Shown: piece by piece, positions 1-64,000 of the stretch | How positions within the stretch are numbered: position 1 is the stretch's first letter | Layout: each line of letters starts with the position of its first letter | Source: an uncultured virus (IMG/VR IMGVR_UViG_3300017773_000003) | Lineage: Duplodnaviria > Heunggongvirae > Uroviricota > Caudoviricetes | DNA: 64,000 nucleotides | Virus record (IMG/VR): IMGVR_UViG_3300017773_000003 | Reading direction: 5' to 3' (one strand) | Translations under genes and position numbers: made by a program | The notes under the pieces: model-generated | What the model was told of the DNA's origin: nothing | Database searches by the model: none | Seen by the model: only the letters and a program-made list of their open reading frames with translations

Positions 1-2
1 AA

Positions 3-1433
3 GAAGATCCTACTATGTATGACGATCATGATGGGGATGGATTACCTAACTATTCAGATCCTGAATATAGAAATTTAAATGACCAAGGAAAAGCTATAGC
101 TAATACGCAAGCTGCGCAAAAAGCTAAAGAGCAACCTAAAGCGTCTGTCAGTAAGAGAGAAGTTAAAAACTACGAAGCTTACGGTAAAACTTACGATAAG
201 GTAGAAAACGCTATGACTGACTCTGGATACAAAGCAGGTAAACGTGCTGAAGATCAGGGAGCAAAAGGAATATCAGGACAACAAAATCAAGTAGGAGATT
301 CTGGTGTATATGGAGAAGCTTCTATGAACACAGAAGCAGGACGAAAAGATTTCTTTGATAGAAATAAAACTATGCTAGGAGAGATGGGTGTTAATTCTTG
401 GGAAGAATGGAACCCCAAAGAAATGGCAGGAGAGTTCCAAAAAACATTTAATAGCAAGCTTTCTGATCGATGGGATAACGATGAACAGTTTAGAACTGAG
501 ATGGAAAATAAAGGAGTTTCTAGGGACGATTACATGTCTACTGGATTTAGTGGTGAAAAAGGAACAGCTAGTGCTCAAGATGATTTATTTGGAGAGTATT
601 CTTATAGTAGAACATCTGAAGACTTTATGAATGATCCTGCAGCAGAAGATCTTGATGCTGATGAAGAAGACGACTTTGAAGTAGAAGAAGTCACATTAGA
701 TCCTACTGATTCAACTCCTGATAAAGGAGAGCCTAATAAGCCAGGTAAAAAAGGTATGGATTTAACAACAGCTGCACAATTTTTACCATCAATGATGGCA
801 TTAGGTGATAAGCCTGATTATATGGATGAAGCAGATCCTCTTGTAGCTAATGCTGTAGTAGCATCTGAAGTTGGAAAAATGAATTTAGATAGAGTAGATT
901 ATACAGATCAAAAAAGTAGATTGCAAAATCAAATGAATGCAATGACGTATAATCCAAATCGTCAAATGAGTACTTCACAGCAAGCAATGATGCTTTCTAA
1001 ATTTAATGATGAGCAATCTAAAATAACAGCAGCTGAAAACACAGCTAATACTAATATTAGTAATCAAGAAGAAGCTGGTAATGCAGCTATATCTAAAGAT
1101 AATGCTGCTAGAGCGCAACAAGCAAGCACTACTAATGTAGGTAATCAACTAACGGCTAGTAATATTAATGCTAAAAATAAAATGTATGTTGATGAGTTTA
1201 ATAGAGGCGCTGATGCAGCAACATTTGATAGAAAACTAAACGCAGTTCAAACTATGGCAACTAACCTTGGAACTTTAAGGGGCGATAATTTGCGATATGA
1301 AGCAGATAAAAATGTAGCTAAAGCTAATTTAGCAGGGACAGTAGGACCTGACGGTAAAACTGTTTATGATAGAAAAGCTATAGACGAAATGTTTAGCAGG
1401 GCTTCGTATGGTGGTGTAAGAAAAAAAAAATAA
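3..1433 (+). CDS. Virion cargo/ejection protein, C-terminal part (probably 5'-truncated by window edge)
   Basis: Frame is open from position 3, upstream of the tracked ATG at 15. It has a DxDGDG Ca-binding-like motif, an acidic linker, an N/A/Q-rich coiled coil and the C-terminus SYGGVRKKK. It lies just before the giant cargo/RNAP genes, as in crAss-like phages. Confidence 0.6.
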   Translation, partial: EDPTMYDDHDGDGLPNYSDPEYRNLNDQGKAIANTQAAQKAKEQPKASVSKREVKNYEAYGKTYDKVENAMTDSGYKAGKRAEDQGAKGISGQQNQVGDSGVYGEASMNTEAGRKDFFDRNKTMLGEMGVNSWEEWNPKEMAGEFQKTFNSKLSDRWDNDEQFRTEMENKGVSRDDYMSTGFSGEKGTASAQDDLFGEYSYSRTSEDFMNDPAAEDLDADEEDDFEVEEVTLDPTDSTPDKGEPNKPGKKGMDLTTAAQFLPSMMALGDKPDYMDEADPLVANAVVASEVGKMNLDRVDYTDQKSRLQNQMNAMTYNPNRQMSTSQQAMMLSKFNDEQSKITAAENTANTNISNQEEAGNAAISKDNAARAQQASTTNVGNQLTASNINAKNKMYVDEFNRGADAATFDRKLNAVQTMATNLGTLRGDNLRYEADKNVAKANLAGTVGPDGKTVYDRKAIDEMFSRASYGGVRKKK

Positions 1434-1439
1434 AAACTA

Positions 1440-3767
1440 ATGGCTAATAAATATAGTAAGTTTGAATTAAAACCGTTTGCGAGTCAATACGTTGATCCGG
1501 GGGCAGTTAAGGTTTCAGAAATTTATAGAGAAAGATTTGAGAAGAATAAAGAAAAGAAAGATCTGATAGACCAGGCGTTAGCGCAATTTAATGTAATGGG
1601 TGGAGACTCTCATCATTTAGACGCACAAAAAGCTCAAGTTAAAGAGCAGCTTCAAGGAATAGTAGCAGGTGGTAATTATGAAGACGCTAATCTTGTTATT
1701 GATGAAGCACTAAATAATATAAAAAGTAACGAGGCTTTATTAGCTGCAGAAAAATCTTATGCAAACAGGCAAGAAGAGCTGCAATTTATGCGTAAAGCTG
1801 CAATGCAAGGGCAGCAAATTTTAGATTGGGGAGAAAATGCTTCTAAATCACACAACTCTTGGGTTAAAAACGAGACTACTGGAAAATTTGAAGCAAACAT
1901 ATACCAGAATTCTTCAGAAGTTATGCTTGATTATAACAAAGGTATAAAAAGCTTTTTAGGTTCTATTAAGTCGGATCCTACTGGATTATCTAAGTCTAAA
2001 ATGGATAAGCACGCTTTACGCATTATGGGCGGATATATGAGAAGTAATGAAGGTGTGCAAGATTACAGAAGATTGGTGGAGCTAGAATATGATCAAAGTT
2101 TACCTTTAGAGCAGCGGCAAGAAATGGCACAAAAAGATATTTTAAATAGAATTAAAATACAAACGGACCAATACGTGCACACTAAAGTGCCTACAGGATC
2201 TGAAAAAGCACAAGCTGCTGCAAATGCATTGCAATCTAGTATTTTAGGTAACAGTATGATAGTATCGTCTAAAGGTATGACAGCTATTGATATTGCAGAT
2301 ATTGCAGATAAAGGGGTTTTTGATGGTAATATGTTAGCTCTTACATCTAAAATGATTGAGTTTGAGAAAGCAGGCGATAAAAAAGCTGCTAGAGATATAC
2401 GACAATCTATGAAAAGTATGGGACGTAATATGGTGGAAAGTGGCGCCCTTACCCCTGAGCAAGGAACTGCGTATCAAAAATTTGAAATAGATCATTGGAG
2501 AATAAATGATGGCGATAATTCAAACATGTCTACTGATGATTTAGAAAAAGTAGGAGGTCTTGTTAAGTATATGACTGAAGATAGATGGCTTCCTGATTTT
2601 ACACTACAAGGCGGAGGTAGAGATAGAATGTTTGATAGAATAGGTAATTATTATTCAGGAGTTGGAGCAACTACACTAGCGGGTGCGGGAGCAGGAACAA
2701 TCGTAGCGCCTGGAGCAGGAACTCTTTTTGGTGGTGCTCTTGGATTTGGAGCAGGACTTATAGCTGCTACTACAGCTACTATAGGGGATATAGGTGCTAC
2801 AATGTTAGGACAAGCTCTTGATGGTTGGGGTAATGTAAAAGATATGGGTCGACCTGAGAATGTAGATTTAGGTATTATTGATTCTGAGCGTACACAGCTA
2901 GCGCAAAATATGGCTAACTTAACTAAAGTGAATAATGCATTGGGCACACAATTTACTGAAGAAGATATACCGTTTTTAAAGAAAAAAGCTCTAGAATATT
3001 ATGATTACACTGTAAGTGGTGGAGAAGAAATCCATGACGCAGTTAACAATTATGACGGAGATGTATATGAAGGTAATACTTGGATACCTAGCCCAGACAA
3101 AGAAGGAGACAACCTAAGAACTCGTCTTAATAATATGTTACAAAAAAGTATGACATTAGACGATTTTAGACCTGTAGGTATTAGTGAGGGTAGTGAAGCA
3201 TATGACAAGTTATTTAAAACATCAGACGGAGCTAAAATAAAAACTACTAACTTAGAAATGCACGGAGTTATATTTCCCGATATATCAAACAATATACCTT
3301 TACAAATGATTGTTGAAACTGCAAGCGGCGATAGAGTTAGGGTTGAGATGAAAGACCAAACTGCTAGAGGGTTAGACTCGACAACTGGTCAAATAGCTAA
3401 AGCTATGGGAAGACTTGATGTACTTATAGCAGAAGAAACTAGAAAAGATTTAGAAAATGTAGATAACCCAATGCTACCAGATCTTGCTATTTCTACTAAA
3501 AATCAATTGCAAAGTTTAATGAATGATATGGGAAGTCTAGGTGGTGACCCTGAAGAGATTTATAAGACAGTTATGTATAACCACATAAAAACCATACCTT
3601 TGGCTATGTCTAAAATTAATAAACTTAAATCAGGTTTAGTTAATGCAGGCTACGCACCTGAACTTATTGCAAAAGCTATTGAGCAGTATGTATTTGAAGG
3701 TACTTATAATTCTGAAGGTGTTAAAACTGCAGAGCCATTAATTGCAACTAAAATCAGACTTAGGTAA
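1440..3767 (+). CDS. Virion cargo/ejection protein with glycine-zipper hydrophobic segments
   Basis: 775 aa ORF with a helical N-terminus and a GxxxG-rich hydrophobic stretch (GVGATTLAGAGAGTIVAPGAGTLFGGALGFGAGLIAA). Its stop overlaps the next start (TAATG). Confidence 0.6.
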   Translation: MANKYSKFELKPFASQYVDPGAVKVSEIYRERFEKNKEKKDLIDQALAQFNVMGGDSHHLDAQKAQVKEQLQGIVAGGNYEDANLVIDEALNNIKSNEALLAAEKSYANRQEELQFMRKAAMQGQQILDWGENASKSHNSWVKNETTGKFEANIYQNSSEVMLDYNKGIKSFLGSIKSDPTGLSKSKMDKHALRIMGGYMRSNEGVQDYRRLVELEYDQSLPLEQRQEMAQKDILNRIKIQTDQYVHTKVPTGSEKAQAAANALQSSILGNSMIVSSKGMTAIDIADIADKGVFDGNMLALTSKMIEFEKAGDKKAARDIRQSMKSMGRNMVESGALTPEQGTAYQKFEIDHWRINDGDNSNMSTDDLEKVGGLVKYMTEDRWLPDFTLQGGGRDRMFDRIGNYYSGVGATTLAGAGAGTIVAPGAGTLFGGALGFGAGLIAATTATIGDIGATMLGQALDGWGNVKDMGRPENVDLGIIDSERTQLAQNMANLTKVNNALGTQFTEEDIPFLKKKALEYYDYTVSGGEEIHDAVNNYDGDVYEGNTWIPSPDKEGDNLRTRLNNMLQKSMTLDDFRPVGISEGSEAYDKLFKTSDGAKIKTTNLEMHGVIFPDISNNIPLQMIVETASGDRVRVEMKDQTARGLDSTTGQIAKAMGRLDVLIAEETRKDLENVDNPMLPDLAISTKNQLQSLMNDMGSLGGDPEEIYKTVMYNHIKTIPLAMSKINKLKSGLVNAGYAPELIAKAIEQYVFEGTYNSEGVKTAEPLIATKIRLR

Positions 3768-6700
3768 TGGAAGAAAATAATTTTTTAGCAGGTCTAGATA
3801 CTACGTTAGCTTCAGAAAACTTAGTTGATGTAGATACTGAAGGCAATCAAATTCAGACTCCTGAAGAAGTAATTGACAAAGAAAAATCGACACACACTTT
3901 AGAAGACCGTGATTTTATATCAAGTCTTGTAGCAGATGTAGAAGCAGAGACTGCAGATGAGCCAGATGTAGGGATGACTACAAACCCTAGGTATGGAACT
4001 ACCCTTAAAAATGTAGATTATGAGGCGTACGATGAATACATCGATCGCCCGTTTTCATTTATATCAGATGATGCAGATGATCTTAGAGCGTATGGGCAAA
4101 GCTCTGGAGAAAAGTGGGCTCATGGTATACCAAAACTAATAGGTAAAACAGGTACTAATGTATTAGGATCTACTGTAGGTTTAATATACGGTGCAGGAGC
4201 TTTTGCTTCTAATTTATTTGCAGAAGAAAGCGCAACAAAAGCATTTTTTGACAATGATTTTCAAAGAGGTTTAGATGGTATAAATGATTGGATGGATGAC
4301 AAGCTTCCAAATTATTACACTAAAGAAGAGCAAGATTACAACATATTGCAAAGTATGGGAACTGCTAACTTTTGGGCCAATGATTTTACTCAAGGGTTAT
4401 CTTTTATTGCTGGAGCTGTATTATCAGAAGGGCTTACCGCAGGGTTAGCATCAAGTGCACAAGTAGCAAAAGCTACTAAGATATTAAAAGGAGCAGTTGG
4501 AGCAAAATCTGCTAAATACATGGGCACCAAAGCAACTGACGACATACTAAAAAAGTTTAATAGCACAGTAGATTCTAATAGAATGAATACAGGGCTGCGT
4601 ACTTTACGGCAGCTAGGTACTGGTGCTATGTACGAATCAGGAGTAGAAGCTAGACATCATTACGATGAAAGTTTTAAAGGATTACAAGAAGCATTTAAAG
4701 AAACAAACGGAAGAGGCCCATCTAAAGAGGAGTATGCAGCACTAGCTGATCTTGCTACTAAAAGTGCTAACGCTGTATTTGCAGGTAACTTAGCTCTAGT
4801 AGGTTATGGTAACTATATGATGTTTCCAAAAATATTTGGTAAAGGATTAAAGTCTACTAAAGCTGCTTATGCTAATGCGTTAAAAAATGAAGTTAAAGGT
4901 AAAGGTAGAGCTTATTATACTCTAGCTAAAGAGCTTGGTAAAAAAGAAGTTTTAGCTAGAAATGCTTGGCGTGTACTTAAGACTCCTCTGTACGAAGGAT
5001 TTGTAGAAGAAGGTGGACAAAAGTTACTAGATGTAGCTGGACAGGCTGCAGCAACTAACTACTACGTATCTAAAGGTGATCCAGGCTTTATTAAAATGGC
5101 TGCTGAAATGTTAGAAAATACAGCAGATAAATTTGGTGAAGTTTACGGATCTAAAGAAGGTCAAAAAGAAATAGGAATAGGTTTTTTGTTAGCTGCTATG
5201 GGGTTACCAGGGCGTACGTCTGTTAAAGGTAAAGATGGTAAAACTAAAAAACAAGGTACTTGGAATGGGGGTATTTGGGAGAGTATGCAAGACATTAAAC
5301 TGCAGAAAGATTCAGTAAATGCCCTTAAGACTAGATTAGAGAATGATCCTGACGCAATGAAGGCTTTCGAAAGAAACTTTAATGCTATGGTTAGAGATGG
5401 TGTTATACAAGATGCTAAAGATTTTGCTTCTATTATTGATAGCCCTTTTGCATTTTACAATGCAGAAGAGGATGGGGTATTTAATTACATTTCAGCTAGA
5501 GTTAGAGCAGGATTTGAGTCAGAGCTTATTGAAGATGTGAAGCACATACGTAACATGTCTTTGGATCAGTTTAGAGAAGCTTTTGATTACAAAGGTATAT
5601 CAGATTTAAACGACACTGAATTAGCTGCTAGAAGAGAAGATATAGCCACAGCATTTGAAAAGAAAATAACATCAGTAAAAGCTGCTTTTAATAAAATTGA
5701 CCAAAGCTTTACTAGCTGGGGAGAAGACCAACGAAATAGTATTGCTCACGCACTTTCTATTACTGAAGATAGTATAAAAAGAGAAGAAAGTATTAACAAA
5801 AGGTTAGCCGATATGGGGTTAACTTTAGATATAGAAGTTGAAGAAGATAAAGCAAAAGCAGACAAAAGAGAAGCGGATGAGGCTAAGCTTCGTTTAAAAA
5901 ATATTTGGCAACGTTTATCCGGTAAACAGGTAGAACAAATTAAAAGTGATAATGCAGGCGCTGTAGAAAAAGTTAAACGAAAGTTAAACATAAAAGAATT
6001 AACTGACCCTGTACATTTAGAAGAGCTTTACAACACTATACTACAAGAAAAAACAACTTTACAAGCAGAGTTAGATAAAATAGAAAGCTCTAATATCAGT
6101 AAAGAAGAAAAAGAAAAGCAAGCAGAGGTAGTTCAGAAAAAAATTAACCTTGTATTAGATAGGTTTGCAGATTTATCTAAAGCAATTGATAAAGGATTAG
6201 ACCCATACATTAGTGCTGGAGAACAGCAAATGCTAGATGCTTGGGAAAAAGCAGACCCTTCAGGGTTTGCAGTAGGCAAGGAAGAGGCTACACAGCTATT
6301 AAAAGATTCTAGAAAACTTAGAGCAAGACGACATAGAGCTATTGATATGTATAATCAAATGCTTGCGTTAAGAGAAGAAGGTACTTGGTCTAAGCATGGA
6401 GATATAGTTCCTAGACCAGAAGTGCTTTATCAACAAGCTATACAATCAGGTAAAGGCCCTAATGTAGAGATTGACGATCCAAAGTTAGCTAAACTTATTA
6501 CGCGGTATCAAGGTAAAATTGTAGAGTTTGAATACAAGAATGAAAAAGGAGATGTAAGCGTTAAACGTTTCTTAGTAGAAGACACAAAAGTTGAGTCTGA
6601 AAACGACGAGATATTACGTCCAATTCCTTCATTTGAAACATTAGCTATTCTTGAAGAGTTAGAGACAGCTAGAGCTGAACTAAAAACTTTGCGAGAAGTA

Positions 6701-9700
6701 GAGCAAAATGAAGTTGCTAGCACAGAAGTCTTAATTAAAGAAGAAGCAATAAAAGTTCTAGAGGATCAATTAGGATCTAACGCAGACAATACTGCTCCGT
6801 GGGCAGCTAAATCATTATTAAAAGCTAATGGACCTATTAGTATAATAGATCAAACACAAATAGCACAAGAGCTATTAAAAGCTACGCTATCTAAAACTGA
6901 AACTAAGCTTAAAAATAGATTACAGCTTTTTAACAACTCACTTGATATATTTAAAACTAAATTTAGCGAAACTATAACATCTTTAAGAAATTATAAAAAG
7001 ATGTTAGATAACAAAAGCGAGCTATCTGAAGATGAGTTAGAAAATATATTTAGAAAGCAACTTGAACTTGAAGCGGATCTTAGAGTTCTACGTAATGACA
7101 TAGCTAATACAAGAAAAGAAATAGCATCTGTAGAAACAGACTTAAATGTATTGCAAAATTTTGCTCAGGAATCCAAATCACTTAAAACTCAAGAGCAAGT
7201 AAACGCTGCTATTGAAAACTTATTTGAAGCGTCATACACAATGAAGGATTATGCATCTATCTATAAAGAGATGTTAGATAATCCAGTGTTCCAAATGGCT
7301 AAAACTCAAAAAGATGGTAGAACTATTATTGACAGTGAAAAGCTAAACGGATTTAAAAACGTTATTAATAATGGTACAAAGCAGATTAAAGAGTTGCTTT
7401 TACAGTATGATGACAGTGTTAAACCTCTTTATACTAAAATAGAAGATCTAGAAAAACGTCTAGAAGAGCTTAAGAAGATTATTAAAGTTACTAAGCCTAC
7501 TGCAGACGCTCCATTTGGTAGAGCATATAAAAAAGATCAAAGTAAACCTGAAGCTGCTGAGTATGCAAAAATGGCACAGCGTTTACAAAATGCTATGTTT
7601 GATTTAGATCGTCTAGAAAAAGCTTTTATTCAGGACGTAGACTCTTTAATTACTAGTGCTACGCAAGCTACAAATGTAGCTATATCATTAAATAATCAGA
7701 TGCTAGCTTTACAGCAAAAGCTCGAATACTTTTTGGCGCCTCCTCTTAAAAAAGAAGAAGGAGACGATGTTTATACAGAGTCTAGCTCAGGCCAAATGTC
7801 TATTGAAGATTTAATAAATAGTACTAATGCTTCAGAATACAACTCTCCTGCAATATCTAATCACTATTTAGGTAAAACTGCAGGTTCGCATGTGGCTGCA
7901 ATAAAGAGGCTTAAGGAGATAGAAGATATAATAGCTCGTAATGCTACAGTATCAGAAAAGCTCCGTACTAAAGTTGATGAATTAGAAAAAGAACAATTAG
8001 AAAGTCAATTACAATTTTTTGCTTATACATCAGCTAAGAATTTTAGTGCTAAAAGTAAAGATGCTAACTCTCATAAAGTTATGGCTGTTAGTAGAAAAAA
8101 TTTACCTGAAGACTTGGTAGACAAAATAGTATTTTATGATGAAAAGCGAAAAAACAAATGGTTTACAGCTAATCAAAATAAAACAAAATTAAAAGGGCAA
8201 GACAAAGAAACTATTGTTTATATTTTAACTAACAATAAAGGTGAACCTAAACTTATAAATAATAAGCCTGTTTATACAACAATGCCTAACGATGAGTTAT
8301 TTACTACTTACAACACAAAAGGAGGGCCTAGAGTTGGGTATCGTTACGGTAAATCCGATTTAAATGTAAAAGGCAGACAAGAGTTTACAGATGTAGATAA
8401 CATAATAAGATATTCTATTGAAGATGCAGACGGAAAAACTACGGGTAGTCTTACTGAAAACGTTTTAGATATTATAGAAAGACATAGAGTTAGACGTCAA
8501 AATGTTTTAGATTCGTCTGAACCTCTTATGATGTCAATAATAGGCCACAGTACTCCGCATGTATTAAAGAAAGAGGGTGAGCAATTAAATCGCCCATCAA
8601 GAAGTATACAATCTGATGTGCAAAATATTAACCTACGACCTAACGTTTCTTTAGACAATAAAGTAGTTATTGGTGGGCGAAGTATGACGTTAAAACACAA
8701 TATGCTGTTTATTGAAAAACAAGGTAAGTTAATACCTGTTTCTGAGCAGTCTTTAACGGAGATAGATCAAGAAACATTGTACAATTTATTTATTAAGTAT
8801 GCTGACCAGCAAACTAGAAGAATGAATAAAGAGTTAATGAAAGAGAACGCAGAAAGTATTGACTCTAACGATATTAATAGTAAGAACATCTTACAAATTA
8901 TTAAAGATTTAGTTTATTTTGGACCTAACACTGCTAAACAACAAACAGATATAGCTGATGTAAAATCAAAACGATTTGAAATTAAGCCTAATAAAAATGG
9001 ATTTAGTTTATATTTTGGAGAGTTTGGAGAAATACAAATGCAGCAACTTCTTAATAGAAGTGAGAACACTAGTTTACATGAACAGTTAGAAGAGTTTATT
9101 AAAAATAGATCATATAATGTAAATTACTTTACTTTAGGTAAAGACGTTACACAACGTTCTGGAGGAAAGGCTGTAGAAGAGTATGAAGAAGCGCTTAAAA
9201 ATGCTAGAGGCAGATTCTTTAGTACTAAGGGGCCAGTAAAAGTAAAAGATCCTAATAAAGCTTTAGCGCAATGGAAAAAAGAAAACCCGCGTCCTAAAGA
9301 AGAGGATGCTCAATATACTCCATTTACTGAATATACAGTAGACAAAGAAGGTAATGTGTCTAAAATTCAATGGAGTAATTATACGCAATACTTGCTAGGT
9401 GATACTACAGGTATGAGAGATAAGGTAAGAGATATAAATGAAATACCTTTATACACTTTAATGCGGGACGAAATAAAAGAAGGTGATAAGAATTTTTATA
9501 AAGGAGCTCAATTCCAAAATACTTATTTATTGGTTGGAACTAATAAAATGACTTCGTTGTCTGAGTTTTTAAATCCTAAAAAGAAAAAAACAACTACTCG
9601 CACATTTAAACCTAAAGTTAAAAATCAAGCGCAAACTACTACTACTACTGAAGAGGATGGCAATTATGCGCCAACTCCTACAGATATTATGTTAAGAAGT

Positions 9701-10195
9701 AAAGATCCAGTATCTGAGTCTTACAAAGTTACTCAAAAAGATGGTAGTACATTTGAACTTACTTTTACTTTTGAAGGTAAAAAAGGAACTGAAGTTACAA
9801 TGGATTCAGCTGCTACTATATCTAATTATCAAGATATAGATGGTAATACTATAAAAGATACAGAAGCATTAGAGCCTTATATAACTGAGTTTAGAGAAGG
9901 TAGAATTGCTGCAGTTAAAAATGATGACGGCACTGTAGAGCCTGGAGTTAGAGGAGCAACTAAAGCGCTTATTCAAGAGGTAACTAATTTATTTAATAAT
10001 GACCCATCAAATACATTTGCAGAAGTTGAGCATGATTTACCTCCTGTTACTTTTGAGTATATTTACCCAGAAGGAATGGAAAGTGATGTAGAAGATTCTC
10101 CTTTTACGAATAACCCGTCAGGACAAGAAGAAGAAGTTACCCTGGAAGGATTTGAAAGTGATGTAGAAAGTAGTACCAATGACGAATTATGTTAA
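3767..10195 (+). CDS. Giant virion cargo/ejection protein of the RNAP gene cluster
   Basis: 2142 aa with N-terminal Gly/Ala-rich hydrophobic segments, long coiled coils and an acidic C-terminus. Directly upstream of the virion RNAP. Confidence 0.65.
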   Translation: MEENNFLAGLDTTLASENLVDVDTEGNQIQTPEEVIDKEKSTHTLEDRDFISSLVADVEAETADEPDVGMTTNPRYGTTLKNVDYEAYDEYIDRPFSFISDDADDLRAYGQSSGEKWAHGIPKLIGKTGTNVLGSTVGLIYGAGAFASNLFAEESATKAFFDNDFQRGLDGINDWMDDKLPNYYTKEEQDYNILQSMGTANFWANDFTQGLSFIAGAVLSEGLTAGLASSAQVAKATKILKGAVGAKSAKYMGTKATDDILKKFNSTVDSNRMNTGLRTLRQLGTGAMYESGVEARHHYDESFKGLQEAFKETNGRGPSKEEYAALADLATKSANAVFAGNLALVGYGNYMMFPKIFGKGLKSTKAAYANALKNEVKGKGRAYYTLAKELGKKEVLARNAWRVLKTPLYEGFVEEGGQKLLDVAGQAAATNYYVSKGDPGFIKMAAEMLENTADKFGEVYGSKEGQKEIGIGFLLAAMGLPGRTSVKGKDGKTKKQGTWNGGIWESMQDIKLQKDSVNALKTRLENDPDAMKAFERNFNAMVRDGVIQDAKDFASIIDSPFAFYNAEEDGVFNYISARVRAGFESELIEDVKHIRNMSLDQFREAFDYKGISDLNDTELAARREDIATAFEKKITSVKAAFNKIDQSFTSWGEDQRNSIAHALSITEDSIKREESINKRLADMGLTLDIEVEEDKAKADKREADEAKLRLKNIWQRLSGKQVEQIKSDNAGAVEKVKRKLNIKELTDPVHLEELYNTILQEKTTLQAELDKIESSNISKEEKEKQAEVVQKKINLVLDRFADLSKAIDKGLDPYISAGEQQMLDAWEKADPSGFAVGKEEATQLLKDSRKLRARRHRAIDMYNQMLALREEGTWSKHGDIVPRPEVLYQQAIQSGKGPNVEIDDPKLAKLITRYQGKIVEFEYKNEKGDVSVKRFLVEDTKVESENDEILRPIPSFETLAILEELETARAELKTLREVEQNEVASTEVLIKEEAIKVLEDQLGSNADNTAPWAAKSLLKANGPISIIDQTQIAQELLKATLSKTETKLKNRLQLFNNSLDIFKTKFSETITSLRNYKKMLDNKSELSEDELENIFRKQLELEADLRVLRNDIANTRKEIASVETDLNVLQNFAQESKSLKTQEQVNAAIENLFEASYTMKDYASIYKEMLDNPVFQMAKTQKDGRTIIDSEKLNGFKNVINNGTKQIKELLLQYDDSVKPLYTKIEDLEKRLEELKKIIKVTKPTADAPFGRAYKKDQSKPEAAEYAKMAQRLQNAMFDLDRLEKAFIQDVDSLITSATQATNVAISLNNQMLALQQKLEYFLAPPLKKEEGDDVYTESSSGQMSIEDLINSTNASEYNSPAISNHYLGKTAGSHVAAIKRLKEIEDIIARNATVSEKLRTKVDELEKEQLESQLQFFAYTSAKNFSAKSKDANSHKVMAVSRKNLPEDLVDKIVFYDEKRKNKWFTANQNKTKLKGQDKETIVYILTNNKGEPKLINNKPVYTTMPNDELFTTYNTKGGPRVGYRYGKSDLNVKGRQEFTDVDNIIRYSIEDADGKTTGSLTENVLDIIERHRVRRQNVLDSSEPLMMSIIGHSTPHVLKKEGEQLNRPSRSIQSDVQNINLRPNVSLDNKVVIGGRSMTLKHNMLFIEKQGKLIPVSEQSLTEIDQETLYNLFIKYADQQTRRMNKELMKENAESIDSNDINSKNILQIIKDLVYFGPNTAKQQTDIADVKSKRFEIKPNKNGFSLYFGEFGEIQMQQLLNRSENTSLHEQLEEFIKNRSYNVNYFTLGKDVTQRSGGKAVEEYEEALKNARGRFFSTKGPVKVKDPNKALAQWKKENPRPKEEDAQYTPFTEYTVDKEGNVSKIQWSNYTQYLLGDTTGMRDKVRDINEIPLYTLMRDEIKEGDKNFYKGAQFQNTYLLVGTNKMTSLSEFLNPKKKKTTTRTFKPKVKNQAQTTTTTEEDGNYAPTPTDIMLRSKDPVSESYKVTQKDGSTFELTFTFEGKKGTEVTMDSAATISNYQDIDGNTIKDTEALEPYITEFREGRIAAVKNDDGTVEPGVRGATKALIQEVTNLFNNDPSNTFAEVEHDLPPVTFEYIYPEGMESDVEDSPFTNNPSGQEEEVTLEGFESDVESSTNDELC

Positions 10196-10206
10196 AAAAA
10201 TAGACC

Positions 10207-13200
10207 ATGAGTATATGTAGAAATAATAATTTATTTGAACAAACATCAGCACAATTAGAAGCTGTAATACCTAAGACTCCGGAAGGAAAGCAATTAGTTA
10301 GTTTAAATGAATTTAAAAATTTTTTATACGGAACTTCTTTTAGTGAGCAAGTTAAAAGAAAAGACATTTTATTAAATCCTAATATAGCTTTTAGTAAAGA
10401 ATACGTAGATGCGTTTGGATCTGCTCTAAGCCGTTCCAGTAGATTTTCTTTACCTGCTATCGTACAGCACTTAAAAGAAAATAGAAAAACTATTACAGTT
10501 GGTAAAGAATTACTTGAAATAGATAAAGCATCTGATGCTGATATTATTAGATATGCTGCAAATCAATTTCAGTTGTATGCTGAGCAAGCTGTGATTGGAA
10601 AAACTTACAATGTTCAATCTATAGCATTAAAAAATGCTTTTGCTTTTTTATATGATTTTTATGCTAACGTAGAAAACTATGCAGATATTTTAAATTCTAC
10701 AGTAGTTGGTAACGCTACAGCAGATATAAAATTTGACAGCAAAGCTGCAGAAGATACAAAGGCTCCTTATTTAGTTAGAGCTTTAAGTAACAGTCAGAGA
10801 GCGTACATAAATGAAACTATGACATCAGATCTTTTTCATATGTTAGGAGAAGATGCAGACCCAGAAGCTCTTGCTAAAGTTATATTAAGAGAGGAAGGGT
10901 ACAAAGATATTTTAAGAGAAATATACGGAGGTCCTTTAGCTGGTAGAAATACAGTGTATAGAAATATGCAAGAGTATTACAAAAAAAGAGCAAATCAAAT
11001 AATAAAAGAGCATGGAAAAGAGCCGTCATCAGCTAGAAAGGCTCAATTAGTTAGAGAATACAACAATGTTGCAGAGCTCATAGATAAAGTAAATAAAGAA
11101 ACTAATCAGGTTGAGTCTTTAGGTCTTATAGGGCAAAATTGGGACACTATTATAAAGAATCATTTAGTGCATATGTCTAGGTATAATTTTAATCTAGATA
11201 CAACTACTATTGAGGATATTGCTACAGATGAAGTTCAGGATGAAAACGAAGTTAACACAAGAGACTCGTTAGGTATTACGCCTGCGCATGAAGTTAATCC
11301 TATATCTAGACTAAGTAGAGAAGTAAAAGCTATTTTAGAAACGTTACCTGAAGTGCAAGAATGGGATACAAAAAAAGGTAAATACATATTTGCACAAAAT
11401 AAATTAGGTGGAACTAAATTAGCAAACTTTAGTAAAATACAAGGTATAATGTATAAGACTCTTTCTAATAAAGAAGGGTTAGATGCAAAAATAGCTGCTT
11501 TACAAAAGCTAGCTGCTGAAAACCTTACATTTCAAATATTATTAGATAGATTAGGATTTGCTGCAGGGATGGACTTAATGGATTTAACACCGTTCCAAAT
11601 GCAGGTGTTTATTAGTTTAGCTAATTCGTTTAATAATGCTGGGCATAAATACCATATTGTGCAAGTAACAGATAAGGGGGCTAGAAATGTAATGAATGCT
11701 AACAAAGAAAGTGAGCACAATGCAGTAAAGCGTCTTTGGAAAGAAAATTTTACATATGCAATACAATCTAGTTTAGGAAAAGTTAATTCTAAAAAGCAAA
11801 GAGTTTTAAATTTAAACGCTCCATATAAAGGAGGAACATTAGCTGATGCTATAAAAGCTAATAAAGGAGTAGGTGATACGCTAGATCTTCTTGCTGTTTT
11901 AGGAATACAATTTACTAACCAAAAAGCAGTTACAGATTTATTAAACTATTCAGGGTATACTGATTATATGTCAGGTATGTCAACAACCGCAGATGATGTT
12001 TTTATAGCAAATGCTAATATGATATTAACTCAAATAGCTAAAAAAGATGGAGATATTATAAATGTGTTTGATTTAGATTTAGGAGGAAGATTTAATCAGT
12101 TAGTTGGGTTAGAACTAGAAACGTCAGATCAATTAGGTACTTTGAGCTTTCAAGGTATTGATGGGTCAAAAATATATGGTGTAAGCCTTAAAGGTTTTAA
12201 CGATGTGATGGCAGATCTTGTTTTTGAAGATAGCCACATTAAAAAAGCTATGTTAAAATCGCCTACTACACATAATTCTAAATATTTAAAATCTCGTAAT
12301 AAAATAGAAATAGCTACATTACTTGGTACAGTAGATACTGGTAGCCAGTTTAGTGCTTCTGTTGATCGTGCAGGGCTAGCAGATACAGCTGCACAAGAAG
12401 TGTCTTCTATATTAAGTGGGCATGTACCGTTTATTAAAGCAGGTAACAAAAAGACTCATACTACTATGAAGTTTGAAGATCCTGATTTTAATAGAACTAG
12501 AGCGCAGTTTGCGAAACAATTAATTGGATACTTAGAAGATGAAATTGTTACAGCACATGCTATAAAGCATGGGGCGGCGTCTCAAATAAAAGGATTAAGA
12601 GAAAAAGGAGCTAAATTGCAATTGTTTGCACAAAGTTCCAAAGATAGATTTAAAGAGATACAAAATATAGCTAATAGATTAATTGATGATCCAAATACAA
12701 CTAGAGCGCAAGTAACAGCAATGCTTAAAAATGAAGTTATAACTAGTACTATTGATAAGTACATGTTAGATGAAAGAGCTCAGTTAGTAAAGGATTTAAT
12801 AGAATATAATGTTATACAAAAAAAAGAAGGTTCTTTTACTAATGTTGCACTAGATAGCAATCAATTGATGGCTATTAACAAGGGGCAAGAAGCAAAATAT
12901 TTAACTCCTGCTTTAGTTAATAGAGTTGCAGAGCATATTTTTATGATTCGTACAGAATCAATGCATGAGCAATTTAAAATATTTTTAGGTCATCCTGCAC
13001 TGTACAAAGATTTGTTTAAAAGAACCTCTGGTTTAATTGGTCCTAAAAAATATCCAGTTACACATAGAGAAGTTCTTTCTTATGTAGATAAAAACTTTCC
13101 GTCTATAGTTAATCCAAACAGACATAAAGGAGGAAGAGACATAGGTACTGTACGGTACGTTACTCGAGCTGAAGTATTAGAAACTTCTAAGTATATAAAC

Positions 13201-16200
13201 GAGTATGTTCAAACATTATCTGCTTTAAAAGCAGAGCCAGCGTTAAAGAAGTTGATCCGTGACACATATAGTGACATGGAAATTTTTGATGGTGGTGGAT
13301 TTATTACGTTAGATTTTTATAGACTTACTAGGAGATTGACTGATTCTTGGAGTCAGGGGCATGAAGATGCATACAACAACGTTATTAATAATACTGCAAC
13401 ACCTGCAGACATGGCTAAACTAGATCCGCTTAAGCCTCAAGTATTTGCACAAGCGTTAGAAGATAACATTGATATTAGAATATTTAACAAGTTTGCACTT
13501 TTTCCTATTCACCCTAATTTATCTAGAGTTGTTGGGCAAGACGTCCCATTAATGATGGAAGAGATTCATCAAGATATGATAAACAATAATCTAGACTACA
13601 TGGTTATGGAGTCTGCTACTAAAGTAGGCGCTAAAACACGTAAGGATGGAGAGTTTGATCAGTATGTTAATGAAAATAATGATTACATGCCAATGGAAAC
13701 AGACGAAGCTGTCCAGGAGTATGATTTGAAATTCTTTGGTATACAAATGGACCCTAAAGGTAAGAGATCTAAAAGTGTATCTATTGGTACACAGAGTTTA
13801 TCTATGATGCTTACTAATATATTTAGTGAAGCTAAAGTGCAAAAGAAATATGTTGACGCTCCTTTTTCAGAAACTGAAACTTGGGAACAAGCGGCTAACA
13901 GATACCACACGTTAAACGGCGCTATAATCCAAAGAGAAACTCAAGTGTTAGCTAATAAGTTAGGATATGCTTATAATAAAGCTACTAATCAGTTTACTAA
14001 TTTAGGAGAGGCTGTTTCTAAAGAACTAATGAGGGATACTATCTTAGAAGAGTTAGATCGTAGAGATGTTTCTAGACTAATGCGTGAAACAATTATTGAC
14101 TTATTTGAAGGAGACGTAAACTTACTAAATCAAATACCAGAAAAATCTAGATTAGAGACTATTGTAAATTCTATTGTAACTAACTCAGTTATACGTCGTA
14201 AGATGAATGGGGATATGGTAGTGTTACAATCTAATTTTGGGTATGAAGTAAGTAATACAGCTAAAAAACAAAAAGACGCCGCACCTGAAATACAGGAGAT
14301 GGGTAAGCTTAAGTTTTATAGGAAAGAGAATGGGCCTATGAGTAAAACTTTAGCTATGCAGGTATATTTACCACACAGTTTTAAAGAGTTTTTAGGTGAA
14401 GAAGTTCCGACAGATTTAATTGATTTAAATGACCCTAGGATTAGAGAGCACGTAGGATTCCGTATACCAACTGAAGGGTATAATTCTATAGAATTTATAG
14501 AAGTAGTTGGGTATCTACCACAATCTGCTGGTTCTACTATTGTAGTACCATCTGAAATGGTTGCTAAGTCAGGAGCCGATTATGATATTGATAAATTGAC
14601 TTTATACATACCTAACACAAGATTTGTTGGTGGTAAGCTAGTTGTAGAGCCTGTTATTACTAAAGCATCTGAATTAAGATCTAGAGATCTTGGAGGCTAT
14701 AAAAATGTTATTTTAAAATTATTTGATCAAGATAAAGCAGTAAGCTTAATTCAAGAGCTTGATAATATATATACAAATAAAAAAACAACTAATGATTTCT
14801 TAAAAGCGTTTGCTAAACATCCAGTAATAAAAGCTAGAAAAGAAAGAATAGATCAGCTTAAAGAAGATAGAGAAGCAGCTTTAACTAAAGTTGATAAAGA
14901 AGATATATCTAAACAAATTAAAGATATTTATGAGGATATAAATACTCAATTATTGAATACTCCTGAAGGGATATTCCGAGGGCAAGACTTTAACAGAGAT
15001 GCTCTTTTAGGGTTTAAAGCTAAGCTACAAAATGATTTGACTAAAATTGATGATCAAGTTGAGCTACAAGGGTTTGAAGAATTACCGATGGAAGAAAAGC
15101 AAACAAAAGAGTATTTGCAGAATGAACTTCAGTTTTTTATGAAAGATGTACTTAGACATCCTTTAAGTTTTGATCAGTTAATTACTCCAGTAGGAGCGCA
15201 TGGATTAAAAGAATTAGCATATAGAATAGATGCTTTGGTAAATCCAGATAAGTATGTAGACCCAAATGCAGAAGTATTAGAGGAAAGACCTAAAAATCTT
15301 TTAGATGAGTTATCATTTAAAAATATTATTGAGCTTACTCGTACAATGTATCAAACATTAGGAGGTACAGGGATTGTAGCTACAAGTATGACGCACGCAA
15401 TTAAAGTTCAAAAGACAGGACTAGCTTTTAACAAAGAGCATAAATTTAATTTTAAGAATATATCTAAAATTGGAGCTCCTTCATTATCTAAAGTATATTC
15501 TAATAATTCTAAACGATCAATTAATTCTGAGATGCAGCAATATGTTACAGGTTATGTAGATGGTGAAAAAGATCCATTTGTAATGTATGTTAATGCAGGT
15601 AAAGATGCAGCCGCCGTACATATGGTATTATTAAGAGCTGGATTACCACTACAAGAAGTATTGTACTTTATGTCTCAACCTATTATTAGTGATTATTTAA
15701 GGATGAAAAGTCTAAATCAAAGTGTAGCGCTTAGAACAACTAAAAATGGCTATATGAGTGATGAAGACATAATAGGAGATTTATCTAATGGTAAAAAATA
15801 CGGTAATACAGCAATACAAGCTCCTACAGGAGGGCCAATGCAATTTACTTTGGAGCAGCTTAAATCAATGGTTGGTAAAAAATTAAAATCTGAAAAAGAA
15901 GGTAAACAACTTACACCTAATGATAAAAAAAGACAAAAAGCTATATTAACAGACTTTTTAGAATATAAAAAATATGCAGAAGAATTACGTAAACTGCAAG
16001 AAATACATTCTTACGACAAAGTTAAATTAAAAAATGGTAGTGAGAATATTTATATGAAAGCTATGGAAGAGGTTGTTGAGATAGAAGATAATTTTACTAA
16101 TCCTTTACTTTTAGTCAAAACTCCTACAAGCATGTTAAAATATAACAGAGATGCTTTATTTGCATCTAACACGTTATTAGGCCAAGTAGATCTTAAAAAT

Positions 16201-17505
16201 AGTAATAAAGCAATTAGAAACTTTTTTGTTCAAAAAGCTGTAGGACTTATAAATAATGGAATTCGTAAAGATGACGTTATATATACTCTAAACAAATTTG
16301 ATAATTTTATTACTGCAGCTTTAATCCAAAGCGTAGTAGTAAATGGAAACGAAACTATAGCAGATAAACGCTACAGTTTGATGCAAGGAGAAAATAGTTT
16401 ACCTAGACGAGTAAAGTCTTTACAAGATAGTTTAGAAGTTACAAATGTAGCTTTAGATGCATTTTTACCTATACTAGATAGTTATGTTCAAGGAGCAGTA
16501 GAAGCTACTTCAGACAACTTAAAGTTACGTAAAAGTGTTATGAATACGATGGATGTAGATGTAATTGCAGAAGAGATGAGAGAGCTAAAAAAAGCTCAGC
16601 CTGCTATTTATAGAGATCTTATTTATTTTAGCATGTTACAATCAGGCGTAGATTTTAATCCTAACGCTTTCTACAGTATTATACCTGCAGAAGATGTGCT
16701 ACCAATAACTAAATCTGCATTTAATGCGTTTGTTGGAAGAAATAATGTAACCAATGAGCTAGATAATATGTGGAAAAACTTTTATAATGCTAATTGGGAT
16801 AACAGCACTATTACTAAAATAAGATATGCTGGGAGCCAAGGAAGCAAAGCTGCAGCTATAGGTGCAGCTACAATTAAAGCAAAAGCTATTCCTAATGTTA
16901 AACAAAATTCTTTAACTATAAAATCTCCTGGAGGGTCCGCACATTACATGAGAGCTGATAGGGAGTCTGAGTGGCAATTAGCTGCTAAAAAAGGTATAAG
17001 AGGAAAATCAATTGAAGCTACTGATTCTGCTAGTATGTATTTAACTAATAGAATGGCTAAAATTGAAGGCGAATATAAAGCTGGACCTGAAGTGTCTAAA
17101 AAAATTGCAGCAGGGTATAAAATATTAAGCGCAGATAAAGCTGTCCTACCTTCTGGTGTATATGTGTTAACTGATGGTACTACTATACAAATTACAAAGT
17201 TTGATAAAGGTAGAGGTACATTAAATCAAATGATAAAACATCCTGAAGTTTTAGAGGCAGCTGGTGAAGAAAAATTATCTAGAGAGCAATTTGCTTCTAT
17301 GTTAGGGTATACAAGTTTTGCAGGCATGAAAAACTCAGCTGCATACAAAGGCTTTGTGTCTGGTAACAATTCGTTATATTTGTCTAAGATTGAGGTAATA
17401 GCAGTAGGAACTGAAACATTTACAGAGGCTGAGCCAAGGGAAGATGAAAATGATGGGAATGTAAATGATACTTTATTCCAAATTAAAAAAGAATCAAATT
17501 GTTAA
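10207..17505 (+). CDS. Virion-packaged single-chain DNA-dependent RNA polymerase (two double-psi beta-barrels)
   Basis: 2432 aa. Catalytic GADYDIDKL (DxDxD, ~14572-14598) is preceded by GFRIP (~14455-14469). Second-barrel-like motifs DGGGFIT, KPQ and KFALFP are present. This is typical of crAss-like vRNAPs. Confidence 0.9.
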   Translation: MSICRNNNLFEQTSAQLEAVIPKTPEGKQLVSLNEFKNFLYGTSFSEQVKRKDILLNPNIAFSKEYVDAFGSALSRSSRFSLPAIVQHLKENRKTITVGKELLEIDKASDADIIRYAANQFQLYAEQAVIGKTYNVQSIALKNAFAFLYDFYANVENYADILNSTVVGNATADIKFDSKAAEDTKAPYLVRALSNSQRAYINETMTSDLFHMLGEDADPEALAKVILREEGYKDILREIYGGPLAGRNTVYRNMQEYYKKRANQIIKEHGKEPSSARKAQLVREYNNVAELIDKVNKETNQVESLGLIGQNWDTIIKNHLVHMSRYNFNLDTTTIEDIATDEVQDENEVNTRDSLGITPAHEVNPISRLSREVKAILETLPEVQEWDTKKGKYIFAQNKLGGTKLANFSKIQGIMYKTLSNKEGLDAKIAALQKLAAENLTFQILLDRLGFAAGMDLMDLTPFQMQVFISLANSFNNAGHKYHIVQVTDKGARNVMNANKESEHNAVKRLWKENFTYAIQSSLGKVNSKKQRVLNLNAPYKGGTLADAIKANKGVGDTLDLLAVLGIQFTNQKAVTDLLNYSGYTDYMSGMSTTADDVFIANANMILTQIAKKDGDIINVFDLDLGGRFNQLVGLELETSDQLGTLSFQGIDGSKIYGVSLKGFNDVMADLVFEDSHIKKAMLKSPTTHNSKYLKSRNKIEIATLLGTVDTGSQFSASVDRAGLADTAAQEVSSILSGHVPFIKAGNKKTHTTMKFEDPDFNRTRAQFAKQLIGYLEDEIVTAHAIKHGAASQIKGLREKGAKLQLFAQSSKDRFKEIQNIANRLIDDPNTTRAQVTAMLKNEVITSTIDKYMLDERAQLVKDLIEYNVIQKKEGSFTNVALDSNQLMAINKGQEAKYLTPALVNRVAEHIFMIRTESMHEQFKIFLGHPALYKDLFKRTSGLIGPKKYPVTHREVLSYVDKNFPSIVNPNRHKGGRDIGTVRYVTRAEVLETSKYINEYVQTLSALKAEPALKKLIRDTYSDMEIFDGGGFITLDFYRLTRRLTDSWSQGHEDAYNNVINNTATPADMAKLDPLKPQVFAQALEDNIDIRIFNKFALFPIHPNLSRVVGQDVPLMMEEIHQDMINNNLDYMVMESATKVGAKTRKDGEFDQYVNENNDYMPMETDEAVQEYDLKFFGIQMDPKGKRSKSVSIGTQSLSMMLTNIFSEAKVQKKYVDAPFSETETWEQAANRYHTLNGAIIQRETQVLANKLGYAYNKATNQFTNLGEAVSKELMRDTILEELDRRDVSRLMRETIIDLFEGDVNLLNQIPEKSRLETIVNSIVTNSVIRRKMNGDMVVLQSNFGYEVSNTAKKQKDAAPEIQEMGKLKFYRKENGPMSKTLAMQVYLPHSFKEFLGEEVPTDLIDLNDPRIREHVGFRIPTEGYNSIEFIEVVGYLPQSAGSTIVVPSEMVAKSGADYDIDKLTLYIPNTRFVGGKLVVEPVITKASELRSRDLGGYKNVILKLFDQDKAVSLIQELDNIYTNKKTTNDFLKAFAKHPVIKARKERIDQLKEDREAALTKVDKEDISKQIKDIYEDINTQLLNTPEGIFRGQDFNRDALLGFKAKLQNDLTKIDDQVELQGFEELPMEEKQTKEYLQNELQFFMKDVLRHPLSFDQLITPVGAHGLKELAYRIDALVNPDKYVDPNAEVLEERPKNLLDELSFKNIIELTRTMYQTLGGTGIVATSMTHAIKVQKTGLAFNKEHKFNFKNISKIGAPSLSKVYSNNSKRSINSEMQQYVTGYVDGEKDPFVMYVNAGKDAAAVHMVLLRAGLPLQEVLYFMSQPIISDYLRMKSLNQSVALRTTKNGYMSDEDIIGDLSNGKKYGNTAIQAPTGGPMQFTLEQLKSMVGKKLKSEKEGKQLTPNDKKRQKAILTDFLEYKKYAEELRKLQEIHSYDKVKLKNGSENIYMKAMEEVVEIEDNFTNPLLLVKTPTSMLKYNRDALFASNTLLGQVDLKNSNKAIRNFFVQKAVGLINNGIRKDDVIYTLNKFDNFITAALIQSVVVNGNETIADKRYSLMQGENSLPRRVKSLQDSLEVTNVALDAFLPILDSYVQGAVEATSDNLKLRKSVMNTMDVDVIAEEMRELKKAQPAIYRDLIYFSMLQSGVDFNPNAFYSIIPAEDVLPITKSAFNAFVGRNNVTNELDNMWKNFYNANWDNSTITKIRYAGSQGSKAAAIGAATIKAKAIPNVKQNSLTIKSPGGSAHYMRADRESEWQLAAKKGIRGKSIEATDSASMYLTNRMAKIEGEYKAGPEVSKKIAAGYKILSADKAVLPSGVYVLTDGTTIQITKFDKGRGTLNQMIKHPEVLEAAGEEKLSREQFASMLGYTSFAGMKNSAAYKGFVSGNNSLYLSKIEVIAVGTETFTEAEPREDENDGNVNDTLFQIKKESNC

Positions 17506-17508
17506 ATT

Positions 17509-20500
17509 ATGTCGTGTAGAATAGAAAGAAGTACTGAAGGTAAAATAGAAACTGTAAAAACACGGTACGGCCAAGAGTCTCCTTTGTTTAAAGAAATGAA
17601 TTCTTTGATTAACGATGGTAGAAATGAGGATCTTGCTTACGCAGCTTACCTTAAAGCAACTAACGACGCGGCAAATATTGGTATTTTACAAGAGCCTGCT
17701 TTAGTAAATAACATTGTACAAAATGTCTTAATGGATGTTAACGATAATTTTGACAAATGGAATAACATAAGCAAAGAGCTAAAATTTTCTGAAGCTAACC
17801 AGCAACTACAAAATGATCTTTTTTACTTTTTAGATAAGATTGGCGTAAAAGTAGAAACAGTTGATACTTTAACAAATGATAGAGGTGAAACTATAAATGC
17901 TACAGGTTTAGCAGATCTTACTAATAGGACGGTGCAGCTAGTTACTGGTAAAGCAGACATGTCTACACTGACCGAAGAGACTGTGCACTTTATTGTGGAA
18001 GTTTTGAGAGCTGATGGTAATCCTTTGTTTAAGTCTATGTACAACATGATACAGGACTATAGTGAATATAAAGAAGTAGCTAACCCAGATGGGTTTTACT
18101 ACAAAAAGTACAATGGCGATATAGATCTACTTAAAAGAGAGGCTATAGCTAAAGTAATAACAAAGCATCTTATTAACGGAGATGTGGCAAATGAAAAGAA
18201 AGAGAAAGTATCGAGACTAGAAAGATGGTGGCAAAGAGTTCTAAACATGTTATCGAAAATGTTTGGAAAAACACAGACAGATCCCTTTGCTGAAGCAGCG
18301 CTTGGAGTTGTAAATCGTAGTCTAGAAAATGTAATGCAGAGTGACCCTGCCGGTATAGAGGTTAGCGGAGTATTTTATCAAGAAGATTTAAGTAAAAGTA
18401 TACTCGATCAGTTAGACGAGGATTCTAAAAATTATGAAAACAAGGAAATAACAATAGATAAAGTTACTAACGATGATTTAAAACGTCATTGGAAAAAGAT
18501 AGCAGGAGATGATCCTAAAATAAAGAGGTACGTAGCTATTGCTGGTCCATATAAAGGTAAAGAATTAAAGTTTCGTGGGTCAGATAGGACAGCAGAAATA
18601 TTTAAACAAAAATTTGTAGGATATAAAAGTGAGTCTGAAAAAGAATTAGACATGCATAATCAAAATATTCGTATGGCTATGGGTACTAAAGGCCACTTGA
18701 TTATGGAAGATCTAATTGATTACCATTTTGAAGGTAAAGGAAGCATTAATGCAATTATACAAGGTGTAGGTAGCATGATGAAAGCTGAGCATGTCAATAG
18801 ACTAAGTTTAGCTATGAAGTCTTTAAAGAAAACTATTGATGACCAACAAAAAGCTATAAACAAACAAAATGGTACTAAAGGTAAATATGTAATACGTAAA
18901 GAGCAATTTATAGCAGATGAAAAGAATCAGGTTGGGGGTACTATCGATATGTTAGTCCTATACAGTGATGGATCTGCTTCTATTTATGATTATAAGTTTA
19001 AAAGCTCTAATGCGCAATATTCTAAAGAAAGAAGAGGTAGACTAAGTATTACTGGTGATATGTTTGCTAGCAGTTTAGAAGGATACGATTCACAAATTGG
19101 TCACTATAAAGACGCCTTGTTGTCTAAGTATGGTGTAACAAGAGTTCGACAATCCCGGATAGTACCTGTAGCGGTTCGTTATGAGTCTAAAGATGGGAGG
19201 TTATCTAATTCATTAACAGCTTTAGAGGCTTATGTAGATCCTTCTATATTATCAAAAAAAGACGCTAAAAGTCAAATAGAATCTTTAGATGGAACAACAT
19301 TAGATTGGCTACGACCTATACCAGTTGCGCAAGAGACTACAGATGACAAACAAGTTAACAATCTTATAGAGTCTGAGATGCGAAGATATAAGAAGCTTGT
19401 AGTACAACGTAAAAATGCACCTTTTGCAGATAGAGCTGCTTTAGATGAAGTTATAAATGAATCTCTTGCAATGATTAGAGCTCTTCAACATAATAAAGAT
19501 ATAAGTATTGGGCTAACTAACATTTTTAAAATAGTTCGTGTTGCAGAGGCTGGTATAGGTGTGCATGACGAATTTATAACTAAAGAGGGAGAGCAAGTTT
19601 TAAATCCAAAGTACTTATCAGAAAAACAATTAAGAGAAGTGTATGGAGAGTTAATACATTTTCAAGCTTATACAACATTAAATGATGTTTCTAATAAAAT
19701 TAAAAAATCTAATACTAAAAATAGTAAAGAACTAGTTAAAAAGTTAGAAAGTGCTTCTTTTAGTATCGGTACAACTATTAAAGCTCTAGAAGAGTTTATG
19801 GTTGACCGTATGGATATGAGAGCAAAAGAAAAAGGTATTAATAATTTTAGATATAACAGAATTCAATCTAAAGTTAATTCTTATATCAATGTATCTCAGC
19901 AATCTAACCCTTATAGTAGATATGTAACAAATGTTATGAATAAAGCTAATGGGGCTAAAGTTAAGTTTGAAGCTAAGCTTATAGCAGAGATAGAAGCTCA
20001 AGACGAACTACTTAAACAGTATGCAGAAGAAAACGGTATGTCTCTTAGAGAGGTGTATGAACAAAAAATATTAAATAGTGATACTCATAATTTATATGCC
20101 AAATATAAAACAGAGTTTTACGACATAAAAAATGACCGCATAGAAAAGGGAGATCATTTGTGGATGAAAAAACATCACACAATAAATCTAGAAAGATTTA
20201 ATAGAGATTTTCCTGAGTGGCAAAAACGTGAGTACAATCGTATAGAACAACATTTTGGTCCTACAAACAAAGCAGGTATAAAAGCAGCTAAAGTTAAATG
20301 GAATAAAAGGTATGACTTATTAAACAGTACTCAAGCCTGGTTAGATGCAGGTAAATACTGGTTAAACATTAACGAAGAAGCTACTCAAGAATATGTTACG
20401 GATGAATTTAAAGAAATTCAAAGTGACTCAAGATTAAAATCTTATTATGATTTTCACGTTAATAAAATTAAAGAGTTTGGGGATAAATTTGGTAAAAATC

Positions 20501-22485
20501 TAGGTAACACTTATGTAGCTTGGGTTAACAAATCGTCAACAGACGCACTATTGGAATCTAATAACAAAATAGACTCATTTAAAGCTTCTATATCAGATAG
20601 ATTTAAAGCAAAAGGGCATGATGTAAATCATTTGTTTGGTATGATCGATGATAAAGGAAATCCTATCAGACATATACCTCGTATATTTACTACTCCTCTT
20701 ACAGAAAAAGATGAGTTTGGTAATGATAAAATTAAACCTCAGCTAAAATCTACAGAACTAAGTAGATCATTGTATTTATTAGGGCAATCTGCTTTTGAAT
20801 ATGACATGAAAAGAGAAATAGAAGATGAGCTATTACTTATAGAGCTTATACTTCAAGAAGGTCTTGTAAATGAAATAGCAGAAGATAGAAAAGGGGCAGC
20901 AGTAAAAAAAGCTTTTGGTCAAGTGCACAACGTATTTAATACTGCACAAACGAATGCGCAAAACTTTACTGATGTTATAGACAATGCTTTATACGGTAGG
21001 ACTTTAAAAGATAAAGATGTTATTGTAGGCGATGATATAAGTTTAGTTAAAACAGGATTAACTTTAAAGAACTACGCATCTGTTGGAGCTCTTGGTTTAA
21101 AAGTTCCTGTAGCTGTAGGTGCTGGAGTAGCTGGTATTATAGGAGTACACATTCAAGGATCTAAAGGTTTACACTTTAACAACAAGCAAGTGTTAGAGGC
21201 GGAAGCGGCAATTATAAAAAGAGATCCTAAAGTTAGAGCTGTGATGGAGCATTTTCAATTAGCTGTACTAGATGTATCAAAACGTAAAGGGGAAATGCTG
21301 TCTAGTAATTACCGCGCAAAGTTTATGACTGGTGATCGTTGGTTTGAATTTTTAGCTCAAGCTGATTTACAAGTAGATACTATATTAGCCGTTGCTATGG
21401 CTAAAAATCATGGTATAGATTCTGAAGGCAATTTAAAAAGACTAGCAGAGTTACCAGATGGTACTAAATCTGTCTACGACTCTATGGAAGTTACAGATAA
21501 CGATAAATATACTTTTAGTGGAGCTCAGAATAAATATTTTGTAAAAGTTCCAAATGAAACAGAGAATTCTTTTAACAGTTTAAGGGCTAGACATGGAATC
21601 ATAAGTAACAAAATAAAAGGTACAGCGTCTCCTGAAGCAATTAACACTGCAGGTATGAAACTTATCAACAGATTTTTCTTACATTATAGATCATGGTTAC
21701 CAGGATTAGCGTTAGAACGTTTTGGTATAACAAGATATGACCATATTTTAGAACATTTTGATCAAGGTACCTGGAGAGGCTTCTTTGGGAACTTTGGGCC
21801 TGATGCAGAATTTGATAATATGGGAGACTTAGTTAAAGCTGAGTTTGCTATGACAGAATTTTTAGCAGCCACTTTAGTTGATATAGGTAAAATAACATTA
21901 GATATTGGGACCTTTGGTTTAACTAATTCGCACACTATAAAAGAAGGAAAAGCTCAGCAAGAGTTTGAGTTATTCTTAGCTGATAGAACAGAAGATGCAG
22001 ATTTTGATTTTAAAGGAGATCCAGCAAAACGAGAAGCTGCATTTCAGAAGTTTTTAGAAATGAAACGAGGAAATCTTAGAGGTACTTTATCTGAATTAAG
22101 AGCAGTTATTTTATTAGGACTACTTGTAATGGGGTTAGGCGGTGACTGGGATGACGACGGCAAAATTGATATACGTCAAAGCTGGTTAGGAAGAAAAACA
22201 TATAATGTTCTTAATAGAGTATATAGAGAAACAGCTGTATTTTGGGATCCAACAGAATTTGTAGGACCACGATCTACAGGTATACCTTTACTTGGGTTAG
22301 TGCAAGATGGTATTAAGCTTTTAAACAATAGTGCAGACGAACTTGGTGATAGACTAACTGGTAAGCAAGGGGTTGAGACTGATCGTATAGAGGCAGGGTA
22401 TTACACATTTAAATTAGCTCCCGGCCTAGGTGCGTTAGCAAAAGCTATGGAAATTTACCCTCAACACAAAACATCTAAAACATAA
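17509..22485 (+). CDS. Giant virion protein with degenerate zincin-like motif and PD-(D/E)xK nuclease domain
   Basis: 1658 aa. EETVH occupies the place of HExxH. GTKGH...E...GGTIDML...IYDYK nuclease motifs are present. Last gene of the RNAP cluster. Confidence 0.7.
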   Translation: MSCRIERSTEGKIETVKTRYGQESPLFKEMNSLINDGRNEDLAYAAYLKATNDAANIGILQEPALVNNIVQNVLMDVNDNFDKWNNISKELKFSEANQQLQNDLFYFLDKIGVKVETVDTLTNDRGETINATGLADLTNRTVQLVTGKADMSTLTEETVHFIVEVLRADGNPLFKSMYNMIQDYSEYKEVANPDGFYYKKYNGDIDLLKREAIAKVITKHLINGDVANEKKEKVSRLERWWQRVLNMLSKMFGKTQTDPFAEAALGVVNRSLENVMQSDPAGIEVSGVFYQEDLSKSILDQLDEDSKNYENKEITIDKVTNDDLKRHWKKIAGDDPKIKRYVAIAGPYKGKELKFRGSDRTAEIFKQKFVGYKSESEKELDMHNQNIRMAMGTKGHLIMEDLIDYHFEGKGSINAIIQGVGSMMKAEHVNRLSLAMKSLKKTIDDQQKAINKQNGTKGKYVIRKEQFIADEKNQVGGTIDMLVLYSDGSASIYDYKFKSSNAQYSKERRGRLSITGDMFASSLEGYDSQIGHYKDALLSKYGVTRVRQSRIVPVAVRYESKDGRLSNSLTALEAYVDPSILSKKDAKSQIESLDGTTLDWLRPIPVAQETTDDKQVNNLIESEMRRYKKLVVQRKNAPFADRAALDEVINESLAMIRALQHNKDISIGLTNIFKIVRVAEAGIGVHDEFITKEGEQVLNPKYLSEKQLREVYGELIHFQAYTTLNDVSNKIKKSNTKNSKELVKKLESASFSIGTTIKALEEFMVDRMDMRAKEKGINNFRYNRIQSKVNSYINVSQQSNPYSRYVTNVMNKANGAKVKFEAKLIAEIEAQDELLKQYAEENGMSLREVYEQKILNSDTHNLYAKYKTEFYDIKNDRIEKGDHLWMKKHHTINLERFNRDFPEWQKREYNRIEQHFGPTNKAGIKAAKVKWNKRYDLLNSTQAWLDAGKYWLNINEEATQEYVTDEFKEIQSDSRLKSYYDFHVNKIKEFGDKFGKNLGNTYVAWVNKSSTDALLESNNKIDSFKASISDRFKAKGHDVNHLFGMIDDKGNPIRHIPRIFTTPLTEKDEFGNDKIKPQLKSTELSRSLYLLGQSAFEYDMKREIEDELLLIELILQEGLVNEIAEDRKGAAVKKAFGQVHNVFNTAQTNAQNFTDVIDNALYGRTLKDKDVIVGDDISLVKTGLTLKNYASVGALGLKVPVAVGAGVAGIIGVHIQGSKGLHFNNKQVLEAEAAIIKRDPKVRAVMEHFQLAVLDVSKRKGEMLSSNYRAKFMTGDRWFEFLAQADLQVDTILAVAMAKNHGIDSEGNLKRLAELPDGTKSVYDSMEVTDNDKYTFSGAQNKYFVKVPNETENSFNSLRARHGIISNKIKGTASPEAINTAGMKLINRFFLHYRSWLPGLALERFGITRYDHILEHFDQGTWRGFFGNFGPDAEFDNMGDLVKAEFAMTEFLAATLVDIGKITLDIGTFGLTNSHTIKEGKAQQEFELFLADRTEDADFDFKGDPAKREAAFQKFLEMKRGNLRGTLSELRAVILLGLLVMGLGGDWDDDGKIDIRQSWLGRKTYNVLNRVYRETAVFWDPTEFVGPRSTGIPLLGLVQDGIKLLNNSADELGDRLTGKQGVETDRIEAGYYTFKLAPGLGALAKAMEIYPQHKTSKT

Positions 22486-22496
22486 AACAACCAACA

Positions 22497-22529
22497 GTAA
22501 AAAAGGGGGGCAAAGCCCCCTATTTTTTT
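22497..22529. terminator. Bidirectional intrinsic terminator between convergent gene blocks
   Basis: GGGGGC-AAA-GCCCCC hairpin with an A-run on the left and a T-run on the right, exactly where the + and - blocks converge. Confidence 0.85.
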
Positions 22530-22936
22530 CTATTATCAAATTGTTTGTGATTATTTAATACGTATTGAATAAACATTAAATTACACATAGCATGACCAAT
22601 GTGCGATTTACCGCTTTCAGAATCCAAATCTTCTCCTTTTTGAAAAGCAATAATATGTCTAAACAAGCTCCCTAATAACTCAGTTATAAGTTGCCCTTTT
22701 TTCCAATTATCTCGAGAATATTTAGTTTCTCCAAACATTAAGACTTCAACAAGAGGTTCAAGAGACTCGAAATCAATTTGATCCCAAGCCATTTTACCTT
22801 TATTGTGCCTATCTGCATACTTATGCTCGTCTGGCCACTCTTTTGATCTATTTATTACTCCTGGTTTATCTATATAACCTACAGTTTTTTTAGAAACAAA
22901 GTCGTATTTATACCTTACAAAGTTTTCTTTTGACAT
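22520..22936 (-). CDS. dATP/dGTP diphosphohydrolase-like protein (DUF5664 type)
   Basis: Motifs GK..W, VLMFGETKYSRDNWKKG, SLFRH and DSESGKSHIGHAMCNLMF are characteristic of this family. Confidence 0.8.
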   Translation of the reverse strand: MSKENFVRYKYDFVSKKTVGYIDKPGVINRSKEWPDEHKYADRHNKGKMAWDQIDFESLEPLVEVLMFGETKYSRDNWKKGQLITELLGSLFRHIIAFQKGEDLDSESGKSHIGHAMCNLMFIQYVLNNHKQFDNRKK

Positions 22937-23673
22937 TTGTATGTGTTTGAATTAAACGTCTCGTCTTCAAAATTAATTATACTTAATAGCTCCGCATTTG
23001 GATGCAATTTTACACCTAGTTTAAAACTTAAACGTTCGCGGCGTTTTGCATCTTTATATAAAATTTGGCCTATTTCACTATTAGAAGTTACTCCATGAAA
23101 TGTTAGTATATCTTTTTTATACCCAGTAGACAATTTAGAGTATCCGCCTCTCATAAGATGCGTGTAATCTTCTTCGTATTCTGCAGGTATATCAAATACA
23201 AACATAACAGTTTGAGTGTCAGGATCATATGTCTTTCTAAAATTTGGAAACTCACTAAGTGTTTTTTCAAATTGTATAAACATAGGATCTCCTGACCATC
23301 TGTATAACAATGCAATGCAATGTGAATCATTATCTGTAGCGATAAAACAATTCATAAATAATCTATCCCAAAAAAAGTTTGATCTTTGCCCGCCTAACAT
23401 AGGAAAGAGAAAAGTAGAAGATTTAGTTTTTTTAGCGGTAGATAGTAAATATATGGTTCTTCCATTTATTACTTTCTCCTCAATAATATTAACTTTATAT
23501 CTTTGCTTTTGTACCTCTAGAGTTAGCCCCAGCTCTATTGAGCTAGTGGGGCTTTCTAGGGAGATAATCTTTCCATTATCAGTTCGGGGGGTTAAAATTT
23601 TGGTTCCGCCTGTAATACTAAATGATAATGCATCAGTAGGCGTGTAGATTAGTTTATCGCAAGTTACTGCCAT
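22915..23673 (-). CDS. Hypothetical phage protein
   Basis: 252 aa ORF overlapping both neighbours in the operon. No motif recognised. Confidence 0.7.
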   Translation of the reverse strand: MAVTCDKLIYTPTDALSFSITGGTKILTPRTDNGKIISLESPTSSIELGLTLEVQKQRYKVNIIEEKVINGRTIYLLSTAKKTKSSTFLFPMLGGQRSNFFWDRLFMNCFIATDNDSHCIALLYRWSGDPMFIQFEKTLSEFPNFRKTYDPDTQTVMFVFDIPAEYEEDYTHLMRGGYSKLSTGYKKDILTFHGVTSNSEIGQILYKDAKRRERLSFKLGVKLHPNAELLSIINFEDETFNSNTYKCQKKTL

Positions 23674-24434
23674 AGCTCGGAGTCTTTATTGGTTTCAAAT
23701 TTATGTAGCACTAGCTCTGGTAGCTTGATCCCGGTTTCTCTTTCGAGTTCCTCCTCAGTTTTGAGGATGTAGACCAATCTGAATGTCTCTGTAAATTTAA
23801 GAATTCCTTCGTGTATACCAAATTTTTCTATATATTTATTTAGTACAATTTTAGGATAATCTCCCATACATTCGTCATTCAACCACAGTGCGGCTGTCTT
23901 TTCACCAACTTTCGGTATTCCTGGTATCCCATCTGTAGGGTCACCCATAAGCATTTGCTTCCATAAGAATAGTAAGCCTTCCGCAGGGGTAGTCTCAATC
24001 CATTCTGCTGTTCGATAATTATAATGCTTGCCAGGCAGCTGCTTTAACACATCTTTATCTGGACTACACACTACAATCCTTGCCCAGTCAGGTGGATTGT
24101 GTGCATACATGCATACTAAGTCATCAGCTTCTACTTCTGTTAAATACGTACATTTCCAAGTTTGTTGTAAATATTCTTTTAATGCATAAAATATAATCGG
24201 TCTATCTGTCTTCTTACGGTTTCCTTTGTATTTTCGTGTTTCTGCTCTATCATATCTAAAGCACCTTCCTACTGTCAAAAATCCAGCAAAATCAGTGGCT
24301 TTAGTCTCTCTTAGGATAGTTGTCATCCTATCATCAATACCTGCTATAGCTTCTTCTAGAGTAGGCTTGTTCATTTCAAAATAAATCAAGCTGTCTGCAT
24401 CTATAAGAGCTGTAGTCGTTGAAACCTTTTCCAT
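23664..24434 (-). CDS. 5'-3' exonuclease / flap endonuclease (T7 gp6 / PolI N-terminal type)
   Basis: LIDADS, YKGNR, EADD, SPDKD and GDPTDGIPGIPKVGEKTA (H3TH) motifs. Confidence 0.9.
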   Translation of the reverse strand: MEKVSTTTALIDADSLIYFEMNKPTLEEAIAGIDDRMTTILRETKATDFAGFLTVGRCFRYDRAETRKYKGNRKKTDRPIIFYALKEYLQQTWKCTYLTEVEADDLVCMYAHNPPDWARIVVCSPDKDVLKQLPGKHYNYRTAEWIETTPAEGLLFLWKQMLMGDPTDGIPGIPKVGEKTAALWLNDECMGDYPKIVLNKYIEKFGIHEGILKFTETFRLVYILKTEEELERETGIKLPELVLHKFETNKDSELWQ

Positions 24435-24459
24435 CTTTTCTAATTTTAAAGTAAAGATA

Positions 24460-24478
24460 AAGGGGCACTAGGCCCCTT
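24460..24478 (-). terminator. GC-rich hairpin, possible terminator/attenuator
   Basis: AAGGGGC-ACTAG-GCCCCTT inverted repeat after the rIIB-like gene. The U-tract is weak. Confidence 0.5.
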
Positions 24479-24500
24479 CATCAACCAATTTAACACACAG

Positions 24501-25670
24501 TTACAAAGCATTCAGCTCAGCGACTTCTCTGTCAACTTGAGCTTTGCTTTCTAACTTTACCTTTACTGCTTCTGTCCGCATTTCTTGCCATTCGGCATCA
24601 GTCATAGCTGCATAGGTTGAACTGTGGTAAATTGATCCATTTACTCCTGCAAGAGAAGAATGAACAAAGTATTGCTTGCAACGTATAGCACCGTCTACAT
24701 CATCAGGCACTGCACCAATGTGCATAGGATCCGCAAATATATTGTGAATCTCACCTGAATAGAACGCGATATACTTAAGGCCACCAATATGAAGACCTTT
24801 TACGCAAGATGTAAAATCATTAGTATTGACTTGGTCCCAAGAAGCTAATCTGTGAACACAACCAACTTTAATGAAATGTTGAGGAGATGAATACCCGTTA
24901 TCACCTTCGCAATAAAACGCATCTCCACCTGAACCCATCATTGCAGGTTCAAATAGGCGGTCTTCTACGTGCTCAGGAAGGCCATCTCCTTGTATTTCGC
25001 CAGTATCAGGATTGAACGTACGAGCGTAACGATCTACTTGCTCCCCTGTTTCTGTGTCATACTTATGCATAATCTCTTTAGATACTTTGTAACCATTAAG
25101 AAGACCCTCACGAGTAATCTTCATTTGATACATAGTAGCACGAGCAGTAGCAATTGCTTCACTTAGACCTTGCTCTTCCATGAGCTCTTCTTTAAGTTTA
25201 GGGTGCACATACTGCATATTAACAAAGTTAAAGAAGCGATTAGAGAAATCTATTCCTCTATCACATTCAGCTTTCTTTGCTAATACAGGATTACGCAACC
25301 ATCTGGTCCACATTTTAACTAGTGGCTCAAATGATACACCCTTGTCAATAGACTCGAATATTCTATCTACCAACGCTTGAGGCATAGGAATAGAAGAAAC
25401 AACTCCTTCACTCTTAAGGAAGAACTCGCCTGTATTCTTGTTTACATGAATGTAAGGGCATTTTGACTCTACTGTTTTAGTATAGTCTACAACACAAAGA
25501 GCAGCAAATTTAGACATAAGGTCTTTATATGCGTCCATATCCTGTACGGATGCGGATTCATCTACAAGCTCCATCATTTCTGCATAAGTGTCTTCTGTGT
25601 ACTGCACTGCAAACGGTGTGTCACCGTAAGAGCCGCAGATTTTGTCGTCGATAACGTTAACTGTAATCAT
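24501..25670 (-). CDS. rIIB: rIIB-like protein
   Basis: ITREGLLNGYKV and VNTNDFTSCVKGLHIG resemble rIIB motifs (GxxxAYKxV; D...TCSxGLH). It lies directly downstream of the rIIA-like ATPase. Confidence 0.7.
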   Translation of the reverse strand: MITVNVIDDKICGSYGDTPFAVQYTEDTYAEMMELVDESASVQDMDAYKDLMSKFAALCVVDYTKTVESKCPYIHVNKNTGEFFLKSEGVVSSIPMPQALVDRIFESIDKGVSFEPLVKMWTRWLRNPVLAKKAECDRGIDFSNRFFNFVNMQYVHPKLKEELMEEQGLSEAIATARATMYQMKITREGLLNGYKVSKEIMHKYDTETGEQVDRYARTFNPDTGEIQGDGLPEHVEDRLFEPAMMGSGGDAFYCEGDNGYSSPQHFIKVGCVHRLASWDQVNTNDFTSCVKGLHIGGLKYIAFYSGEIHNIFADPMHIGAVPDDVDGAIRCKQYFVHSSLAGVNGSIYHSSTYAAMTDAEWQEMRTEAVKVKLESKAQVDREVAELNAL

Positions 25671-25729
25671 CTGTTTTCTGTTTATTAAATTGAGTTACTA
25701 AATTACAAAATTTTAAGAAGATGCGCAAC

Positions 25730-28537
25730 TTATTGTGCGCTATCTTCCTCTAATTCAGGTTCTTCCGGCAGGACGTCACTGACATCCCACTCGTTTTTAC
25801 CTTTACATTCTAAGTAAGAAATTATCTCTTTCTCTAAGTCTAGAGTCATAGATTTATTTTCGTTTATACCGTCTATAGCAGAAAGTAAGTGCTTAACATC
25901 TTCAGAAAATTCTAGTATGTTATTATACATATCTAGTATTTCTATGTTAACGCCTACACATTCTCCTATATCAGATAGAACAAACAATTCCCTACTTTTG
26001 TTACTAATTAGCTCAGCTGAGTTAGCCTCGCTTTCTACTTGTTTACAATACAATTGAAACTCCATAAGCTTTTCAGCTTGCTTAAACACATCAGTTTCGT
26101 CTAGATTTCTGTGTCTGTAGTATTCAAATGAATTTTCTCTAGCTTTAATAACTTTCTTGTAGATCTTGTGAAGCCCAGGATTAATCCTTTTAAAGCTTGA
26201 TAAGAATTTAAGATCTTGTATTTCAGTTACTTTAGTAGCTGTAAACCATGTAATCATTGAATCATCCATTGTGTATCCTCCTTTATCATTCATTTGTAAG
26301 AAGAACTCACTAATGTGTTTACAATTTGGATTCTTCTTGATGTATTTAACTTTATTTTCACTTACCCTGATCAACTGCGGCGTATCCCATGTCTTAACTG
26401 CTTTTGCAGTCCAAGAATGGAAATTACCTCTGTTTTCACCATATGTCTCTCTAAGAGAAACAGCTGGTTCTTCATAATAGAATATTGGGTGCTGCTGATC
26501 AGTATCCCAACTAGACCATGTATTCTCTGGGTAAACTTCTTTAAAGCTAGGGGCTTGCACATGTAAGATTTTAGCTGCTAGATGCATTAAATCTTCATCT
26601 GCTTTAGTGCAATAATAAATACGAGACTCGCTTTCCATAAGATCTTTGGCCTTTGGCTCTATCTTGTCAAGGGTGTACTGTTTATTATCATTACGTCTCT
26701 TATCAAATCTAAGAGAATAAGCAACCATACGCTTTTCTATCTCACGGCGCTCTGCAGGAGAAATGTTATCAAACTTGGATACTTCCATAGCTTGCTCTTC
26801 TTCTGTAGTGAACTCCGTAGTCCAGTCTTCAGGTACTACTACATCATCATAAGAATGATAAAACTCAGACTCTTTAAAGTATTTAAGTACAGCTGCACGT
26901 TTACGTGAGACTCTACTTTTCTCTTTAATTAGTGCAAGCTTACCTTCTCCTTGAGCTATAGCAATCTTACTGTCAAACTTAGCATCTAGATCTTCCAGAG
27001 TAAGTACTGAAGGACGACATTCCTGTTCTCCACCTTTAATAAGATATGCATCCGTCAATCTATTGAAAGATACATTCTCTTTAAAATAGAAATGCTTAGG
27101 CTCTATACCACCCCACACTACTAATTTGTCATCTCTTACAGATTTAAACTTACCTTTCTCAACTTCATATAAAAGCTTAGTAATTTTAAATCCTTCGAAT
27201 AACTTAGTAGGAACTGCGTATCGTATACGTTTATCACCAGGGAACGTAGGACTAATCATGTCTTTATCTATAATATTAGATAGTTTGTTTAGAACACGAT
27301 TCTCACTACGAGCACCACTAACAAGTGCACGAGTCTTAGAAATCCAATCAATGAAATCCTTAGTGTCTAGCTCTTCCTGGACTACATTAGTAGCCTCTAT
27401 CGCAGCTTTCTTAATAATACCTTGAACATACGCTTTAGTAGCTTCGTTCCATATTACCTTCTCACGCGATGGAGTTACGTCAACACCTTCTTGTATAACT
27501 GTTTCCACGCCGTTGTCATCTACTACAACCTGTCTCATAGGACATTTGAATGCAATAGCGCCATACAGTTGCTCCATTTCTAATTCTCGGAAATCTATGT
27601 GACCATAGTTAATACCTGTTTCAGCTTGCGGATTCTTTACCACAAGTACATGTGGTTTAGAATATGTATAGCCATCACTGATAATAAGATGCTCTGAGCT
27701 GTAAATCACATCGTTCTTAAAGTTAACTTCATTTACATAGCCGCTTTCGCCTACAATTGAAAAGTTAACGTTGTTTAAGTAATTTAGTTGCTCTTCTATA
27801 GCTTCTTTGTACTTACGTCTATTATGTTTCTTAGTTCTGAAGCTTACTTCCGTGTAATTCTTAGAATCTGATTCTTCATAATATACTTTAGTACCATCTG
27901 AGAATGTAACAAATGGGTTTTGTTTACCTGCTTCTACATTGAAAGCTGGTATAATGAAATCAGTCTTGTAATTGTAGCAATTACATTTAAATCTCATTCC
28001 GTTGTAGACAGTTTCTATAGTATAGAAATCAACGCCGGTAGACAATGCTGCTTTAGCACCTAAGCCAAATGCACCAAAGTTCTCTGATGTGTTACGCTTA
28101 GTAGAATACCCTAGTTCTAGGACACCTTCTAGTCTGCGTGCACCAATACCTACGCCGTAATCCATTACTGAAAATGTATCACAATAGCCTACACCTTCAC
28201 TTTCAGTATAAGTAAGATCTATCTTATTCTTATGCTTGTCTAGATGTAAAACATTGTAGTACTCTGCATTAAAGTTACTGTCTTCGTACTGTGCGCCTGA
28301 GCGCGTAATGTAATAGTCTTCTGCTTTCTTCTCTCCACTTAGTATTTCTAATGCTATTTCTTTCTCCCTCTGTGAATCACAAGCATTAGTTGTGAGCTCG
28401 CGGATGGTACTCGAAATTGGCATAGAATACTGCGTTGATTGCAGAATGTCAAAGACCATTCTCTTTGCCCCTTCGTTGATCTTTTTCTCGATCCCTTTAG
28501 AGCCTTTAATCTGTGTGTCAATGGTTTTTATACTCAT
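25730..28537 (-). CDS. rIIA: rIIA-like protein with N-terminal GHKL (Hsp90-like) ATPase
   Basis: IRELTTNACDS, DYGVGI, STKR...GAFGLGAK and VTPSREKV motifs. Paired with the rIIB-like gene. Confidence 0.8.
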   Translation of the reverse strand: MSIKTIDTQIKGSKGIEKKINEGAKRMVFDILQSTQYSMPISSTIRELTTNACDSQREKEIALEILSGEKKAEDYYITRSGAQYEDSNFNAEYYNVLHLDKHKNKIDLTYTESEGVGYCDTFSVMDYGVGIGARRLEGVLELGYSTKRNTSENFGAFGLGAKAALSTGVDFYTIETVYNGMRFKCNCYNYKTDFIIPAFNVEAGKQNPFVTFSDGTKVYYEESDSKNYTEVSFRTKKHNRRKYKEAIEEQLNYLNNVNFSIVGESGYVNEVNFKNDVIYSSEHLIISDGYTYSKPHVLVVKNPQAETGINYGHIDFRELEMEQLYGAIAFKCPMRQVVVDDNGVETVIQEGVDVTPSREKVIWNEATKAYVQGIIKKAAIEATNVVQEELDTKDFIDWISKTRALVSGARSENRVLNKLSNIIDKDMISPTFPGDKRIRYAVPTKLFEGFKITKLLYEVEKGKFKSVRDDKLVVWGGIEPKHFYFKENVSFNRLTDAYLIKGGEQECRPSVLTLEDLDAKFDSKIAIAQGEGKLALIKEKSRVSRKRAAVLKYFKESEFYHSYDDVVVPEDWTTEFTTEEEQAMEVSKFDNISPAERREIEKRMVAYSLRFDKRRNDNKQYTLDKIEPKAKDLMESESRIYYCTKADEDLMHLAAKILHVQAPSFKEVYPENTWSSWDTDQQHPIFYYEEPAVSLRETYGENRGNFHSWTAKAVKTWDTPQLIRVSENKVKYIKKNPNCKHISEFFLQMNDKGGYTMDDSMITWFTATKVTEIQDLKFLSSFKRINPGLHKIYKKVIKARENSFEYYRHRNLDETDVFKQAEKLMEFQLYCKQVESEANSAELISNKSRELFVLSDIGECVGVNIEILDMYNNILEFSEDVKHLLSAIDGINENKSMTLDLEKEIISYLECKGKNEWDVSDVLPEEPELEEDSAQ

Positions 28538-28884
28538 CTTAATTTGTTATTTAATAAATTAACATACTTTTGTTGATATTCTGATAGATAGGTTTTAGGT
28601 ATAGGTAATACTTTTAATTCAGCATAGTTAGTTGTCCAAGATATAGCGCCAGGAAACCATTTATTTTCTCCTGCTCTAATCTTATCAAAATACTCTTTCA
28701 TACCGGATTTTGATAATGTAAATTCAGGTATTGTATAATACCAAGCTTTACGATCTTGACCATCTTCTGATGTATAACCGTTACCATCCCATCCCCAAAA
28801 TATAGCAAAAGAAAAGCCGTTGTGTTGAACAACGGCTATTATGTCTCCTCGTTGGAGAGCATTTACTTTCTCATGTCTTGTCAT
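28534..28884 (-). CDS. Hypothetical protein (start moved to ATG 28884)
   Basis: ATGA overlaps couple it to both neighbours. Confidence 0.65.
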   Translation of the reverse strand: MTRHEKVNALQRGDIIAVVQHNGFSFAIFWGWDGNGYTSEDGQDRKAWYYTIPEFTLSKSGMKEYFDKIRAGENKWFPGAISWTTNYAELKVLPIPKTYLSEYQQKYVNLLNNKLR

Positions 28885-29312
28885 AATTGTTGTACTAATT
28901 CTAAAACTTCTATACATTGTTGCCTATTTCTAGGCATAAATAGAACGTACGTCAGGCTATTCTCTTTCAGATGTTTTTTAAACAACTTCCATCTCAAAGG
29001 GAATGACTCGTTAGCGTATCCTTTTGTCTCGATTATCCATTTACCATTAGGATCAACAAAATCAGGAGTATATGTAATAGGTCGTATTTTACTACCTTTA
29101 TTACACAACTTAGCTTTTGTTCCTTCATAACATGCTTGTGGATATACCATTCCAGGGAATACAGTAAATGTATGTTTTTCGTAATCAACTTTAATCTTAT
29201 TGTCGTCTAGCATTTTATACATATGCTTTTCTAAAAGAGATTGAAATTGAATTCCTTTATATACATTTTTCTTAGCGCTTACTTTAACTTTACCTTTCTT
29301 CTTATAACCCAT
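28881..29312 (-). CDS. PD-(D/E)xK endonuclease, T7 endonuclease I/DUF1064-like (putative resolvase)
   Basis: FQSLLE...YTPDF...IIETKG motifs. Confidence 0.8.
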   Translation of the reverse strand: MGYKKKGKVKVSAKKNVYKGIQFQSLLEKHMYKMLDDNKIKVDYEKHTFTVFPGMVYPQACYEGTKAKLCNKGSKIRPITYTPDFVDPNGKWIIETKGYANESFPLRWKLFKKHLKENSLTYVLFMPRNRQQCIEVLELVQQL

Positions 29313-30432
29313 TTGCTACAATATTAGTTTGGAAATTACCTTCATACCCTCTGTCTTTACTCCATATATGGGCCTGACCTACACGCTTGGTGCCAACATA
29401 AGCTTTATTCTTATGCCATTCGTCATTACCACATATAGATGGAATAAACCTGACTTTAGTTCCCATAAACTCATTAAGCATCTCTTTATGATAATGCCCT
29501 AAATGTGCTTCTCGGAATGTAGTCTGGCTCCACATGATTGGTTGCTCTGTAGCCATAAGTAAAGGGATTTTATCCGCTTTAACTTTATCGCCATGGAAAT
29601 GCAATATCATGTTTGTTCCATACTGATAGTATTTACGTTCTTCTAAACTATTATCTACTGTAATATTTGGATTGTTTGAAAACTTAGCTTCAAGCAGGTC
29701 ACCTACATAGAACATACGTTCATAGTCATGGTTACCTTGCACTATAATCACATCTACTGGTGCGTATTGTGAAAGATACGTAATTGCATACTCCATTAAC
29801 TGCCAATAACCACGGAAAGACTCTCGCCATCCCATGTAATCATCTTGCGGCGTTCCTGCAGTAGTTGTTTTACGTAATCCTTCAGAATTCATACCGTCGT
29901 TACCAATTGGAAGTAATATTCTGTCTATATGTAATCCTCCTGCTTTAGATATGAGGTTTACTAGGACTTTCATATAGTCATCTATTAACTTCTGTGGGCC
30001 TTCCCCTGATACTTTACCATAATGTATATCCGGTAATGATATTTCTAACATTACTGGATCTTCTAGAAAAGCGTATTTTATTGCATCAACTTTAGGGGCA
30101 TCTTCTTTAACTAGATCTATGAATTCTTGTTTCATATTTCCAAATTCATGCCACTGATTTTGAGTTACAACAGAATATCTTTGGTCACCATTAGCCGCTT
30201 GCCAAAACTTAACAGATTTTACATCTGCCATAGTAAGGCCATTTGACTCTAAGTGTTCTTTAAATTCTGGGGCGTGCACATTATCGTTAGAATTAACGCC
30301 TAGTGCTTCTCGACGTGCAGCGTGTGCTACTGTTTCTGGTACTTCAAATTTCTCTGCTAACCAGGCTGATCCTTTTTTCAAATAGCCTGTACGTTCTCTT
30401 AAAAATTCAACTATCTCCTCTTTGTTCATCAA
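29302..30432 (-). CDS. Calcineurin-like metallophosphoesterase
   Basis: DIHYG, GND, GNHD, HGD and GHYH metal-binding motifs. Confidence 0.85.
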   Translation of the reverse strand: MMNKEEIVEFLRERTGYLKKGSAWLAEKFEVPETVAHAARREALGVNSNDNVHAPEFKEHLESNGLTMADVKSVKFWQAANGDQRYSVVTQNQWHEFGNMKQEFIDLVKEDAPKVDAIKYAFLEDPVMLEISLPDIHYGKVSGEGPQKLIDDYMKVLVNLISKAGGLHIDRILLPIGNDGMNSEGLRKTTTAGTPQDDYMGWRESFRGYWQLMEYAITYLSQYAPVDVIIVQGNHDYERMFYVGDLLEAKFSNNPNITVDNSLEERKYYQYGTNMILHFHGDKVKADKIPLLMATEQPIMWSQTTFREAHLGHYHKEMLNEFMGTKVRFIPSICGNDEWHKNKAYVGTKRVGQAHIWSKDRGYEGNFQTNIVANGL

Positions 30433-31408
30433 TTATCTGATTTAGTATAGCTATGTTTGTATTCTTAACTAGGTCAGATGGATCTTTCGATTCATACTCA
30501 CTAGGAATACACACATTTATTAGGCCATACTTCATACAGATCTTGTTGCCCATCATCTGTCCTGGATTGGTAGCTTTATCATAATCATTATCATAAAGAA
30601 CCAAGATTTTTGCAAATCTTTCCTTAAGACTCTCTATTACTTTTTCTGCTGGTATTTGCATCTCGCTTTGCATAGCAATTGCGGGATACCCTGCAGAATA
30701 TAGAGTCATGATGTCTTTTAACGAAGATGTTAGAATAACTAAATTACCTTGTTCAGGCAATTGATTCCAACCTTGAGTGTCTACTGCTTTAACATTGCTT
30801 GTCCATTTGCGCTCTGTTTCTTCTGGTGCGTAGATTTTAAATCTTTGACCAAACTTATATGCGTAAGTGATTGTTTTACAGCTAAATCTATGTTCGTTGA
30901 CCCAATAATAATCTATAGGTTCGACGCCAAATTTAACTAAAATATCTTTACTTATATAATATTTAGACCAAAACTTTGCATCGTCCTTATTCCATTTACG
31001 ACGTTTCTTACGTATAAGTGTAAGTTTTTCTACGAGATCAGGTTGTTTTCGTTTAACACCCTGAGCTCCCATAGAAAATAATCCGTCGTCTTTAGTATAA
31101 GAAAGACCTAAAGCAAAATCTCTGTCTACCATACGTAGCGCAGTTATCCAATCACAATTAAATGATGCTTGGATATATCTGAAGCAGTTAAAGGTATGTT
31201 CTGGATGACCGTGGTCCTTGTATAATAAGGCGTTCTTCCATACATATATAGCAGCGGTTGGAGTATTGTCTTCACGTAACTCGCTACAGAACTTTTTGTT
31301 AAGCTCTTTAAACCCTCTGATATAATACCTGAAAATGTCATACTCAGTAATTTTACTAAGTATGACATCTGTATGCAGGTAATCATCACTACTTCGTGAT
31401 GCAATCAT
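30407..31408 (-). CDS. DNA primase (TOPRIM), crAss-like type
   Basis: N-terminal SELREDNTPT...YKDHG region, TOPRIM ILTSSLKD and LYDND, C-terminal KDPSD. Confidence 0.85.
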   Translation of the reverse strand: MIASRSSDDYLHTDVILSKITEYDIFRYYIRGFKELNKKFCSELREDNTPTAAIYVWKNALLYKDHGHPEHTFNCFRYIQASFNCDWITALRMVDRDFALGLSYTKDDGLFSMGAQGVKRKQPDLVEKLTLIRKKRRKWNKDDAKFWSKYYISKDILVKFGVEPIDYYWVNEHRFSCKTITYAYKFGQRFKIYAPEETERKWTSNVKAVDTQGWNQLPEQGNLVILTSSLKDIMTLYSAGYPAIAMQSEMQIPAEKVIESLKERFAKILVLYDNDYDKATNPGQMMGNKICMKYGLINVCIPSEYESKDPSDLVKNTNIAILNQIIDEQRGDS

Positions 31409-32187
31409 TAAAACGGAGAGTCGTCTTCTGTACTGTTAAGAGGCTTGTCTGGCATAGTCCAGTCTTCATCCTCTTTCGAGTCAGGAGTAACCAAGTTAAT
31501 GGTTGGATTATGCGTACCCCATGCTAAGTCAGCGTTAAAGTCAGCGTTGAATGATCCATAGTCGTCGTTTAAGTTACGAACAAAGAAATCATCACGTTGA
31601 GGTTTAACACGACCAAAGTGCTTAGTGTATACAGTTTGGTACTTGTCATCTTTAACACCTACCAATACACGTACTTGATTGTCTTTCAACACGCTAACAA
31701 GCGCTTTGATCTCTGATACGTCACCGTTAGAGATTTTCTTACCTGTTTCAAAGCTTACGTCATCGCCGTTGGCTACGTTAGCCCACGCTTTAACAAAGTT
31801 GATAAGAGTTTCTTCACCAACAAAAGCATGTCTCTCACCGGTAGCTTTCCACCAGTCAAATGTAGGTTTCCCTTCTGACCATGTAGTTTGACCAATAGCA
31901 TTAATGTACTGGTTCTTACCATTTTGAGATACACGAGCTTTTGGTTGTACCAATACCTCTAGTTTAACTTTAGTATCTTCATTACCCAACCAGAACACTA
32001 CTTTGTTGTATTCTTGATCACTGAAGGCTACTTCATAATTTGGCTCACTCTTAACTTTGATGTCTAGAGCATGTAATTCAGCCATTGTAGGGTTAACTGC
32101 GATAACGTTTACGTTAGTTAATCCTGAGTATAGTTTCATCCCTGAACCTACTACTTCTTGCGTACTTGCGTTTGATTTAATTGCCAT
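31408..32187 (-). CDS. Putative single-stranded DNA-binding protein
   Basis: Beta-rich body with an acidic tail ending EDDSPF, like an SSB tip. Lies between the Sak4-like ATPase and primase. Confidence 0.6.
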   Translation of the reverse strand: MAIKSNASTQEVVGSGMKLYSGLTNVNVIAVNPTMAELHALDIKVKSEPNYEVAFSDQEYNKVVFWLGNEDTKVKLEVLVQPKARVSQNGKNQYINAIGQTTWSEGKPTFDWWKATGERHAFVGEETLINFVKAWANVANGDDVSFETGKKISNGDVSEIKALVSVLKDNQVRVLVGVKDDKYQTVYTKHFGRVKPQRDDFFVRNLNDDYGSFNADFNADLAWGTHNPTINLVTPDSKEDEDWTMPDKPLNSTEDDSPF

Positions 32188-32189
32188 AA

Positions 32190-32684
32190 TTAAAATTCTT
32201 CTTCTTCGTTATTAATTTCATTTAATTGATCTTGAGCGTCCATTTCTTGACGTCCTTGGATTTCTTCTTCCCAAGCTTGTCCTTGCATTTGCTCTTGTTG
32301 TTCGTCAGTATACACCTCAGTGTCTTCAATAGCATCCTTAGTTCTTAAGTCTAAGTTTTCTTTGTAGTCATCTGTAATAGTATTTACTGTACCCATAACT
32401 TCTTCGATAACCCCTTCTACTGTAGTTTGATTAGGGTTAGCAGTAGAAGTAGTGTCGTCAACAAAGTTAAAAGACATTTTACGCTTCTTCTTAGCTTTCT
32501 TGCCTTTTAATACTGGGTGCTTAAACATTTCTGTTAATTCCCATCCTTCTAAGCTATACTTAGCTTGGATCCCTTTGCGGTCAATCCCATTGTCTAGATC
32601 GTTTAAGATCATAGTCGTTGTAATGGTTTGCGGAGTCGGTTGTGACTCAACGCTTGCTTCTGTGTGTTGATTGGTTTCAATCAT
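32190..32684 (-). CDS. Hypothetical protein with acidic C-terminus
   Basis: 164 aa ORF in the operon. Confidence 0.65.
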   Translation of the reverse strand: MIETNQHTEASVESQPTPQTITTTMILNDLDNGIDRKGIQAKYSLEGWELTEMFKHPVLKGKKAKKKRKMSFNFVDDTTSTANPNQTTVEGVIEEVMGTVNTITDDYKENLDLRTKDAIEDTEVYTDEQQEQMQGQAWEEEIQGRQEMDAQDQLNEINNEEEEF

Positions 32685-32704
32685 TTGTGTTAAATTTTTA
32701 ACAG

Positions 32705-33406
32705 TTAATCAATAAAAATCTTTGACCATTCCATGGGCATGGTCTTACCCTTTAAGTGATCGCATCGACTGCCGGCTACTACATCTCCTAGTGAGTCAAA
32801 TGATACCATAGTAACATCGTCTTCTCTATAGATATAGCCTACTGCGTCAGCGTTTGCGCATGTAATTTGCTTAATCTTACCTGTAAGGTCGAGGTCTTTC
32901 ACAGCCACTTCCTTACCTTTCTTCTCAAGCATCTTGTCTTTCAAGTGACCAACAAGGATCACATGATCGGCAAGTGTGTTTAATCTATCTATCCATTTCT
33001 TGTATGCCATTCTAAGATACAGGTAACCTGCACCGTTAGGCAATGAAAGGATAGACATACCTGGGTTCTTTTGTTCAAAGTTTTTACCCATTGGAGTCTT
33101 CAGGTATATTTGTTTACCTTCTTCTTCACACCATTCTTCTAACTTAGAGATAGTATCGATAGCTACATACTTGTAAGGTTTACCCTCTTGGTATATCTCT
33201 TTCCCTATCTCTCCTAGTTCTTTTAGACTATTTACTTGTACTTTTAATGCATCTAACATGTCAGAGCCCTGTTCTAAGTCTATAATAAGACAGTCGTCTA
33301 GCTGAGCTAGCACTGTAGTCTTACCTATCTTAGGAGCACCGTAAATAATCATGTTCTTTGGTGATTTTCTACTCGCTTTTACTTTTTTCTTAGGTAGTTT
33401 ACTCAT
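32705..33406 (-). CDS. AAA_24 / Sak4-like P-loop ATPase
   Basis: YGAPKIGKTT (Walker A), IDLEQG, VAIDTIS (Walker B), LVGH. Confidence 0.85.
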   Translation of the reverse strand: MSKLPKKKVKASRKSPKNMIIYGAPKIGKTTVLAQLDDCLIIDLEQGSDMLDALKVQVNSLKELGEIGKEIYQEGKPYKYVAIDTISKLEEWCEEEGKQIYLKTPMGKNFEQKNPGMSILSLPNGAGYLYLRMAYKKWIDRLNTLADHVILVGHLKDKMLEKKGKEVAVKDLDLTGKIKQITCANADAVGYIYREDDVTMVSFDSLGDVVAGSRCDHLKGKTMPMEWSKIFID

Positions 33407-33636
33407 GCCTTATTCTTTTTTTTAGCACGTTTAGACTTACTGAGATGTGGTGCTTCAACTTTAGTAGCCTTTGCACGACTTTTATACTTTTTCCTCTTTT
33501 TTGGCTTTCGCAGAGAATCTTCGATAATAGCCCTTTGTTCTTTTTCATAAGCTTCTGGATCAAATGGTGATTTTAACGTGTGGTAAAGTATAAAGCCAAA
33601 TACAGCTCCTACTACTATAACTGGAATCCATTCCAT
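33403..33636 (-). CDS. Small membrane-anchored basic protein
   Basis: N-terminal hydrophobic helix (WIPVIVVGAVFGFILY) and Lys-rich tail. Confidence 0.65.
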   Translation of the reverse strand: MEWIPVIVVGAVFGFILYHTLKSPFDPEAYEKEQRAIIEDSLRKPKKRKKYKSRAKATKVEAPHLSKSKRAKKKNKA

Positions 33637-33655
33637 AATATATAATTTAAATAAA

Positions 33656-33962
33656 GTAATTGGGGGAAGACCGCATAGACGACCAAGTTTATAACCCCCT
33701 CCCCCTCAATTACAGCAAAAGTATGCAGCACTCACGCAGCTTGCTCTCGTAATTATACCCGTTAGGGTACATATACCCTTGATGTGTACTATTTTATACC
33801 TGTTCGGGTACACTTTCGTATAATAGCTAACAACATAACCTGGGGTCTTATTGGTATTGTTGAGACATTACCACTAGTTATGTGTTAGCAATATGTAGGC
33901 TGACAGGTTTTATTCTGAAGTCTTACAAAGAGTAACTGTCATTATTAGGGTTTAACTCTTAA
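33656..33962. ncRNA. Candidate structured non-coding element (~310 nt)
   Basis: No sizeable ORF. At least six stems and a possible pseudoknot (see findings). Confidence 0.5.
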
Positions 33963-34235
33963 TCACCCATGCCTTCTGCTCATTTTGCCATTACTACCTG
34001 TATTCTTAGGGTATGGCACACTATTTATTGTAGATGATTTAGCATATGTTTTAGGGTATGTAAACCCAAATTGTAATGTAAATATATCATCAGTCACAAA
34101 TTTAGATTTCTTTGCTTCTTCTTCTTTTCTTAATTTTTCATTTCTTCTCTCTCTGTTGTATTCAGGGAGTCTTCCTTTAGAGACAAACTCTGGCTTGCCT
34201 TCTAGGGGTTCGTAATCGTGGTATCCTTTTTTCAA
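33963..34235 (-). CDS. Hypothetical basic protein
   Basis: 90 aa ORF with a TTG start overlapping the SPL-like stop. Confidence 0.55.
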   Translation of the reverse strand: MKKGYHDYEPLEGKPEFVSKGRLPEYNRERRNEKLRKEEEAKKSKFVTDDIFTLQFGFTYPKTYAKSSTINSVPYPKNTGSNGKMSRRHG

Positions 34236-35089
34236 AATATGTATCTTATTTTATTCCATGGTATAATGCTATCATGAAGGTTAGTAAATTGGTTAATTAA
34301 TTTTCGTTTAAGATGTCTTTCGTATCTAATGTTTCTCCCTCCATACTGTGAGATCTTATCCTCTTGTATATCTGGTGTCCACAGTTGTGCTTCTGCATTT
34401 GGTTTATCTATAAGATTAGCTCTATGCTTGTTCTCGTTGTGAGTTAGAAATATAACTTCTGCAAGAACTTGCTTTTTGTAATCTACATAATCGTCTAACA
34501 TTTGAAACAACTGCTTGTAATCCTCTAGCCATGTCTCCGTCACAATGACTGGACTGAAGTTAACATGGACGTCATACCCTGCATCTATAAATGCGTCGAT
34601 AGCTTTAATCCTATCAATGATTTTAGATGTAGCGGGTTCATGTAACGTAGACATGTGCTGAGGCATCAAACTGAAACGTATGCGTATCTTACCTTCAGGG
34701 TTATACTCAATCAACTTAGGATTTACGTACTTGGTAGCGAACGAGCCCATGGCTATAGGGTGAGTTCTAAAAAACTCAAAGATGTTCTCCCAGTCGTGAT
34801 GTCTAAGGTGCAATGCAAAGTCCTCGTTACAACTAATGTCGTAAGTAGTGTGTTGCGCGTGTGTTTGATTAGGTTTGTTAACGTGTGTAAAGAATGCGTG
34901 GTTATTTACTGCTGTGAGTATATCTCCTGTATTCTGTGCTATCGTTAATCCTTTAGGTTTGTTACGTTTCATGTAACAGTAACTGCAATCGTACAAACAG
35001 CCATGACCAAAAGAAGGTGTAATAAAGTCTGTAGATCTACCGCTTGTTTTAATGTCAAGGGCTTTTCTATTTACTTTTGTTATTAACAT
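34232..35089 (-). CDS. splB: Spore photoproduct lyase-like radical SAM enzyme
   Basis: GCLYDCSYCY (CxxxCxxC). YDISCNED matches the conserved SPL Cys (B. subtilis FEASCTSD, C141). FATK, RIRFSL, NFSPVI and C-terminal IRYIF also fit. Confidence 0.85.
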   Translation of the reverse strand: MLITKVNRKALDIKTSGRSTDFITPSFGHGCLYDCSYCYMKRNKPKGLTIAQNTGDILTAVNNHAFFTHVNKPNQTHAQHTTYDISCNEDFALHLRHHDWENIFEFFRTHPIAMGSFATKYVNPKLIEYNPEGKIRIRFSLMPQHMSTLHEPATSKIIDRIKAIDAFIDAGYDVHVNFSPVIVTETWLEDYKQLFQMLDDYVDYKKQVLAEVIFLTHNENKHRANLIDKPNAEAQLWTPDIQEDKISQYGGRNIRYERHLKRKLINQFTNLHDSIIPWNKIRYIF

Positions 35090-36041
35090 ATTTTCTTTCG
35101 TTTATAGTGAATGTACTAAGTTCAGCTTCGTATGGTATCATACCTAACATGCCGTCCCTGTTTTTCTCGATATGCACTGCCAGCAAGCCTTCTGGCTCTT
35201 CATCGCAATACAAATCTGTAATACCGTAGAGGTCAAATGGCCTCTGTAGCATCATAACAACATGAGCATCCTGACCTATACTGTCACCACCAAACAAATC
35301 TGTTAGCATTGGTTGGTACTGATTACGGGCACGATGTTCTTGTTCTATATTCCTATTTAATTGTGATAACAGTATATTAATAACACCAAATTTAGCTTGC
35401 ATATACATACACCCTTTTGATATTTGGTTTAGTTTTTGCAATTCTGTATCGGCGTTAGCTGATATTAACCTAGAGTCATCGTAAACATTTATGACCAAAG
35501 TGTCCGGGTAGCTCTCTGCTATCTCAGCATTAGTCCTTTTAATAAATGTTATGTCTTTAGGTACGTTATTAAAATAAATAGGATATTCAGTATAAGCAGC
35601 AACTTTCTCTGCATATAGATCATACTCGTCTTGTCTTAACTTGTTTTGTACTGACAGTAAATCCATCACTTCTTTCTTGACATCCTTAGCACCAGCACGT
35701 AATATTTGCTGATGACCAGGCATCTCGAAAGACCAGTACAATACCATTAAGTTTTTCTTTGAGTTAGTATCTAAGAGATCGAAGATCATCTGATTACTGA
35801 ATGCGCTTTTACCTACACCTGGACGACCTGCTATGACATACATTTTGCCAGGTTGCAGACCACCTAGTAGGTTTCTGTTTAATCTTATCCACTTAGTGGG
35901 GTAAACCACACGCTGTCCAAGCATACCTTTCTTTATCTCATTAAGTGAGGTATTTACTGAGTCTGCTATGCTATGAAATCCTTTTTCTTTAAAGAGATCT
36001 TGTGATTCGTGGTTTGGTTTGGTCTCGTGTGTCATTTTCAT
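35067..36041 (-). CDS. dnaB: DnaB-like replicative helicase (C-terminal RecA-fold domain only)
   Basis: IAGRPGVGKS, SFEM, LSQLNR, DSIGQDAH and IEKNRDG motifs. Confidence 0.9.
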   Translation of the reverse strand: MKMTHETKPNHESQDLFKEKGFHSIADSVNTSLNEIKKGMLGQRVVYPTKWIRLNRNLLGGLQPGKMYVIAGRPGVGKSAFSNQMIFDLLDTNSKKNLMVLYWSFEMPGHQQILRAGAKDVKKEVMDLLSVQNKLRQDEYDLYAEKVAAYTEYPIYFNNVPKDITFIKRTNAEIAESYPDTLVINVYDDSRLISANADTELQKLNQISKGCMYMQAKFGVINILLSQLNRNIEQEHRARNQYQPMLTDLFGGDSIGQDAHVVMMLQRPFDLYGITDLYCDEEPEGLLAVHIEKNRDGMLGMIPYEAELSTFTINERKYVNNKSK

Positions 36042-36540
36042 CTAAATTTTCATACTTTTCCCAAGTATGATTGTTAATCCATGTTTCTAAGTTTTGCATG
36101 TAGCCTAAGTTGTTACGCTCCAATTTTAGCTGGGTGTTTAGGCAAGCTACTATCTTCTTATGGACATGAGGCTTGCCGTCAACAATTCTTTTGTAACGAG
36201 CTTTTGCTTTTTGATTTGACTTAGAGTTAGGATCTTTAGCATGTAAAATGCGGACACCTTTATCAGAGTTTACCTTCATAGGATAGGTTAACATCAACTC
36301 GTTGAACATCTTGTCAAAGTCTGCTAGAAATAAATCTAAAAACTTGTGTCTAATAACATGATTTTCTGTTGTATCACCGAGTTTGATGTAACCTTCCTCT
36401 TGAAGTTTGTCTAAGTTTGGCTTAAGATTAAGCTGTGGGTTGTATTTATTGCCCTTCTTATAAACTAGATAAAGGTAGGTAAAGTCATCAGGACTCATAC
36501 CTACCTCTTTAAGCATATTTAAATCTAGTTCAACAATCAT
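35989..36540 (-). CDS. Putative replication initiator/helicase-loader protein
   Basis: N-terminal wHTH-like region, F..L...YP.K and YMQNLETWIN...WE motifs. Overlaps dnaB. Confidence 0.55.
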   Translation of the reverse strand: MIVELDLNMLKEVGMSPDDFTYLYLVYKKGNKYNPQLNLKPNLDKLQEEGYIKLGDTTENHVIRHKFLDLFLADFDKMFNELMLTYPMKVNSDKGVRILHAKDPNSKSNQKAKARYKRIVDGKPHVHKKIVACLNTQLKLERNNLGYMQNLETWINNHTWEKYENLDENDTRDQTKPRITRSL

Positions 36541-36582
36541 TGCATATAAAAGATTTTGTTATAATGGCATATAACGTATCCA

Positions 36583-36613
36583 CAAATGTAATAAAAATAT
36601 TCATACCTACAAA
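36583..36613 (-). promoter_or_regulatory. Bacteroidota housekeeping-sigma promoter (TTTG -33, TACATTTG -7)
   Basis: On the - strand, TTTG (36613-36610), a 19 nt spacer, then TACATTTG (36590-36583), upstream of the initiator-dnaB operon. Confidence 0.75.
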
Positions 36614-36633
36614 TTTATTTGTTAAAATTATTT

Positions 36634-37800
36634 TTATAACCACTTCACACCATCTAACTTTTGGACTGAGTTTTTAAGCCATTTTTCTTCTTGACTATCC
36701 TTTACATACAGGACATATACAAGACCTTTCTTGTCTTTCTCAAACCTTATCAGTCTACCAACACGTTGGACCATTGATAAAGCTTTACTAGTCAAACCAC
36801 ATACTACACCTACGTTAGCATTAGGTACATCAAAGCCTTGATTTAAAGCTTTAGTTGAGCAAAGTACATTGACTTCCCCTTCCTTAAACTTACGCAATGC
36901 TTCTTTACGTTGCTTTGCTGTTCTCTTGCTATGATACACTTCTGCTAGTGGGCTAACACTTGCTGCTAGTTCATCGGTAAATGAATTTTTACCGCCAAAA
37001 GTTATTATTCTGTTATTTAAATTATTGTACACAATCTCTCTAAACTTCTCAACCTTGTTGGTTGCGCAGTCTACAATTTTCTTGCGTTCACGTATAGCAC
37101 TGTAAAATCCGGCAGCATGTGCTTTCATTTCTCCACTGCTATTAGCAGACGCTAGTACAATACGTGCAGTATTGAAAGCGTCAGACCCAAGCGCTAGTTT
37201 ATGTTTAACGAACTTTCTGTTTATTCTTTTATATTCAGTTTGTTCTTCATTTGTCATTTCAATTGGAATACAATGTATTTCATATGGTGACACTAGGCCT
37301 AGGCTGACGCATTCATCAATACTTATTCTATATATTGTTGGTGCTAATTTAAATAATAGTAATCTGTACTCTTCCTCTTCAGGCGGAGTAGCAGTCATAC
37401 ATAACAGACGATCATACTGATTGTTCTTAAAGAACTTACGGTATTGTGGTGAGAGGCCAAGATGGATCTCATCACATACTACAATATCATAATGATTGTC
37501 TATTAGTTTGTATGCGCTCTGGTAACATATTATATCAACACGGTCGAGACACTGCTCAAATCCCCACTTGATGAACTCCTCTTTGAACTGATCTTGCAAT
37601 TGTACTGTTGGTACAAGCAAGAGTGCACTACCTTTGGGTATCTGTTTGAGTACATAGTTGATTGCAACTACGCCACATCTAGATTTACCAAAGCCAGTAC
37701 CAGCTATTATACTACCTCTAAAGTTGTGAGAAGCCCATGCATTTAATGCGGCTCTTTGTTCAGTGTCTTTGACTGCGTGTGTTTTTATGCTAGTGTCCAT
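36634..37800 (-). CDS. Superfamily 2 helicase (DExH, ResIII/XPB-like)
   Basis: GTGFGKS, CDEIH, MTAT, QGFDVP and QRVGRLIR motifs. Confidence 0.9.
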   Translation of the reverse strand: MDTSIKTHAVKDTEQRAALNAWASHNFRGSIIAGTGFGKSRCGVVAINYVLKQIPKGSALLLVPTVQLQDQFKEEFIKWGFEQCLDRVDIICYQSAYKLIDNHYDIVVCDEIHLGLSPQYRKFFKNNQYDRLLCMTATPPEEEEYRLLLFKLAPTIYRISIDECVSLGLVSPYEIHCIPIEMTNEEQTEYKRINRKFVKHKLALGSDAFNTARIVLASANSSGEMKAHAAGFYSAIRERKKIVDCATNKVEKFREIVYNNLNNRIITFGGKNSFTDELAASVSPLAEVYHSKRTAKQRKEALRKFKEGEVNVLCSTKALNQGFDVPNANVGVVCGLTSKALSMVQRVGRLIRFEKDKKGLVYVLYVKDSQEEKWLKNSVQKLDGVKWL

Positions 37801-38045
37801 ACGGTTACTGTCCTGTTAGTTTCAGGGTCACGTTTCGTTGAGTTTGAGGTTACAATACCACGATTAACTAGTTCAGTTACCCTACCAGTTACACGATTGA
37901 TTGGCCACCCCAACGCCTTGGACAGATCTTTGTTGCTTGCTTCCCCCAATATCTTAAGGGCATGCGCAACTGCTCTTTGTTTAGCACCTAGCTTTTGCTT
38001 GATACTATCAAATGCATCTACTTGAGTTTTTCTAACTTTATTCAT
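37785..38045 (-). CDS. Winged-helix DNA-binding protein
   Basis: SNKDLSKALGWPINRVTGRVTELVNRGIV wHTH signature. Confidence 0.75.
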   Translation of the reverse strand: MNKVRKTQVDAFDSIKQKLGAKQRAVAHALKILGEASNKDLSKALGWPINRVTGRVTELVNRGIVTSNSTKRDPETNRTVTVWTLA

Positions 38046-38442
38046 TTAAGATTGGTTGTTTACAACATTCACAAATTCTAACCTCCTCAACTTTTCCTAA
38101 TTGAGGTACAAGGTCCATTTCAATATAATTTTTAGCAATAGCTAACCTTTTAGTAAACTGAAGCAAACTATCCATAGAAGCGACAGAGTATAGTACAGTA
38201 GCATGGTCTCTATCAATAGCTTTACCTATTTGTACAGAAGTCTTTTTAGTAAATCTTCTAGCCAACAGACAAAACATTTGTCTAGCTTCTACTATATTTC
38301 TATCTCTTTTTCTACTTATTATCTGCTCTTTAGTTACATGCAGTTCCTTACGAATACCTTTAAATATATAATCAAAAGGTGTGATTACGTAAGTTTCATT
38401 AGCTCTGCCTTCAATAGTAGTTGGTTGATTTATTTCTCCCAT
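38038..38442 (-). CDS. DnaA C-terminal (domain IV) HTH protein
   Basis: SRKRDRNIVEARQMFCLL...IGKAIDRDHATVLYS matches the DnaA domain IV signature. C-terminal CxxC. Confidence 0.85.
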   Translation of the reverse strand: MGEINQPTTIEGRANETYVITPFDYIFKGIRKELHVTKEQIISRKRDRNIVEARQMFCLLARRFTKKTSVQIGKAIDRDHATVLYSVASMDSLLQFTKRLAIAKNYIEMDLVPQLGKVEEVRICECCKQPILNE

Positions 38443-40319
38443 ACTTTACTGATGTTTACGTCTGCTTTAAGCAGACCATTAGTTACTACTTTCTTAGCTG
38501 CTTTCTCCATTAAATGTGTAAGAGTTTCTGACCATTTATCTACATATCTGTCTGCACAGATAGTATCTATTTGATCATGCACAGTCATTACAACTTTAAC
38601 AGGCAGTTGTTTATCAGCTAAATACTCATAAATGTATACAAGTGCAAGCTTAGTCATATCTGCTGATGCACCTTGAATTGGTGTATTCTTAGATGCACGC
38701 TCAATACTACTAAGCTCCATTGATGCTGACTCATCACTCCATATCTTTGGGAACCAGTTAACAAACCAACGACGCCGGTTGAACGGTGGGAAGGTTTTAA
38801 TATAACCATATTGTTTACCAAAATCAGCTAGCTTTTCAAGGAAGCCTTTGATGTTAGGGAACGCACTGAAGTAATCTTCAATGAGTTGCTTTGCATCATC
38901 TTTAGATATGTTGAGAGTATCAGCAAGCTTGTTAGGACCCATACCATATGCGAGACCAAAGTTAATAGTCTTTACATTAGTACGTAGGTTTTTGTGCTTT
39001 GGACAATTACATTTACTTTTATTAACTAAGTAAGAGCAATCATATTCAGCAGCAAAATCCCATTCATTCTTGTATACAAGCTGTGCACAGGTTGAGTGTA
39101 AGTCCTGACCATCTTCTAATGCTTTCATCCACACGGGATCTTGGCTACCAAAAGCTATGACATTCAGTTCTTGGGAAGCATAGTCAGCACTTACAAACGA
39201 CCAACCATCTGGTGCAGTGAAACAATTTCTAAACGCATTATCTGCAGGTATTTGCTGCATGTTAGGCTTAGAGCTGCTTACACGACCGGTATCAAGTATT
39301 TGATTGAAACTAGTGTGTATCTTACCATCTTTGTTAATATTTTTCAAGAAAGCTTCACCATAGCTTGTAGCTATCTTCATCTTTTCTTTGTATTTAACAT
39401 AATCATTGATAAGAGGATACTTGTTTCTATACTTGTACATGGATTTGCCATTTACATTTTCAAGTTTAGGTATAATACATTGAAATACATCAAGCACTTG
39501 CTTTGGTGAATCCCAATTTATATCTACTTGTTTTTCAACAGTGTCAAACAAATCACCTTGCACATACTTAGGTATAAACTTTTGCATACGATGGTCTTCA
39601 ACCACATAGTGATTGAGTATATCTTGCAAAAGTTCAGCATCATAGTATGATTTCTTGCTAAGTTTAATCCATTTGTCTGAGTCAAGGGAAATACCGTTAA
39701 ATTCTATGTCAGCAAATGCTAACACAGCACGGTTCTCTAGTTCTACAACATTTTTAAGCTTGTTAACAATGATAGGTGCTCGTTGTTTGTTGTGTATCTG
39801 AATAAGATACTCAACATCTTTAGCACCATAAACAATTTGATTTGTAGTAAATTGTTTATTTATACCACCTATAAATGATGATTGCACATTTTTGTTAAGC
39901 TCAATGTTGAGGTAACGTTTAACAGTGTTTTTAAGACTGTTACTGAGTTCTTTACCACAATTTATAACTTTTTCCGTAAGCATAGTGTCATACACATTTT
40001 GACATTTGATGTCACAATGGTATCGGATAAAGTTAAGGTCAAATTTAGCGTTGTGAAATATCTTAAGTATGTTTGGTGATTCTAAAATATCTTTAAACAT
40101 TACTAATGGATAATCACGCACATCTATAACATATTGATGAGTATCATCACCAATTTGAAACATAGTCATGTCATCACGCACAAAATTAAGACCTGTGGTT
40201 TCGGTATCAACTGCAAGAATTTCCTTGCTTTTGCAATAATTAACGGCATCTTCAACAGTAGCTTGAAAATACAAGTCATTGTTGAACATGTCGTTATTAT
40301 AAGTAACAAAATATATCAT
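38430..40319 (-). CDS. polA: Family A DNA polymerase with 3'-5' exonuclease
   Basis: Exo motifs DTETTG, HNAKFD and YGAKD. Polymerase motifs TGRVSSSKPNMQQIP, ADYASQEL (A), RTNVKTINFGLAYG (B) and VHDQI (C). Confidence 0.95.
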   Translation of the reverse strand: MIYFVTYNNDMFNNDLYFQATVEDAVNYCKSKEILAVDTETTGLNFVRDDMTMFQIGDDTHQYVIDVRDYPLVMFKDILESPNILKIFHNAKFDLNFIRYHCDIKCQNVYDTMLTEKVINCGKELSNSLKNTVKRYLNIELNKNVQSSFIGGINKQFTTNQIVYGAKDVEYLIQIHNKQRAPIIVNKLKNVVELENRAVLAFADIEFNGISLDSDKWIKLSKKSYYDAELLQDILNHYVVEDHRMQKFIPKYVQGDLFDTVEKQVDINWDSPKQVLDVFQCIIPKLENVNGKSMYKYRNKYPLINDYVKYKEKMKIATSYGEAFLKNINKDGKIHTSFNQILDTGRVSSSKPNMQQIPADNAFRNCFTAPDGWSFVSADYASQELNVIAFGSQDPVWMKALEDGQDLHSTCAQLVYKNEWDFAAEYDCSYLVNKSKCNCPKHKNLRTNVKTINFGLAYGMGPNKLADTLNISKDDAKQLIEDYFSAFPNIKGFLEKLADFGKQYGYIKTFPPFNRRRWFVNWFPKIWSDESASMELSSIERASKNTPIQGASADMTKLALVYIYEYLADKQLPVKVVMTVHDQIDTICADRYVDKWSETLTHLMEKAAKKVVTNGLLKADVNISKVWEK

Positions 40320-40555
40320 GTTGTAAATTCATCTGGTTCACGGTCATTAACAGTATCTTGTAAGTGTTGATCGTATTCAGGCATACAATGCTTGTCTACA
40401 TATTCACATACACTTTTAGCGTAAGCTGTTTTTATTTCCGAACCTTGGAACATAAATTCTGATATATTTTTCTTAACTGCTTCTTGATACATCATTTTAA
40501 ATATATTATAGCTGTTATCTACAACCATAGCATAAATCCATTTCATATAGCTCAT
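40316..40555 (-). CDS. Hypothetical protein
   Basis: 79 aa, ATGA overlap with polA. Confidence 0.65.
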   Translation of the reverse strand: MSYMKWIYAMVVDNSYNIFKMMYQEAVKKNISEFMFQGSEIKTAYAKSVCEYVDKHCMPEYDQHLQDTVNDREPDEFTT

Positions 40556-40563
40556 AATAAATA

Positions 40564-40628
40564 AATTAAGTTAAGACAGTGTTGGCGTCAAGGCGTTAAA
40601 TAAAACCTTACACTGTCTTAACATAATT
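40564..40628. other. Long inverted repeat (13 bp perfect core), possible RNase III site or terminator
   Basis: GTTAAGACAGTGT (40570-40582) pairs with ACACTGTCTTAAC (40610-40622), extendable by AATTA/TAATT. Confidence 0.7.
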
Positions 40629-40632
40629 AATA

Positions 40633-41217
40633 CTACATCATCTGCATATCATCAGCTGTAAATGCTTCTACAACTGTAGGAGAAGCAATAGCAACTGAGT
40701 CAGGTTCTAGATAAGTGTGTAAATCATCAGTAGCACCATTAGTAAGAATAACATCTGTGTTAGCAAATATATAGTTACCATTGTGAGTGATGAAGTCACC
40801 TTCTTTACCTTTACGTTTAGCAGACTTTTTTAAGTTTTCTAATTGCCATTCAGTACCTTGTAAGGTTTCTGTTACAATTATTCTACAACGTTTATCAAAC
40901 ATAGTAGGGTTGAAAACATCTAAGTCAAGCATTTTACCTTTTTCAGAGTCATACCAAGGTGCATCTGGACCAAAGTTGATACCAAGCAATTCTTGAGCAT
41001 CTAATGGTTCAGCTGTTTGCCAAGACATACGAGCTTTAGAACTAAATCTATCATCTGATTTATTTAGCATAGATAAAACATTTTCTACTTTAGAAGATGT
41101 AAGTACTTCTGCAAATGCTAATTGTATTTTACCGTTAGCGATTTGACGGGCGTTCACTAATAAAGTGTCACCTTTTTGTAGGGCATCTTTAGTCCCTGAG
41201 TTTAATTGATTAGGCAT
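40633..41217 (-). CDS. Hypothetical early protein
   Basis: 194 aa ORF preceded by a structured leader. Confidence 0.75.
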   Translation of the reverse strand: MPNQLNSGTKDALQKGDTLLVNARQIANGKIQLAFAEVLTSSKVENVLSMLNKSDDRFSSKARMSWQTAEPLDAQELLGINFGPDAPWYDSEKGKMLDLDVFNPTMFDKRCRIIVTETLQGTEWQLENLKKSAKRKGKEGDFITHNGNYIFANTDVILTNGATDDLHTYLEPDSVAIASPTVVEAFTADDMQMM

Positions 41218-41243
41218 GTTGTTTACATGTATTTAAATGTTTA

Positions 41244-41273
41244 TGCTAGTTTCGAAGGTATACTAGCAACCTT
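41244..41273 (-). promoter_or_regulatory. H-type pseudoknot in 5' leader
   Basis: - strand AAGGU-UGCUAGU-AU-ACCUU-CGAA-ACUAGCA: S1 AAGGU/ACCUU and S2 (U)GCUAGU/ACUAGC(A). Confidence 0.65.
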
Positions 41274-41275
41274 TT

Positions 41276-41321
41276 TAGCAAAGCATGTAGGAGTCGAACC
41301 TACACTTGTACCATATGCTTT
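41276..41321 (-). ncRNA. Miniature tRNA-like element (acceptor stem + T arm, no anticodon arm)
   Basis: AAAGCAU-AUGGUACAAGU-GUAGG-UUCGACU-CCUAC-AUGCUUU-G-CUA: 7 bp acceptor stem, 5 bp T stem, canonical T loop. Confidence 0.75.
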
Positions 41322-41514
41322 ATAAAAAAATATTGTAAGTTGTGGAAATTTTGGTGCCCGCAGTTTTAATTCCTGCTACTTACGATAATAAACAGAACGC
41401 GTTTCTATTTTATGAAAAGCACATACGTCGAATGGTTACGACATTGTAATTATATAAATTACTAAAAAGCAGTTTGTCTACTTGCTTAGGTATACGTCGA
41501 ATATCACGACCTTT

Positions 41515-42171
41515 CTATGGTTTTTTAAGAGTATCATTAACTTTAGCACGTAAATATGCATTAGTAAATTGCTCTTTAGTTAATGGTTCATGTTGAAGTT
41601 CTCCATTAAGCAATTTTACACCACCTTTATAACTGCAATAATATCCTTGATTAATTGGATCATCATTAACATCATTATAATAATAAAATAGTTCATTATT
41701 ACTTTCATTATACATAGTAAAGCTTTTAGGTATAAATCTTATATCTATAATGTGATTAATGCTTTTTGCTTCGAATAGATCGTTTCTTATGAATTCTTGT
41801 ATTCTATCTTCACAATATGACATCAGTTCTGCTGGTGTTGGTTCAGGAGGATGAATATCATTTATTTTCTCATACTCATCCCATTCAAATGCTTGTCTTG
41901 AGTCTTCAGAACTATAACCTGAATTAGATAAAGCTATTTCAAGTTCTTTAACACGCTTTTCAGCTTTAACAAGTTCGTCTTTATAAATTACAGCAGCAGC
42001 ATTAGTATCTGTATTGTTATCTCCTACTAATGCATATTTGGTATCTATTTCTGTACGTAATCTATTGATTTCATCGCGTTTATCATTGATATTAGCTATA
42101 TGTTTAGCAATAATATCATTGAATACTATAATTAAATCGTGTAAGTCAATGTTAGTTTGTGGTTTAACCAT
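41515..42171 (-). CDS. Hypothetical coiled-coil early protein (start moved to ATG 42171)
   Basis: The ORF track start (42243) overlaps a better small ORF. The body is coiled-coil-like. Confidence 0.65.
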   Translation of the reverse strand: MVKPQTNIDLHDLIIVFNDIIAKHIANINDKRDEINRLRTEIDTKYALVGDNNTDTNAAAVIYKDELVKAEKRVKELEIALSNSGYSSEDSRQAFEWDEYEKINDIHPPEPTPAELMSYCEDRIQEFIRNDLFEAKSINHIIDIRFIPKSFTMYNESNNELFYYYNDVNDDPINQGYYCSYKGGVKLLNGELQHEPLTKEQFTNAYLRAKVNDTLKKP

Positions 42172-42310
42172 TTTTCTGCTCTTTAGTGTTATTTTCTTGC
42201 TTTTCTTCTTCGTGGCATTGTTGACAAGTATGAAACTCATCACAAGTACACGTTAGCTCAGGACTTATACTATATAAGTCCCAAGCATCTTGTGCATCTT
42301 CGTAAAACAT
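42164..42310 (-). CDS. Small Cys-rich protein (48 aa), not in ORF track
   Basis: MFYEDAQDAWDLYSISPELTCTCDEFHTCQQCHEEEKQENNTKEQKNG. TAATG coupling to the upstream gene. Confidence 0.6.
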   Translation of the reverse strand: MFYEDAQDAWDLYSISPELTCTCDEFHTCQQCHEEEKQENNTKEQKNG

Positions 42311-42651
42311 TATAAACCAGAGTCTTTAACCCATTCGAAATCGTATGTGCCACCTTTTCTAGCATCATAAGACATTATATCGTGATGATCTTCTCTTATA
42401 CTCTTATCAATAGTTTTGCTAACTAATTTAGTTTTAGCTCTCTCAACTGTTTGTAGCATATCTGCTATTCTTTTTAGATCTTTATTGTCTTCATGTAGGT
42501 TATACACTATATTTATTAGTGTTTTTACATGATTTCTCAAGTGTTTTACAGTGCTTACTGCAGTTTCTTTGTTGTCAATTGATTCGAGTTTGTACTCTTG
42601 ACTTGTTACAATATTTTGTATTGCGTCGTAAACTTTTTCGTTTTTTACCAT
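42310..42651 (-). CDS. Hypothetical coiled-coil protein
   Basis: 113 aa ORF in the tightly packed early cluster. Confidence 0.65.
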   Translation of the reverse strand: MVKNEKVYDAIQNIVTSQEYKLESIDNKETAVSTVKHLRNHVKTLINIVYNLHEDNKDLKRIADMLQTVERAKTKLVSKTIDKSIREDHHDIMSYDARKGGTYDFEWVKDSGL

Positions 42652-42653
42652 GA

Positions 42654-42824
42654 TTATTCTTTGTTATAAAAGTCTGTTAATGTTTGTTTAGTTATTGGAT
42701 ATGTAGTTATTACGTCGTTAACGTGGTCACAATTTGTGCATTCTGCAAGTGTATCATGACCAACGTGTTCAAGAGTATGACCTTTATTATGGCCACACTC
42801 TGAACAGTTTATAGTTGCTATCAT
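42654..42824 (-). CDS. Zinc-ribbon protein (56 aa), not in ORF track
   Basis: MIATINCSECGHNKGHTLEHVGHDTLAECTNCDHVND... has two CxxC pairs. ATGA overlap with the upstream stop, and it fills the gap exactly. Confidence 0.75.
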   Translation of the reverse strand: MIATINCSECGHNKGHTLEHVGHDTLAECTNCDHVNDVITTYPITKQTLTDFYNKE

Positions 42825-43027
42825 TTCTTATTACGTGTTAGTGTTGAAATGATTTTATCTAATTTAGCTTTCTCTTTCTTTGCACCATCAGGTTGATTGA
42901 TTTGTAATGCTTTGCGTATTTGTACATAAGCATCTAATCCATCTTTGTTGATGAAAGAATCACGAGCATCTTGCCTATCTTTAGCAAGAGCTCGTCTTAT
43001 ATCTTTTTTGAATTTACTGTGTGCCAT
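42821..43027 (-). CDS. Small basic hypothetical protein
   Basis: 68 aa ORF coupled to its neighbours. Confidence 0.65.
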   Translation of the reverse strand: MAHSKFKKDIRRALAKDRQDARDSFINKDGLDAYVQIRKALQINQPDGAKKEKAKLDKIISTLTRNKK

Positions 43028-43029
43028 AA

Positions 43030-43338
43030 TTAGTTTGCTTGTTTATACCATGCTAATTCCATTACCATGAAAGGTAATATCATTTGACATGAGAATGAAT
43101 AGTCTTTAGTTTTTTCTATTGCTATTGCAAATCCTGCAATCCATCCAATTGTAAGTGAACGTTTGACGCACCATTTACGTGTGTTGTACAAATAAATAGC
43201 ATAGCTTACAATAAGCCAGCATAACCATAAGGATGTGCACACAAGTTTATCAATTGCTTCTGATAAATGTAGTCTGTCTGTCAATATTACTAGAGACAGA
43301 GTTAACAATCCAAGAATAATGTAGTTTAGTCTTTTCAT
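43030..43338 (-). CDS. Small membrane protein
   Basis: Two to three hydrophobic segments in 102 aa. Confidence 0.65.
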   Translation of the reverse strand: MKRLNYIILGLLTLSLVILTDRLHLSEAIDKLVCTSLWLCWLIVSYAIYLYNTRKWCVKRSLTIGWIAGFAIAIEKTKDYSFSCQMILPFMVMELAWYKQAN

Positions 43339-43368
43339 TTTGTTAATGATTAAGTTAATTTAGGTTAA

Positions 43369-43618
43369 GGCAAGGAGAGTAACAAGCGAACAGCTTGCTA
43401 CCTCTTGAAGCTTTTGCCAGAGCTTTTTATTATGTGATGCGTTTTACAGCTATTTCACAAACCATCTACCGATCGTTAGGTAAATACTCTTTCATACGAG
43501 AGTCATCTGGGTTGACGCATCACTTGTGCTAATGTTATACTATCCAATGTAACAAGATTGTATACATTGGGATTTATGTCAATATGGTGTGTGTGGTGGT
43601 TGGTGACCACTCACACAA
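43369..43618. other. Cluster of stem-loops in early intergenic region
   Basis: Examples are GTAACAAGC/GCTTGCTAC, GTGATGCGTT/GACGCATCAC enclosing two hairpins, CCAATGTA/TACATTGG and GTGTGTGTGGT/ACCACTCACAC. Confidence 0.6.
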
Positions 43619-43648
43619 TCAAATGTTAATTAAAAAAATGTAGCTATG

Positions 43649-43927
43649 CTACATTTCTTTGCGGGCTTTGGCGATAGCCATGTCCGCCTTACGGGCTGCG
43701 GCAGCAGACATGTAAGGAAGTAATACATCGTATTGCTTTGTGTTATCCTTGGATGGCACACTTTCCCAACCTACGACGGAGTCTGGTTGGTACATATCCA
43801 AATCAAACGTAAGTGTAGAGTGGATTTTGCGCGAACCTTCGTGCTTAAACTTAATGGGTTGCATAGTCTTCCCATTGATTGTTGTGTGCTGTCCAACAGC
43901 CACAACATAAACTAAATCTTCATTCAT
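43649..43927 (-). CDS. First gene of the leftward early block, hypothetical (start moved to ATG 43927)
   Basis: MNEDLVYVVAVGQ... preceded by an AT-rich leader. Confidence 0.65.
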   Translation of the reverse strand: MNEDLVYVVAVGQHTTINGKTMQPIKFKHEGSRKIHSTLTFDLDMYQPDSVVGWESVPSKDNTKQYDVLLPYMSAAAARKADMAIAKARKEM

Positions 43928-44078
43928 GAAATTTATATTTAACTTTGTTAATACTAGAGGGGGGTACCTCATCGCCAGAGAACAATGGGGGTCGTCGTTT
44001 GAGTTGGTTGGTACACTCGAAGATAAAACAAATTTTAAAAAATTTTACCCAGAATTTTTTCCGTAAGCTTTAATTAAG

Positions 44079-44086
44079 TACATTTG
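44079..44086 (+). promoter_or_regulatory. Bacteroidota -7 element TACATTTG (near-leaderless transcript)
   Basis: TAnnTTTG 4 nt before ATG 44091. Confidence 0.6.
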
Positions 44087-44090
44087 CTCC

Positions 44091-44252
44091 ATGTCTGAAA
44101 AAACCTGCAAGAATTGTATCGATGGTCAATGCACCTGTAAAAGTAAGAAGGATTATAACGCCTTCGAAGATTATATAAAAGACCTTACAGAGTCTGACCA
44201 ACCCGCTTGTTCTATAGAAGATCAAGAAAACTGCGAGAATTGCGGTAGTTAG
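44091..44252 (+). CDS. Small Cys-rich protein (53 aa), not in ORF track
   Basis: MSEKTCKNCIDGQCTCKSKKDYNAFEDYIKDLTESDQPACSIEDQENCENCGS, with a promoter immediately upstream. Confidence 0.75.
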   Translation: MSEKTCKNCIDGQCTCKSKKDYNAFEDYIKDLTESDQPACSIEDQENCENCGS

Positions 44253-44254
44253 AT

Positions 44255-44518
44255 TAGAAGCACTCATAGAGTATCACCCCCCAGGTAGCCAATAAGGGGT
44301 CAGAAGTTGGATTGTAGGTTCAAATAGAACTAGAGTTTTCTCCAATAGCTTCGAAAAGAGTAACGTATAGGCTTTAGTTAGGATAAATTGCACACAGGTA
44401 AGTGCGGTGAATTAACATCAGTATTATTATCCTTGGGTCCCCATCGGGAGCACTGCTAAACGCTAAAATCACACTTGAAATCTAAAATCCAAGGGGGATA
44501 CCTGTGTCTTTTTGGATC
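44255..44518 (+). ncRNA. Candidate structured ncRNA (~265 nt)
   Basis: No sizeable ORF. Several stems with G-U pairs on the + strand and a 9 nt loop-loop complementarity (see findings). Confidence 0.55.
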
Positions 44519-44533
44519 TCTTTAAATAAAATC

Positions 44534-44564
44534 TTGTATTGTAGCAGAAACTTTTATATATTTG
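44534..44564 (+). promoter_or_regulatory. Bacteroidota promoter (TTG -33, TATATTTG -7)
   Basis: TTG at 44534-44536, a 20 nt spacer, then TATATTTG at 44557-44564, upstream of groES. Confidence 0.75.
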
Positions 44565-44588
44565 TGGAAACATAAAACTATATACAAG

Positions 44589-44855
44589 ATGAAATTCAAA
44601 CCAAATAGTAATTGGGTGGTTCTACCCGATCCAACTTCAGACACTACTGAATCCGGTATAATCTTAGACGAGACTACAAAGAGAGCTCAAGCTAGAAGTA
44701 ATGTACTTAAAGTTTTAGCTGTTGGCGATCACTGTCACTTTGTTAAGCCTGGGGATATTGCTACAATCGATCCTAGAAGCGAAGCTATACAATTAACTAT
44801 AGAAGGAAAAGAGTGCTTACTAATTAGTGAGTCTCAAATTATAGGTAAAGAATGA
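44589..44855 (+). CDS. groES: GroES-like co-chaperonin (start moved to ATG 44589)
   Basis: MKFKP...WVV, TTESGIIL (mobile loop), VLAVG, VKPGD and IEGKECLLISESQIIG. Confidence 0.85.
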   Translation: MKFKPNSNWVVLPDPTSDTTESGIILDETTKRAQARSNVLKVLAVGDHCHFVKPGDIATIDPRSEAIQLTIEGKECLLISESQIIGKE

Positions 44856-45037
44856 TTACTAGTAGCGTAATTGTAGACACCCCTGAAGAATGGGTCAGAA
44901 CTGTTTTAAATTTTGAAGAAAAAATTAGCGACCTTGAAGCTATAGGCTCAGTTAAACATTGGGACACTACCTTATGGGTTTGTGAAGACGGATTTAAAGT
45001 TAGTATTGAAGTCGAAATGGATGAAGACTATGAGTAA
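44852..45037 (+). CDS. Small acidic hypothetical protein
   Basis: 61 aa, ATGA overlap with groES. Confidence 0.55.
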   Translation: MITSSVIVDTPEEWVRTVLNFEEKISDLEAIGSVKHWDTTLWVCEDGFKVSIEVEMDEDYE

Positions 45038-45380
45038 TAAAAAAAGAATTACAGTTAAAATAGATACCACATATAAATATATCAGATTGTGGAACGGTCT
45101 ATTTAATTTAACTCCTAAAGAATTAAAAATTTTAGCAGAGTTTGTGGATGTCAATAGAGATATTGGTAATAAATTTGATAACGCATGCCATGTAGAAATT
45201 AAAAAGATAGTAGCTAAAAATTTAGGTATTACAGATTATAATACTCTTAATAATTATGTTAAACGTTTTAAGAAAAAAGGAGTTATATTAAAAAAGAAAA
45301 CTTCGTACTCTTTAAATAAACTTTTAGACCCTGAAACAGCTAGTGTAGAAATAGTAATAAAATATGGAGATAACAGGTGA
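45030..45380 (+). CDS. Putative winged-helix DNA-binding protein (start moved to ATG 45030)
   Basis: LTPKELKILAEF...IVAKNLGITDYNTLNNYVKRFKKKGVI resembles a wHTH. Confidence 0.65.
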   Translation: MSNKKRITVKIDTTYKYIRLWNGLFNLTPKELKILAEFVDVNRDIGNKFDNACHVEIKKIVAKNLGITDYNTLNNYVKRFKKKGVILKKKTSYSLNKLLDPETASVEIVIKYGDNR

Positions 45381-45489
45381 CGATCATTACATTTATACTA
45401 CTCACATCACATATTTTTATACGTTAGTTATAGTACAAAATTCTGTGGGAGAATTAGTAGAGTTACAAATAGAGCAACACTATGAATAA
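45364..45489 (+). CDS. Possible 41 aa protein, not in ORF track
   Basis: MEITGDDHYIYTTHITYFYTLVIVQNSVGELVELQIEQHYE fills the gap and overlaps both neighbours. Confidence 0.45.
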   Translation: MEITGDDHYIYTTHITYFYTLVIVQNSVGELVELQIEQHYE

Positions 45490-45952
45490 AAAAAAGAAAA
45501 ACGAAATACTAGGACAAAAATTACAACCTGGTAAACCTAAAAATACGGCATTAAACAATATACGTCGTAGACAAAAAAACGCTAAGATCGCTAAAGAGAA
45601 TGCAAAAAATGTACCTGAAGCAGATATAGTAGGTAGTAAAAACCCTGGGCCTCCAGTTCAACCCGCTAAACCACCAAGCGTTTTTAAAATGATGAAATCT
45701 TTTAGTAAAGATCTGGCTAATTATGTAAAAGCTGGAGCTCCTAACTGTTCTCAAACAGATTATAAAGAAAGATTACTAACTTGTGATGCTTGCCCACATC
45801 TATTACGTAATATGATGCGATGCGGTAAGTGTGGCTGCTTAGTTGAGCACAAAGCTAAATGGAAAACAACTACATGCCCAGATAATAAGTGGAAAGCTCA
45901 AGATCTTTCTAATCTACCTAAACCAAAGCCTCAGCAAGGTGATAAAAAATAA
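45482..45952 (+). CDS. Zinc-binding protein (DUF6171-like C-terminal domain)
   Basis: RLLTCDACPHL...CGKCGC...K...CPDNKW pattern after a basic low-complexity N-terminus. Confidence 0.7.
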   Translation: MNKKKKNEILGQKLQPGKPKNTALNNIRRRQKNAKIAKENAKNVPEADIVGSKNPGPPVQPAKPPSVFKMMKSFSKDLANYVKAGAPNCSQTDYKERLLTCDACPHLLRNMMRCGKCGCLVEHKAKWKTTTCPDNKWKAQDLSNLPKPKPQQGDKK

Positions 45953-46160
45953 AGAAGAGTTAATATATTTTTTAGCTACTAAATATAACTTACCTATAAG
46001 CAAAATAGAAGAGATAGTTACTTATCAATTTAAGTTTGTTAAAAAAGTTATGCAGTCAGGAAAGTTTGAGGCTATAAGGCTACCATACTTTGGTGAATTT
46101 TCTGCAAAAAAAGAAAGGATAAAGCATATAACAAATTTAAAGAATGAAACTAAAAGATGA
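45939..46160 (+). CDS. HU/IHF-like DNA-binding protein (start moved to GTG 45939)
   Basis: NKEELIYFLA...IEEIV...IRLPYFGEFSAK matches the HU/IHF fold. Such a gene typically precedes terL in crAss-like phages. Confidence 0.75.
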   Translation: MIKNKEELIYFLATKYNLPISKIEEIVTYQFKFVKKVMQSGKFEAIRLPYFGEFSAKKERIKHITNLKNETKR

Positions 46161-46665
46161 CCTAATACATATTAAAGATAATAAAGCTGTACCAAGTGCA
46201 TACGCTCTTCAGATAAAAGAATTTCAAAAACTTAAAGTAGATGACCTTTCTTTTATTTATTTTATGGTGGATCATCGCTCTCCTTTTTCAGTTTATGAAT
46301 GGAGTCAGCGTGAAATTGAAGTAAAAAATAGTATATTTGGAGAAGACAATAAATGGAAACCTTCAAATAGAGTGCTAGCTGCTTGTAAAAAATACGCAGA
46401 ACTCATTGAAACTTCGGCAGTTAAGTTATTAAAAGCTGCTACAGAATCTGTTACTAAATTAGAAAAGTATTTTAGAACAGTAGATCTAACGGAGTTAGAT
46501 GATAGAGGTAAGCCTATATATACAGCTAAAGATTTAATTGGAAACTTAGAGAAGATGGGTAAAGTAGTAGATGGGTTATCAAGATTAGAAGAAATAGTTA
46601 AAAAAGAAGAGCAAGCTAGTAATCCAAATAGAGGTGGAGTAGAGGTAAATAAATACAGTATGTAA
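46144..46665 (+). CDS. Conserved protein upstream of TerL (candidate small terminase)
   Basis: 173 aa helical protein with C-terminal NRGG. Called from position. Confidence 0.5.
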   Translation: MKLKDDLIHIKDNKAVPSAYALQIKEFQKLKVDDLSFIYFMVDHRSPFSVYEWSQREIEVKNSIFGEDNKWKPSNRVLAACKKYAELIETSAVKLLKAATESVTKLEKYFRTVDLTELDDRGKPIYTAKDLIGNLEKMGKVVDGLSRLEEIVKKEEQASNPNRGGVEVNKYSM

Positions 46666-46666
46666 T

Positions 46667-46927
46667 ATGGATTTTTTAGAAGATATAGAACAATATAATA
46701 CCGCAATGGATAATGCTTATGACTTTGTAACTGGAAAAGTAACTTTAGATTCACTTGTAACTGATTTATCAGTTTCAGGCATACATTCTTATGTGTTACC
46801 GTTTGATCCTGAAAAAGAAACAGGTAGAGAGCATGATACTTTAGATTTGTTAATTGAGCATTTTGAAAGTACAGAAGAGTACGAAAAATGTCAAATATTA
46901 TTAAGGATAAAAAAGAAGAGTGCTTAA
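46667..46927 (+). CDS. Small protein with UVR-like C-terminal motif
   Basis: LIEHFESTEEYEKCQILL. Confidence 0.6.
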   Translation: MDFLEDIEQYNTAMDNAYDFVTGKVTLDSLVTDLSVSGIHSYVLPFDPEKETGREHDTLDLLIEHFESTEEYEKCQILLRIKKKSA

Positions 46928-48905
46928 ATTTAAAAACATAAATAGAATTAGACCTGCAGCCGTACACTTTGAAAAGTACGGCTTTTATACTAGCGCCCTA
47001 CCAGGTACTCGTGAGTATTATACTTATTGGGATGGAGAAAAAGAGCGTTGCTTGTATGGTTATACTGCTGATGAGGGCACCGAAGATGCCCTTTACGTCA
47101 CTGGGTTCCACTATTTTTATTTAAACTATTGCCCAATTGATAGAGCAGTAGATGAAGTTATGCCTGATGGATCTGTCCAGTCTAAACGTGAAAGAACATT
47201 CCCTTCATTTTATGATGGAGATCACGATTACTTTACACAAATAGATGCGGCTAGAGCTAGTAACCGTCATATGGTCGTGCTTAAAGCTCGTCGTAAAGGG
47301 TACTCATACAAAGCTGGGTCTATGTTAGCTCGGAATTATTTCTTTGTAAAAAACTCCAAAAACTTTGTATTTGCAGGACAAAAAGAATACCTTATTGGTG
47401 ATGGGCTCTTATCTAAAGCTTGGGAGTTCTTATCTTTTATAGATGACAACACTGCATGGGCTCAGCCTCGTCTAAGAGACAGAGAGATGAGTAAAATGTC
47501 AGGATATAAGAAAAAAATTAATGGTATTGAGATAGAGTTAGGTATGAAATCCCAAATTATGGGTGTATCTCTAAAAGACAACCCCGACAAGGTGAGGGGA
47601 AAGGCCGGTGAACTTGTATTCTTTGAGGAAGCCGGTTCCTTTCCCGGATTACTAAAAGCTTGGGAGGTAACAATGCCTACAATGCGTCAAGGTGCTAAAA
47701 CATTAGGGCTTATGATTGCATTTGGTACAGGTGGTACAGAAGGTGCAGACTTTGAAGCTATGGAAGAAATATTTTATAACCCTGCAGCATATGACTGTAT
47801 GGATTATACTAATGTTTGGGATGAAGGATCTATGGGTACTAAATGTGGGTATTTCGTTCCTATATATAAAAACTTAGATGGGTTTATTGATAAAAATGGA
47901 AACTCATTAAGAGAAAAAGCAGTTTCTCATGAAGAAAGTATGAGAGATAAAAAGAAAGGAGCTGCCGATGCTAAGTCTTTAGATCAATATATAGCAGAAC
48001 ACCCTTTTTCTCCTCAAGAAGCTACATTACAAGTAACTGCAAATCTATTTGATGTAGCAACTTTACAAGAGCAATATAACTATGTGAAATCTAGGGGATT
48101 ACATTCTTTAGGTACACTAGGTAAATTGTATCACGACGCTAAAGGTAAAGTAAAGTTTAAGATGGATGGAGATTTAAAACAAATCTTACGGTATCCTCAC
48201 AGGCGAGAAGATGATAACACTGGGGGAGTAGTTATATATGAATCTCCGTATAAAAATACTAAACAGCAGGTTCCTATGAACATGTATGTTATTTGTCATG
48301 ACCCGTACGGCCAAAATCAATCTGCTGATAGCACATCTTTAGGTGCAGCGTATGTAATTAAACGTCCAAACAATATTTCTAGTCCGGACGATATGATTGT
48401 AGCTAGCTATGTAGGCCGTCCTAACACATCTGATGATTACAATAGAACATTATTTATGTTAGCTGATTATTATGGGTGTAAGATAGGATTTGAAAATGAT
48501 CGAGGAGAAGTTATTGCTTTTGCTAAACGATATAGAAAGCTGCATAAACTTCAAGAAGAGTTTGAGATGCTAGACAAAAAAGAGTTAAGAAGTAAGACTG
48601 TTAAACGTCAGTATGGTATGCATATGACGGAACAAAGAAAAAGACAAGGAGAAATATATATTAGAGACTGGTTAATGACCCCAAGGGGATCTGATGAAGA
48701 TGGGAATAAAACATTAAATTTACACAAAATTTATGATTTAGCATTTTTACAAGAATTAATTAAGTTTAATCATCACGGTAACTTTGATAGAGTTATGGCG
48801 TTTATGATAGGTATGTACCACACTAGAGAGCTTTATAATGCAGAAGTAAAAGATATTTTAGAGGATAGATCCGCAGATGCGTGGTTTGACGCTAACTACT
48901 ATTAA
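46920..48905 (+). CDS. terL: Terminase large subunit
   Basis: LKARRKGYS (Walker A), FFEEAG (Walker B), FGTGG, nuclease ICHDPY and C-terminal GNFDRVMA. Confidence 0.95.
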   Translation: MLKFKNINRIRPAAVHFEKYGFYTSALPGTREYYTYWDGEKERCLYGYTADEGTEDALYVTGFHYFYLNYCPIDRAVDEVMPDGSVQSKRERTFPSFYDGDHDYFTQIDAARASNRHMVVLKARRKGYSYKAGSMLARNYFFVKNSKNFVFAGQKEYLIGDGLLSKAWEFLSFIDDNTAWAQPRLRDREMSKMSGYKKKINGIEIELGMKSQIMGVSLKDNPDKVRGKAGELVFFEEAGSFPGLLKAWEVTMPTMRQGAKTLGLMIAFGTGGTEGADFEAMEEIFYNPAAYDCMDYTNVWDEGSMGTKCGYFVPIYKNLDGFIDKNGNSLREKAVSHEESMRDKKKGAADAKSLDQYIAEHPFSPQEATLQVTANLFDVATLQEQYNYVKSRGLHSLGTLGKLYHDAKGKVKFKMDGDLKQILRYPHRREDDNTGGVVIYESPYKNTKQQVPMNMYVICHDPYGQNQSADSTSLGAAYVIKRPNNISSPDDMIVASYVGRPNTSDDYNRTLFMLADYYGCKIGFENDRGEVIAFAKRYRKLHKLQEEFEMLDKKELRSKTVKRQYGMHMTEQRKRQGEIYIRDWLMTPRGSDEDGNKTLNLHKIYDLAFLQELIKFNHHGNFDRVMAFMIGMYHTRELYNAEVKDILEDRSADAWFDANYY

Positions 48906-48975
48906 TGGCATATTTATAAATATAAAAGAAATTTTTATAACTATTTTATAATAGGCTTAAAATTTCTTAAATTTG
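48905..48975 (+). promoter_or_regulatory. Late promoter: ATGGCATATTTATAA ... TAAATTTG (-7)
   Basis: TAnnTTTG at 48968-48975, 7 nt before the portal ATG. The upstream motif starts 63 nt earlier. Confidence 0.65.
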
Positions 48976-48982
48976 TTCGATT

Positions 48983-51283
48983 ATGAGCTACGATAATTTA
49001 CCAAGACAAAAACTTCCTATTAAACAAAAAAATAAGAAGTGGAGAGAAGAGTGCGTAGATGGATATATAAATTTATCTGCTAATACCTCTTCATTCTCAA
49101 AAAGACGAGACGATTTACGACGTTTTTATGATATGTACAATGGTTACATAGAAGACAGCGATTATAGTCAGCTATTAAAGCCGTACGGAAAAACTAGAAA
49201 AAATTTCCCATCTACTTTACGTAACTTCCCTATTATTAAGCCTATTATAGATTTATTATTAGGAGAGAAAGCTAAACGTCCTTTAAATTTTAGTGTTAGC
49301 GTGCTAAATGGAAACGCAGTAACTAGAAAAGAAGAAGCTAAGAACGAGGCTATATATAGAAATTTACAACAACATTTTTCTAATAAAGCTGCAGAAGCTG
49401 GTATTGATACAGGCATGGATCCAGCAGAAGTAGAGTTACCTCAGCAGTTAGAAGAGCTATTTAATAATACTTACGTAGATAATAGAGCTATTATGGGGCA
49501 AAATGCCTTAAGCTATATAATGGCTAGAGAAGAAGTTAAAGATAAATTAGATAAAGCTTGGTTTCATTATTTAGTATCTGGTGAAGTATACACACACAGA
49601 GGTGTAAGAGGAGGAGATCCTTTTTATGAAGTTTTAAACCCTGTAGATGTAGATTATGATTTAGATCCAGATTTAGAATTTGTTGAAGATGGTGATTGGG
49701 CTTTAGTGCGCAAGTTTGTTCACGCATCAACTATAATTGACCATTATCATGAGTTTTTATCTGAAGAAGAAATAGTTAGTCTAGAAGAGCCACACGGAAT
49801 GGGTAACTCTCATATACCTTGGTTATCTGTAGGTGCTACAGGTCCTAATGCTAATCAATTTAATAATAGATTAATTGAAGTTATAAATATCTACTGGAAA
49901 TCTAGAAAACGAATAGGGTTTGTAACTTATATGGATCAGGAAACAGGAGAAACAGAAGAAATAGAAGTAGAAGATGGATTTAGAATGCCTAAAGAGCTTA
50001 AAGAGCAAGGTGGTAAATTAGAATGGTTGTGGGTAAATGAAGTTTGGAAAGGTACTAAAATTGATGGTAGAATTTTTGTAGATATTAATCCTGTACCTAA
50101 TCAAAGACAATCTTTAGAAAATCCTTCTATTTGTAAGTTACCGATTAATGGTAGAAGATATTCTGATATTAATTCTGACAATATATCTCTTGTATCATTA
50201 GGTATACCTTATCAATTAACATATAATGTGTATAAATATCGGCTCGAGCTCGCTATCGCTCGCTCAAAAGATATTATTGCACAATTTGATATTAACATGA
50301 TTCCAAAAAAATGGGACATGGATAAATTTATGTATTATGTGGAAGGTACTGGTATCGCATGGGTTGATTACAATAAAGAAGGTGTTCAGCTTTCTCCTCA
50401 GCATCAATCAGTTCTTGATATGTCTATTAAGACTATTGAGCAATACATAGCTCTGCTAGATACGATAATGCAGGAGTGGGAGAAACTTTCAGGAGTAAAC
50501 AGACAGCGTCAAGGAGAGGTTGGAGCTTATGAAGGTAAGTCTACATCTCAACAAGCTATTATACAGTCATCACATATTACTGAAGATTTATTCCGTAAGT
50601 TTGGTAGAATGGAGCAAAGAGATTTACAAGCTTTATTAGATTATTCTAAAGAAGCTTGGTTAACTGGTAAAAAAGCTTCATTTATTATGCCTGACGGAGC
50701 TACAGAATTTCTTGATCTAGAGACTATGGAGCATATGGAAGCTGAATACGGTATATGGGTAACTGATTCTGGGGAAGAAACTGAGAAGTTAGAAATAGCT
50801 AAACAAATGAGTCAAGCTATGATTCAAAATGGATTACCAGCATCAGCAGTACTTGAAATGCTAGATAGTAAAAACTTTGCGCAAATTAAGTCTAAATTAA
50901 AAGCAGCTGAGGCTCAACAAGAAGAATTAGCTCAACAGCAGCAAAAAGCAGAGCAAGAACAAGCTCAGATGCAAATGCAGATGGAAGAAGCTAAACTAGA
51001 AAATGAAAACATGAATAAAGAAAAAGATCGTGAAACTCAAATTGCGGTTGCTGAAATTCATGCAGGATTAACATCTGGTAAAAACGAAAATGATGCTATT
51101 GCTAAAGATAGAGAGCTAGATATAAAAGAACAAGAACTTGGTATTAAAGAGCAAGATATTTCTGAAAAAGGACGGGCAAATAAAGCAAAAGAAAATAACG
51201 ACAAGGTTAAAATATCAGAAGATTCTAAGAACGAAGATAAAAAGCTTAAGGCCGCTAAGAAAAAAGAAGCTACTAAAGGATGA
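48983..51283 (+). CDS. Portal protein
   Basis: 766 aa after TerL. LPRQKLP...K...W, NFPIIKPIIDLLLGE and SGVNRQRQG motifs with a Q/E-rich coiled-coil C-terminus, typical of crAss-like portals. Confidence 0.9.
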   Translation: MSYDNLPRQKLPIKQKNKKWREECVDGYINLSANTSSFSKRRDDLRRFYDMYNGYIEDSDYSQLLKPYGKTRKNFPSTLRNFPIIKPIIDLLLGEKAKRPLNFSVSVLNGNAVTRKEEAKNEAIYRNLQQHFSNKAAEAGIDTGMDPAEVELPQQLEELFNNTYVDNRAIMGQNALSYIMAREEVKDKLDKAWFHYLVSGEVYTHRGVRGGDPFYEVLNPVDVDYDLDPDLEFVEDGDWALVRKFVHASTIIDHYHEFLSEEEIVSLEEPHGMGNSHIPWLSVGATGPNANQFNNRLIEVINIYWKSRKRIGFVTYMDQETGETEEIEVEDGFRMPKELKEQGGKLEWLWVNEVWKGTKIDGRIFVDINPVPNQRQSLENPSICKLPINGRRYSDINSDNISLVSLGIPYQLTYNVYKYRLELAIARSKDIIAQFDINMIPKKWDMDKFMYYVEGTGIAWVDYNKEGVQLSPQHQSVLDMSIKTIEQYIALLDTIMQEWEKLSGVNRQRQGEVGAYEGKSTSQQAIIQSSHITEDLFRKFGRMEQRDLQALLDYSKEAWLTGKKASFIMPDGATEFLDLETMEHMEAEYGIWVTDSGEETEKLEIAKQMSQAMIQNGLPASAVLEMLDSKNFAQIKSKLKAAEAQQEELAQQQQKAEQEQAQMQMQMEEAKLENENMNKEKDRETQIAVAEIHAGLTSGKNENDAIAKDRELDIKEQELGIKEQDISEKGRANKAKENNDKVKISEDSKNEDKKLKAAKKKEATKG

Positions 51284-52995
51284 TGGATACAGCGAGTAAA
51301 CTAGACTTAATAAGACAGTCCATGGCAGGCGAGCTAGGCAAACCTGTGTATGAAGCTATACAAGAAGGAGGCGCGCAAACGCAATCTCCTGAAGGTAATA
51401 TGCCTTCCCCTGAAATGCCAGAAACTCCAGTAGCCCCTCCGGCATCTCCATCTTTTTCCACTCAAATTTATGACAAAAAAGGAGAATTAGTTACTCCATC
51501 TACTTCTGGTGTAGGATTAAATCAAACTATGGGATCTAAATCTGGTAGTATGATTCAGCCTGGTCAATATGAAGACGGAGGTATTAAAGATTGGTTATTA
51601 TCTAAAGCTAGAGAAATTAAAACTAGCTTACATTCTGATGCATCCCCAAATGCAAAAAAAGCTATTCGTGAAGAAAAAGAATCATTTGATAATCCTCGAG
51701 AAGGCGATCCGCAATGGTATGGAACTACTGGGGGGTCTATGGATGCCTTTAGGCATTCTTATGCTACAGCTTTAAATGTAAAAGAGCACGGATTAAAAGG
51801 TATTATTGCTCCTATGGGCCACGAATTTGAAGCTCTTATCAACCCAGAAAAAAGAGCTGCCTATGCAAAAGATATAAAAGATGGTAAACCTGTTACATCT
51901 ATATTAAAAGAATCATATCAAGATATATATAATAATTTAGTAGGTGCTTACATTGGATACACATCAGATAGTGATGAAGAAGCTAGAAAAAGAATTGTAG
52001 AAAAAATAAAAGATAAAGATTTACTTTTTAATGATGAAGAATATATTAAAAAGAATATACACCCTTTTAAAGATAAAAAAAATCACGGAGGCTTAAGAAA
52101 AAAATTTAAAAGTGGTGGCAGGCCAACTGGTAAAAAAAGTATTACAGAGCTACAGAAGCATTTAACTTCAGAAGGTTATGATGTAGGTAAAGCTGGATCT
52201 GATGGTATATGGGGTAAAGACACACAAGCTGCATATGATAAATATACTGCCAGAGCTAATAACAAAGGAATTACTGGGTATATGGCAGGCCCTGTTAAAG
52301 TGTCTCAATCTACGCAATCTTATTTTCAATACTTAGCTAACGCTGCTCTACAACACTATGGGTTTGTAGGAGATAAAGAGTCTTTTTTTGATGTAGATGA
52401 AGATGATCTTAGAAGAGATGAACTAACGACGTACAAATCAATGCTTAGAACTAACCTTGATAATAAGAAAAAAGGTAAAATAGATTACAGAGACTATAGT
52501 GATGATCCTAACATAACTAAGGCTCCGTCGTCTAGTGCGGCGTTAGAAAAACTTAAAGGAAAAGGTATTACAAACATTTTAGTAAAAGATGCTTTACCGT
52601 TTCAAGGGCAAGGGGCAACAAAAGAAGCTTTACATGCTTTAACTGGAAATGCCTCTTACACATATGACAGCGAAACAGGCACTGTACATGTTCAAGATAA
52701 TTATGATTTTAATAAAAGTCAAAGGGAAGTAAAGAAAACTGGAGCATCGCTTTCAGACATATATAACCAAATAACTAAAGGTAAATACGATAATCTATGG
52801 TCAAATGCGCATTCTGCAGGGGATCATATAAAATCTAGGATGCCTGTAGATATAAATTTAGGTAGTGCTACGGATTTAGGGCTTACTCCTGAAGAAATGA
52901 GATCGTTGCGTAAGTATAATCCTACAGCTTCTGGAGTTACAAAAGTTAATATGTTGGATATGGCTAAAAATAAAATTATGTCATATTTTGATTAA
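51280..52995 (+). CDS. Modular accessory protein: DAFRH...HE...NN domain, peptidoglycan-binding domain, C-terminal DxYDFN domain
   Basis: PG_binding_1-like ITELQKHLTSEGYDVG...DGIWGKDTQAAY. Other motifs are described in the findings. Confidence 0.65.
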   Translation: MMDTASKLDLIRQSMAGELGKPVYEAIQEGGAQTQSPEGNMPSPEMPETPVAPPASPSFSTQIYDKKGELVTPSTSGVGLNQTMGSKSGSMIQPGQYEDGGIKDWLLSKAREIKTSLHSDASPNAKKAIREEKESFDNPREGDPQWYGTTGGSMDAFRHSYATALNVKEHGLKGIIAPMGHEFEALINPEKRAAYAKDIKDGKPVTSILKESYQDIYNNLVGAYIGYTSDSDEEARKRIVEKIKDKDLLFNDEEYIKKNIHPFKDKKNHGGLRKKFKSGGRPTGKKSITELQKHLTSEGYDVGKAGSDGIWGKDTQAAYDKYTARANNKGITGYMAGPVKVSQSTQSYFQYLANAALQHYGFVGDKESFFDVDEDDLRRDELTTYKSMLRTNLDNKKKGKIDYRDYSDDPNITKAPSSSAALEKLKGKGITNILVKDALPFQGQGATKEALHALTGNASYTYDSETGTVHVQDNYDFNKSQREVKKTGASLSDIYNQITKGKYDNLWSNAHSAGDHIKSRMPVDINLGSATDLGLTPEEMRSLRKYNPTASGVTKVNMLDMAKNKIMSYFD

Positions 52996-52996
52996 A

Positions 52997-53067
52997 GTGC
53001 TATATAATAATAACACCTAAGAAAACTACCTAATGTGTAAAAGTATTAAGTATATTATTTATTTTTG
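52997..53067 (+). promoter_or_regulatory. Late promoter: GTGCTATATAATAAT ... TATTTTTG (-7)
   Basis: TAnnTTTG at 53060-53067 upstream of the scaffold-MCP operon. The upstream motif starts 63 nt earlier. Confidence 0.65.
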
Positions 53068-53088
53068 TTAACATAAAAACCAACCAAT

Positions 53089-54180
53089 ATGAATGAAGAA
53101 CACGATGAAATTGCGTTAGACGACATCACTATAGACGATGTTGTTGCTGCGGAACCTGAAGATCCAATAACAGACGGTATTGATCTGCCAGATGCAGAAC
53201 CTGTTAAAGAAGAGGTGGAAGATGTTCAAGATGATCCTGAAGATGAGCCTGAAGAAGGCGAAGAGGAAATAGAAGAACAACCTGAAGAAGATCAGGAAGA
53301 AGAAGAAGAGCTAGAAGAATCAGAGGATGATGGTGCTGAACCAACTGTAGTTTCTGAAATTTTAGAAAAATTAGGGTATGAACCATCAGATCAATATGAT
53401 GATACTCCTGAAGGACTTCTTCAAATGACTAAGGATGTATCATCTCAGCTAGCTGATGATAGAATGGATGAAGTTTTAAATAACTTCCCGTTAGTAAAAC
53501 AACATTTAGAATATGTTTTACAAGGAGGCCAGTCTAATCAATTTATGGCTGCGCATGACCCAAGAGCGGATTATGCAGAGTTTCAGTTAAATGAAAATGA
53601 TACAGCTTCGCAAAAAGTAATTTTAAGTAATTATTTAGAGCTAAAAGGTCATGATAAAGAGTTTACAAATGAGTTACTAGAAGATTATGAAGATTCTGGT
53701 AAATTATTTAAAAAGGCTGCTGCGGCCAAAGATGCTTTAAGTAAGTATCAAACGCAGCAACGTGAGGCTATGTATGAGCAGCAACGTGAAGAGACAGTAA
53801 GACAGGAAGAGCAACAACAGGAATTTTGGTCTGGAGTTGCAGATACTATTAAAGGGTCTCAAGAATTTGCTGGAATTACAATACCGGAAAGAGAAAAATC
53901 AAAGTTTTTTAACTACATTTCTCAACCTGTAAACAACGAAGGTCACACACAAAGAGATCTAGATCACACTGATGCAGATATGGATGTGAAGCTAGCAATT
54001 GATTACTTAATGTACAAAGGTTTTAATCTTAATGATATGATCAATAAGAAAGCAAGTACAAAAAGTGTCAGAACATTGAGAGATAAAATTTCTGGTAGAG
54101 AAGAAAGCGTTAAAAGCGCGAGAAGAGCTCAGAGAAGAACCACGAAATTTGATGTTGATGATTTAGATCTTACTATTTAA
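53089..54180 (+). CDS. Capsid scaffolding-like protein
   Basis: Very acidic N-terminus, coiled coil, directly upstream of the MCP. Confidence 0.7.
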   Translation: MNEEHDEIALDDITIDDVVAAEPEDPITDGIDLPDAEPVKEEVEDVQDDPEDEPEEGEEEIEEQPEEDQEEEEELEESEDDGAEPTVVSEILEKLGYEPSDQYDDTPEGLLQMTKDVSSQLADDRMDEVLNNFPLVKQHLEYVLQGGQSNQFMAAHDPRADYAEFQLNENDTASQKVILSNYLELKGHDKEFTNELLEDYEDSGKLFKKAAAAKDALSKYQTQQREAMYEQQREETVRQEEQQQEFWSGVADTIKGSQEFAGITIPEREKSKFFNYISQPVNNEGHTQRDLDHTDADMDVKLAIDYLMYKGFNLNDMINKKASTKSVRTLRDKISGREESVKSARRAQRRTTKFDVDDLDLTI

Positions 54181-54223
54181 TAACGGCAATATTTAAACTT
54201 TGCATATATAAAATTCATTAATA

Positions 54224-55666
54224 ATGGCGAAAACAGGAACAAACATCAGCGTGCAGAAGGCGTTTTATAACGATTCTCAAATGACTGACATGAACAGTCT
54301 TGCTAATGCTCTGTTGTCTAAGCCTACTGAATTGTCACCAATCATTACCCATTTAGCGGGTAAAGAAGATAAACGTTTTCCACTTTCTTTCTTAACTGAA
54401 GGTGTTGGTAACGTAAAATCCATTGATCGATTGGAATACGAATACCGTGTTAAGACTCATTCTTTAAAGACTAGACCACTAGCAGCAGCAGCAGCAGGTA
54501 GTAACCACGGATTAGGTGGTGGAACTTTTAAATTAGTATTCCCAGATAAATGGTTTGTATTTCCTTACGTTTTAGTAAACGGAGCAGGAGAACAAGTACG
54601 AATTATGGCGGAACCTAAGCAAGTTGCAAATGGCTATGAGTATTTAGTACGATTAGTTAACCCAGACGTAACAGCTAAATTAACAGCTGGAAATACAGTG
54701 GGATCTCTTTGGGCGCAAATGTATGCACCAGTAGGAGTTGACTTCTCGCGTGGGAACGCAGCTAACTGGGAGACTCCAGGTAGAGTTCGTAACAAGATTG
54801 GTACAATTCGTAAATCATACCACATGTCTGGTAACGCTAAAGATTTTGTAGCAGAATTCTCTCTTCCTAAGAAAGGTGGCGGATCTACAAAACTTTGGAT
54901 GGACTACGAAGAGTATACTCACATGCTTAACTTTAAAGAAGAGTGTGAAATGTACTACTGGTACGGACAAAAAACTTATGACGCAAAAGGTTCAACTCAA
55001 ATGAAAGATGAGAATGGACAACCCGTTGTAATTGGACCAGGTCTATTAGAGCAAATCGTAAATCGCGATACTTACTCTACTTTGACTGAGTCTAAAATTA
55101 AAAATATCATTGGTGACTTATTCTACGGAATGTCAGACGCCAATGCTAAGCAAGTTACTTTGTACACAGGTACTGGTGGGGCTCGTGAATTTGACGAAGC
55201 TCTTAAAGGACACTTTGGTGACAATGCTAACTCGTGGAAAGTAGGTGGTGAAAATCGTTTCATCACAGGTTCCGGTCGTTCTTTAGGTATGTCTGGTTAC
55301 TTTACTTCTTATGAGCACATTGATGGTCATACAGTAAATGTAGTTAAATTACCTTTATTCGATCACGGTCCTATCGCACAAGCTCGTGCAAAGCACCCTG
55401 TTACAGGTTATTCTCTTGAATCTTACCGTATGGTATTTGTTGATCAATCTAATTACGATGGTCAATCAAATCTACAAATGATCTCTAAGAAAGGTCGTGA
55501 GATGATGAGATGGTGTGTAGCTGGTTCTGTTGTACCTCGTGGATTTGACTCTGGTTCTGCTAGAGCTTCTGACGTGGATGGTGCATCGGTACATATGTTG
55601 AAAACAGCAGGTATTATCTTGAAGAGATTTGATACTTCGCTTGACATCACATGTGTAGCATCTTAA
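54224..55666 (+). CDS. Major capsid protein (crAss-like)
   Basis: 480 aa, highly biased codon usage, TDMNSLANAL, FPLSFLTEG, GPGLLEQI, YTGTGG and SDVDG motifs. Follows the scaffold and is followed by a terminator. Confidence 0.9.
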   Translation: MAKTGTNISVQKAFYNDSQMTDMNSLANALLSKPTELSPIITHLAGKEDKRFPLSFLTEGVGNVKSIDRLEYEYRVKTHSLKTRPLAAAAAGSNHGLGGGTFKLVFPDKWFVFPYVLVNGAGEQVRIMAEPKQVANGYEYLVRLVNPDVTAKLTAGNTVGSLWAQMYAPVGVDFSRGNAANWETPGRVRNKIGTIRKSYHMSGNAKDFVAEFSLPKKGGGSTKLWMDYEEYTHMLNFKEECEMYYWYGQKTYDAKGSTQMKDENGQPVVIGPGLLEQIVNRDTYSTLTESKIKNIIGDLFYGMSDANAKQVTLYTGTGGAREFDEALKGHFGDNANSWKVGGENRFITGSGRSLGMSGYFTSYEHIDGHTVNVVKLPLFDHGPIAQARAKHPVTGYSLESYRMVFVDQSNYDGQSNLQMISKKGREMMRWCVAGSVVPRGFDSGSARASDVDGASVHMLKTAGIILKRFDTSLDITCVAS

Positions 55667-55710
55667 TAAGGCGTTAATCGCGTGTCTATATATTGGTTTT
55701 TGGTTGAGTT

Positions 55711-55743
55711 GTGGGGGAGTGATCCCCCACTTCTTTAACTTTT
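55711..55743 (+). terminator. Intrinsic terminator after MCP
   Basis: GTGGGGGA-GTGA-TCCCCCAC (8 bp, GNRA loop) followed by TTCTTTAACTTTT. Confidence 0.85.
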
Positions 55744-55798
55744 AAATAGAGGGACGTATTCTTTGTACCTCATCCTAACAAGTAAAGAACATAAAATT

Positions 55799-56608
55799 AT
55801 GAGTAAAAAAATTGTTATTCGACGTAAGGAGATTCATAATCACTTACCGAAAGAGATAAGAGCGGAAGCTATATCAAAGTTAAGTAGTGTCTTTGTAAAT
55901 AGACAACCACTTAAAGGGTTTAACCCAACAGATGAAAAAAAATATTTGAACGGAATTTTAGATGTTACACCAGATCATGTTGACTGGCCGAAACATACAA
56001 AGTTATTCTGGGCAGAGCTAACAATTCCAGTAGGATTTACAGGAGTTGAATTAGAAATAGGAAAGCATGAAAATGGAGATCCTATTAATATAATGGATTT
56101 TATTAAGTATAGTTTTGCTATTAAGCATCCTCAAGTAGGAATGACTGAAAACGAAATGAATAATAAAGGTGGTAGATTTTATATCTACGATACTAATAGA
56201 GACGAAATGAAACGTTTCAATGATATTCAAGTACGAAAAGATGCAGATAAAGAATATATCAAAGTATCTTCAGATTTGAAAAACATGAAAAGAATCTTAC
56301 GTCTAATGAGCAAAAATGTTAATCCTGACACTTTGGGTCATGAACAAGTAGAAAACGCCTTATATGATCTAAAATCATCTGATCCTAAGAAATTTTTAAA
56401 GATAGCTCAGGATAAGAACTTAGAAATGAAAGCTGAAATAGATGAAATGATTTCTTCTGGAATTTTAAGACGTATTGGAAATCAAGTTATTTTTATAGAT
56501 GAAATACTTGGTGAAACAACAGAAGATACTGTGATCTATTTGAAAAACAAAAAGAACTCAGGAAAACTAACAACTTTAAGAGCAAAACTTAAAGAAGTAG
56601 CAATTTAA
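55799..56608 (+). CDS. Conserved crAss-like structural/assembly protein downstream of MCP (start moved to ATG 55799)
   Basis: Called from position and size. No catalytic motif recognised. Confidence 0.65.
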   Translation: MSKKIVIRRKEIHNHLPKEIRAEAISKLSSVFVNRQPLKGFNPTDEKKYLNGILDVTPDHVDWPKHTKLFWAELTIPVGFTGVELEIGKHENGDPINIMDFIKYSFAIKHPQVGMTENEMNNKGGRFYIYDTNRDEMKRFNDIQVRKDADKEYIKVSSDLKNMKRILRLMSKNVNPDTLGHEQVENALYDLKSSDPKKFLKIAQDKNLEMKAEIDEMISSGILRRIGNQVIFIDEILGETTEDTVIYLKNKKNSGKLTTLRAKLKEVAI

Positions 56609-56628
56609 TGTAATGGAATAATATACTA

Positions 56629-57357
56629 ATGGATATTGAGCAAATGCATTTGGCGGTTCAGCAAGGAGTGGATAAGATTAATTCATTCCAAGCTGACACG
56701 CTTTTATCTGAAGAAATAGATTTAGAGCTTAATAAAGCTATTGATAAATTTATTAATCTTAAGTATGGAAAAAATAATCTATATAACAAAGGGTTTGAAG
56801 AATCTCAAAAAAGAATAGATGATTTAAAAGAACTAGTTGTTACTGCAGAATTAGCAAGTACGTATGATAGCATATCTGTAAACAACTCATTTGTTTATAT
56901 ATCTGAAGATTTACCTAAAAATTACAGGTATTTAGTTAAATCATTAGTTACTACTAAATATGAAAGATCTTGCGCGAGTTTATCAAAAAGAGAGCAGCAA
57001 TTAATAGATAAAGTGCCAAATGCGGTTAATAAATTAGGATCTCTTAAAATTGTTCAGCAAGATGATATTCACACATTACTAGGGGATCCATTCAATACAA
57101 CTAAAAAAAGTAAACCTTTAGCTGTTTTTGAAAATGGTAAGTTGTATATGTATACTAATGATATATTTATAATACACAACCTAATATTAACTTACATAAA
57201 AAATCCTTCTAAAGTTTCATTATCTTTGGAGATCAATTGTGAGCTTTCAGAGCACACGCACCAAGAAATAGTAGATATGTCGATTAGTAGCATCTTGGAA
57301 GGTATTTCGGACCCAAGATACAAGACTCAGCAAATCGAGTTAGGTAAAAACGAATAA
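56629..57357 (+). CDS. Head-tail connector / ring protein
   Basis: VDKINS...EEIDLELNKA, GFEESQKRIDDLKEL, YIKNP and CELSEHTHQEIVD are typical of crAss-like ring proteins. Confidence 0.75.
   Translation: MDIEQMHLAVQQGVDKINSFQADTLLSEEIDLELNKAIDKFINLKYGKNNLYNKGFEESQKRIDDLKELVVTAELASTYDSISVNNSFVYISEDLPKNYRYLVKSLVTTKYERSCASLSKREQQLIDKVPNAVNKLGSLKIVQQDDIHTLLGDPFNTTKKSKPLAVFENGKLYMYTNDIFIIHNLILTYIKNPSKVSLSLEINCELSEHTHQEIVDMSISSILEGISDPRYKTQQIELGKNE
57158..57228 (+). promoter_or_regulatory. Internal late promoter: ATGATATATTTATAA ... TATCTTTG (-7)
   Basis: TAnnTTTG at 57221-57228 inside the ring gene, with the same upstream motif 63 nt earlier. It would drive the next structural gene. Confidence 0.55.
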
Positions 57358-57385
57358 AGTTAAAATATATTTATAATTTAAATTT

Positions 57386-58339
57386 TTGTCACATATGAGA
57401 CATGTTATAGTGAGTAAAGACGTCGCAGGACCAGCTGGAACAGCTGCTGCAGGCGCATTAGTTGGAATTGTTCAAGATGCTAACGGACAACCAACTTTAA
57501 TGAATAGAACAACAGCGGCTGCTGCAAAACTAGCAGATTCGCCAGTTAAATTTGGTGTTTTAAAAGAAGCAGCTTCAGTAAGTTTAGCACTTTTAAATGA
57601 AACTCCATGGCTAAAGCCATCGGAAATAGTTGCACAAGGTAATTTTTATCCACGTGCTTATGTAGCTGCACTACCTCAAATTTTTAAGAAAGATTGTACA
57701 GGAGCTGGTACTGAAGGTAAAGCAGCAACAATTAAAATTATCATTGAAGATAATCATTCAATGTTTAATTCTTATTCTTTTGAATTTAAAGCTGGTTCAG
57801 GTGTAGTTGCTACAGCACAAGCAGCTATTGATGCAATTCAAGCTCGTTTAGATAAAGGAGCTTGCCCTGAGATTGCAAGTGTTGCTTTAGCAGCTACTGA
57901 CGAAGTTCACATTACAATGGCAGCTGGTATTCGAGCTACATATATTTTTGATGCACAAGATTCAGGAATAGTTTTAGCTGAAGATTCTTCACAAGCTTTT
58001 GTTTTTGGTCACGGTACTTATGACGAAGTTGTTAAGAAAGAAAAAGAGCAACTTGGTAGAGATGTAGGTAACTACGATCGTTACACAGCATTACCTGCTG
58101 AAGAAGTTCTTAATGCAGAAGTTGGAAAAACTTATAATTCTTATTCATTTACAGCTAAGAATAATGCTGAAGGGCAAATTCGCGGTGTAGATAATATGAG
58201 AAGCTATCAATTATATATTCCTTTTGGAGGAACTTATTTAGATGGTGAAGCTACTAGCGAGCACGGTGGTACTGAAGAAGAATTTCCAGCAATTATGATT
58301 GCATTAGGTGTAACAGCTTACACAGAATTACAAGCATAA
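57386..58339 (+). CDS. Abundant structural protein (auxiliary capsid-like)
   Basis: Ala-rich 317 aa (alternative ATG at 57395), bracketed by its own putative promoter and terminator. Confidence 0.55.
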   Translation: MSHMRHVIVSKDVAGPAGTAAAGALVGIVQDANGQPTLMNRTTAAAAKLADSPVKFGVLKEAASVSLALLNETPWLKPSEIVAQGNFYPRAYVAALPQIFKKDCTGAGTEGKAATIKIIIEDNHSMFNSYSFEFKAGSGVVATAQAAIDAIQARLDKGACPEIASVALAATDEVHITMAAGIRATYIFDAQDSGIVLAEDSSQAFVFGHGTYDEVVKKEKEQLGRDVGNYDRYTALPAEEVLNAEVGKTYNSYSFTAKNNAEGQIRGVDNMRSYQLYIPFGGTYLDGEATSEHGGTEEEFPAIMIALGVTAYTELQA

Positions 58340-58352
58340 TTCTAACTAACAC

Positions 58353-58394
58353 AAAGGATGTAAGGGGACTGGTTCCCCTTATACCCTTTTTTTT
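58353..58394 (+). terminator. Intrinsic terminator
   Basis: GTAAGGGGA-CTGGT-TCCCCTTAT stem with outer AAAGG/CCTTT pairing and a T8 tract. Confidence 0.85.
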
Positions 58395-58405
58395 AAATTC
58401 AACTT

Positions 58406-58909
58406 ATGGCAGTTATAATGAACGCGGCTCCTAGCGGAGATTGTAAAGCAATGATTGTATCCTTTCAAGGATTAAAATCAAACACAAAATATTATGTTGA
58501 TTTAAAGCATGTTGAAACTGGGCAAACTTTTACTCAAGGTCAAGTTCAGCCTGATAGTGACGCTTTTTCTTGGAGTGGACTTACTACTGGAGGAGTATAT
58601 GAAGTTACATTAAAAACTAAAACTTTAACAGGAGAAACATTTGAATTAAAACGCTATGTAGTGTCTACATGTTCTGTAGATAAATGCATGGTACTTTTAA
58701 CTGATCAATTATTAAGCTGTGATTGCACATCACCAGCTTGTTCTGCTTTATTGCAAAAAGCTCAAAAAATATTATTACTAATTAGATCTTCGGAAGCTAC
58801 GGCAGCTAGAATTACTAGACCAGAAGATAATGTGCTAGTTACTGACGCTCAAGCTCAGTACAAAAAAGCTGTACAATTCTGCGATAACGATTGTGATTGC
58901 GGATGTTAA
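58406..58909 (+). CDS. Cys-rich structural (neck/ring-like) protein
   Basis: Ig/FN3-like beta N-terminus and helical C-terminus with C..DKC, CDC and terminal CDNDCDCGC. Confidence 0.6.
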   Translation: MAVIMNAAPSGDCKAMIVSFQGLKSNTKYYVDLKHVETGQTFTQGQVQPDSDAFSWSGLTTGGVYEVTLKTKTLTGETFELKRYVVSTCSVDKCMVLLTDQLLSCDCTSPACSALLQKAQKILLLIRSSEATAARITRPEDNVLVTDAQAQYKKAVQFCDNDCDCGC

Positions 58910-58933
58910 TAACAATATAAAGTAATTTAAATA

Positions 58934-61900
58934 ATGGCTATAGTATTAGCGAAACCTTTTATACATAATACTGGTATAATTGAAGTTCAACCTGGAGATA
59001 GAACTGGTTATGAAAATCCAGTACTTGGTAAAATTTATAAATTTATAATTACTGATAGAGGTAGTGATGTACTATCTTTAGAAACTTTAGGTTTACATAG
59101 ATGCTATAGTTCAGATAACGGCTTACAGCATGTCCGTATAAAAGTTAATGCTGAGTTAGGTTCAAATAAATACGGATGTACAATACTGTATGGTGATGCA
59201 ATATCATCATGGCCATGCACAGACACTGAGCCTGTAGGGGTAAATTCTTATACTGAAATAAAGCAATCAAAAAGCCCTGAAGAACATGTAATAGAAAGTT
59301 CACCAGCTATTCCAAAAGGAACTATTTTAGTTGAGTTAGCGCATGTAGTAGGAACTAGCGTAAGTACAGCAGCTAATTTTACTCCGACTACTTCTGATTA
59401 TTCTGGTTATACTGGAAATAATATACATTCTGCATCTTATGCTAGAGCATGTTCAGATGATTTAGCATTTAACTATGACTCTAGAGCTCCAAGGGGCCCT
59501 TTTACTTATTGCAATTATGATAATATATCTAAATTATCTGATCGGGAAATACAAGCGAGAACAGGACAAGTAGATGATACTGTAACTTATATATCTTTAG
59601 AGTATGCGTTAGTCCCTGGAACTAATGATACATATGTATTTTGGGTTGACATGTCTCCTCAAGTATGGGTAATGTATCAGGCTATTCTTTGGGATATGAC
59701 TTATGAGCAAACAGGGGCTTTAGGAAGTAATTTTAATCTTGAATTATATTCTATAAATGGCCCTACACAAACTTATGGACCAGGAACTCATACAATTTGT
59801 GTTCAAGTAAATACAGGGTATGCAGTATTTATTGATACTGTTACAATCACAGTTGACGCTCAAGTAGATGGTTGTACTGATCCAGAAGCTGCAAATTATA
59901 ACGCAGCCGCTAACAACGATGACGGTTCATGTACATATAAAATTATAGGTTGTACAGATGCTACTGCTACTAATTATGATTCATTAGCTACTAATGCTTG
60001 TGGGAGTGCTTCTGATACTAATTTTTCAGGAGAAGAAGAAAATTTTTGTTGTTTATATAGTGGGTGTATAGATCCTATAGCATTAAATTATAACCCTCAA
60101 GCAAATGTCGATGATGGTTCTTGCCAATATGAAACTGCAGTGTATGGGTGTACGGATGCTAGTGCTTGGAATTATAATCCAAATGCTACTGTAAACGAAA
60201 CAAGTATAACAGACCCAAGAAATCCTTGTATTGATAAGCACTTTGGGTGTATGGACCCAGTAGCTTCAAATTATGAAGAAGAAATAGCTGACGGTGTTAA
60301 TATGCACAAGATTACAGATTGTGATTACGAAGCATGTACTGACGCTAGTGCAACTAATACAAGTACTGGAATAACTGTTGCAAATTACACTAACACTCAA
60401 AATACTGTATCTGGTGTGTATGGGTATTGGCCGCAACCAGCAGGATCAACTTCTACTGTATTAATTTCGTCTTCAGGTAATGATCCAAACGGAGATAGTA
60501 TACCAGACTTAGTTAATAATTCTGACTTGTGTACATACTCAATACCTGTAACAGAGCCTTGCCCTGCTGACAATTGGGATTTAGCTACTAACGTAGGTAC
60601 TTTAGATTATAATTACATTTACGATGCAACACCTCTTAATGATGGTACATTCCAGTTAAATACAGATGCAGGCAAAGCTTGTATTTCTCAGTTAACTCAA
60701 TATACTACAGAAACTTGGGCAGGTATTTCATATAAAAAATATACAGAAGAACGAGTAAGAGTTCAAAGAATAACATGTGATACTACTGAGCTACAATTAC
60801 ATACTCCTAATGTGTATGGAGAAGTAGTTTATAAAACTACAGGATTAACAGATCCTTCTGGAGCTCCTACAGCAACAGCTGGAGGTAATGCTCTAACTAA
60901 CATTTACACTAAAGATAGTGCGCTTGCTATTGCTGATGCTGCGGCTACAGCTGGGTGGGCAGGTACTATTACGTCTACAGTATACTATTATTTTGTTATT
61001 ATTAGTACAGTTGAAGATCCTATATCTGGTATGTTAATAAATACAGATATACCTCAACCTGTAGCAAATTTATTCTCTGGAAATAATATTAGTAAAGTTA
61101 CTTATCATGGAGGTTATTATGAGCCTTCTACTGGTAATTCAAGTTTATTTCAAACAGCAGCTGTAAATACAACAATACTTTCAGGATATAGAGCAGGTAC
61201 AGATCCTAATGGATTAATATATAATAATGCATCATCTAGTTGTGGAGCAGCAGCTTCAGATAAGATGTACAATGTTTATAAAGTAGAAGTAATAGATCCA
61301 TGTGTGTCTGCAACAGTTGACTTTTCTAGTGTGTTTAATTGCTCTGTAATTGGATGTACAGATCAAACAACTACAAACCCTCAAACTGGATTAACAATAA
61401 ATGAAGATAATTATAATTCTAATGCTACTGCATCTAATGTAACTTCTTCAATTACAGGATTAACTGCTGACACTATAGTAGGTTCTTCTTACGAACTAGA
61501 AGGTGGGTGCTATCATTTAGCATGTACTGATTCTAACTATGTAGAATACGATTCTAGCGCAACTGCTGTTACTGATTCTACAAAATGTCTTAATTTAAAA
61601 TCGTTTGGATGTACAGATCCTAACGCATCTAATTATGATCCAAATGCAAATATAAATCAAACTGGGCTAGTTAGTATTATTCCAGGAGATTTTAATAATC
61701 ATACAGGATTATCTGAAGATACTTTTGCAACTTGGAGCAGTGATACTGCCCAGTCATTTAATGGTTGGCTAACTACATCAGGATGGACAGTTAATGCTAA
61801 TGGGTTGGAGTTAAGTCTTGGGCAAAATAATAGCGCTTTAACTTACTTAGCTTTTACAGTTAACCCTAGCTCAACTTATAAATTAGAAATTAATCTTACA

Positions 61901-64000
61901 CATTATAGTGGGCCTAAAAATGCCTTTCTAAAATTTAGCCCTTATTCTGGGGCTGCAGATATTATACCGGCAGGTACAAATAGCACAGCTATAGGAGCGA
62001 TAGTTTCTGGTACTCCTACCGTGTTTACACAAACTAATATATCTTTTAGTGAAAATACATTTGGAATATCTTTTAAGCCTTCTAATAATTCTAATATATT
62101 AGTACATTGGATAAAATTAACTCCAGAAAATAGTTTAGTAGATCCGTGTGTATATAATTTAGAAATACCACCGCTACACGATCATTGTTCTCCAGGACTG
62201 TTTGAAGATGTATATAATTCTGATACTTCTGCGTTTTCTAACGCAATGACAGAGTATGATAATTATGAAAGAAATGTATCACATAATAATGCTAACTATG
62301 GGGCTACTCCTGGATTATTTAATAGTTCTAATATATGTTTAGGAGATTTTTACAGTTTGTACACATCTGAGTCAGCATCTATTCATTCAGGAGCATTTAC
62401 TTTTACATATAATAAAGAGGTTAGCGAAGTTTTTGATAAAACTCTTGTAATTAATTCTTCTAATAAAGTATTATATCTTAACTCTAAAACTTCTACAAAT
62501 TATTATAACTTAAATAATTTTAAACATAACAATTCAAATGTAGGAGGGAATGTAGATAAAGTAGATCCTGTAGGCCTTCAACAAACATTAGATAATTTAA
62601 CTGCTAATGGGTATACAGCAGAAATTACATTATTCGAGAGCTTCCATATTAGATTTGATAAATCTATTAGATTTAAAATAAACCCAGAAAGGTGTGACAC
62701 CCCAAATGCTTGTACAGACAACGAAGAGTGGACTAACGAAAAAGCTTACACTCTTGAAGAAATAGCATCTCTTACAGCTCTTGGGGAGTTTGTGATTGAA
62801 AACAATGAGGCTGACACTTTGTGGACTCGATTTGGATTTAATGGTCTTCCTGACGATACTAGTAATTTTTTAACTGGCCCTCACGCAAACTCATTTATAC
62901 CTGCAGTAGGCACTCCTGAAGCCGCTCAATATCCTGATGGGTATGTATATTCTGATAGTTCTGTGTCTCCGGATTGTGATGCTTCTTTTAAAAGACCTGC
63001 ATATAATGTTCTTAAAGTAGTAAAAGATGTGTATTACGGAGATTGCAGTTTTCACTCAATAAACTTAAGTCCATACATTGAAGATACACCTTCTTCACAA
63101 ATATTAGGTTGTACAGATCCCGCGGCAGCTAATTACAATAGTAATGCTACTGCAAATACTCCTGGGTTTTTAGGCAACACTGAATGTGTTTATTTTGTTA
63201 CTGGACCTACAGGTGGTGATCCAACAATAGATGATACACCAGTTCCAACAGACGGATGCTCATATGATGTTTTGTTACAATTTATAGGAGCAGAAACTGG
63301 CCCTAATTCTAATACCGTTCAAGCTGCTGTAACTATTATTTTATATCAAATATACATTGATGGTTTAGGTCAAACGCAATATGATGAGATAGGTACAATA
63401 GCAGATTGGGAAGCTTGTGAAGACGGTTTTCAAGCAGGAGAAAATGGAATATATTTTGAACAACCTGTTAGTTATGATCCTTTTGATACAACTAGTCAAA
63501 ATGTAATTACTGAATTAATACCTACAGGAGATAACGCAATAGCGGGAGCAACATGGTTAAACGAACAAAATCAAGCTGAGTTTGTAATAGAAATTACACA
63601 ATCTTATCCTGAATTAACTTACGTAGATTCAAATGGAGAAACAGTTACAGGGCTAACACAAACAGTGTCTCACAATTTCTTTATACCATTAGTTGTTGAA
63701 GGGTGTACAGCCGCACTATCTTTTAATTATAATCCAGATGCTACATGTAATGTAGAAGTTGGAGTAGAAGGTCAATGTATACCAGTTATAGAAGGGTGTG
63801 AAGCTGAAGGTAATTTTAATTCAAATAACGGGATTTTAAGCTCTGTAGGAGGAACAGGAAATCCATTAGCAGTTGTAGGGAATCCATTTACAGGCAATAC
63901 TTTGCTAGATGTAAACACTGATAATGGAACGTGTATACCTCTAATTAGCGGATGTATGGATCAAACAGCAACTAATTACAATAACGCTTTAACTGACAAT
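58934..64000 (+). CDS. Giant Cys-repeat fibre/adhesin-like protein, 3'-truncated, not in ORF track
   Basis: ATG at 58934 (MAIVLAKPFIHN...). The frame reads open wherever I checked, through to the window end (1689 codons). Repeated GC(T/M/I)DxxAxNYxxxA units. Confidence 0.8.
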   Translation, partial: MAIVLAKPFIHNTGIIEVQPGDRTGYENPVLGKIYKFIITDRGSDVLSLETLGLHRCYSSDNGLQHVRIKVNAELGSNKYGCTILYGDAISSWPCTDTEPVGVNSYTEIKQSKSPEEHVIESSPAIPKGTILVELAHVVGTSVSTAANFTPTTSDYSGYTGNNIHSASYARACSDDLAFNYDSRAPRGPFTYCNYDNISKLSDREIQARTGQVDDTVTYISLEYALVPGTNDTYVFWVDMSPQVWVMYQAILWDMTYEQTGALGSNFNLELYSINGPTQTYGPGTHTICVQVNTGYAVFIDTVTITVDAQVDGCTDPEAANYNAAANNDDGSCTYKIIGCTDATATNYDSLATNACGSASDTNFSGEEENFCCLYSGCIDPIALNYNPQANVDDGSCQYETAVYGCTDASAWNYNPNATVNETSITDPRNPCIDKHFGCMDPVASNYEEEIADGVNMHKITDCDYEACTDASATNTSTGITVANYTNTQNTVSGVYGYWPQPAGSTSTVLISSSGNDPNGDSIPDLVNNSDLCTYSIPVTEPCPADNWDLATNVGTLDYNYIYDATPLNDGTFQLNTDAGKACISQLTQYTTETWAGISYKKYTEERVRVQRITCDTTELQLHTPNVYGEVVYKTTGLTDPSGAPTATAGGNALTNIYTKDSALAIADAAATAGWAGTITSTVYYYFVIISTVEDPISGMLINTDIPQPVANLFSGNNISKVTYHGGYYEPSTGNSSLFQTAAVNTTILSGYRAGTDPNGLIYNNASSSCGAAASDKMYNVYKVEVIDPCVSATVDFSSVFNCSVIGCTDQTTTNPQTGLTINEDNYNSNATASNVTSSITGLTADTIVGSSYELEGGCYHLACTDSNYVEYDSSATAVTDSTKCLNLKSFGCTDPNASNYDPNANINQTGLVSIIPGDFNNHTGLSEDTFATWSSDTAQSFNGWLTTSGWTVNANGLELSLGQNNSALTYLAFTVNPSSTYKLEINLTHYSGPKNAFLKFSPYSGAADIIPAGTNSTAIGAIVSGTPTVFTQTNISFSENTFGISFKPSNNSNILVHWIKLTPENSLVDPCVYNLEIPPLHDHCSPGLFEDVYNSDTSAFSNAMTEYDNYERNVSHNNANYGATPGLFNSSNICLGDFYSLYTSESASIHSGAFTFTYNKEVSEVFDKTLVINSSNKVLYLNSKTSTNYYNLNNFKHNNSNVGGNVDKVDPVGLQQTLDNLTANGYTAEITLFESFHIRFDKSIRFKINPERCDTPNACTDNEEWTNEKAYTLEEIASLTALGEFVIENNEADTLWTRFGFNGLPDDTSNFLTGPHANSFIPAVGTPEAAQYPDGYVYSDSSVSPDCDASFKRPAYNVLKVVKDVYYGDCSFHSINLSPYIEDTPSSQILGCTDPAAANYNSNATANTPGFLGNTECVYFVTGPTGGDPTIDDTPVPTDGCSYDVLLQFIGAETGPNSNTVQAAVTIILYQIYIDGLGQTQYDEIGTIADWEACEDGFQAGENGIYFEQPVSYDPFDTTSQNVITELIPTGDNAIAGATWLNEQNQAEFVIEITQSYPELTYVDSNGETVTGLTQTVSHNFFIPLVVEGCTAALSFNYNPDATCNVEVGVEGQCIPVIEGCEAEGNFNSNNGILSSVGGTGNPLAVVGNPFTGNTLLDVNTDNGTCIPLISGCMDQTATNYNNALTDN
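59870..63990 (+). repeat. Protein-level repeats GC(T/M/I)DxxAxNY(N/D)xxA(xxDDGSC), about 12-13 copies
   Basis: Copies start near 59870, 59948, 60062, 60146, 60245, 60332, 61352, 61520, 61607, 63107, 63701, 63794 and 63950. Some are degenerate. Confidence 0.85.

Follow-up and report, generated by a model that had tools for sequence, protein, structure and literature searches.

A conserved tRNA top-half minihelix between two genes of crAss-like phages: a candidate signal for cleavage by host tRNA-processing enzymes

Introduction

What is half a tRNA, an acceptor stem stacked on a T arm with no anticodon arm, doing in the gap between two genes of a phage? The question is raised by positions 41279-41321 on the minus strand of the window, by which we mean the whole 64,000-nt stretch of viral DNA analysed here (IMG/VR record IMGVR_UViG_3300017773_000003). 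An earlier sequence-only reading of this locus had described such an element and had offered two functions for it, namely a site at which host enzymes would process the phage message, or a decoy for tRNA-targeting defence nucleases.

The window is part of a crAss-like phage genome. Its plus strand carries three giant ORFs (3767-22485) and a head module with matches to crAss-type PHROGs for its terminase, portal and capsid proteins, the terminase being about 40% identical to Crassvirales terminases. A replicative block on the minus strand (22.5-44 kb) encodes a family-A DNA polymerase, DnaB-like and SNF2-like helicases, an AAA_24 ATPase and a flap nuclease. The same strand encodes a dATP/dGTP diphosphohydrolase N-terminal domain (ORF at 22520-22936; PF18909, 95 bits), from a family presumably linked to phages that replace a DNA base, and, within the replicative module, a RIIA-like protein of 935 aa (25730-28537) and a spore-photoproduct-lyase-like protein (34232-35089; PF20903).

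The element sits in a 297-nt gap between the called ORFs for a 242-aa protein (41515-42243), which forms a variable cassette on its 5' side, and a conserved 194-aa protein (40633-41217), all on the minus strand. A blastn search with 40600-42300 found no DNA-level relative among 50,697 deposited phage records, a tblastn search with the 194-aa protein gave no match in 50,697 phage records, and the relatives that we did find are uncultured marine and freshwater contigs. A preprint on phage phi14:2 (10.1101/2020.03.07.982082) assigns the whole replicative module of that phage to the early class, made by the virion RNA polymerase, and describes this early module as having no common promoter motif. 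By analogy with phi14:2 only, the minihelix described here may lie in an early transcript.

Results

Read 5' to 3' on the minus strand, the minihelix consists of the acceptor 5' strand AAAGCAT (41321-41315), an 11-nt linker ATGGTACAAGT (AUGGUACAAGU in RNA; 41314-41304) that contains GGU, the T-stem 5' strand GTAGG (41303-41299), the T loop TTCGACT (UUCGACU; 41298-41292), the T-stem 3' strand CCTAC (41291-41287), the acceptor 3' strand ATGCTTT (41286-41280) and a discriminator G (41279), which is followed by CTA (41278-41276). Every part that had been named earlier, a 7-bp acceptor stem AAAGCAU/AUGCUUU, a 5-bp T stem GUAGG/CCUAC, the loop UUCGACU and the G-CUA end, was confirmed in the minus-strand sequence, and the description of an acceptor/T-arm half that has neither a D arm nor an anticodon arm holds and is confirmed by the relatives. 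RNAfold predicts the same stacked helix at -14.6 kcal/mol (z -2.25), and 8 of 200 shuffled sequences fold as well. In real tRNAs such a GG and the T loop are the two partners of the elbow; the GG of the linker may dock on the T loop in the same manner here.

The Rfam tRNA model (RF00005) covers the whole element once the D and anticodon arms are treated as deletions, and gives it 19.7 bits (E 0.48; gathering score 29); our own Infernal model, R1, scores it at 71.5 bits and finds no second copy in the window. Over the window ARAGORN called 0 tRNA genes and no tmRNA, and Rfam at gathering thresholds found nothing. A separate E-value scan of 42000-45000 with Rfam gave one chance-level match to a CRISPR repeat and nothing else. 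The level expected by chance was estimated with a strict pattern, a perfect 7-bp stem, a perfect 5-bp stem and a TKCRANN loop, applied to the window and to 100 dinucleotide shuffles of it. The window has 1 match, 45% of the shuffles have at least one when the linker may be up to 123 nt long, and 10% of the shuffled windows have one with a linker of at most 20 nt. Taken alone, the sequence of the minihelix in the window is only mildly unusual and is weak evidence; it is more than chance because it is conserved and covaries in relatives.

Several familiar identities were considered and rejected. The element shares with canonical tRNAs the 7-bp acceptor stacked on a 5-bp T stem and the UUCRANY T loop, and its identification as such a tRNA fails on the 29-bit cut-off, on the lack of an ARAGORN gene call and on the 11-nt linker that stands in place of the D and anticodon arms. 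The tRNA-like domain of a tmRNA is not a suitable description either, as ARAGORN found no tmRNA, Rfam had no match at gathering thresholds and the two halves are joined by 11 nt only. An intrinsic terminator, a GC-rich hairpin followed by a U run, was rejected since CUAAAAAGG comes directly after the element; the sole terminator-like site within 40500-42400 is at 41444-41425.

Relatives were fetched with the 194-aa protein and then with its alignment, which gave 55 viral-contig and 77 metagenome loci (132 in all, 108 of them distinct). A T arm lies at most 130 nt upstream of the gene in 12 of the 102 distinct loci that have at least 130 nt of upstream sequence. Nine distinct versions of the minihelix occupy the same slot in marine crAss-like phages. 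Type A (the window, L072, L069, L015 and L017) has a 7-bp acceptor and the linker AUGGUAYAARY. Type B has a 6-bp acceptor and the linker AAUGGUUARU, and is found as identical 40-mers in L012, L014, L016 and L067 and as a divergent second copy in L017 at 447-486, where the downstream context differs. In type B the upstream ORF has its stop codon within the 5' acceptor strand, so this form is probably co-transcribed with that ORF. L068 places a 6-bp acceptor on a 7-bp T stem, and the stacked helix thus ranges from 11 bp (type B) to 13 bp (L068). In L070 the original 5' strand is degraded, and in L082 and L154 the T-loop motif has been lost. The 3' trailer after the discriminator of the window is CUA, not CCA.

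L004 and L013 carry a full cloverleaf of 79 nt at the same site, which scores 51.6 bits with the Rfam tRNA model and has the same T stem as the minihelix. The L013 cloverleaf has both middle arms and an anticodon loop of 11 nt, and is rejected by ARAGORN, apparently for that loop. Because this full cloverleaf stands at the same site, we conclude that the minihelix derives from a tRNA. The earlier suggestion that homologs might reveal a decayed full-length tRNA is borne out as far as descent is concerned; simple decay is contradicted by the conservation of the element and by its compensatory changes. Searches with R1 of the whole records of three minihelix-type relatives found one or two copies in each, none beyond those already known, and in five further records only T-arm fragments. 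There are no ordinary tRNA genes in the window or in the records of three relatives.

Sequence changes in the stems preserve the pairing; the T loop UUCGAYU and the linker GGU are constant. In the type-A set of five sequences all 60 of 60 cells pair and 5 of the 12 pairs have changed on both sides; 1 of 500 shuffles reaches 5 double-changed pairs, and a partner strand that is slid out of register pairs at 30-55%. The R1 alignment of 12 matches (9 distinct) has 98.1% of its 103 cells paired and both-side changes in 7 of the 12 pairs, figures that lean towards the structure since the alignment was fitted to the model and the sequences are related. Here 2 of 500 shuffles reach 7 pairs, and sliding by 1-3 columns leaves 38-56% of the cells paired with 0-1 double-changed pairs. 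The search for conservation and covariation among relatives that the sequence-only reading had proposed as a check, with an Infernal model, has thus come out in favour of the structure. One and the same 11-nt linker is kept in five lineages. The minihelices of the window and L072 are identical at 42 of 43 nt, even though the adjacent proteins share only 58% identity and nothing links the flanks upstream. L015 and L017 have U.G wobbles, which pair solely when the element is read in the sense of the genes; the folded molecule is therefore the minus-strand RNA. The assignment of 41279-41321 as a tRNA top-half minihelix draws together sequence, fold, the Rfam tRNA score, model R1 and the covariation in relatives; judged by comparison of sequences, the minihelix is a real, conserved, tRNA-derived structured RNA, which is maintained rather than decaying.

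The flanks of the element change abruptly at both ends. The upstream sequences of four type-A lineages are unrelated up to the first base of the element, after which the same AAAGCAU follows in each. At the 3' end, the window carries type A and L012 type B; from CUAAAAAGG onward the two are 99.4% identical, with 12 differences in 2143 nt, and upstream of it they mismatch at 37 of 50 and 141 of 200 positions, the likeness of their upstream ORFs being limited to one patch of 20 aa. The minihelix travels with the upstream cassette and not with the leader. Since the flanks change at the 5' and the 3' end of the element, the limits of the conserved blocks coincide exactly with the points at which a tRNA would be cut by RNase P and RNase Z. 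The motif CUAAAAAGG (41270-41278, minus strand) lies directly 3' of the discriminator, is nearly invariant in nine aligned leaders and is the predicted RNase Z side of the element as well as a recombination breakpoint. Further upstream, a block of about 50 nt that begins at the upstream stop codon, TAGAAAGGTCGTGATATTCGACGTAT.CCTAAGCA...GCTT (41467-41517, minus strand; aligned between the window, L013 and L069), is conserved behind three different ORF ends. Its core ATTCGACGTAT is repeated at 41423-41433, 69 nt downstream, beside the terminator-like hairpin at 41444-41425; there are 2 copies in this gap, against an expectation of 0.61 for the entire window.

The leader of the 194-aa gene (41215-41278) begins with CUAAAAAGG; hairpin 2, whose loop has 11 nt, comes next, and an AU-rich spacer then leads to the start-codon hairpin. 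It is the same in 8 IMG/VR loci and is more conserved than the coding sequence, being nearly invariant across proteins that are 50-79% identical. Hairpin 2 (41244-41268, minus strand), in which UGCUAGU and ACUAGCA enclose the 11-nt loop AUACCUUCGAA, is predicted by folding and is supported by covariation in L016, whose stem is doubly compensated (UGCUGAU/AUCAGCA). A pseudoknot AAGGU:ACCUU is possible in this hairpin, with no covariation behind it. The start-codon hairpin CAUGU-AAACA-ACAUG (41215-41229, minus strand) was found by folding, is present in 9 of 9 leaders, encloses the codon at 41217-41215 and has one compensated pair in L014 (CAUGA/UCAUG). A leader built in this way, with its start codon sequestered, calls to mind translational operators like the one of T4 gene 32.

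The protein of 194 aa is beta-rich with a disordered acidic tail. It has 280 homologs, none of which carries a functional name; searches of Pfam and PHROGs gave no family for it, and a sequence profile against the PDB gave nothing below E 0.3. Its AF2 model has a pLDDT of 81, a Foldseek search with the model gave nothing below E 0.08, and VIA-align returned weak matches (best Z 3.9) to small beta-barrels, OB folds included. The notion that it might be an SSB-like protein that regulates its own synthesis at the leader, in the style of gp32, is offered as an idea only. In the 77-nt gap after the gene (40556-40632, minus strand) there is an 11-bp hairpin, UUAAGACAGUG...CACUGUCUUAA, with a 29-nt loop, just before the next start codon.

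A different RNA takes the place of the minihelix in some relatives. In L045 the space between the upstream ORF and the homolog of the 194-aa gene holds a twister-P1-like ribozyme, which ends 44 nt before the start codon; the minihelix of the window ends 61 nt before its own. The matches in L045 (1396-1454) and L047 (1397-1455) score 52.1 bits (E 9e-9), where the curated cut-off of Rfam RF03160 is 67.2. A shorter version of 43.7 bits is found about 610-690 nt upstream in L007 (1400-1453), L008 (670-723), L009 (219-272) and others. Overall the twister-P1-like matches range from 43.7 to 52.1 bits (E 1e-6 to 1e-12) and come from marine and freshwater crAss-like contigs; some of them do not have the optional P3 stem. 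Wherever it occurs, the twister core shares the strand of the gene; 7 of 102 distinct loci have it within 130 nt upstream and 14 of 85 within 800 nt, and 0 of the loci with a twister core have an upstream T arm as well. Searches of whole records found one twister in each of 2 twister-type genomes, 0 in 3 of the minihelix type and 0 in 14 control genomes. Both the minihelix and the twister are missing ahead of the gene in about 70% of the relatives, and a cut at this junction is for that reason not essential.

tRNA-like sequences are also found on the other side of the gene. A T arm lies downstream of the homolog of the 194-aa gene in 17 of 96 distinct loci, and ARAGORN called 11 genes in 28 loci, of which 7 were 'tRNA-???' calls with abnormal anticodon regions (anticodons of 2 or 4 nt). 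Downstream tRNA-like genes are seen in L045 (2119-2210), L047 (2117-2198), L049, L050, L052, L055, L060 and L117, with long hairpins or odd loops in place of anticodon loops; those of L045 and L047 score 56-58 bits, above the Rfam tRNA cut-off. In L051 (2116-2163) a 17-nt linker joins the acceptor stem to the T arm, with no anticodon arm, and by eye this linker may form a D-arm-like hairpin. Since the anticodon arm has been lost or disabled independently several times and the top half kept, decoding is not the function under selection.

Other RNA candidates were noticed after the gene in individual loci. Just after the 194-aa homolog of L041 (about 2055-2130) there is by eye the complete layout of a type-I hammerhead (CUGAUGA, a stem II hairpin, GAAAC, a stem III hairpin, GUC and stem I), followed by an odd tRNA-like fold; the candidate has no match to Rfam Hammerhead_1 (RF00163). 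The freshwater loci L044, L102 and L103 share a conserved, structured element CCCCUG...CAAGG-AGCGAAA-CCUUG-CAGGGG about 40-90 nt after the homolog, for which Rfam has no match at E <= 0.05. In L110 a DUF805b RNA motif (RF02914; 932-964, 42.6 bits against a gathering score of 35.6) adjoins a tRNA-like gene of 101 nt (736-836).

The RNA material that we consulted consists of four of 21 runs, all as assembled Logan contigs, which cannot show RNA ends. The gene, the leader and a type-B minihelix are joined without a break in one RNA-library contig (X1 record 1, depth 38.8), which represents either uncleaved RNA or DNA in the library. Contigs of a relative stop at 41262 (X1, followed by Illumina adaptor) and at 41264 (X5), in the 5' strand of hairpin 2; this might reflect a discrete RNA end in that relative, but the hint is weak at best and carries no weight in our argument. 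No contig covers 41323-42175, and the type-A upstream side of the window is in none of the four runs.

Discussion

From the observed structure, its conservation and covariation, its strand, the module boundaries and the presence of a twister in the same slot, we infer a cleavage and the kind of enzyme that would perform it. Our proposal, to which we give about an even chance of being correct, is that the minihelix is a cis-acting signal for host RNase P or RNase Z to cut the polycistronic phage message. We rank it first because the twister ribozyme and the top half of a tRNA share one trait, that each of them specifies a cut in an RNA. The minihelix would be transcribed within the minus-strand message of the replicative module, and would keep only what the host enzymes that process tRNA ends read, namely a helix of about 12 bp formed by the acceptor and T stems, the T loop and a linker GG that may form the elbow. 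RNase P would then cut at the 5' end, between 41322 and 41321, and the cut behind the discriminator (after 41279) would fall to RNase Z or to some other 3'-trailer nuclease. With either one, the conserved leader and its 194-aa gene would be parted from the variable cassette upstream, and the downstream mRNA would gain a defined and structured 5' end. If the early module has no common promoter motif, as the analogy with phi14:2 suggests, processing could be a natural way to individual mRNA ends. In type B a cut on the 3' side would be more sensible, because a 5' cut by RNase P would strip the upstream ORF of its stop codon. With only one or two copies of the minihelix per genome, a genome-wide punctuation system is not indicated. 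The host-enzyme processing site that had been suggested earlier thus gains indirect comparative support, as the conserved blocks end at the ends of the element and a twister sits in the same slot; the cleavage itself is predicted. We count against the proposal the uncut type-B contig, the many relatives that have neither element, the variation of the helix from 11 to 13 bp, the CUA trailer and the loss of a stop codon that a type-B cut could entail.

A concern about any reading in cis is that the RNA could act after its release. If both ends were cut and CCA were added, a free RNA of 43 nt could divert enzymes or defence toxins that read the acceptor end or the elbow of tRNAs, as a decoy or sponge, or could itself be charged. 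The same structural conservation and covariation would apply to such an RNA, the sharp module boundaries at both ends would fit a discrete gene product, and it would be the only tRNA-like RNA of those phages, given that neither the window nor the records of three relatives contain ordinary tRNA genes. However, its position is fixed ahead of one gene, the twister replaces it in relatives, where a ribozyme can stand in for a cut site but not for a decoy, and the free variation of its acceptor sequences speaks against a partner that recognises a particular sequence. The anticodon loop, where most known tRNA-targeting defence nucleases cut, is missing from the minihelix. The decoy for such nucleases put forward by the sequence-only reading found no support in our analysis, the sole inference bearing on it being that there is no anticodon loop to cut. 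We consider a released trans-acting RNA unlikely, and its narrower form, a free 43-nt 'anticodon-less tRNA' with CCA that works as a decoy or sponge in trans or as a charged amino-acid carrier outside translation, is in our judgement improbable. We regard it as similarly unlikely that the minihelix is an uncleaved structure that regulates or stabilises the message in cis, be it a protein-binding operator that controls, through tRNA mimicry, translation of either the 194-aa gene or the ORF upstream, or a protective fold at a 3' or 5' end. The neighbouring leader, with its hairpin 2, start-codon hairpin and AU-rich spacer, is more conserved than the coding sequence and would suit regulation of this kind, and the 194-aa protein may be a small beta-barrel that binds nucleic acid and has an acidic tail, a weak argument given that its fold matches reach a Z of 3.9 at most and are inconclusive. 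The minihelix nevertheless varies in sequence where the leader does not, moves with the upstream cassette and not with the leader, and has its second copy in L017 in a different downstream context.

Readings that grant the RNA no present role fare worse. A neutral relic of a tRNA gene that has lost its D and anticodon arms would be consistent with the full cloverleaf and shared T stem at the same site in L004 and L013, with the degraded 5' strand of L070 and with the lost T-loop motif of L082 and L154. It is made very unlikely by the near identity of the window and L072 minihelices (42 of 43 nt) beside proteins that are 58% identical and flanks that are unrelated, by compensatory changes in 7 of 12 pairs, and by an 11-nt linker kept in five lineages. 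The remaining explanation, to which we attach hardly any probability, places the function in the DNA, as a site of recombination or integration (an attP-like copy of the 3' half of a host tRNA) or as a sequence that marks module boundaries. The 3' halves of tRNAs are classic integration targets, and the mosaic breakpoint falls exactly at the 3' end of the element, yet this breakpoint can be accounted for simply by the edge of the highly conserved leader. Moreover, the 3' halves (T arm and 3' acceptor strand) of the window element and of the L013 cloverleaf had 0 exact matches in 185,579 prokaryote species represented by one genome each, Pfam and PHROG scans of 38 window ORFs found no integrase, and the G.U pairs and the complementary 5' strand would be superfluous for an att site.

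Among known systems, the proposed cut site would work most like the t-elements of plant mitochondria, an analogy drawn from structure and position. Passages of Forner et al. 2007 (PMC1920247) describe these as tRNA-like structures at the 5' or 3' ends of mRNAs that are taken as signals for RNase Z and RNase P, with a T-arm motif GGTTCRANYCC in non-canonical cloverleaves of about 74 nt whose ends were mapped experimentally; some of them (ccmC, nad6) overlap the ends of reading frames. The minihelix contains the same motif (GGTTCGACTCC, 41300-41290, minus strand), likewise within a tRNA-like fold, and lies on the strand of its flanking genes. Its type-B copies overlap the end of the upstream reading frame as the ccmC and nad6 elements do, so that a 5' cut there would remove the stop codon, just as happens with those two plant elements. 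As far as those passages describe t-elements, the systems differ in that the minihelix has two arms in 40-46 nt, belongs to a phage and has ends read from sequence, whereas t-elements belong to an organelle and have mapped ends. The Twister-P1 ribozyme (RF03160) resembles the minihelix in occupying the same slot before the same gene, but its fold is unrelated and it cuts itself, where the minihelix would need a host enzyme.

Host enzymes also set RNA ends at acceptor-like helices where tRNA genes are co-transcribed with mRNAs, and RNase P cleaves substrates that are not tRNAs, such as the precursor of the C4 RNA of phages P1 and P7 and intercistronic sites in operons of E. coli. Unlike the minihelix, these substrates are full tRNAs or unrelated hairpins, and in the literature searched we found no description of a conserved family of anticodon-less T-arm minihelices among RNase P substrates. 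The tRNA-like domain of tmRNA and the mascRNA that RNase P and RNase Z release from MALAT1 both pair an acceptor stem with a T arm in the absence of a decoding anticodon arm; they differ from the minihelix in that tmRNA has a tag reading frame and pseudoknots between the two halves and mascRNA is a eukaryotic cloverleaf. RNase III cuts the early message of phage T7 at conserved structured sites between genes, which likewise combines a host endonuclease with a polycistronic early phage transcript, with an enzyme and a structure that differ from those considered here. The full-text literature searched contained no paper on a tRNA minihelix in crAss-like phages.

Should the minihelix prove to be a cut site, some crAss-like phages would borrow the tRNA-trimming enzymes of their hosts to process an early polycistronic message at one defined junction; should it act in trans, phages without ordinary tRNA genes would still make one tRNA-like effector. 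A stripped-down top half of this kind is missed by standard tRNA finders and by Rfam, and since minihelices mark the boundaries of mosaic modules, they may aid the annotation of uncultured phage genomes. The twister at the same junction in sister lineages amounts to a natural swap experiment on the role of small self-cleaving ribozymes in phages and bacteria, and suggests that a ribozyme and a tRNA mimic are interchangeable as makers of an mRNA end.

Follow-up and report, generated by a model that had tools for sequence, protein, structure and literature searches.

Few viruses of Bacteroidota are as abundant as the crAss-like phages, in the gut as well as in the sea, and to our knowledge little has been described of how their genes are regulated. 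The nearest precedent for a noncoding RNA in such a virus comes from Cellulophaga phage phi14:2, for which a pair of abundant long noncoding RNAs from the intergenic stretch g004-g006 and the use of the host polymerase to transcribe middle as well as late genes have been reported (bioRxiv 10.1101/2020.03.07.982082). We describe here a structured RNA of about 260 nt in an uncultured virus (IMG/VR record IMGVR_UViG_3300017773_000003), of which the stretch of 64,000 nt that was analysed is called the window in the following. [quoted passage not shown] However, our covariance model of the RNA (R1, see below) finds nothing in the whole phi14:2 genome, with at most 8.1 bits in its first 9 kb when filters are off. 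The phi14:2 RNAs moreover sit in the early region and not at the head of a block with GroES and terminase, and the excerpts of that report used here mention no conserved structure.

Other phage RNAs offer partial parallels. The pRNA of phi29 (about 120-174 nt) is likewise phage-encoded and structured with multi-way junctions, and the window contains two complementary segments, in the manner of the interlocking loops of pRNA; the RNA here is longer (about 260 nt), matches no Rfam family, belongs to another phage lineage, and its complementarity is not conserved. Short RNAs heading long phage operons are known from HK022 (the put RNAs, about 70 nt) and lambda (the 6S transcript from PR'). These also lie just past a promoter, where a long operon of late or early genes begins, with a hairpin behind, but the RNA described here is much larger, has 11 helices and many invariant unpaired bases, and is followed by genes that mostly have their own promoter. 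In ornateness it resembles GOLLD and ROOL, phage- or prophage-associated RNAs in Rfam with strong covariation and no known function; large orphan RNAs of this type have reportedly been studied by cryo-EM in a preprint. In contrast to GOLLD and ROOL it has no Rfam match, is less than half their size and occurs in a different host clade, phages of seawater Bacteroidota. We regard it as a new class among the orphan structured phage RNAs.

Genomic setting of the RNA

The window has a crAss-like layout with a leftward block from 22.5 to 44.0 kb and a rightward block from the RNA onward, whose ORFs include three of 2142, 2432 and 1658 aa. The RNA thus marks the single divergence point and heads the rightward (late) block. 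It lies in a gap of 337 nt (44253-44589), about 2.4 kb upstream of the gene for the large terminase, with the following neighbors:

44091..44252, plus strand: Cys-rich ORF of 53 aa ending in ...CENCGS, directly 5' of the RNA
44589..44855, plus strand: gene for a GroES-like co-chaperonin (Pfam Cpn10, 6e-5; phrog_3188, 2e-13), the conserved downstream neighbor
46920-48905: gene for the large terminase (phrog_6681, 1.8e-134)

The terminase is about 40% identical to terminases of gut crAss-like phages. The Cys-rich ORF gave no match in Pfam and PHROG searches and is restricted to the clade of the window and some divergent clades; synteny comparison showed that the genes upstream of the RNA vary among relatives.

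Distribution of the RNA and search for known families

A query with the GroES-like protein yielded 66 loci from IMG/VR viral contigs. The 337-nt gap matched 60 of them by blastn, and five of the six misses carry no upstream DNA; in one GroES-bearing locus (L062) a search of the 3 kb upstream with blastn and model R1 gave no RNA. The matched core comprises about 225 nt (44272-44498 in the window) and retains 71-80% nucleotide identity where the adjacent GroES proteins are only 38-64% identical. Since this core is kept at distances from 74 to 1747 nt to GroES, we regard the RNA as a discrete module. A 25-letter degenerate probe of the core was found in at least 120 viral contigs, with no cellular match among 185,579 bacterial and archaeal species represented by one genome each. 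Among the matches listed, 88 of the 120 loci found with the probe have GroES downstream on the same strand within the flank of about 295 nt, 32 show no GroES in a flank of this length, and no other arrangement was seen. GroES also follows on the same strand in all five of the most divergent members, 65-968 nt downstream. A role in cis would likewise be in keeping with this strict co-orientation. One copy each was found in both near-complete genomes searched (85,958 and 84,511 bp). The carriers of the RNA, with one copy per genome, are a clade of crAss-like phages from the sea with genomes of about 85 kb.

No match to a known RNA family was found. Over the whole window none of the 4227 models of Rfam 15, which include riboswitches, ribozymes, introns, tmRNA, RNase P, 6S and phage pRNA, reached its gathering score; at E≤10 there was no match in 43900-44900, and at E≤1 none in 15 divergent members of the RNA. 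ARAGORN detected no tRNA or tmRNA. By blastn the region has no match among 50,697 cultured phage records. Model R1 had no match in the crAss-like phages Fpv2 and cr60_1, none in crAss001 and phi14:2, and only E 0.155 in the Azobacteroides phage; with filters off, other crAss-like phages gave noise of at most 11.8 bits. A search of the main texts of openly accessible papers, which included four short motif strings, returned no description of the RNA.

A conserved fold supported by compensatory changes

Minimum-energy folding of the 337-nt gap gave no better result than that of shuffled sequences (z -0.75 on the plus and -0.79 on the minus strand), which is uninformative and does not speak against an RNA. 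As the folding energy is unremarkable, a single sequence is insufficient to claim an RNA, and the evidence beyond chance is comparative. The starting set comprised 41 distinct segments, of which three were dropped, L001 because it hardly differs from the window and L007 and L039 because they are cut at the 5' end; the remaining 38 were aligned with MAFFT only (alignment A1). RNAalifold predicted 46 pairs on A1, 17 of them with compensatory changes. This fold was revised by eye and with a scan of mutual information (MI-APC), which led to 55 pairs in 11 helices and to model R1. A long-range CCCCC/GGGGG closing helix proposed by RNAalifold was omitted from the model because it competes with the covarying helix H2 and itself shows no covariation.

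Model R1 matched 99 of 100 sources, once in each, with 145-313 bits. Its single match in the window, whose sequence belonged to the seed alignment of the model, covers 44257-44517 on the plus strand with 243.9 bits (E 4.2e-64). The 99 sequences were fitted to R1 (alignment A2). Of the 5296 cells in the 54 pairs 96.6% are canonical, as compared to 85.5% in shuffles, and 0 of 500 shuffles were as high, a count which is, the sequences being related, not a true probability. Double (compensatory) changes occur in 37 of the 54 pairs and amount to 665 cells, against 183 in shuffles. When the register was slid, only 32-52% of cells remained paired and 8-13 pairs had double changes. The values for A1 are similar: 97.0% paired against 89.4% in shuffles (0/500), double changes in 27 of 55 pairs, and 32-50% paired in slid registers. 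The per-pair tables are unambiguous, as for one pair of helix H5 with CG 43, GC 34, AU 14 and GU 8. In an unbiased MI-APC ranking of A2 the top seven column pairs all fall inside the model, with pairs of H3 (44306..44346) among the top ones, and no further pseudoknot was prominent.

The strand follows from the asymmetry of the wobble pairs, with 593 G-U cells against 42 A-C cells; 96.6% of cells are canonical on the plus strand and 86.2% when read on the minus strand. No conserved reading frame was found, the minimum longest stop-free run being 12-21 aa in every frame, nor was there a marked three-base periodicity of variability in the family. That 44257-44517 on the plus strand is a real conserved structured RNA is in our judgement close to certain, and its existence, strand, boundaries and fold are well supported. 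An earlier reading of the window by sequence alone (the original prediction) had proposed an uncharacterised noncoding RNA of about 265 nt on the plus strand at 44255..44518. This is borne out by the covariation, the G-U asymmetry and the lack of an Rfam match and of a conserved ORF, with boundaries that agree within a few bases.

Anatomy of the RNA

The RNA consists of two multi-helix domains. In the 5' domain helix H1 closes H2 and H3; in the 3' domain a long-range helix closes H4, which holds a three-way junction of H5, H6 and H7 as well as H8. The elements in the window are:

44257..44517, plus strand: structured RNA as matched by the 261 positions and 54 base pairs of model R1
44257-61 / 44348-52, plus strand: H1, GAAGC/GCUUC, closes the 5' domain
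44276-80 / 44296-300, plus strand: H2, ACCCC/GGGGU; 4 of 5 pairs compensatory, 94.3% paired
44306-11 / 44341-46, plus strand: outer H3, GUUGGA/UCCAAU; double changes in 4 of 6 pairs, 99.7% paired
44317-21 / 44327-31, plus strand: inner hairpin of H3, G-GUUC AAAUA GAAC-U; double changes in 5 of 5 pairs, 98.7% paired
44358-61 / 44473-76, plus strand: long-range helix, GAGU/ACUU, closes the 3' domain; one pair GC 59, AU 32
44373-78 / 44455-60, plus strand: H4, UUUAGU/GCUAAA; 6 of 7 pairs double-changed, 91.3% paired
44380-86 / 44427-33, plus strand: H5, AGGAUAA/UUAUCCU; one pair as given above
44390-93 / 44402-05, plus strand: H6, GCAC-ACAGGUAA-GUGC, enclosed by H5
44406-09 / 44416-19, plus strand: H7, GGUG-AAUUAA-CAUC; one pair GC 47, GU 41, AU 11
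44436-42 / 44446-54, plus strand: H8, hairpin GGUCCCC-AUC-GGG.G.ACU; 3 of 7 pairs double-changed, 96.1% paired, loop length variable

H1 covaries in other clades (GCAAC/GUUGC, CCAAU/AUUGG, GUAAC/GUUAC), with double changes in all five pairs. In the clade of the window, which itself shows no variation at H1, the partner was read from the sequence because the model had mis-aligned the 5' strand. One pair of H2 occurs as UA 68, CG 27 and GC 2, and the 15-nt loop of this helix contains a conserved GGUA.CC and an A-rich run; conserved internal loops of H3 are UUGUAG and UAGAGUUUUC. The long-range helix is 100% paired in A1, and H5, H6 and H7 are 99.7-100% paired in A2, while the outermost pair of H4 is weak and unpaired in 42 of 99 sequences. 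A lone covarying pair (GC 70, AU 21, GU 6, CG 2) sits inside the conserved internal loop GUAUAA/GAAAUC. Beyond the two domains the tail carries the near-invariant AAGGGGGA (44491-98) and a terminal hairpin (44488-44516). Many of the unpaired bases do not vary (GGAUUGUAG, UUUUCUCC, GUAUAA, ACAGGUA, GAAUUAAC and GAGCACUG), which suggests that they take part in tertiary structure or are recognised by a specific partner.

Most of the hairpins proposed originally recur in the relatives. ACCCC/GGGGU (44276-80/44296-300), GUUC/GAAC (44318-21/44327-30) and AGGAUAA/UUAUCCU (44380-86/44427-33) are upheld as they stood, and UCCC/GGGA forms part of H8 (44436-42/44446-54). From AUUGCAC/GUGCGGU the inner GCAC/GUGC (44390-93/44402-05) is retained; the AUU/GGU extension clashes with the covarying GGUG (44406-09)/CAUC (44416-19). 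GAAGUU/AGCUUC was in the wrong register, with 32.5% of cells paired, and is replaced in the family by GUUGGA (44306-11)/UCCAAU (44341-46) and GAAGC (44257-61)/GCUUC (44348-52). The alternative pairing CCUUGG/CCAAGG is no better than chance (81.6% paired, 81.6% in shuffles).

Promoters upstream of the RNA

The motif TAnnTTTG is the -7 box recognised by the primary sigma factor of Bacteroidota; for Flavobacterium psychrophilum it is reported to span -12 to -5 (PMC9723704), and the same consensus is quoted in PMC7366714. The end of this box lies exactly 5 nt upstream of the base that opens H1 in 73 of the 99 members, and 6 nt upstream of it in two. It is found nearby in 13 members of clades with a mis-aligned H1, where GARGC follows 4-6 nt after the box, and in two members it lies at a distance of 22 nt, an inserted hairpin coming in between. 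Altogether 88 of 99 members carry the box within 22 nt of H1, the background rate being 0.001 per nt. Given the box position of -12 to -5 reported for F. psychrophilum in PMC9723704, the predicted transcription start coincides with the first paired base of H1. An exact box is missing in 11 members, among them the window, L001, L121 (TAGATTAG) and five with TA..TTTA.

At the RNA's own 5' end the window thus has only a degenerate box, TAGATTAG at 44250-57, and a canonical one lies in front of the small ORF:

44079..44086, plus strand: TAcaTTTG, -7 box of the Bacteroidota sigma-A type ahead of the small ORF (motif match only)

The original prediction had placed the promoter here. For the window this is plausible, and TAcaTTTG at 44079-86 is the likely source of the RNA transcript. 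Judging by its position it would likely start, at 44091, a leaderless mRNA of the small ORF, whose stop codon precedes the RNA by 5 nt, so that the RNA of the window, having no canonical box of its own, probably rides on the transcript of this ORF. In most relatives, however, the promoter is the RNA's own and located at its 5' end. The plain box occurs 101 times in the window, therefore its presence in a single sequence means little and only the fixed position in the family counts. TTATANNTTTG was not enriched in the window (3 matches, 2.86 expected), and a scan for sigma-70 promoters and terminators with a tool that covers no other promoter types returned nothing useful.

The 3' end and the GroES promoter

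Two elements follow the 3' domain in the window:

44488..44516, plus strand: terminal hairpin UCCAAGGGG / CUUUUUGGA, which holds AAGGGGGA at 44491-98; candidate 3' end or terminator
44557..44564, plus strand: GroES promoter box TATATTTG, located past the RNA and before the start codon of GroES, read from the sequence

The terminal hairpin had been part of the original prediction and is present in the window; conservation in the family extends to its 5' arm CAAGGGGG but not to its 3' arm. Among 93 distinct relatives, 46 are predicted to form a similar hairpin, mostly without a clear U-tract. The GroES promoter follows the pattern TTTGG, about 19 nt, TTTA-TATnTTTG, about 20-25 nt, ATG, and the box is found in all 27 distinct RNA-to-GroES spacers among those listed. 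A new promoter box lies within 110 nt of the invariant G-run of the tail in 63 of 93 distinct downstream contexts. The G-run is predicted to pair with a downstream pyrimidine-rich arm in 41 of these 63, compared to 5 of the 30 contexts without a promoter (Fisher p 1.6e-5, uncorrected for relatedness and hence not a true probability). In the 30 contexts without a box an ORF starts shortly past the RNA; the ORFs inserted behind the RNA include Laminin_G_3, Lcl_C and Peptidase_M15_3 proteins. With no promoter and an ORF soon after, the RNA would be a 5' leader in these 30 cases. An own sigma-A-type promoter combined with a 3' hairpin before the next unit, the marks of an independent sRNA gene, is found in the family and not in the window.

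The G-run has two alternative partners, a pyrimidine run just upstream or the downstream arm. Long-range pairing with CCCYY of H2 reached 90.7%, compared to 88.5% in shuffles, and showed no covariation. A helix enclosing AAGGGGG, formed by the upstream pyrimidine run with bases past the G-run, was rejected, as no consistent register was found across sequences.

Presence in RNA libraries

When words were sampled from 43900-45100, 14 DNA runs (labelled viral, seawater or marine metagenome) each contained at least half of them. Six metatranscriptome runs hold 0.11-0.24 of the words, which is about the share of the RNA in this stretch. Four seawater RNA runs from four studies were compared as Logan contigs at low depth, which show neither ends, strand nor level. 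One study contains a contig of 174 nt identical to 44276-44449 and a second study one of 165 nt that corresponds to 44292-44456 with one mismatch, both wholly inside the RNA. The third study gave three short contigs of related variants whose overhangs read as family consensus, and the fourth a contig of 545 nt that matches GroES with an identity of about 93%. No contig in these four low-depth runs bridges the RNA to GroES, and 43900-44268 is uncovered, although gaps between contigs are no sign of silence. Since RNA libraries can contain DNA, we take these contigs as a weak hint of expression.

Possible functions of the RNA

Our best guess, to which we assign a probability of roughly 45%, is that the RNA, with its length of about 260 nt, is discrete and stable and acts in trans through its fold. 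Going by the position of the motifs, the polymerase of the host, carrying the primary sigma factor of Bacteroidota, would start the RNA at the first base of H1, and in most relatives the RNA would end at the G-rich hairpin just 5' of the separate GroES promoter. It would then be a discrete RNA with protected ends and not simply a leader of GroES. The weakest step is the last: the folded RNA may bind a protein or a small ligand in trans, rather than act by antisense pairing. We counted toward a discrete trans-acting RNA the own promoter, the hairpin before the next promoter and the RNA-library contigs confined to the RNA; we counted against it the 30 of 93 leader-like contexts, the window without a canonical box, and the hairpin that is absent in about half of the relatives.

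The main rival, which we hold tentatively as possible, is that the RNA is instead a cis-acting 5' leader of the late module, working by put-like processive antitermination, in which the folded RNA would modify the host polymerase that transcribes it, or by riboswitch- or attenuator-like sensing of a ligand or protein. The RNA would then be made first, ahead of GroES, terminase, portal and capsid, and would decide on passage beyond the terminal hairpin. The location agrees with such a role: the RNA always heads the conserved block from GroES to the large terminase in the same orientation, the predicted start is at its first helix, and like the put RNAs it lies just past a promoter from which a long operon is headed, a likeness of position and not of function. 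In the 30 of 93 contexts where the genes behind have no promoter of their own, and where the hairpin is found in only five, read-through from the promoter of the RNA must occur. The alternative partners of the invariant G-run, including CCCYY of H2, could serve as a switch of this kind; these alternative pairings, however, do not covary. In about two thirds of the contexts a strong GroES promoter follows right behind the RNA, so a gate for read-through would be largely redundant there. The RNA is also far larger and more complex than put RNAs, and the RNA-library contigs lie inside it with none bridging to GroES, which weighs weakly against a leader.

We consider it unlikely that the RNA is a new regulator of the host Bacteroidota polymerase that renders it terminator-resistant or re-targets it for the late region of about 60 kb. 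For this the large folded RNA, made first where the late block begins, would have to bind the very polymerase by which it is transcribed, or the polymerase pool in trans.

An oligomerising RNA of the phi29 pRNA type, which forms a ring by loop-loop contacts with the packaging motor or prohead, was suggested by the 9-nt complementarity of ACACAGGUA (44392-400) to UACCUGUGU (44499-507) and by the large terminase about 2.4 kb downstream. The complementarity is exact in the window as well as in a handful of scattered relatives; it is not conserved in the family, where 67.4% of cells are paired against 67.2% in shuffles. Among the 99 relatives one of its pairs is CG in 22, UA in 22 and unpaired in 52, and 124 of 500 shuffles were as high, a count not to be read as a true probability since the sequences are related. 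Most relatives have CUAUAU opposite ACACAG, which leaves two C-A mismatches; two bases of the pairing are also occupied by the GCAC stem, and no loop-loop pair is among the top 60 of the MI-APC ranking. The loop of H7, AAUUAA, is invariant and self-complementary, and a kissing homodimer is therefore conceivable from the sequence. As the loop-loop pairing neither covaries nor is conserved, the analogy to pRNA has no comparative support; no Rfam family and hence no pRNA was matched, the phage is crAss-like and not phi29-like, and we judge this explanation very improbable.

Scarcely credible is a DNA-level element, such as a packaging site, replication origin or protein-binding region at the early/late divergence: the single point of divergence and an adjoining second conserved noncoding block would suit it, but sites in double-stranded DNA would not maintain pairing by compensatory changes, tolerance of G-U on one strand only (593 G-U against 42 A-C cells) is unexpected for them, a conserved promoter box lies directly upstream, and contigs from RNA libraries cover the RNA.

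Significance for marine crAss-like phages

At the switch point between early and late genes these phages carry, in one copy, an RNA with 11 helices in about 260 nt and a host-type promoter, which is more conserved than the neighboring proteins. This makes the RNA a strong candidate for a new functional class, whether it regulates, acts as a sponge for a protein or senses a ligand. The alignment and model R1 provide a structure that is directly testable, and the family is abundant in seawater metatranscriptomes. If it should turn out to regulate the polymerase, the RNA would be a functional analogue of the put RNAs with an unrelated and far more elaborate architecture.

Genomic neighborhood of the RNA

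The region 5' of the conserved structured noncoding RNA (window 44257-44517, +) carries two features:

44079-44252: Cys-rich ORF of 53 aa with a TAcaTTTG box, CxxC...CxNCGS end
43988-44047: second noncoding block, conserved among relatives

The spacing of the TAcaTTTG box places the predicted transcription start of the small ORF on the A of its ATG, so that its mRNA is predicted to be leaderless. Searches of Pfam and PHROG with the 53-aa product gave no match. The C-terminal pattern ...C.NCGS* is shared by ORFs ending directly 5' of the RNA's promoter, a predicted TAnnTTTG box, in the clade of the window as well as in several divergent clades.

The second noncoding block was found 80-100 nt 5' of the RNA in 49 of the 70 distinct related sequences, and consists of GGGGU(C/G), about 14 variable nt, ..ACACGYUCACAAA.., an A-run and a T-run. 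It lies in the space separating the RNA's promoter from the start of the first gene in the leftward block (window ORF 43649-43972, -), within the 5' region of this ORF, and may serve that block as a control region or an early promoter. RNAalifold yielded no consensus structure for it on either strand. A look-alike, gggg...cccctccctaaattttt, is present in the gut phage cr60_1 (L188 490-590) at the equivalent point of divergence between leftward and rightward genes.

On the 3' side, the interval between the RNA and the GroES-like co-chaperonin gene (GroES; window 44589-44855, +) is an insertion hotspot where accessory genes have been found in these related loci (own coordinates):

L050 391-2016
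L015 1041-2078
L053 751-2338
L045 1915-2905
L052 857-1312
L024 651-1493

The insertions encode a protein with an Lcl_C domain, a Peptidase_M15_3, ConA-like lectins of the Laminin_G_3 family and several further products without any family assignment, and the first inserted gene usually lacks a promoter box of its own. At another related locus, L062, whose GroES (3001-3258) is 46% identical, neither blastn nor the covariance model of the RNA detected it in the 3 kb upstream, reflecting either loss or a version too divergent for detection.

Candidate contacts within and between RNA molecules

The hexaloop AAUUAA of helix H7 (window 44410-44415) is invariant and includes the self-complementary AAUU and UUAA; judged from this sequence, a homodimeric kissing contact is conceivable. 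In the internal loop of helix H3, the invariant, unpaired UUUUC (window 44336-44340) is complementary to both conserved GAAA(U) blocks of the RNA family, whose counterparts in the window are:

44465-44469: AAAAU
44477-44481: GAAAU

UUUUC and both blocks show zero variation among the collected sequences, and their complementarity could represent a tertiary pairing that joins the 5' and 3' multi-helix domains of the RNA.
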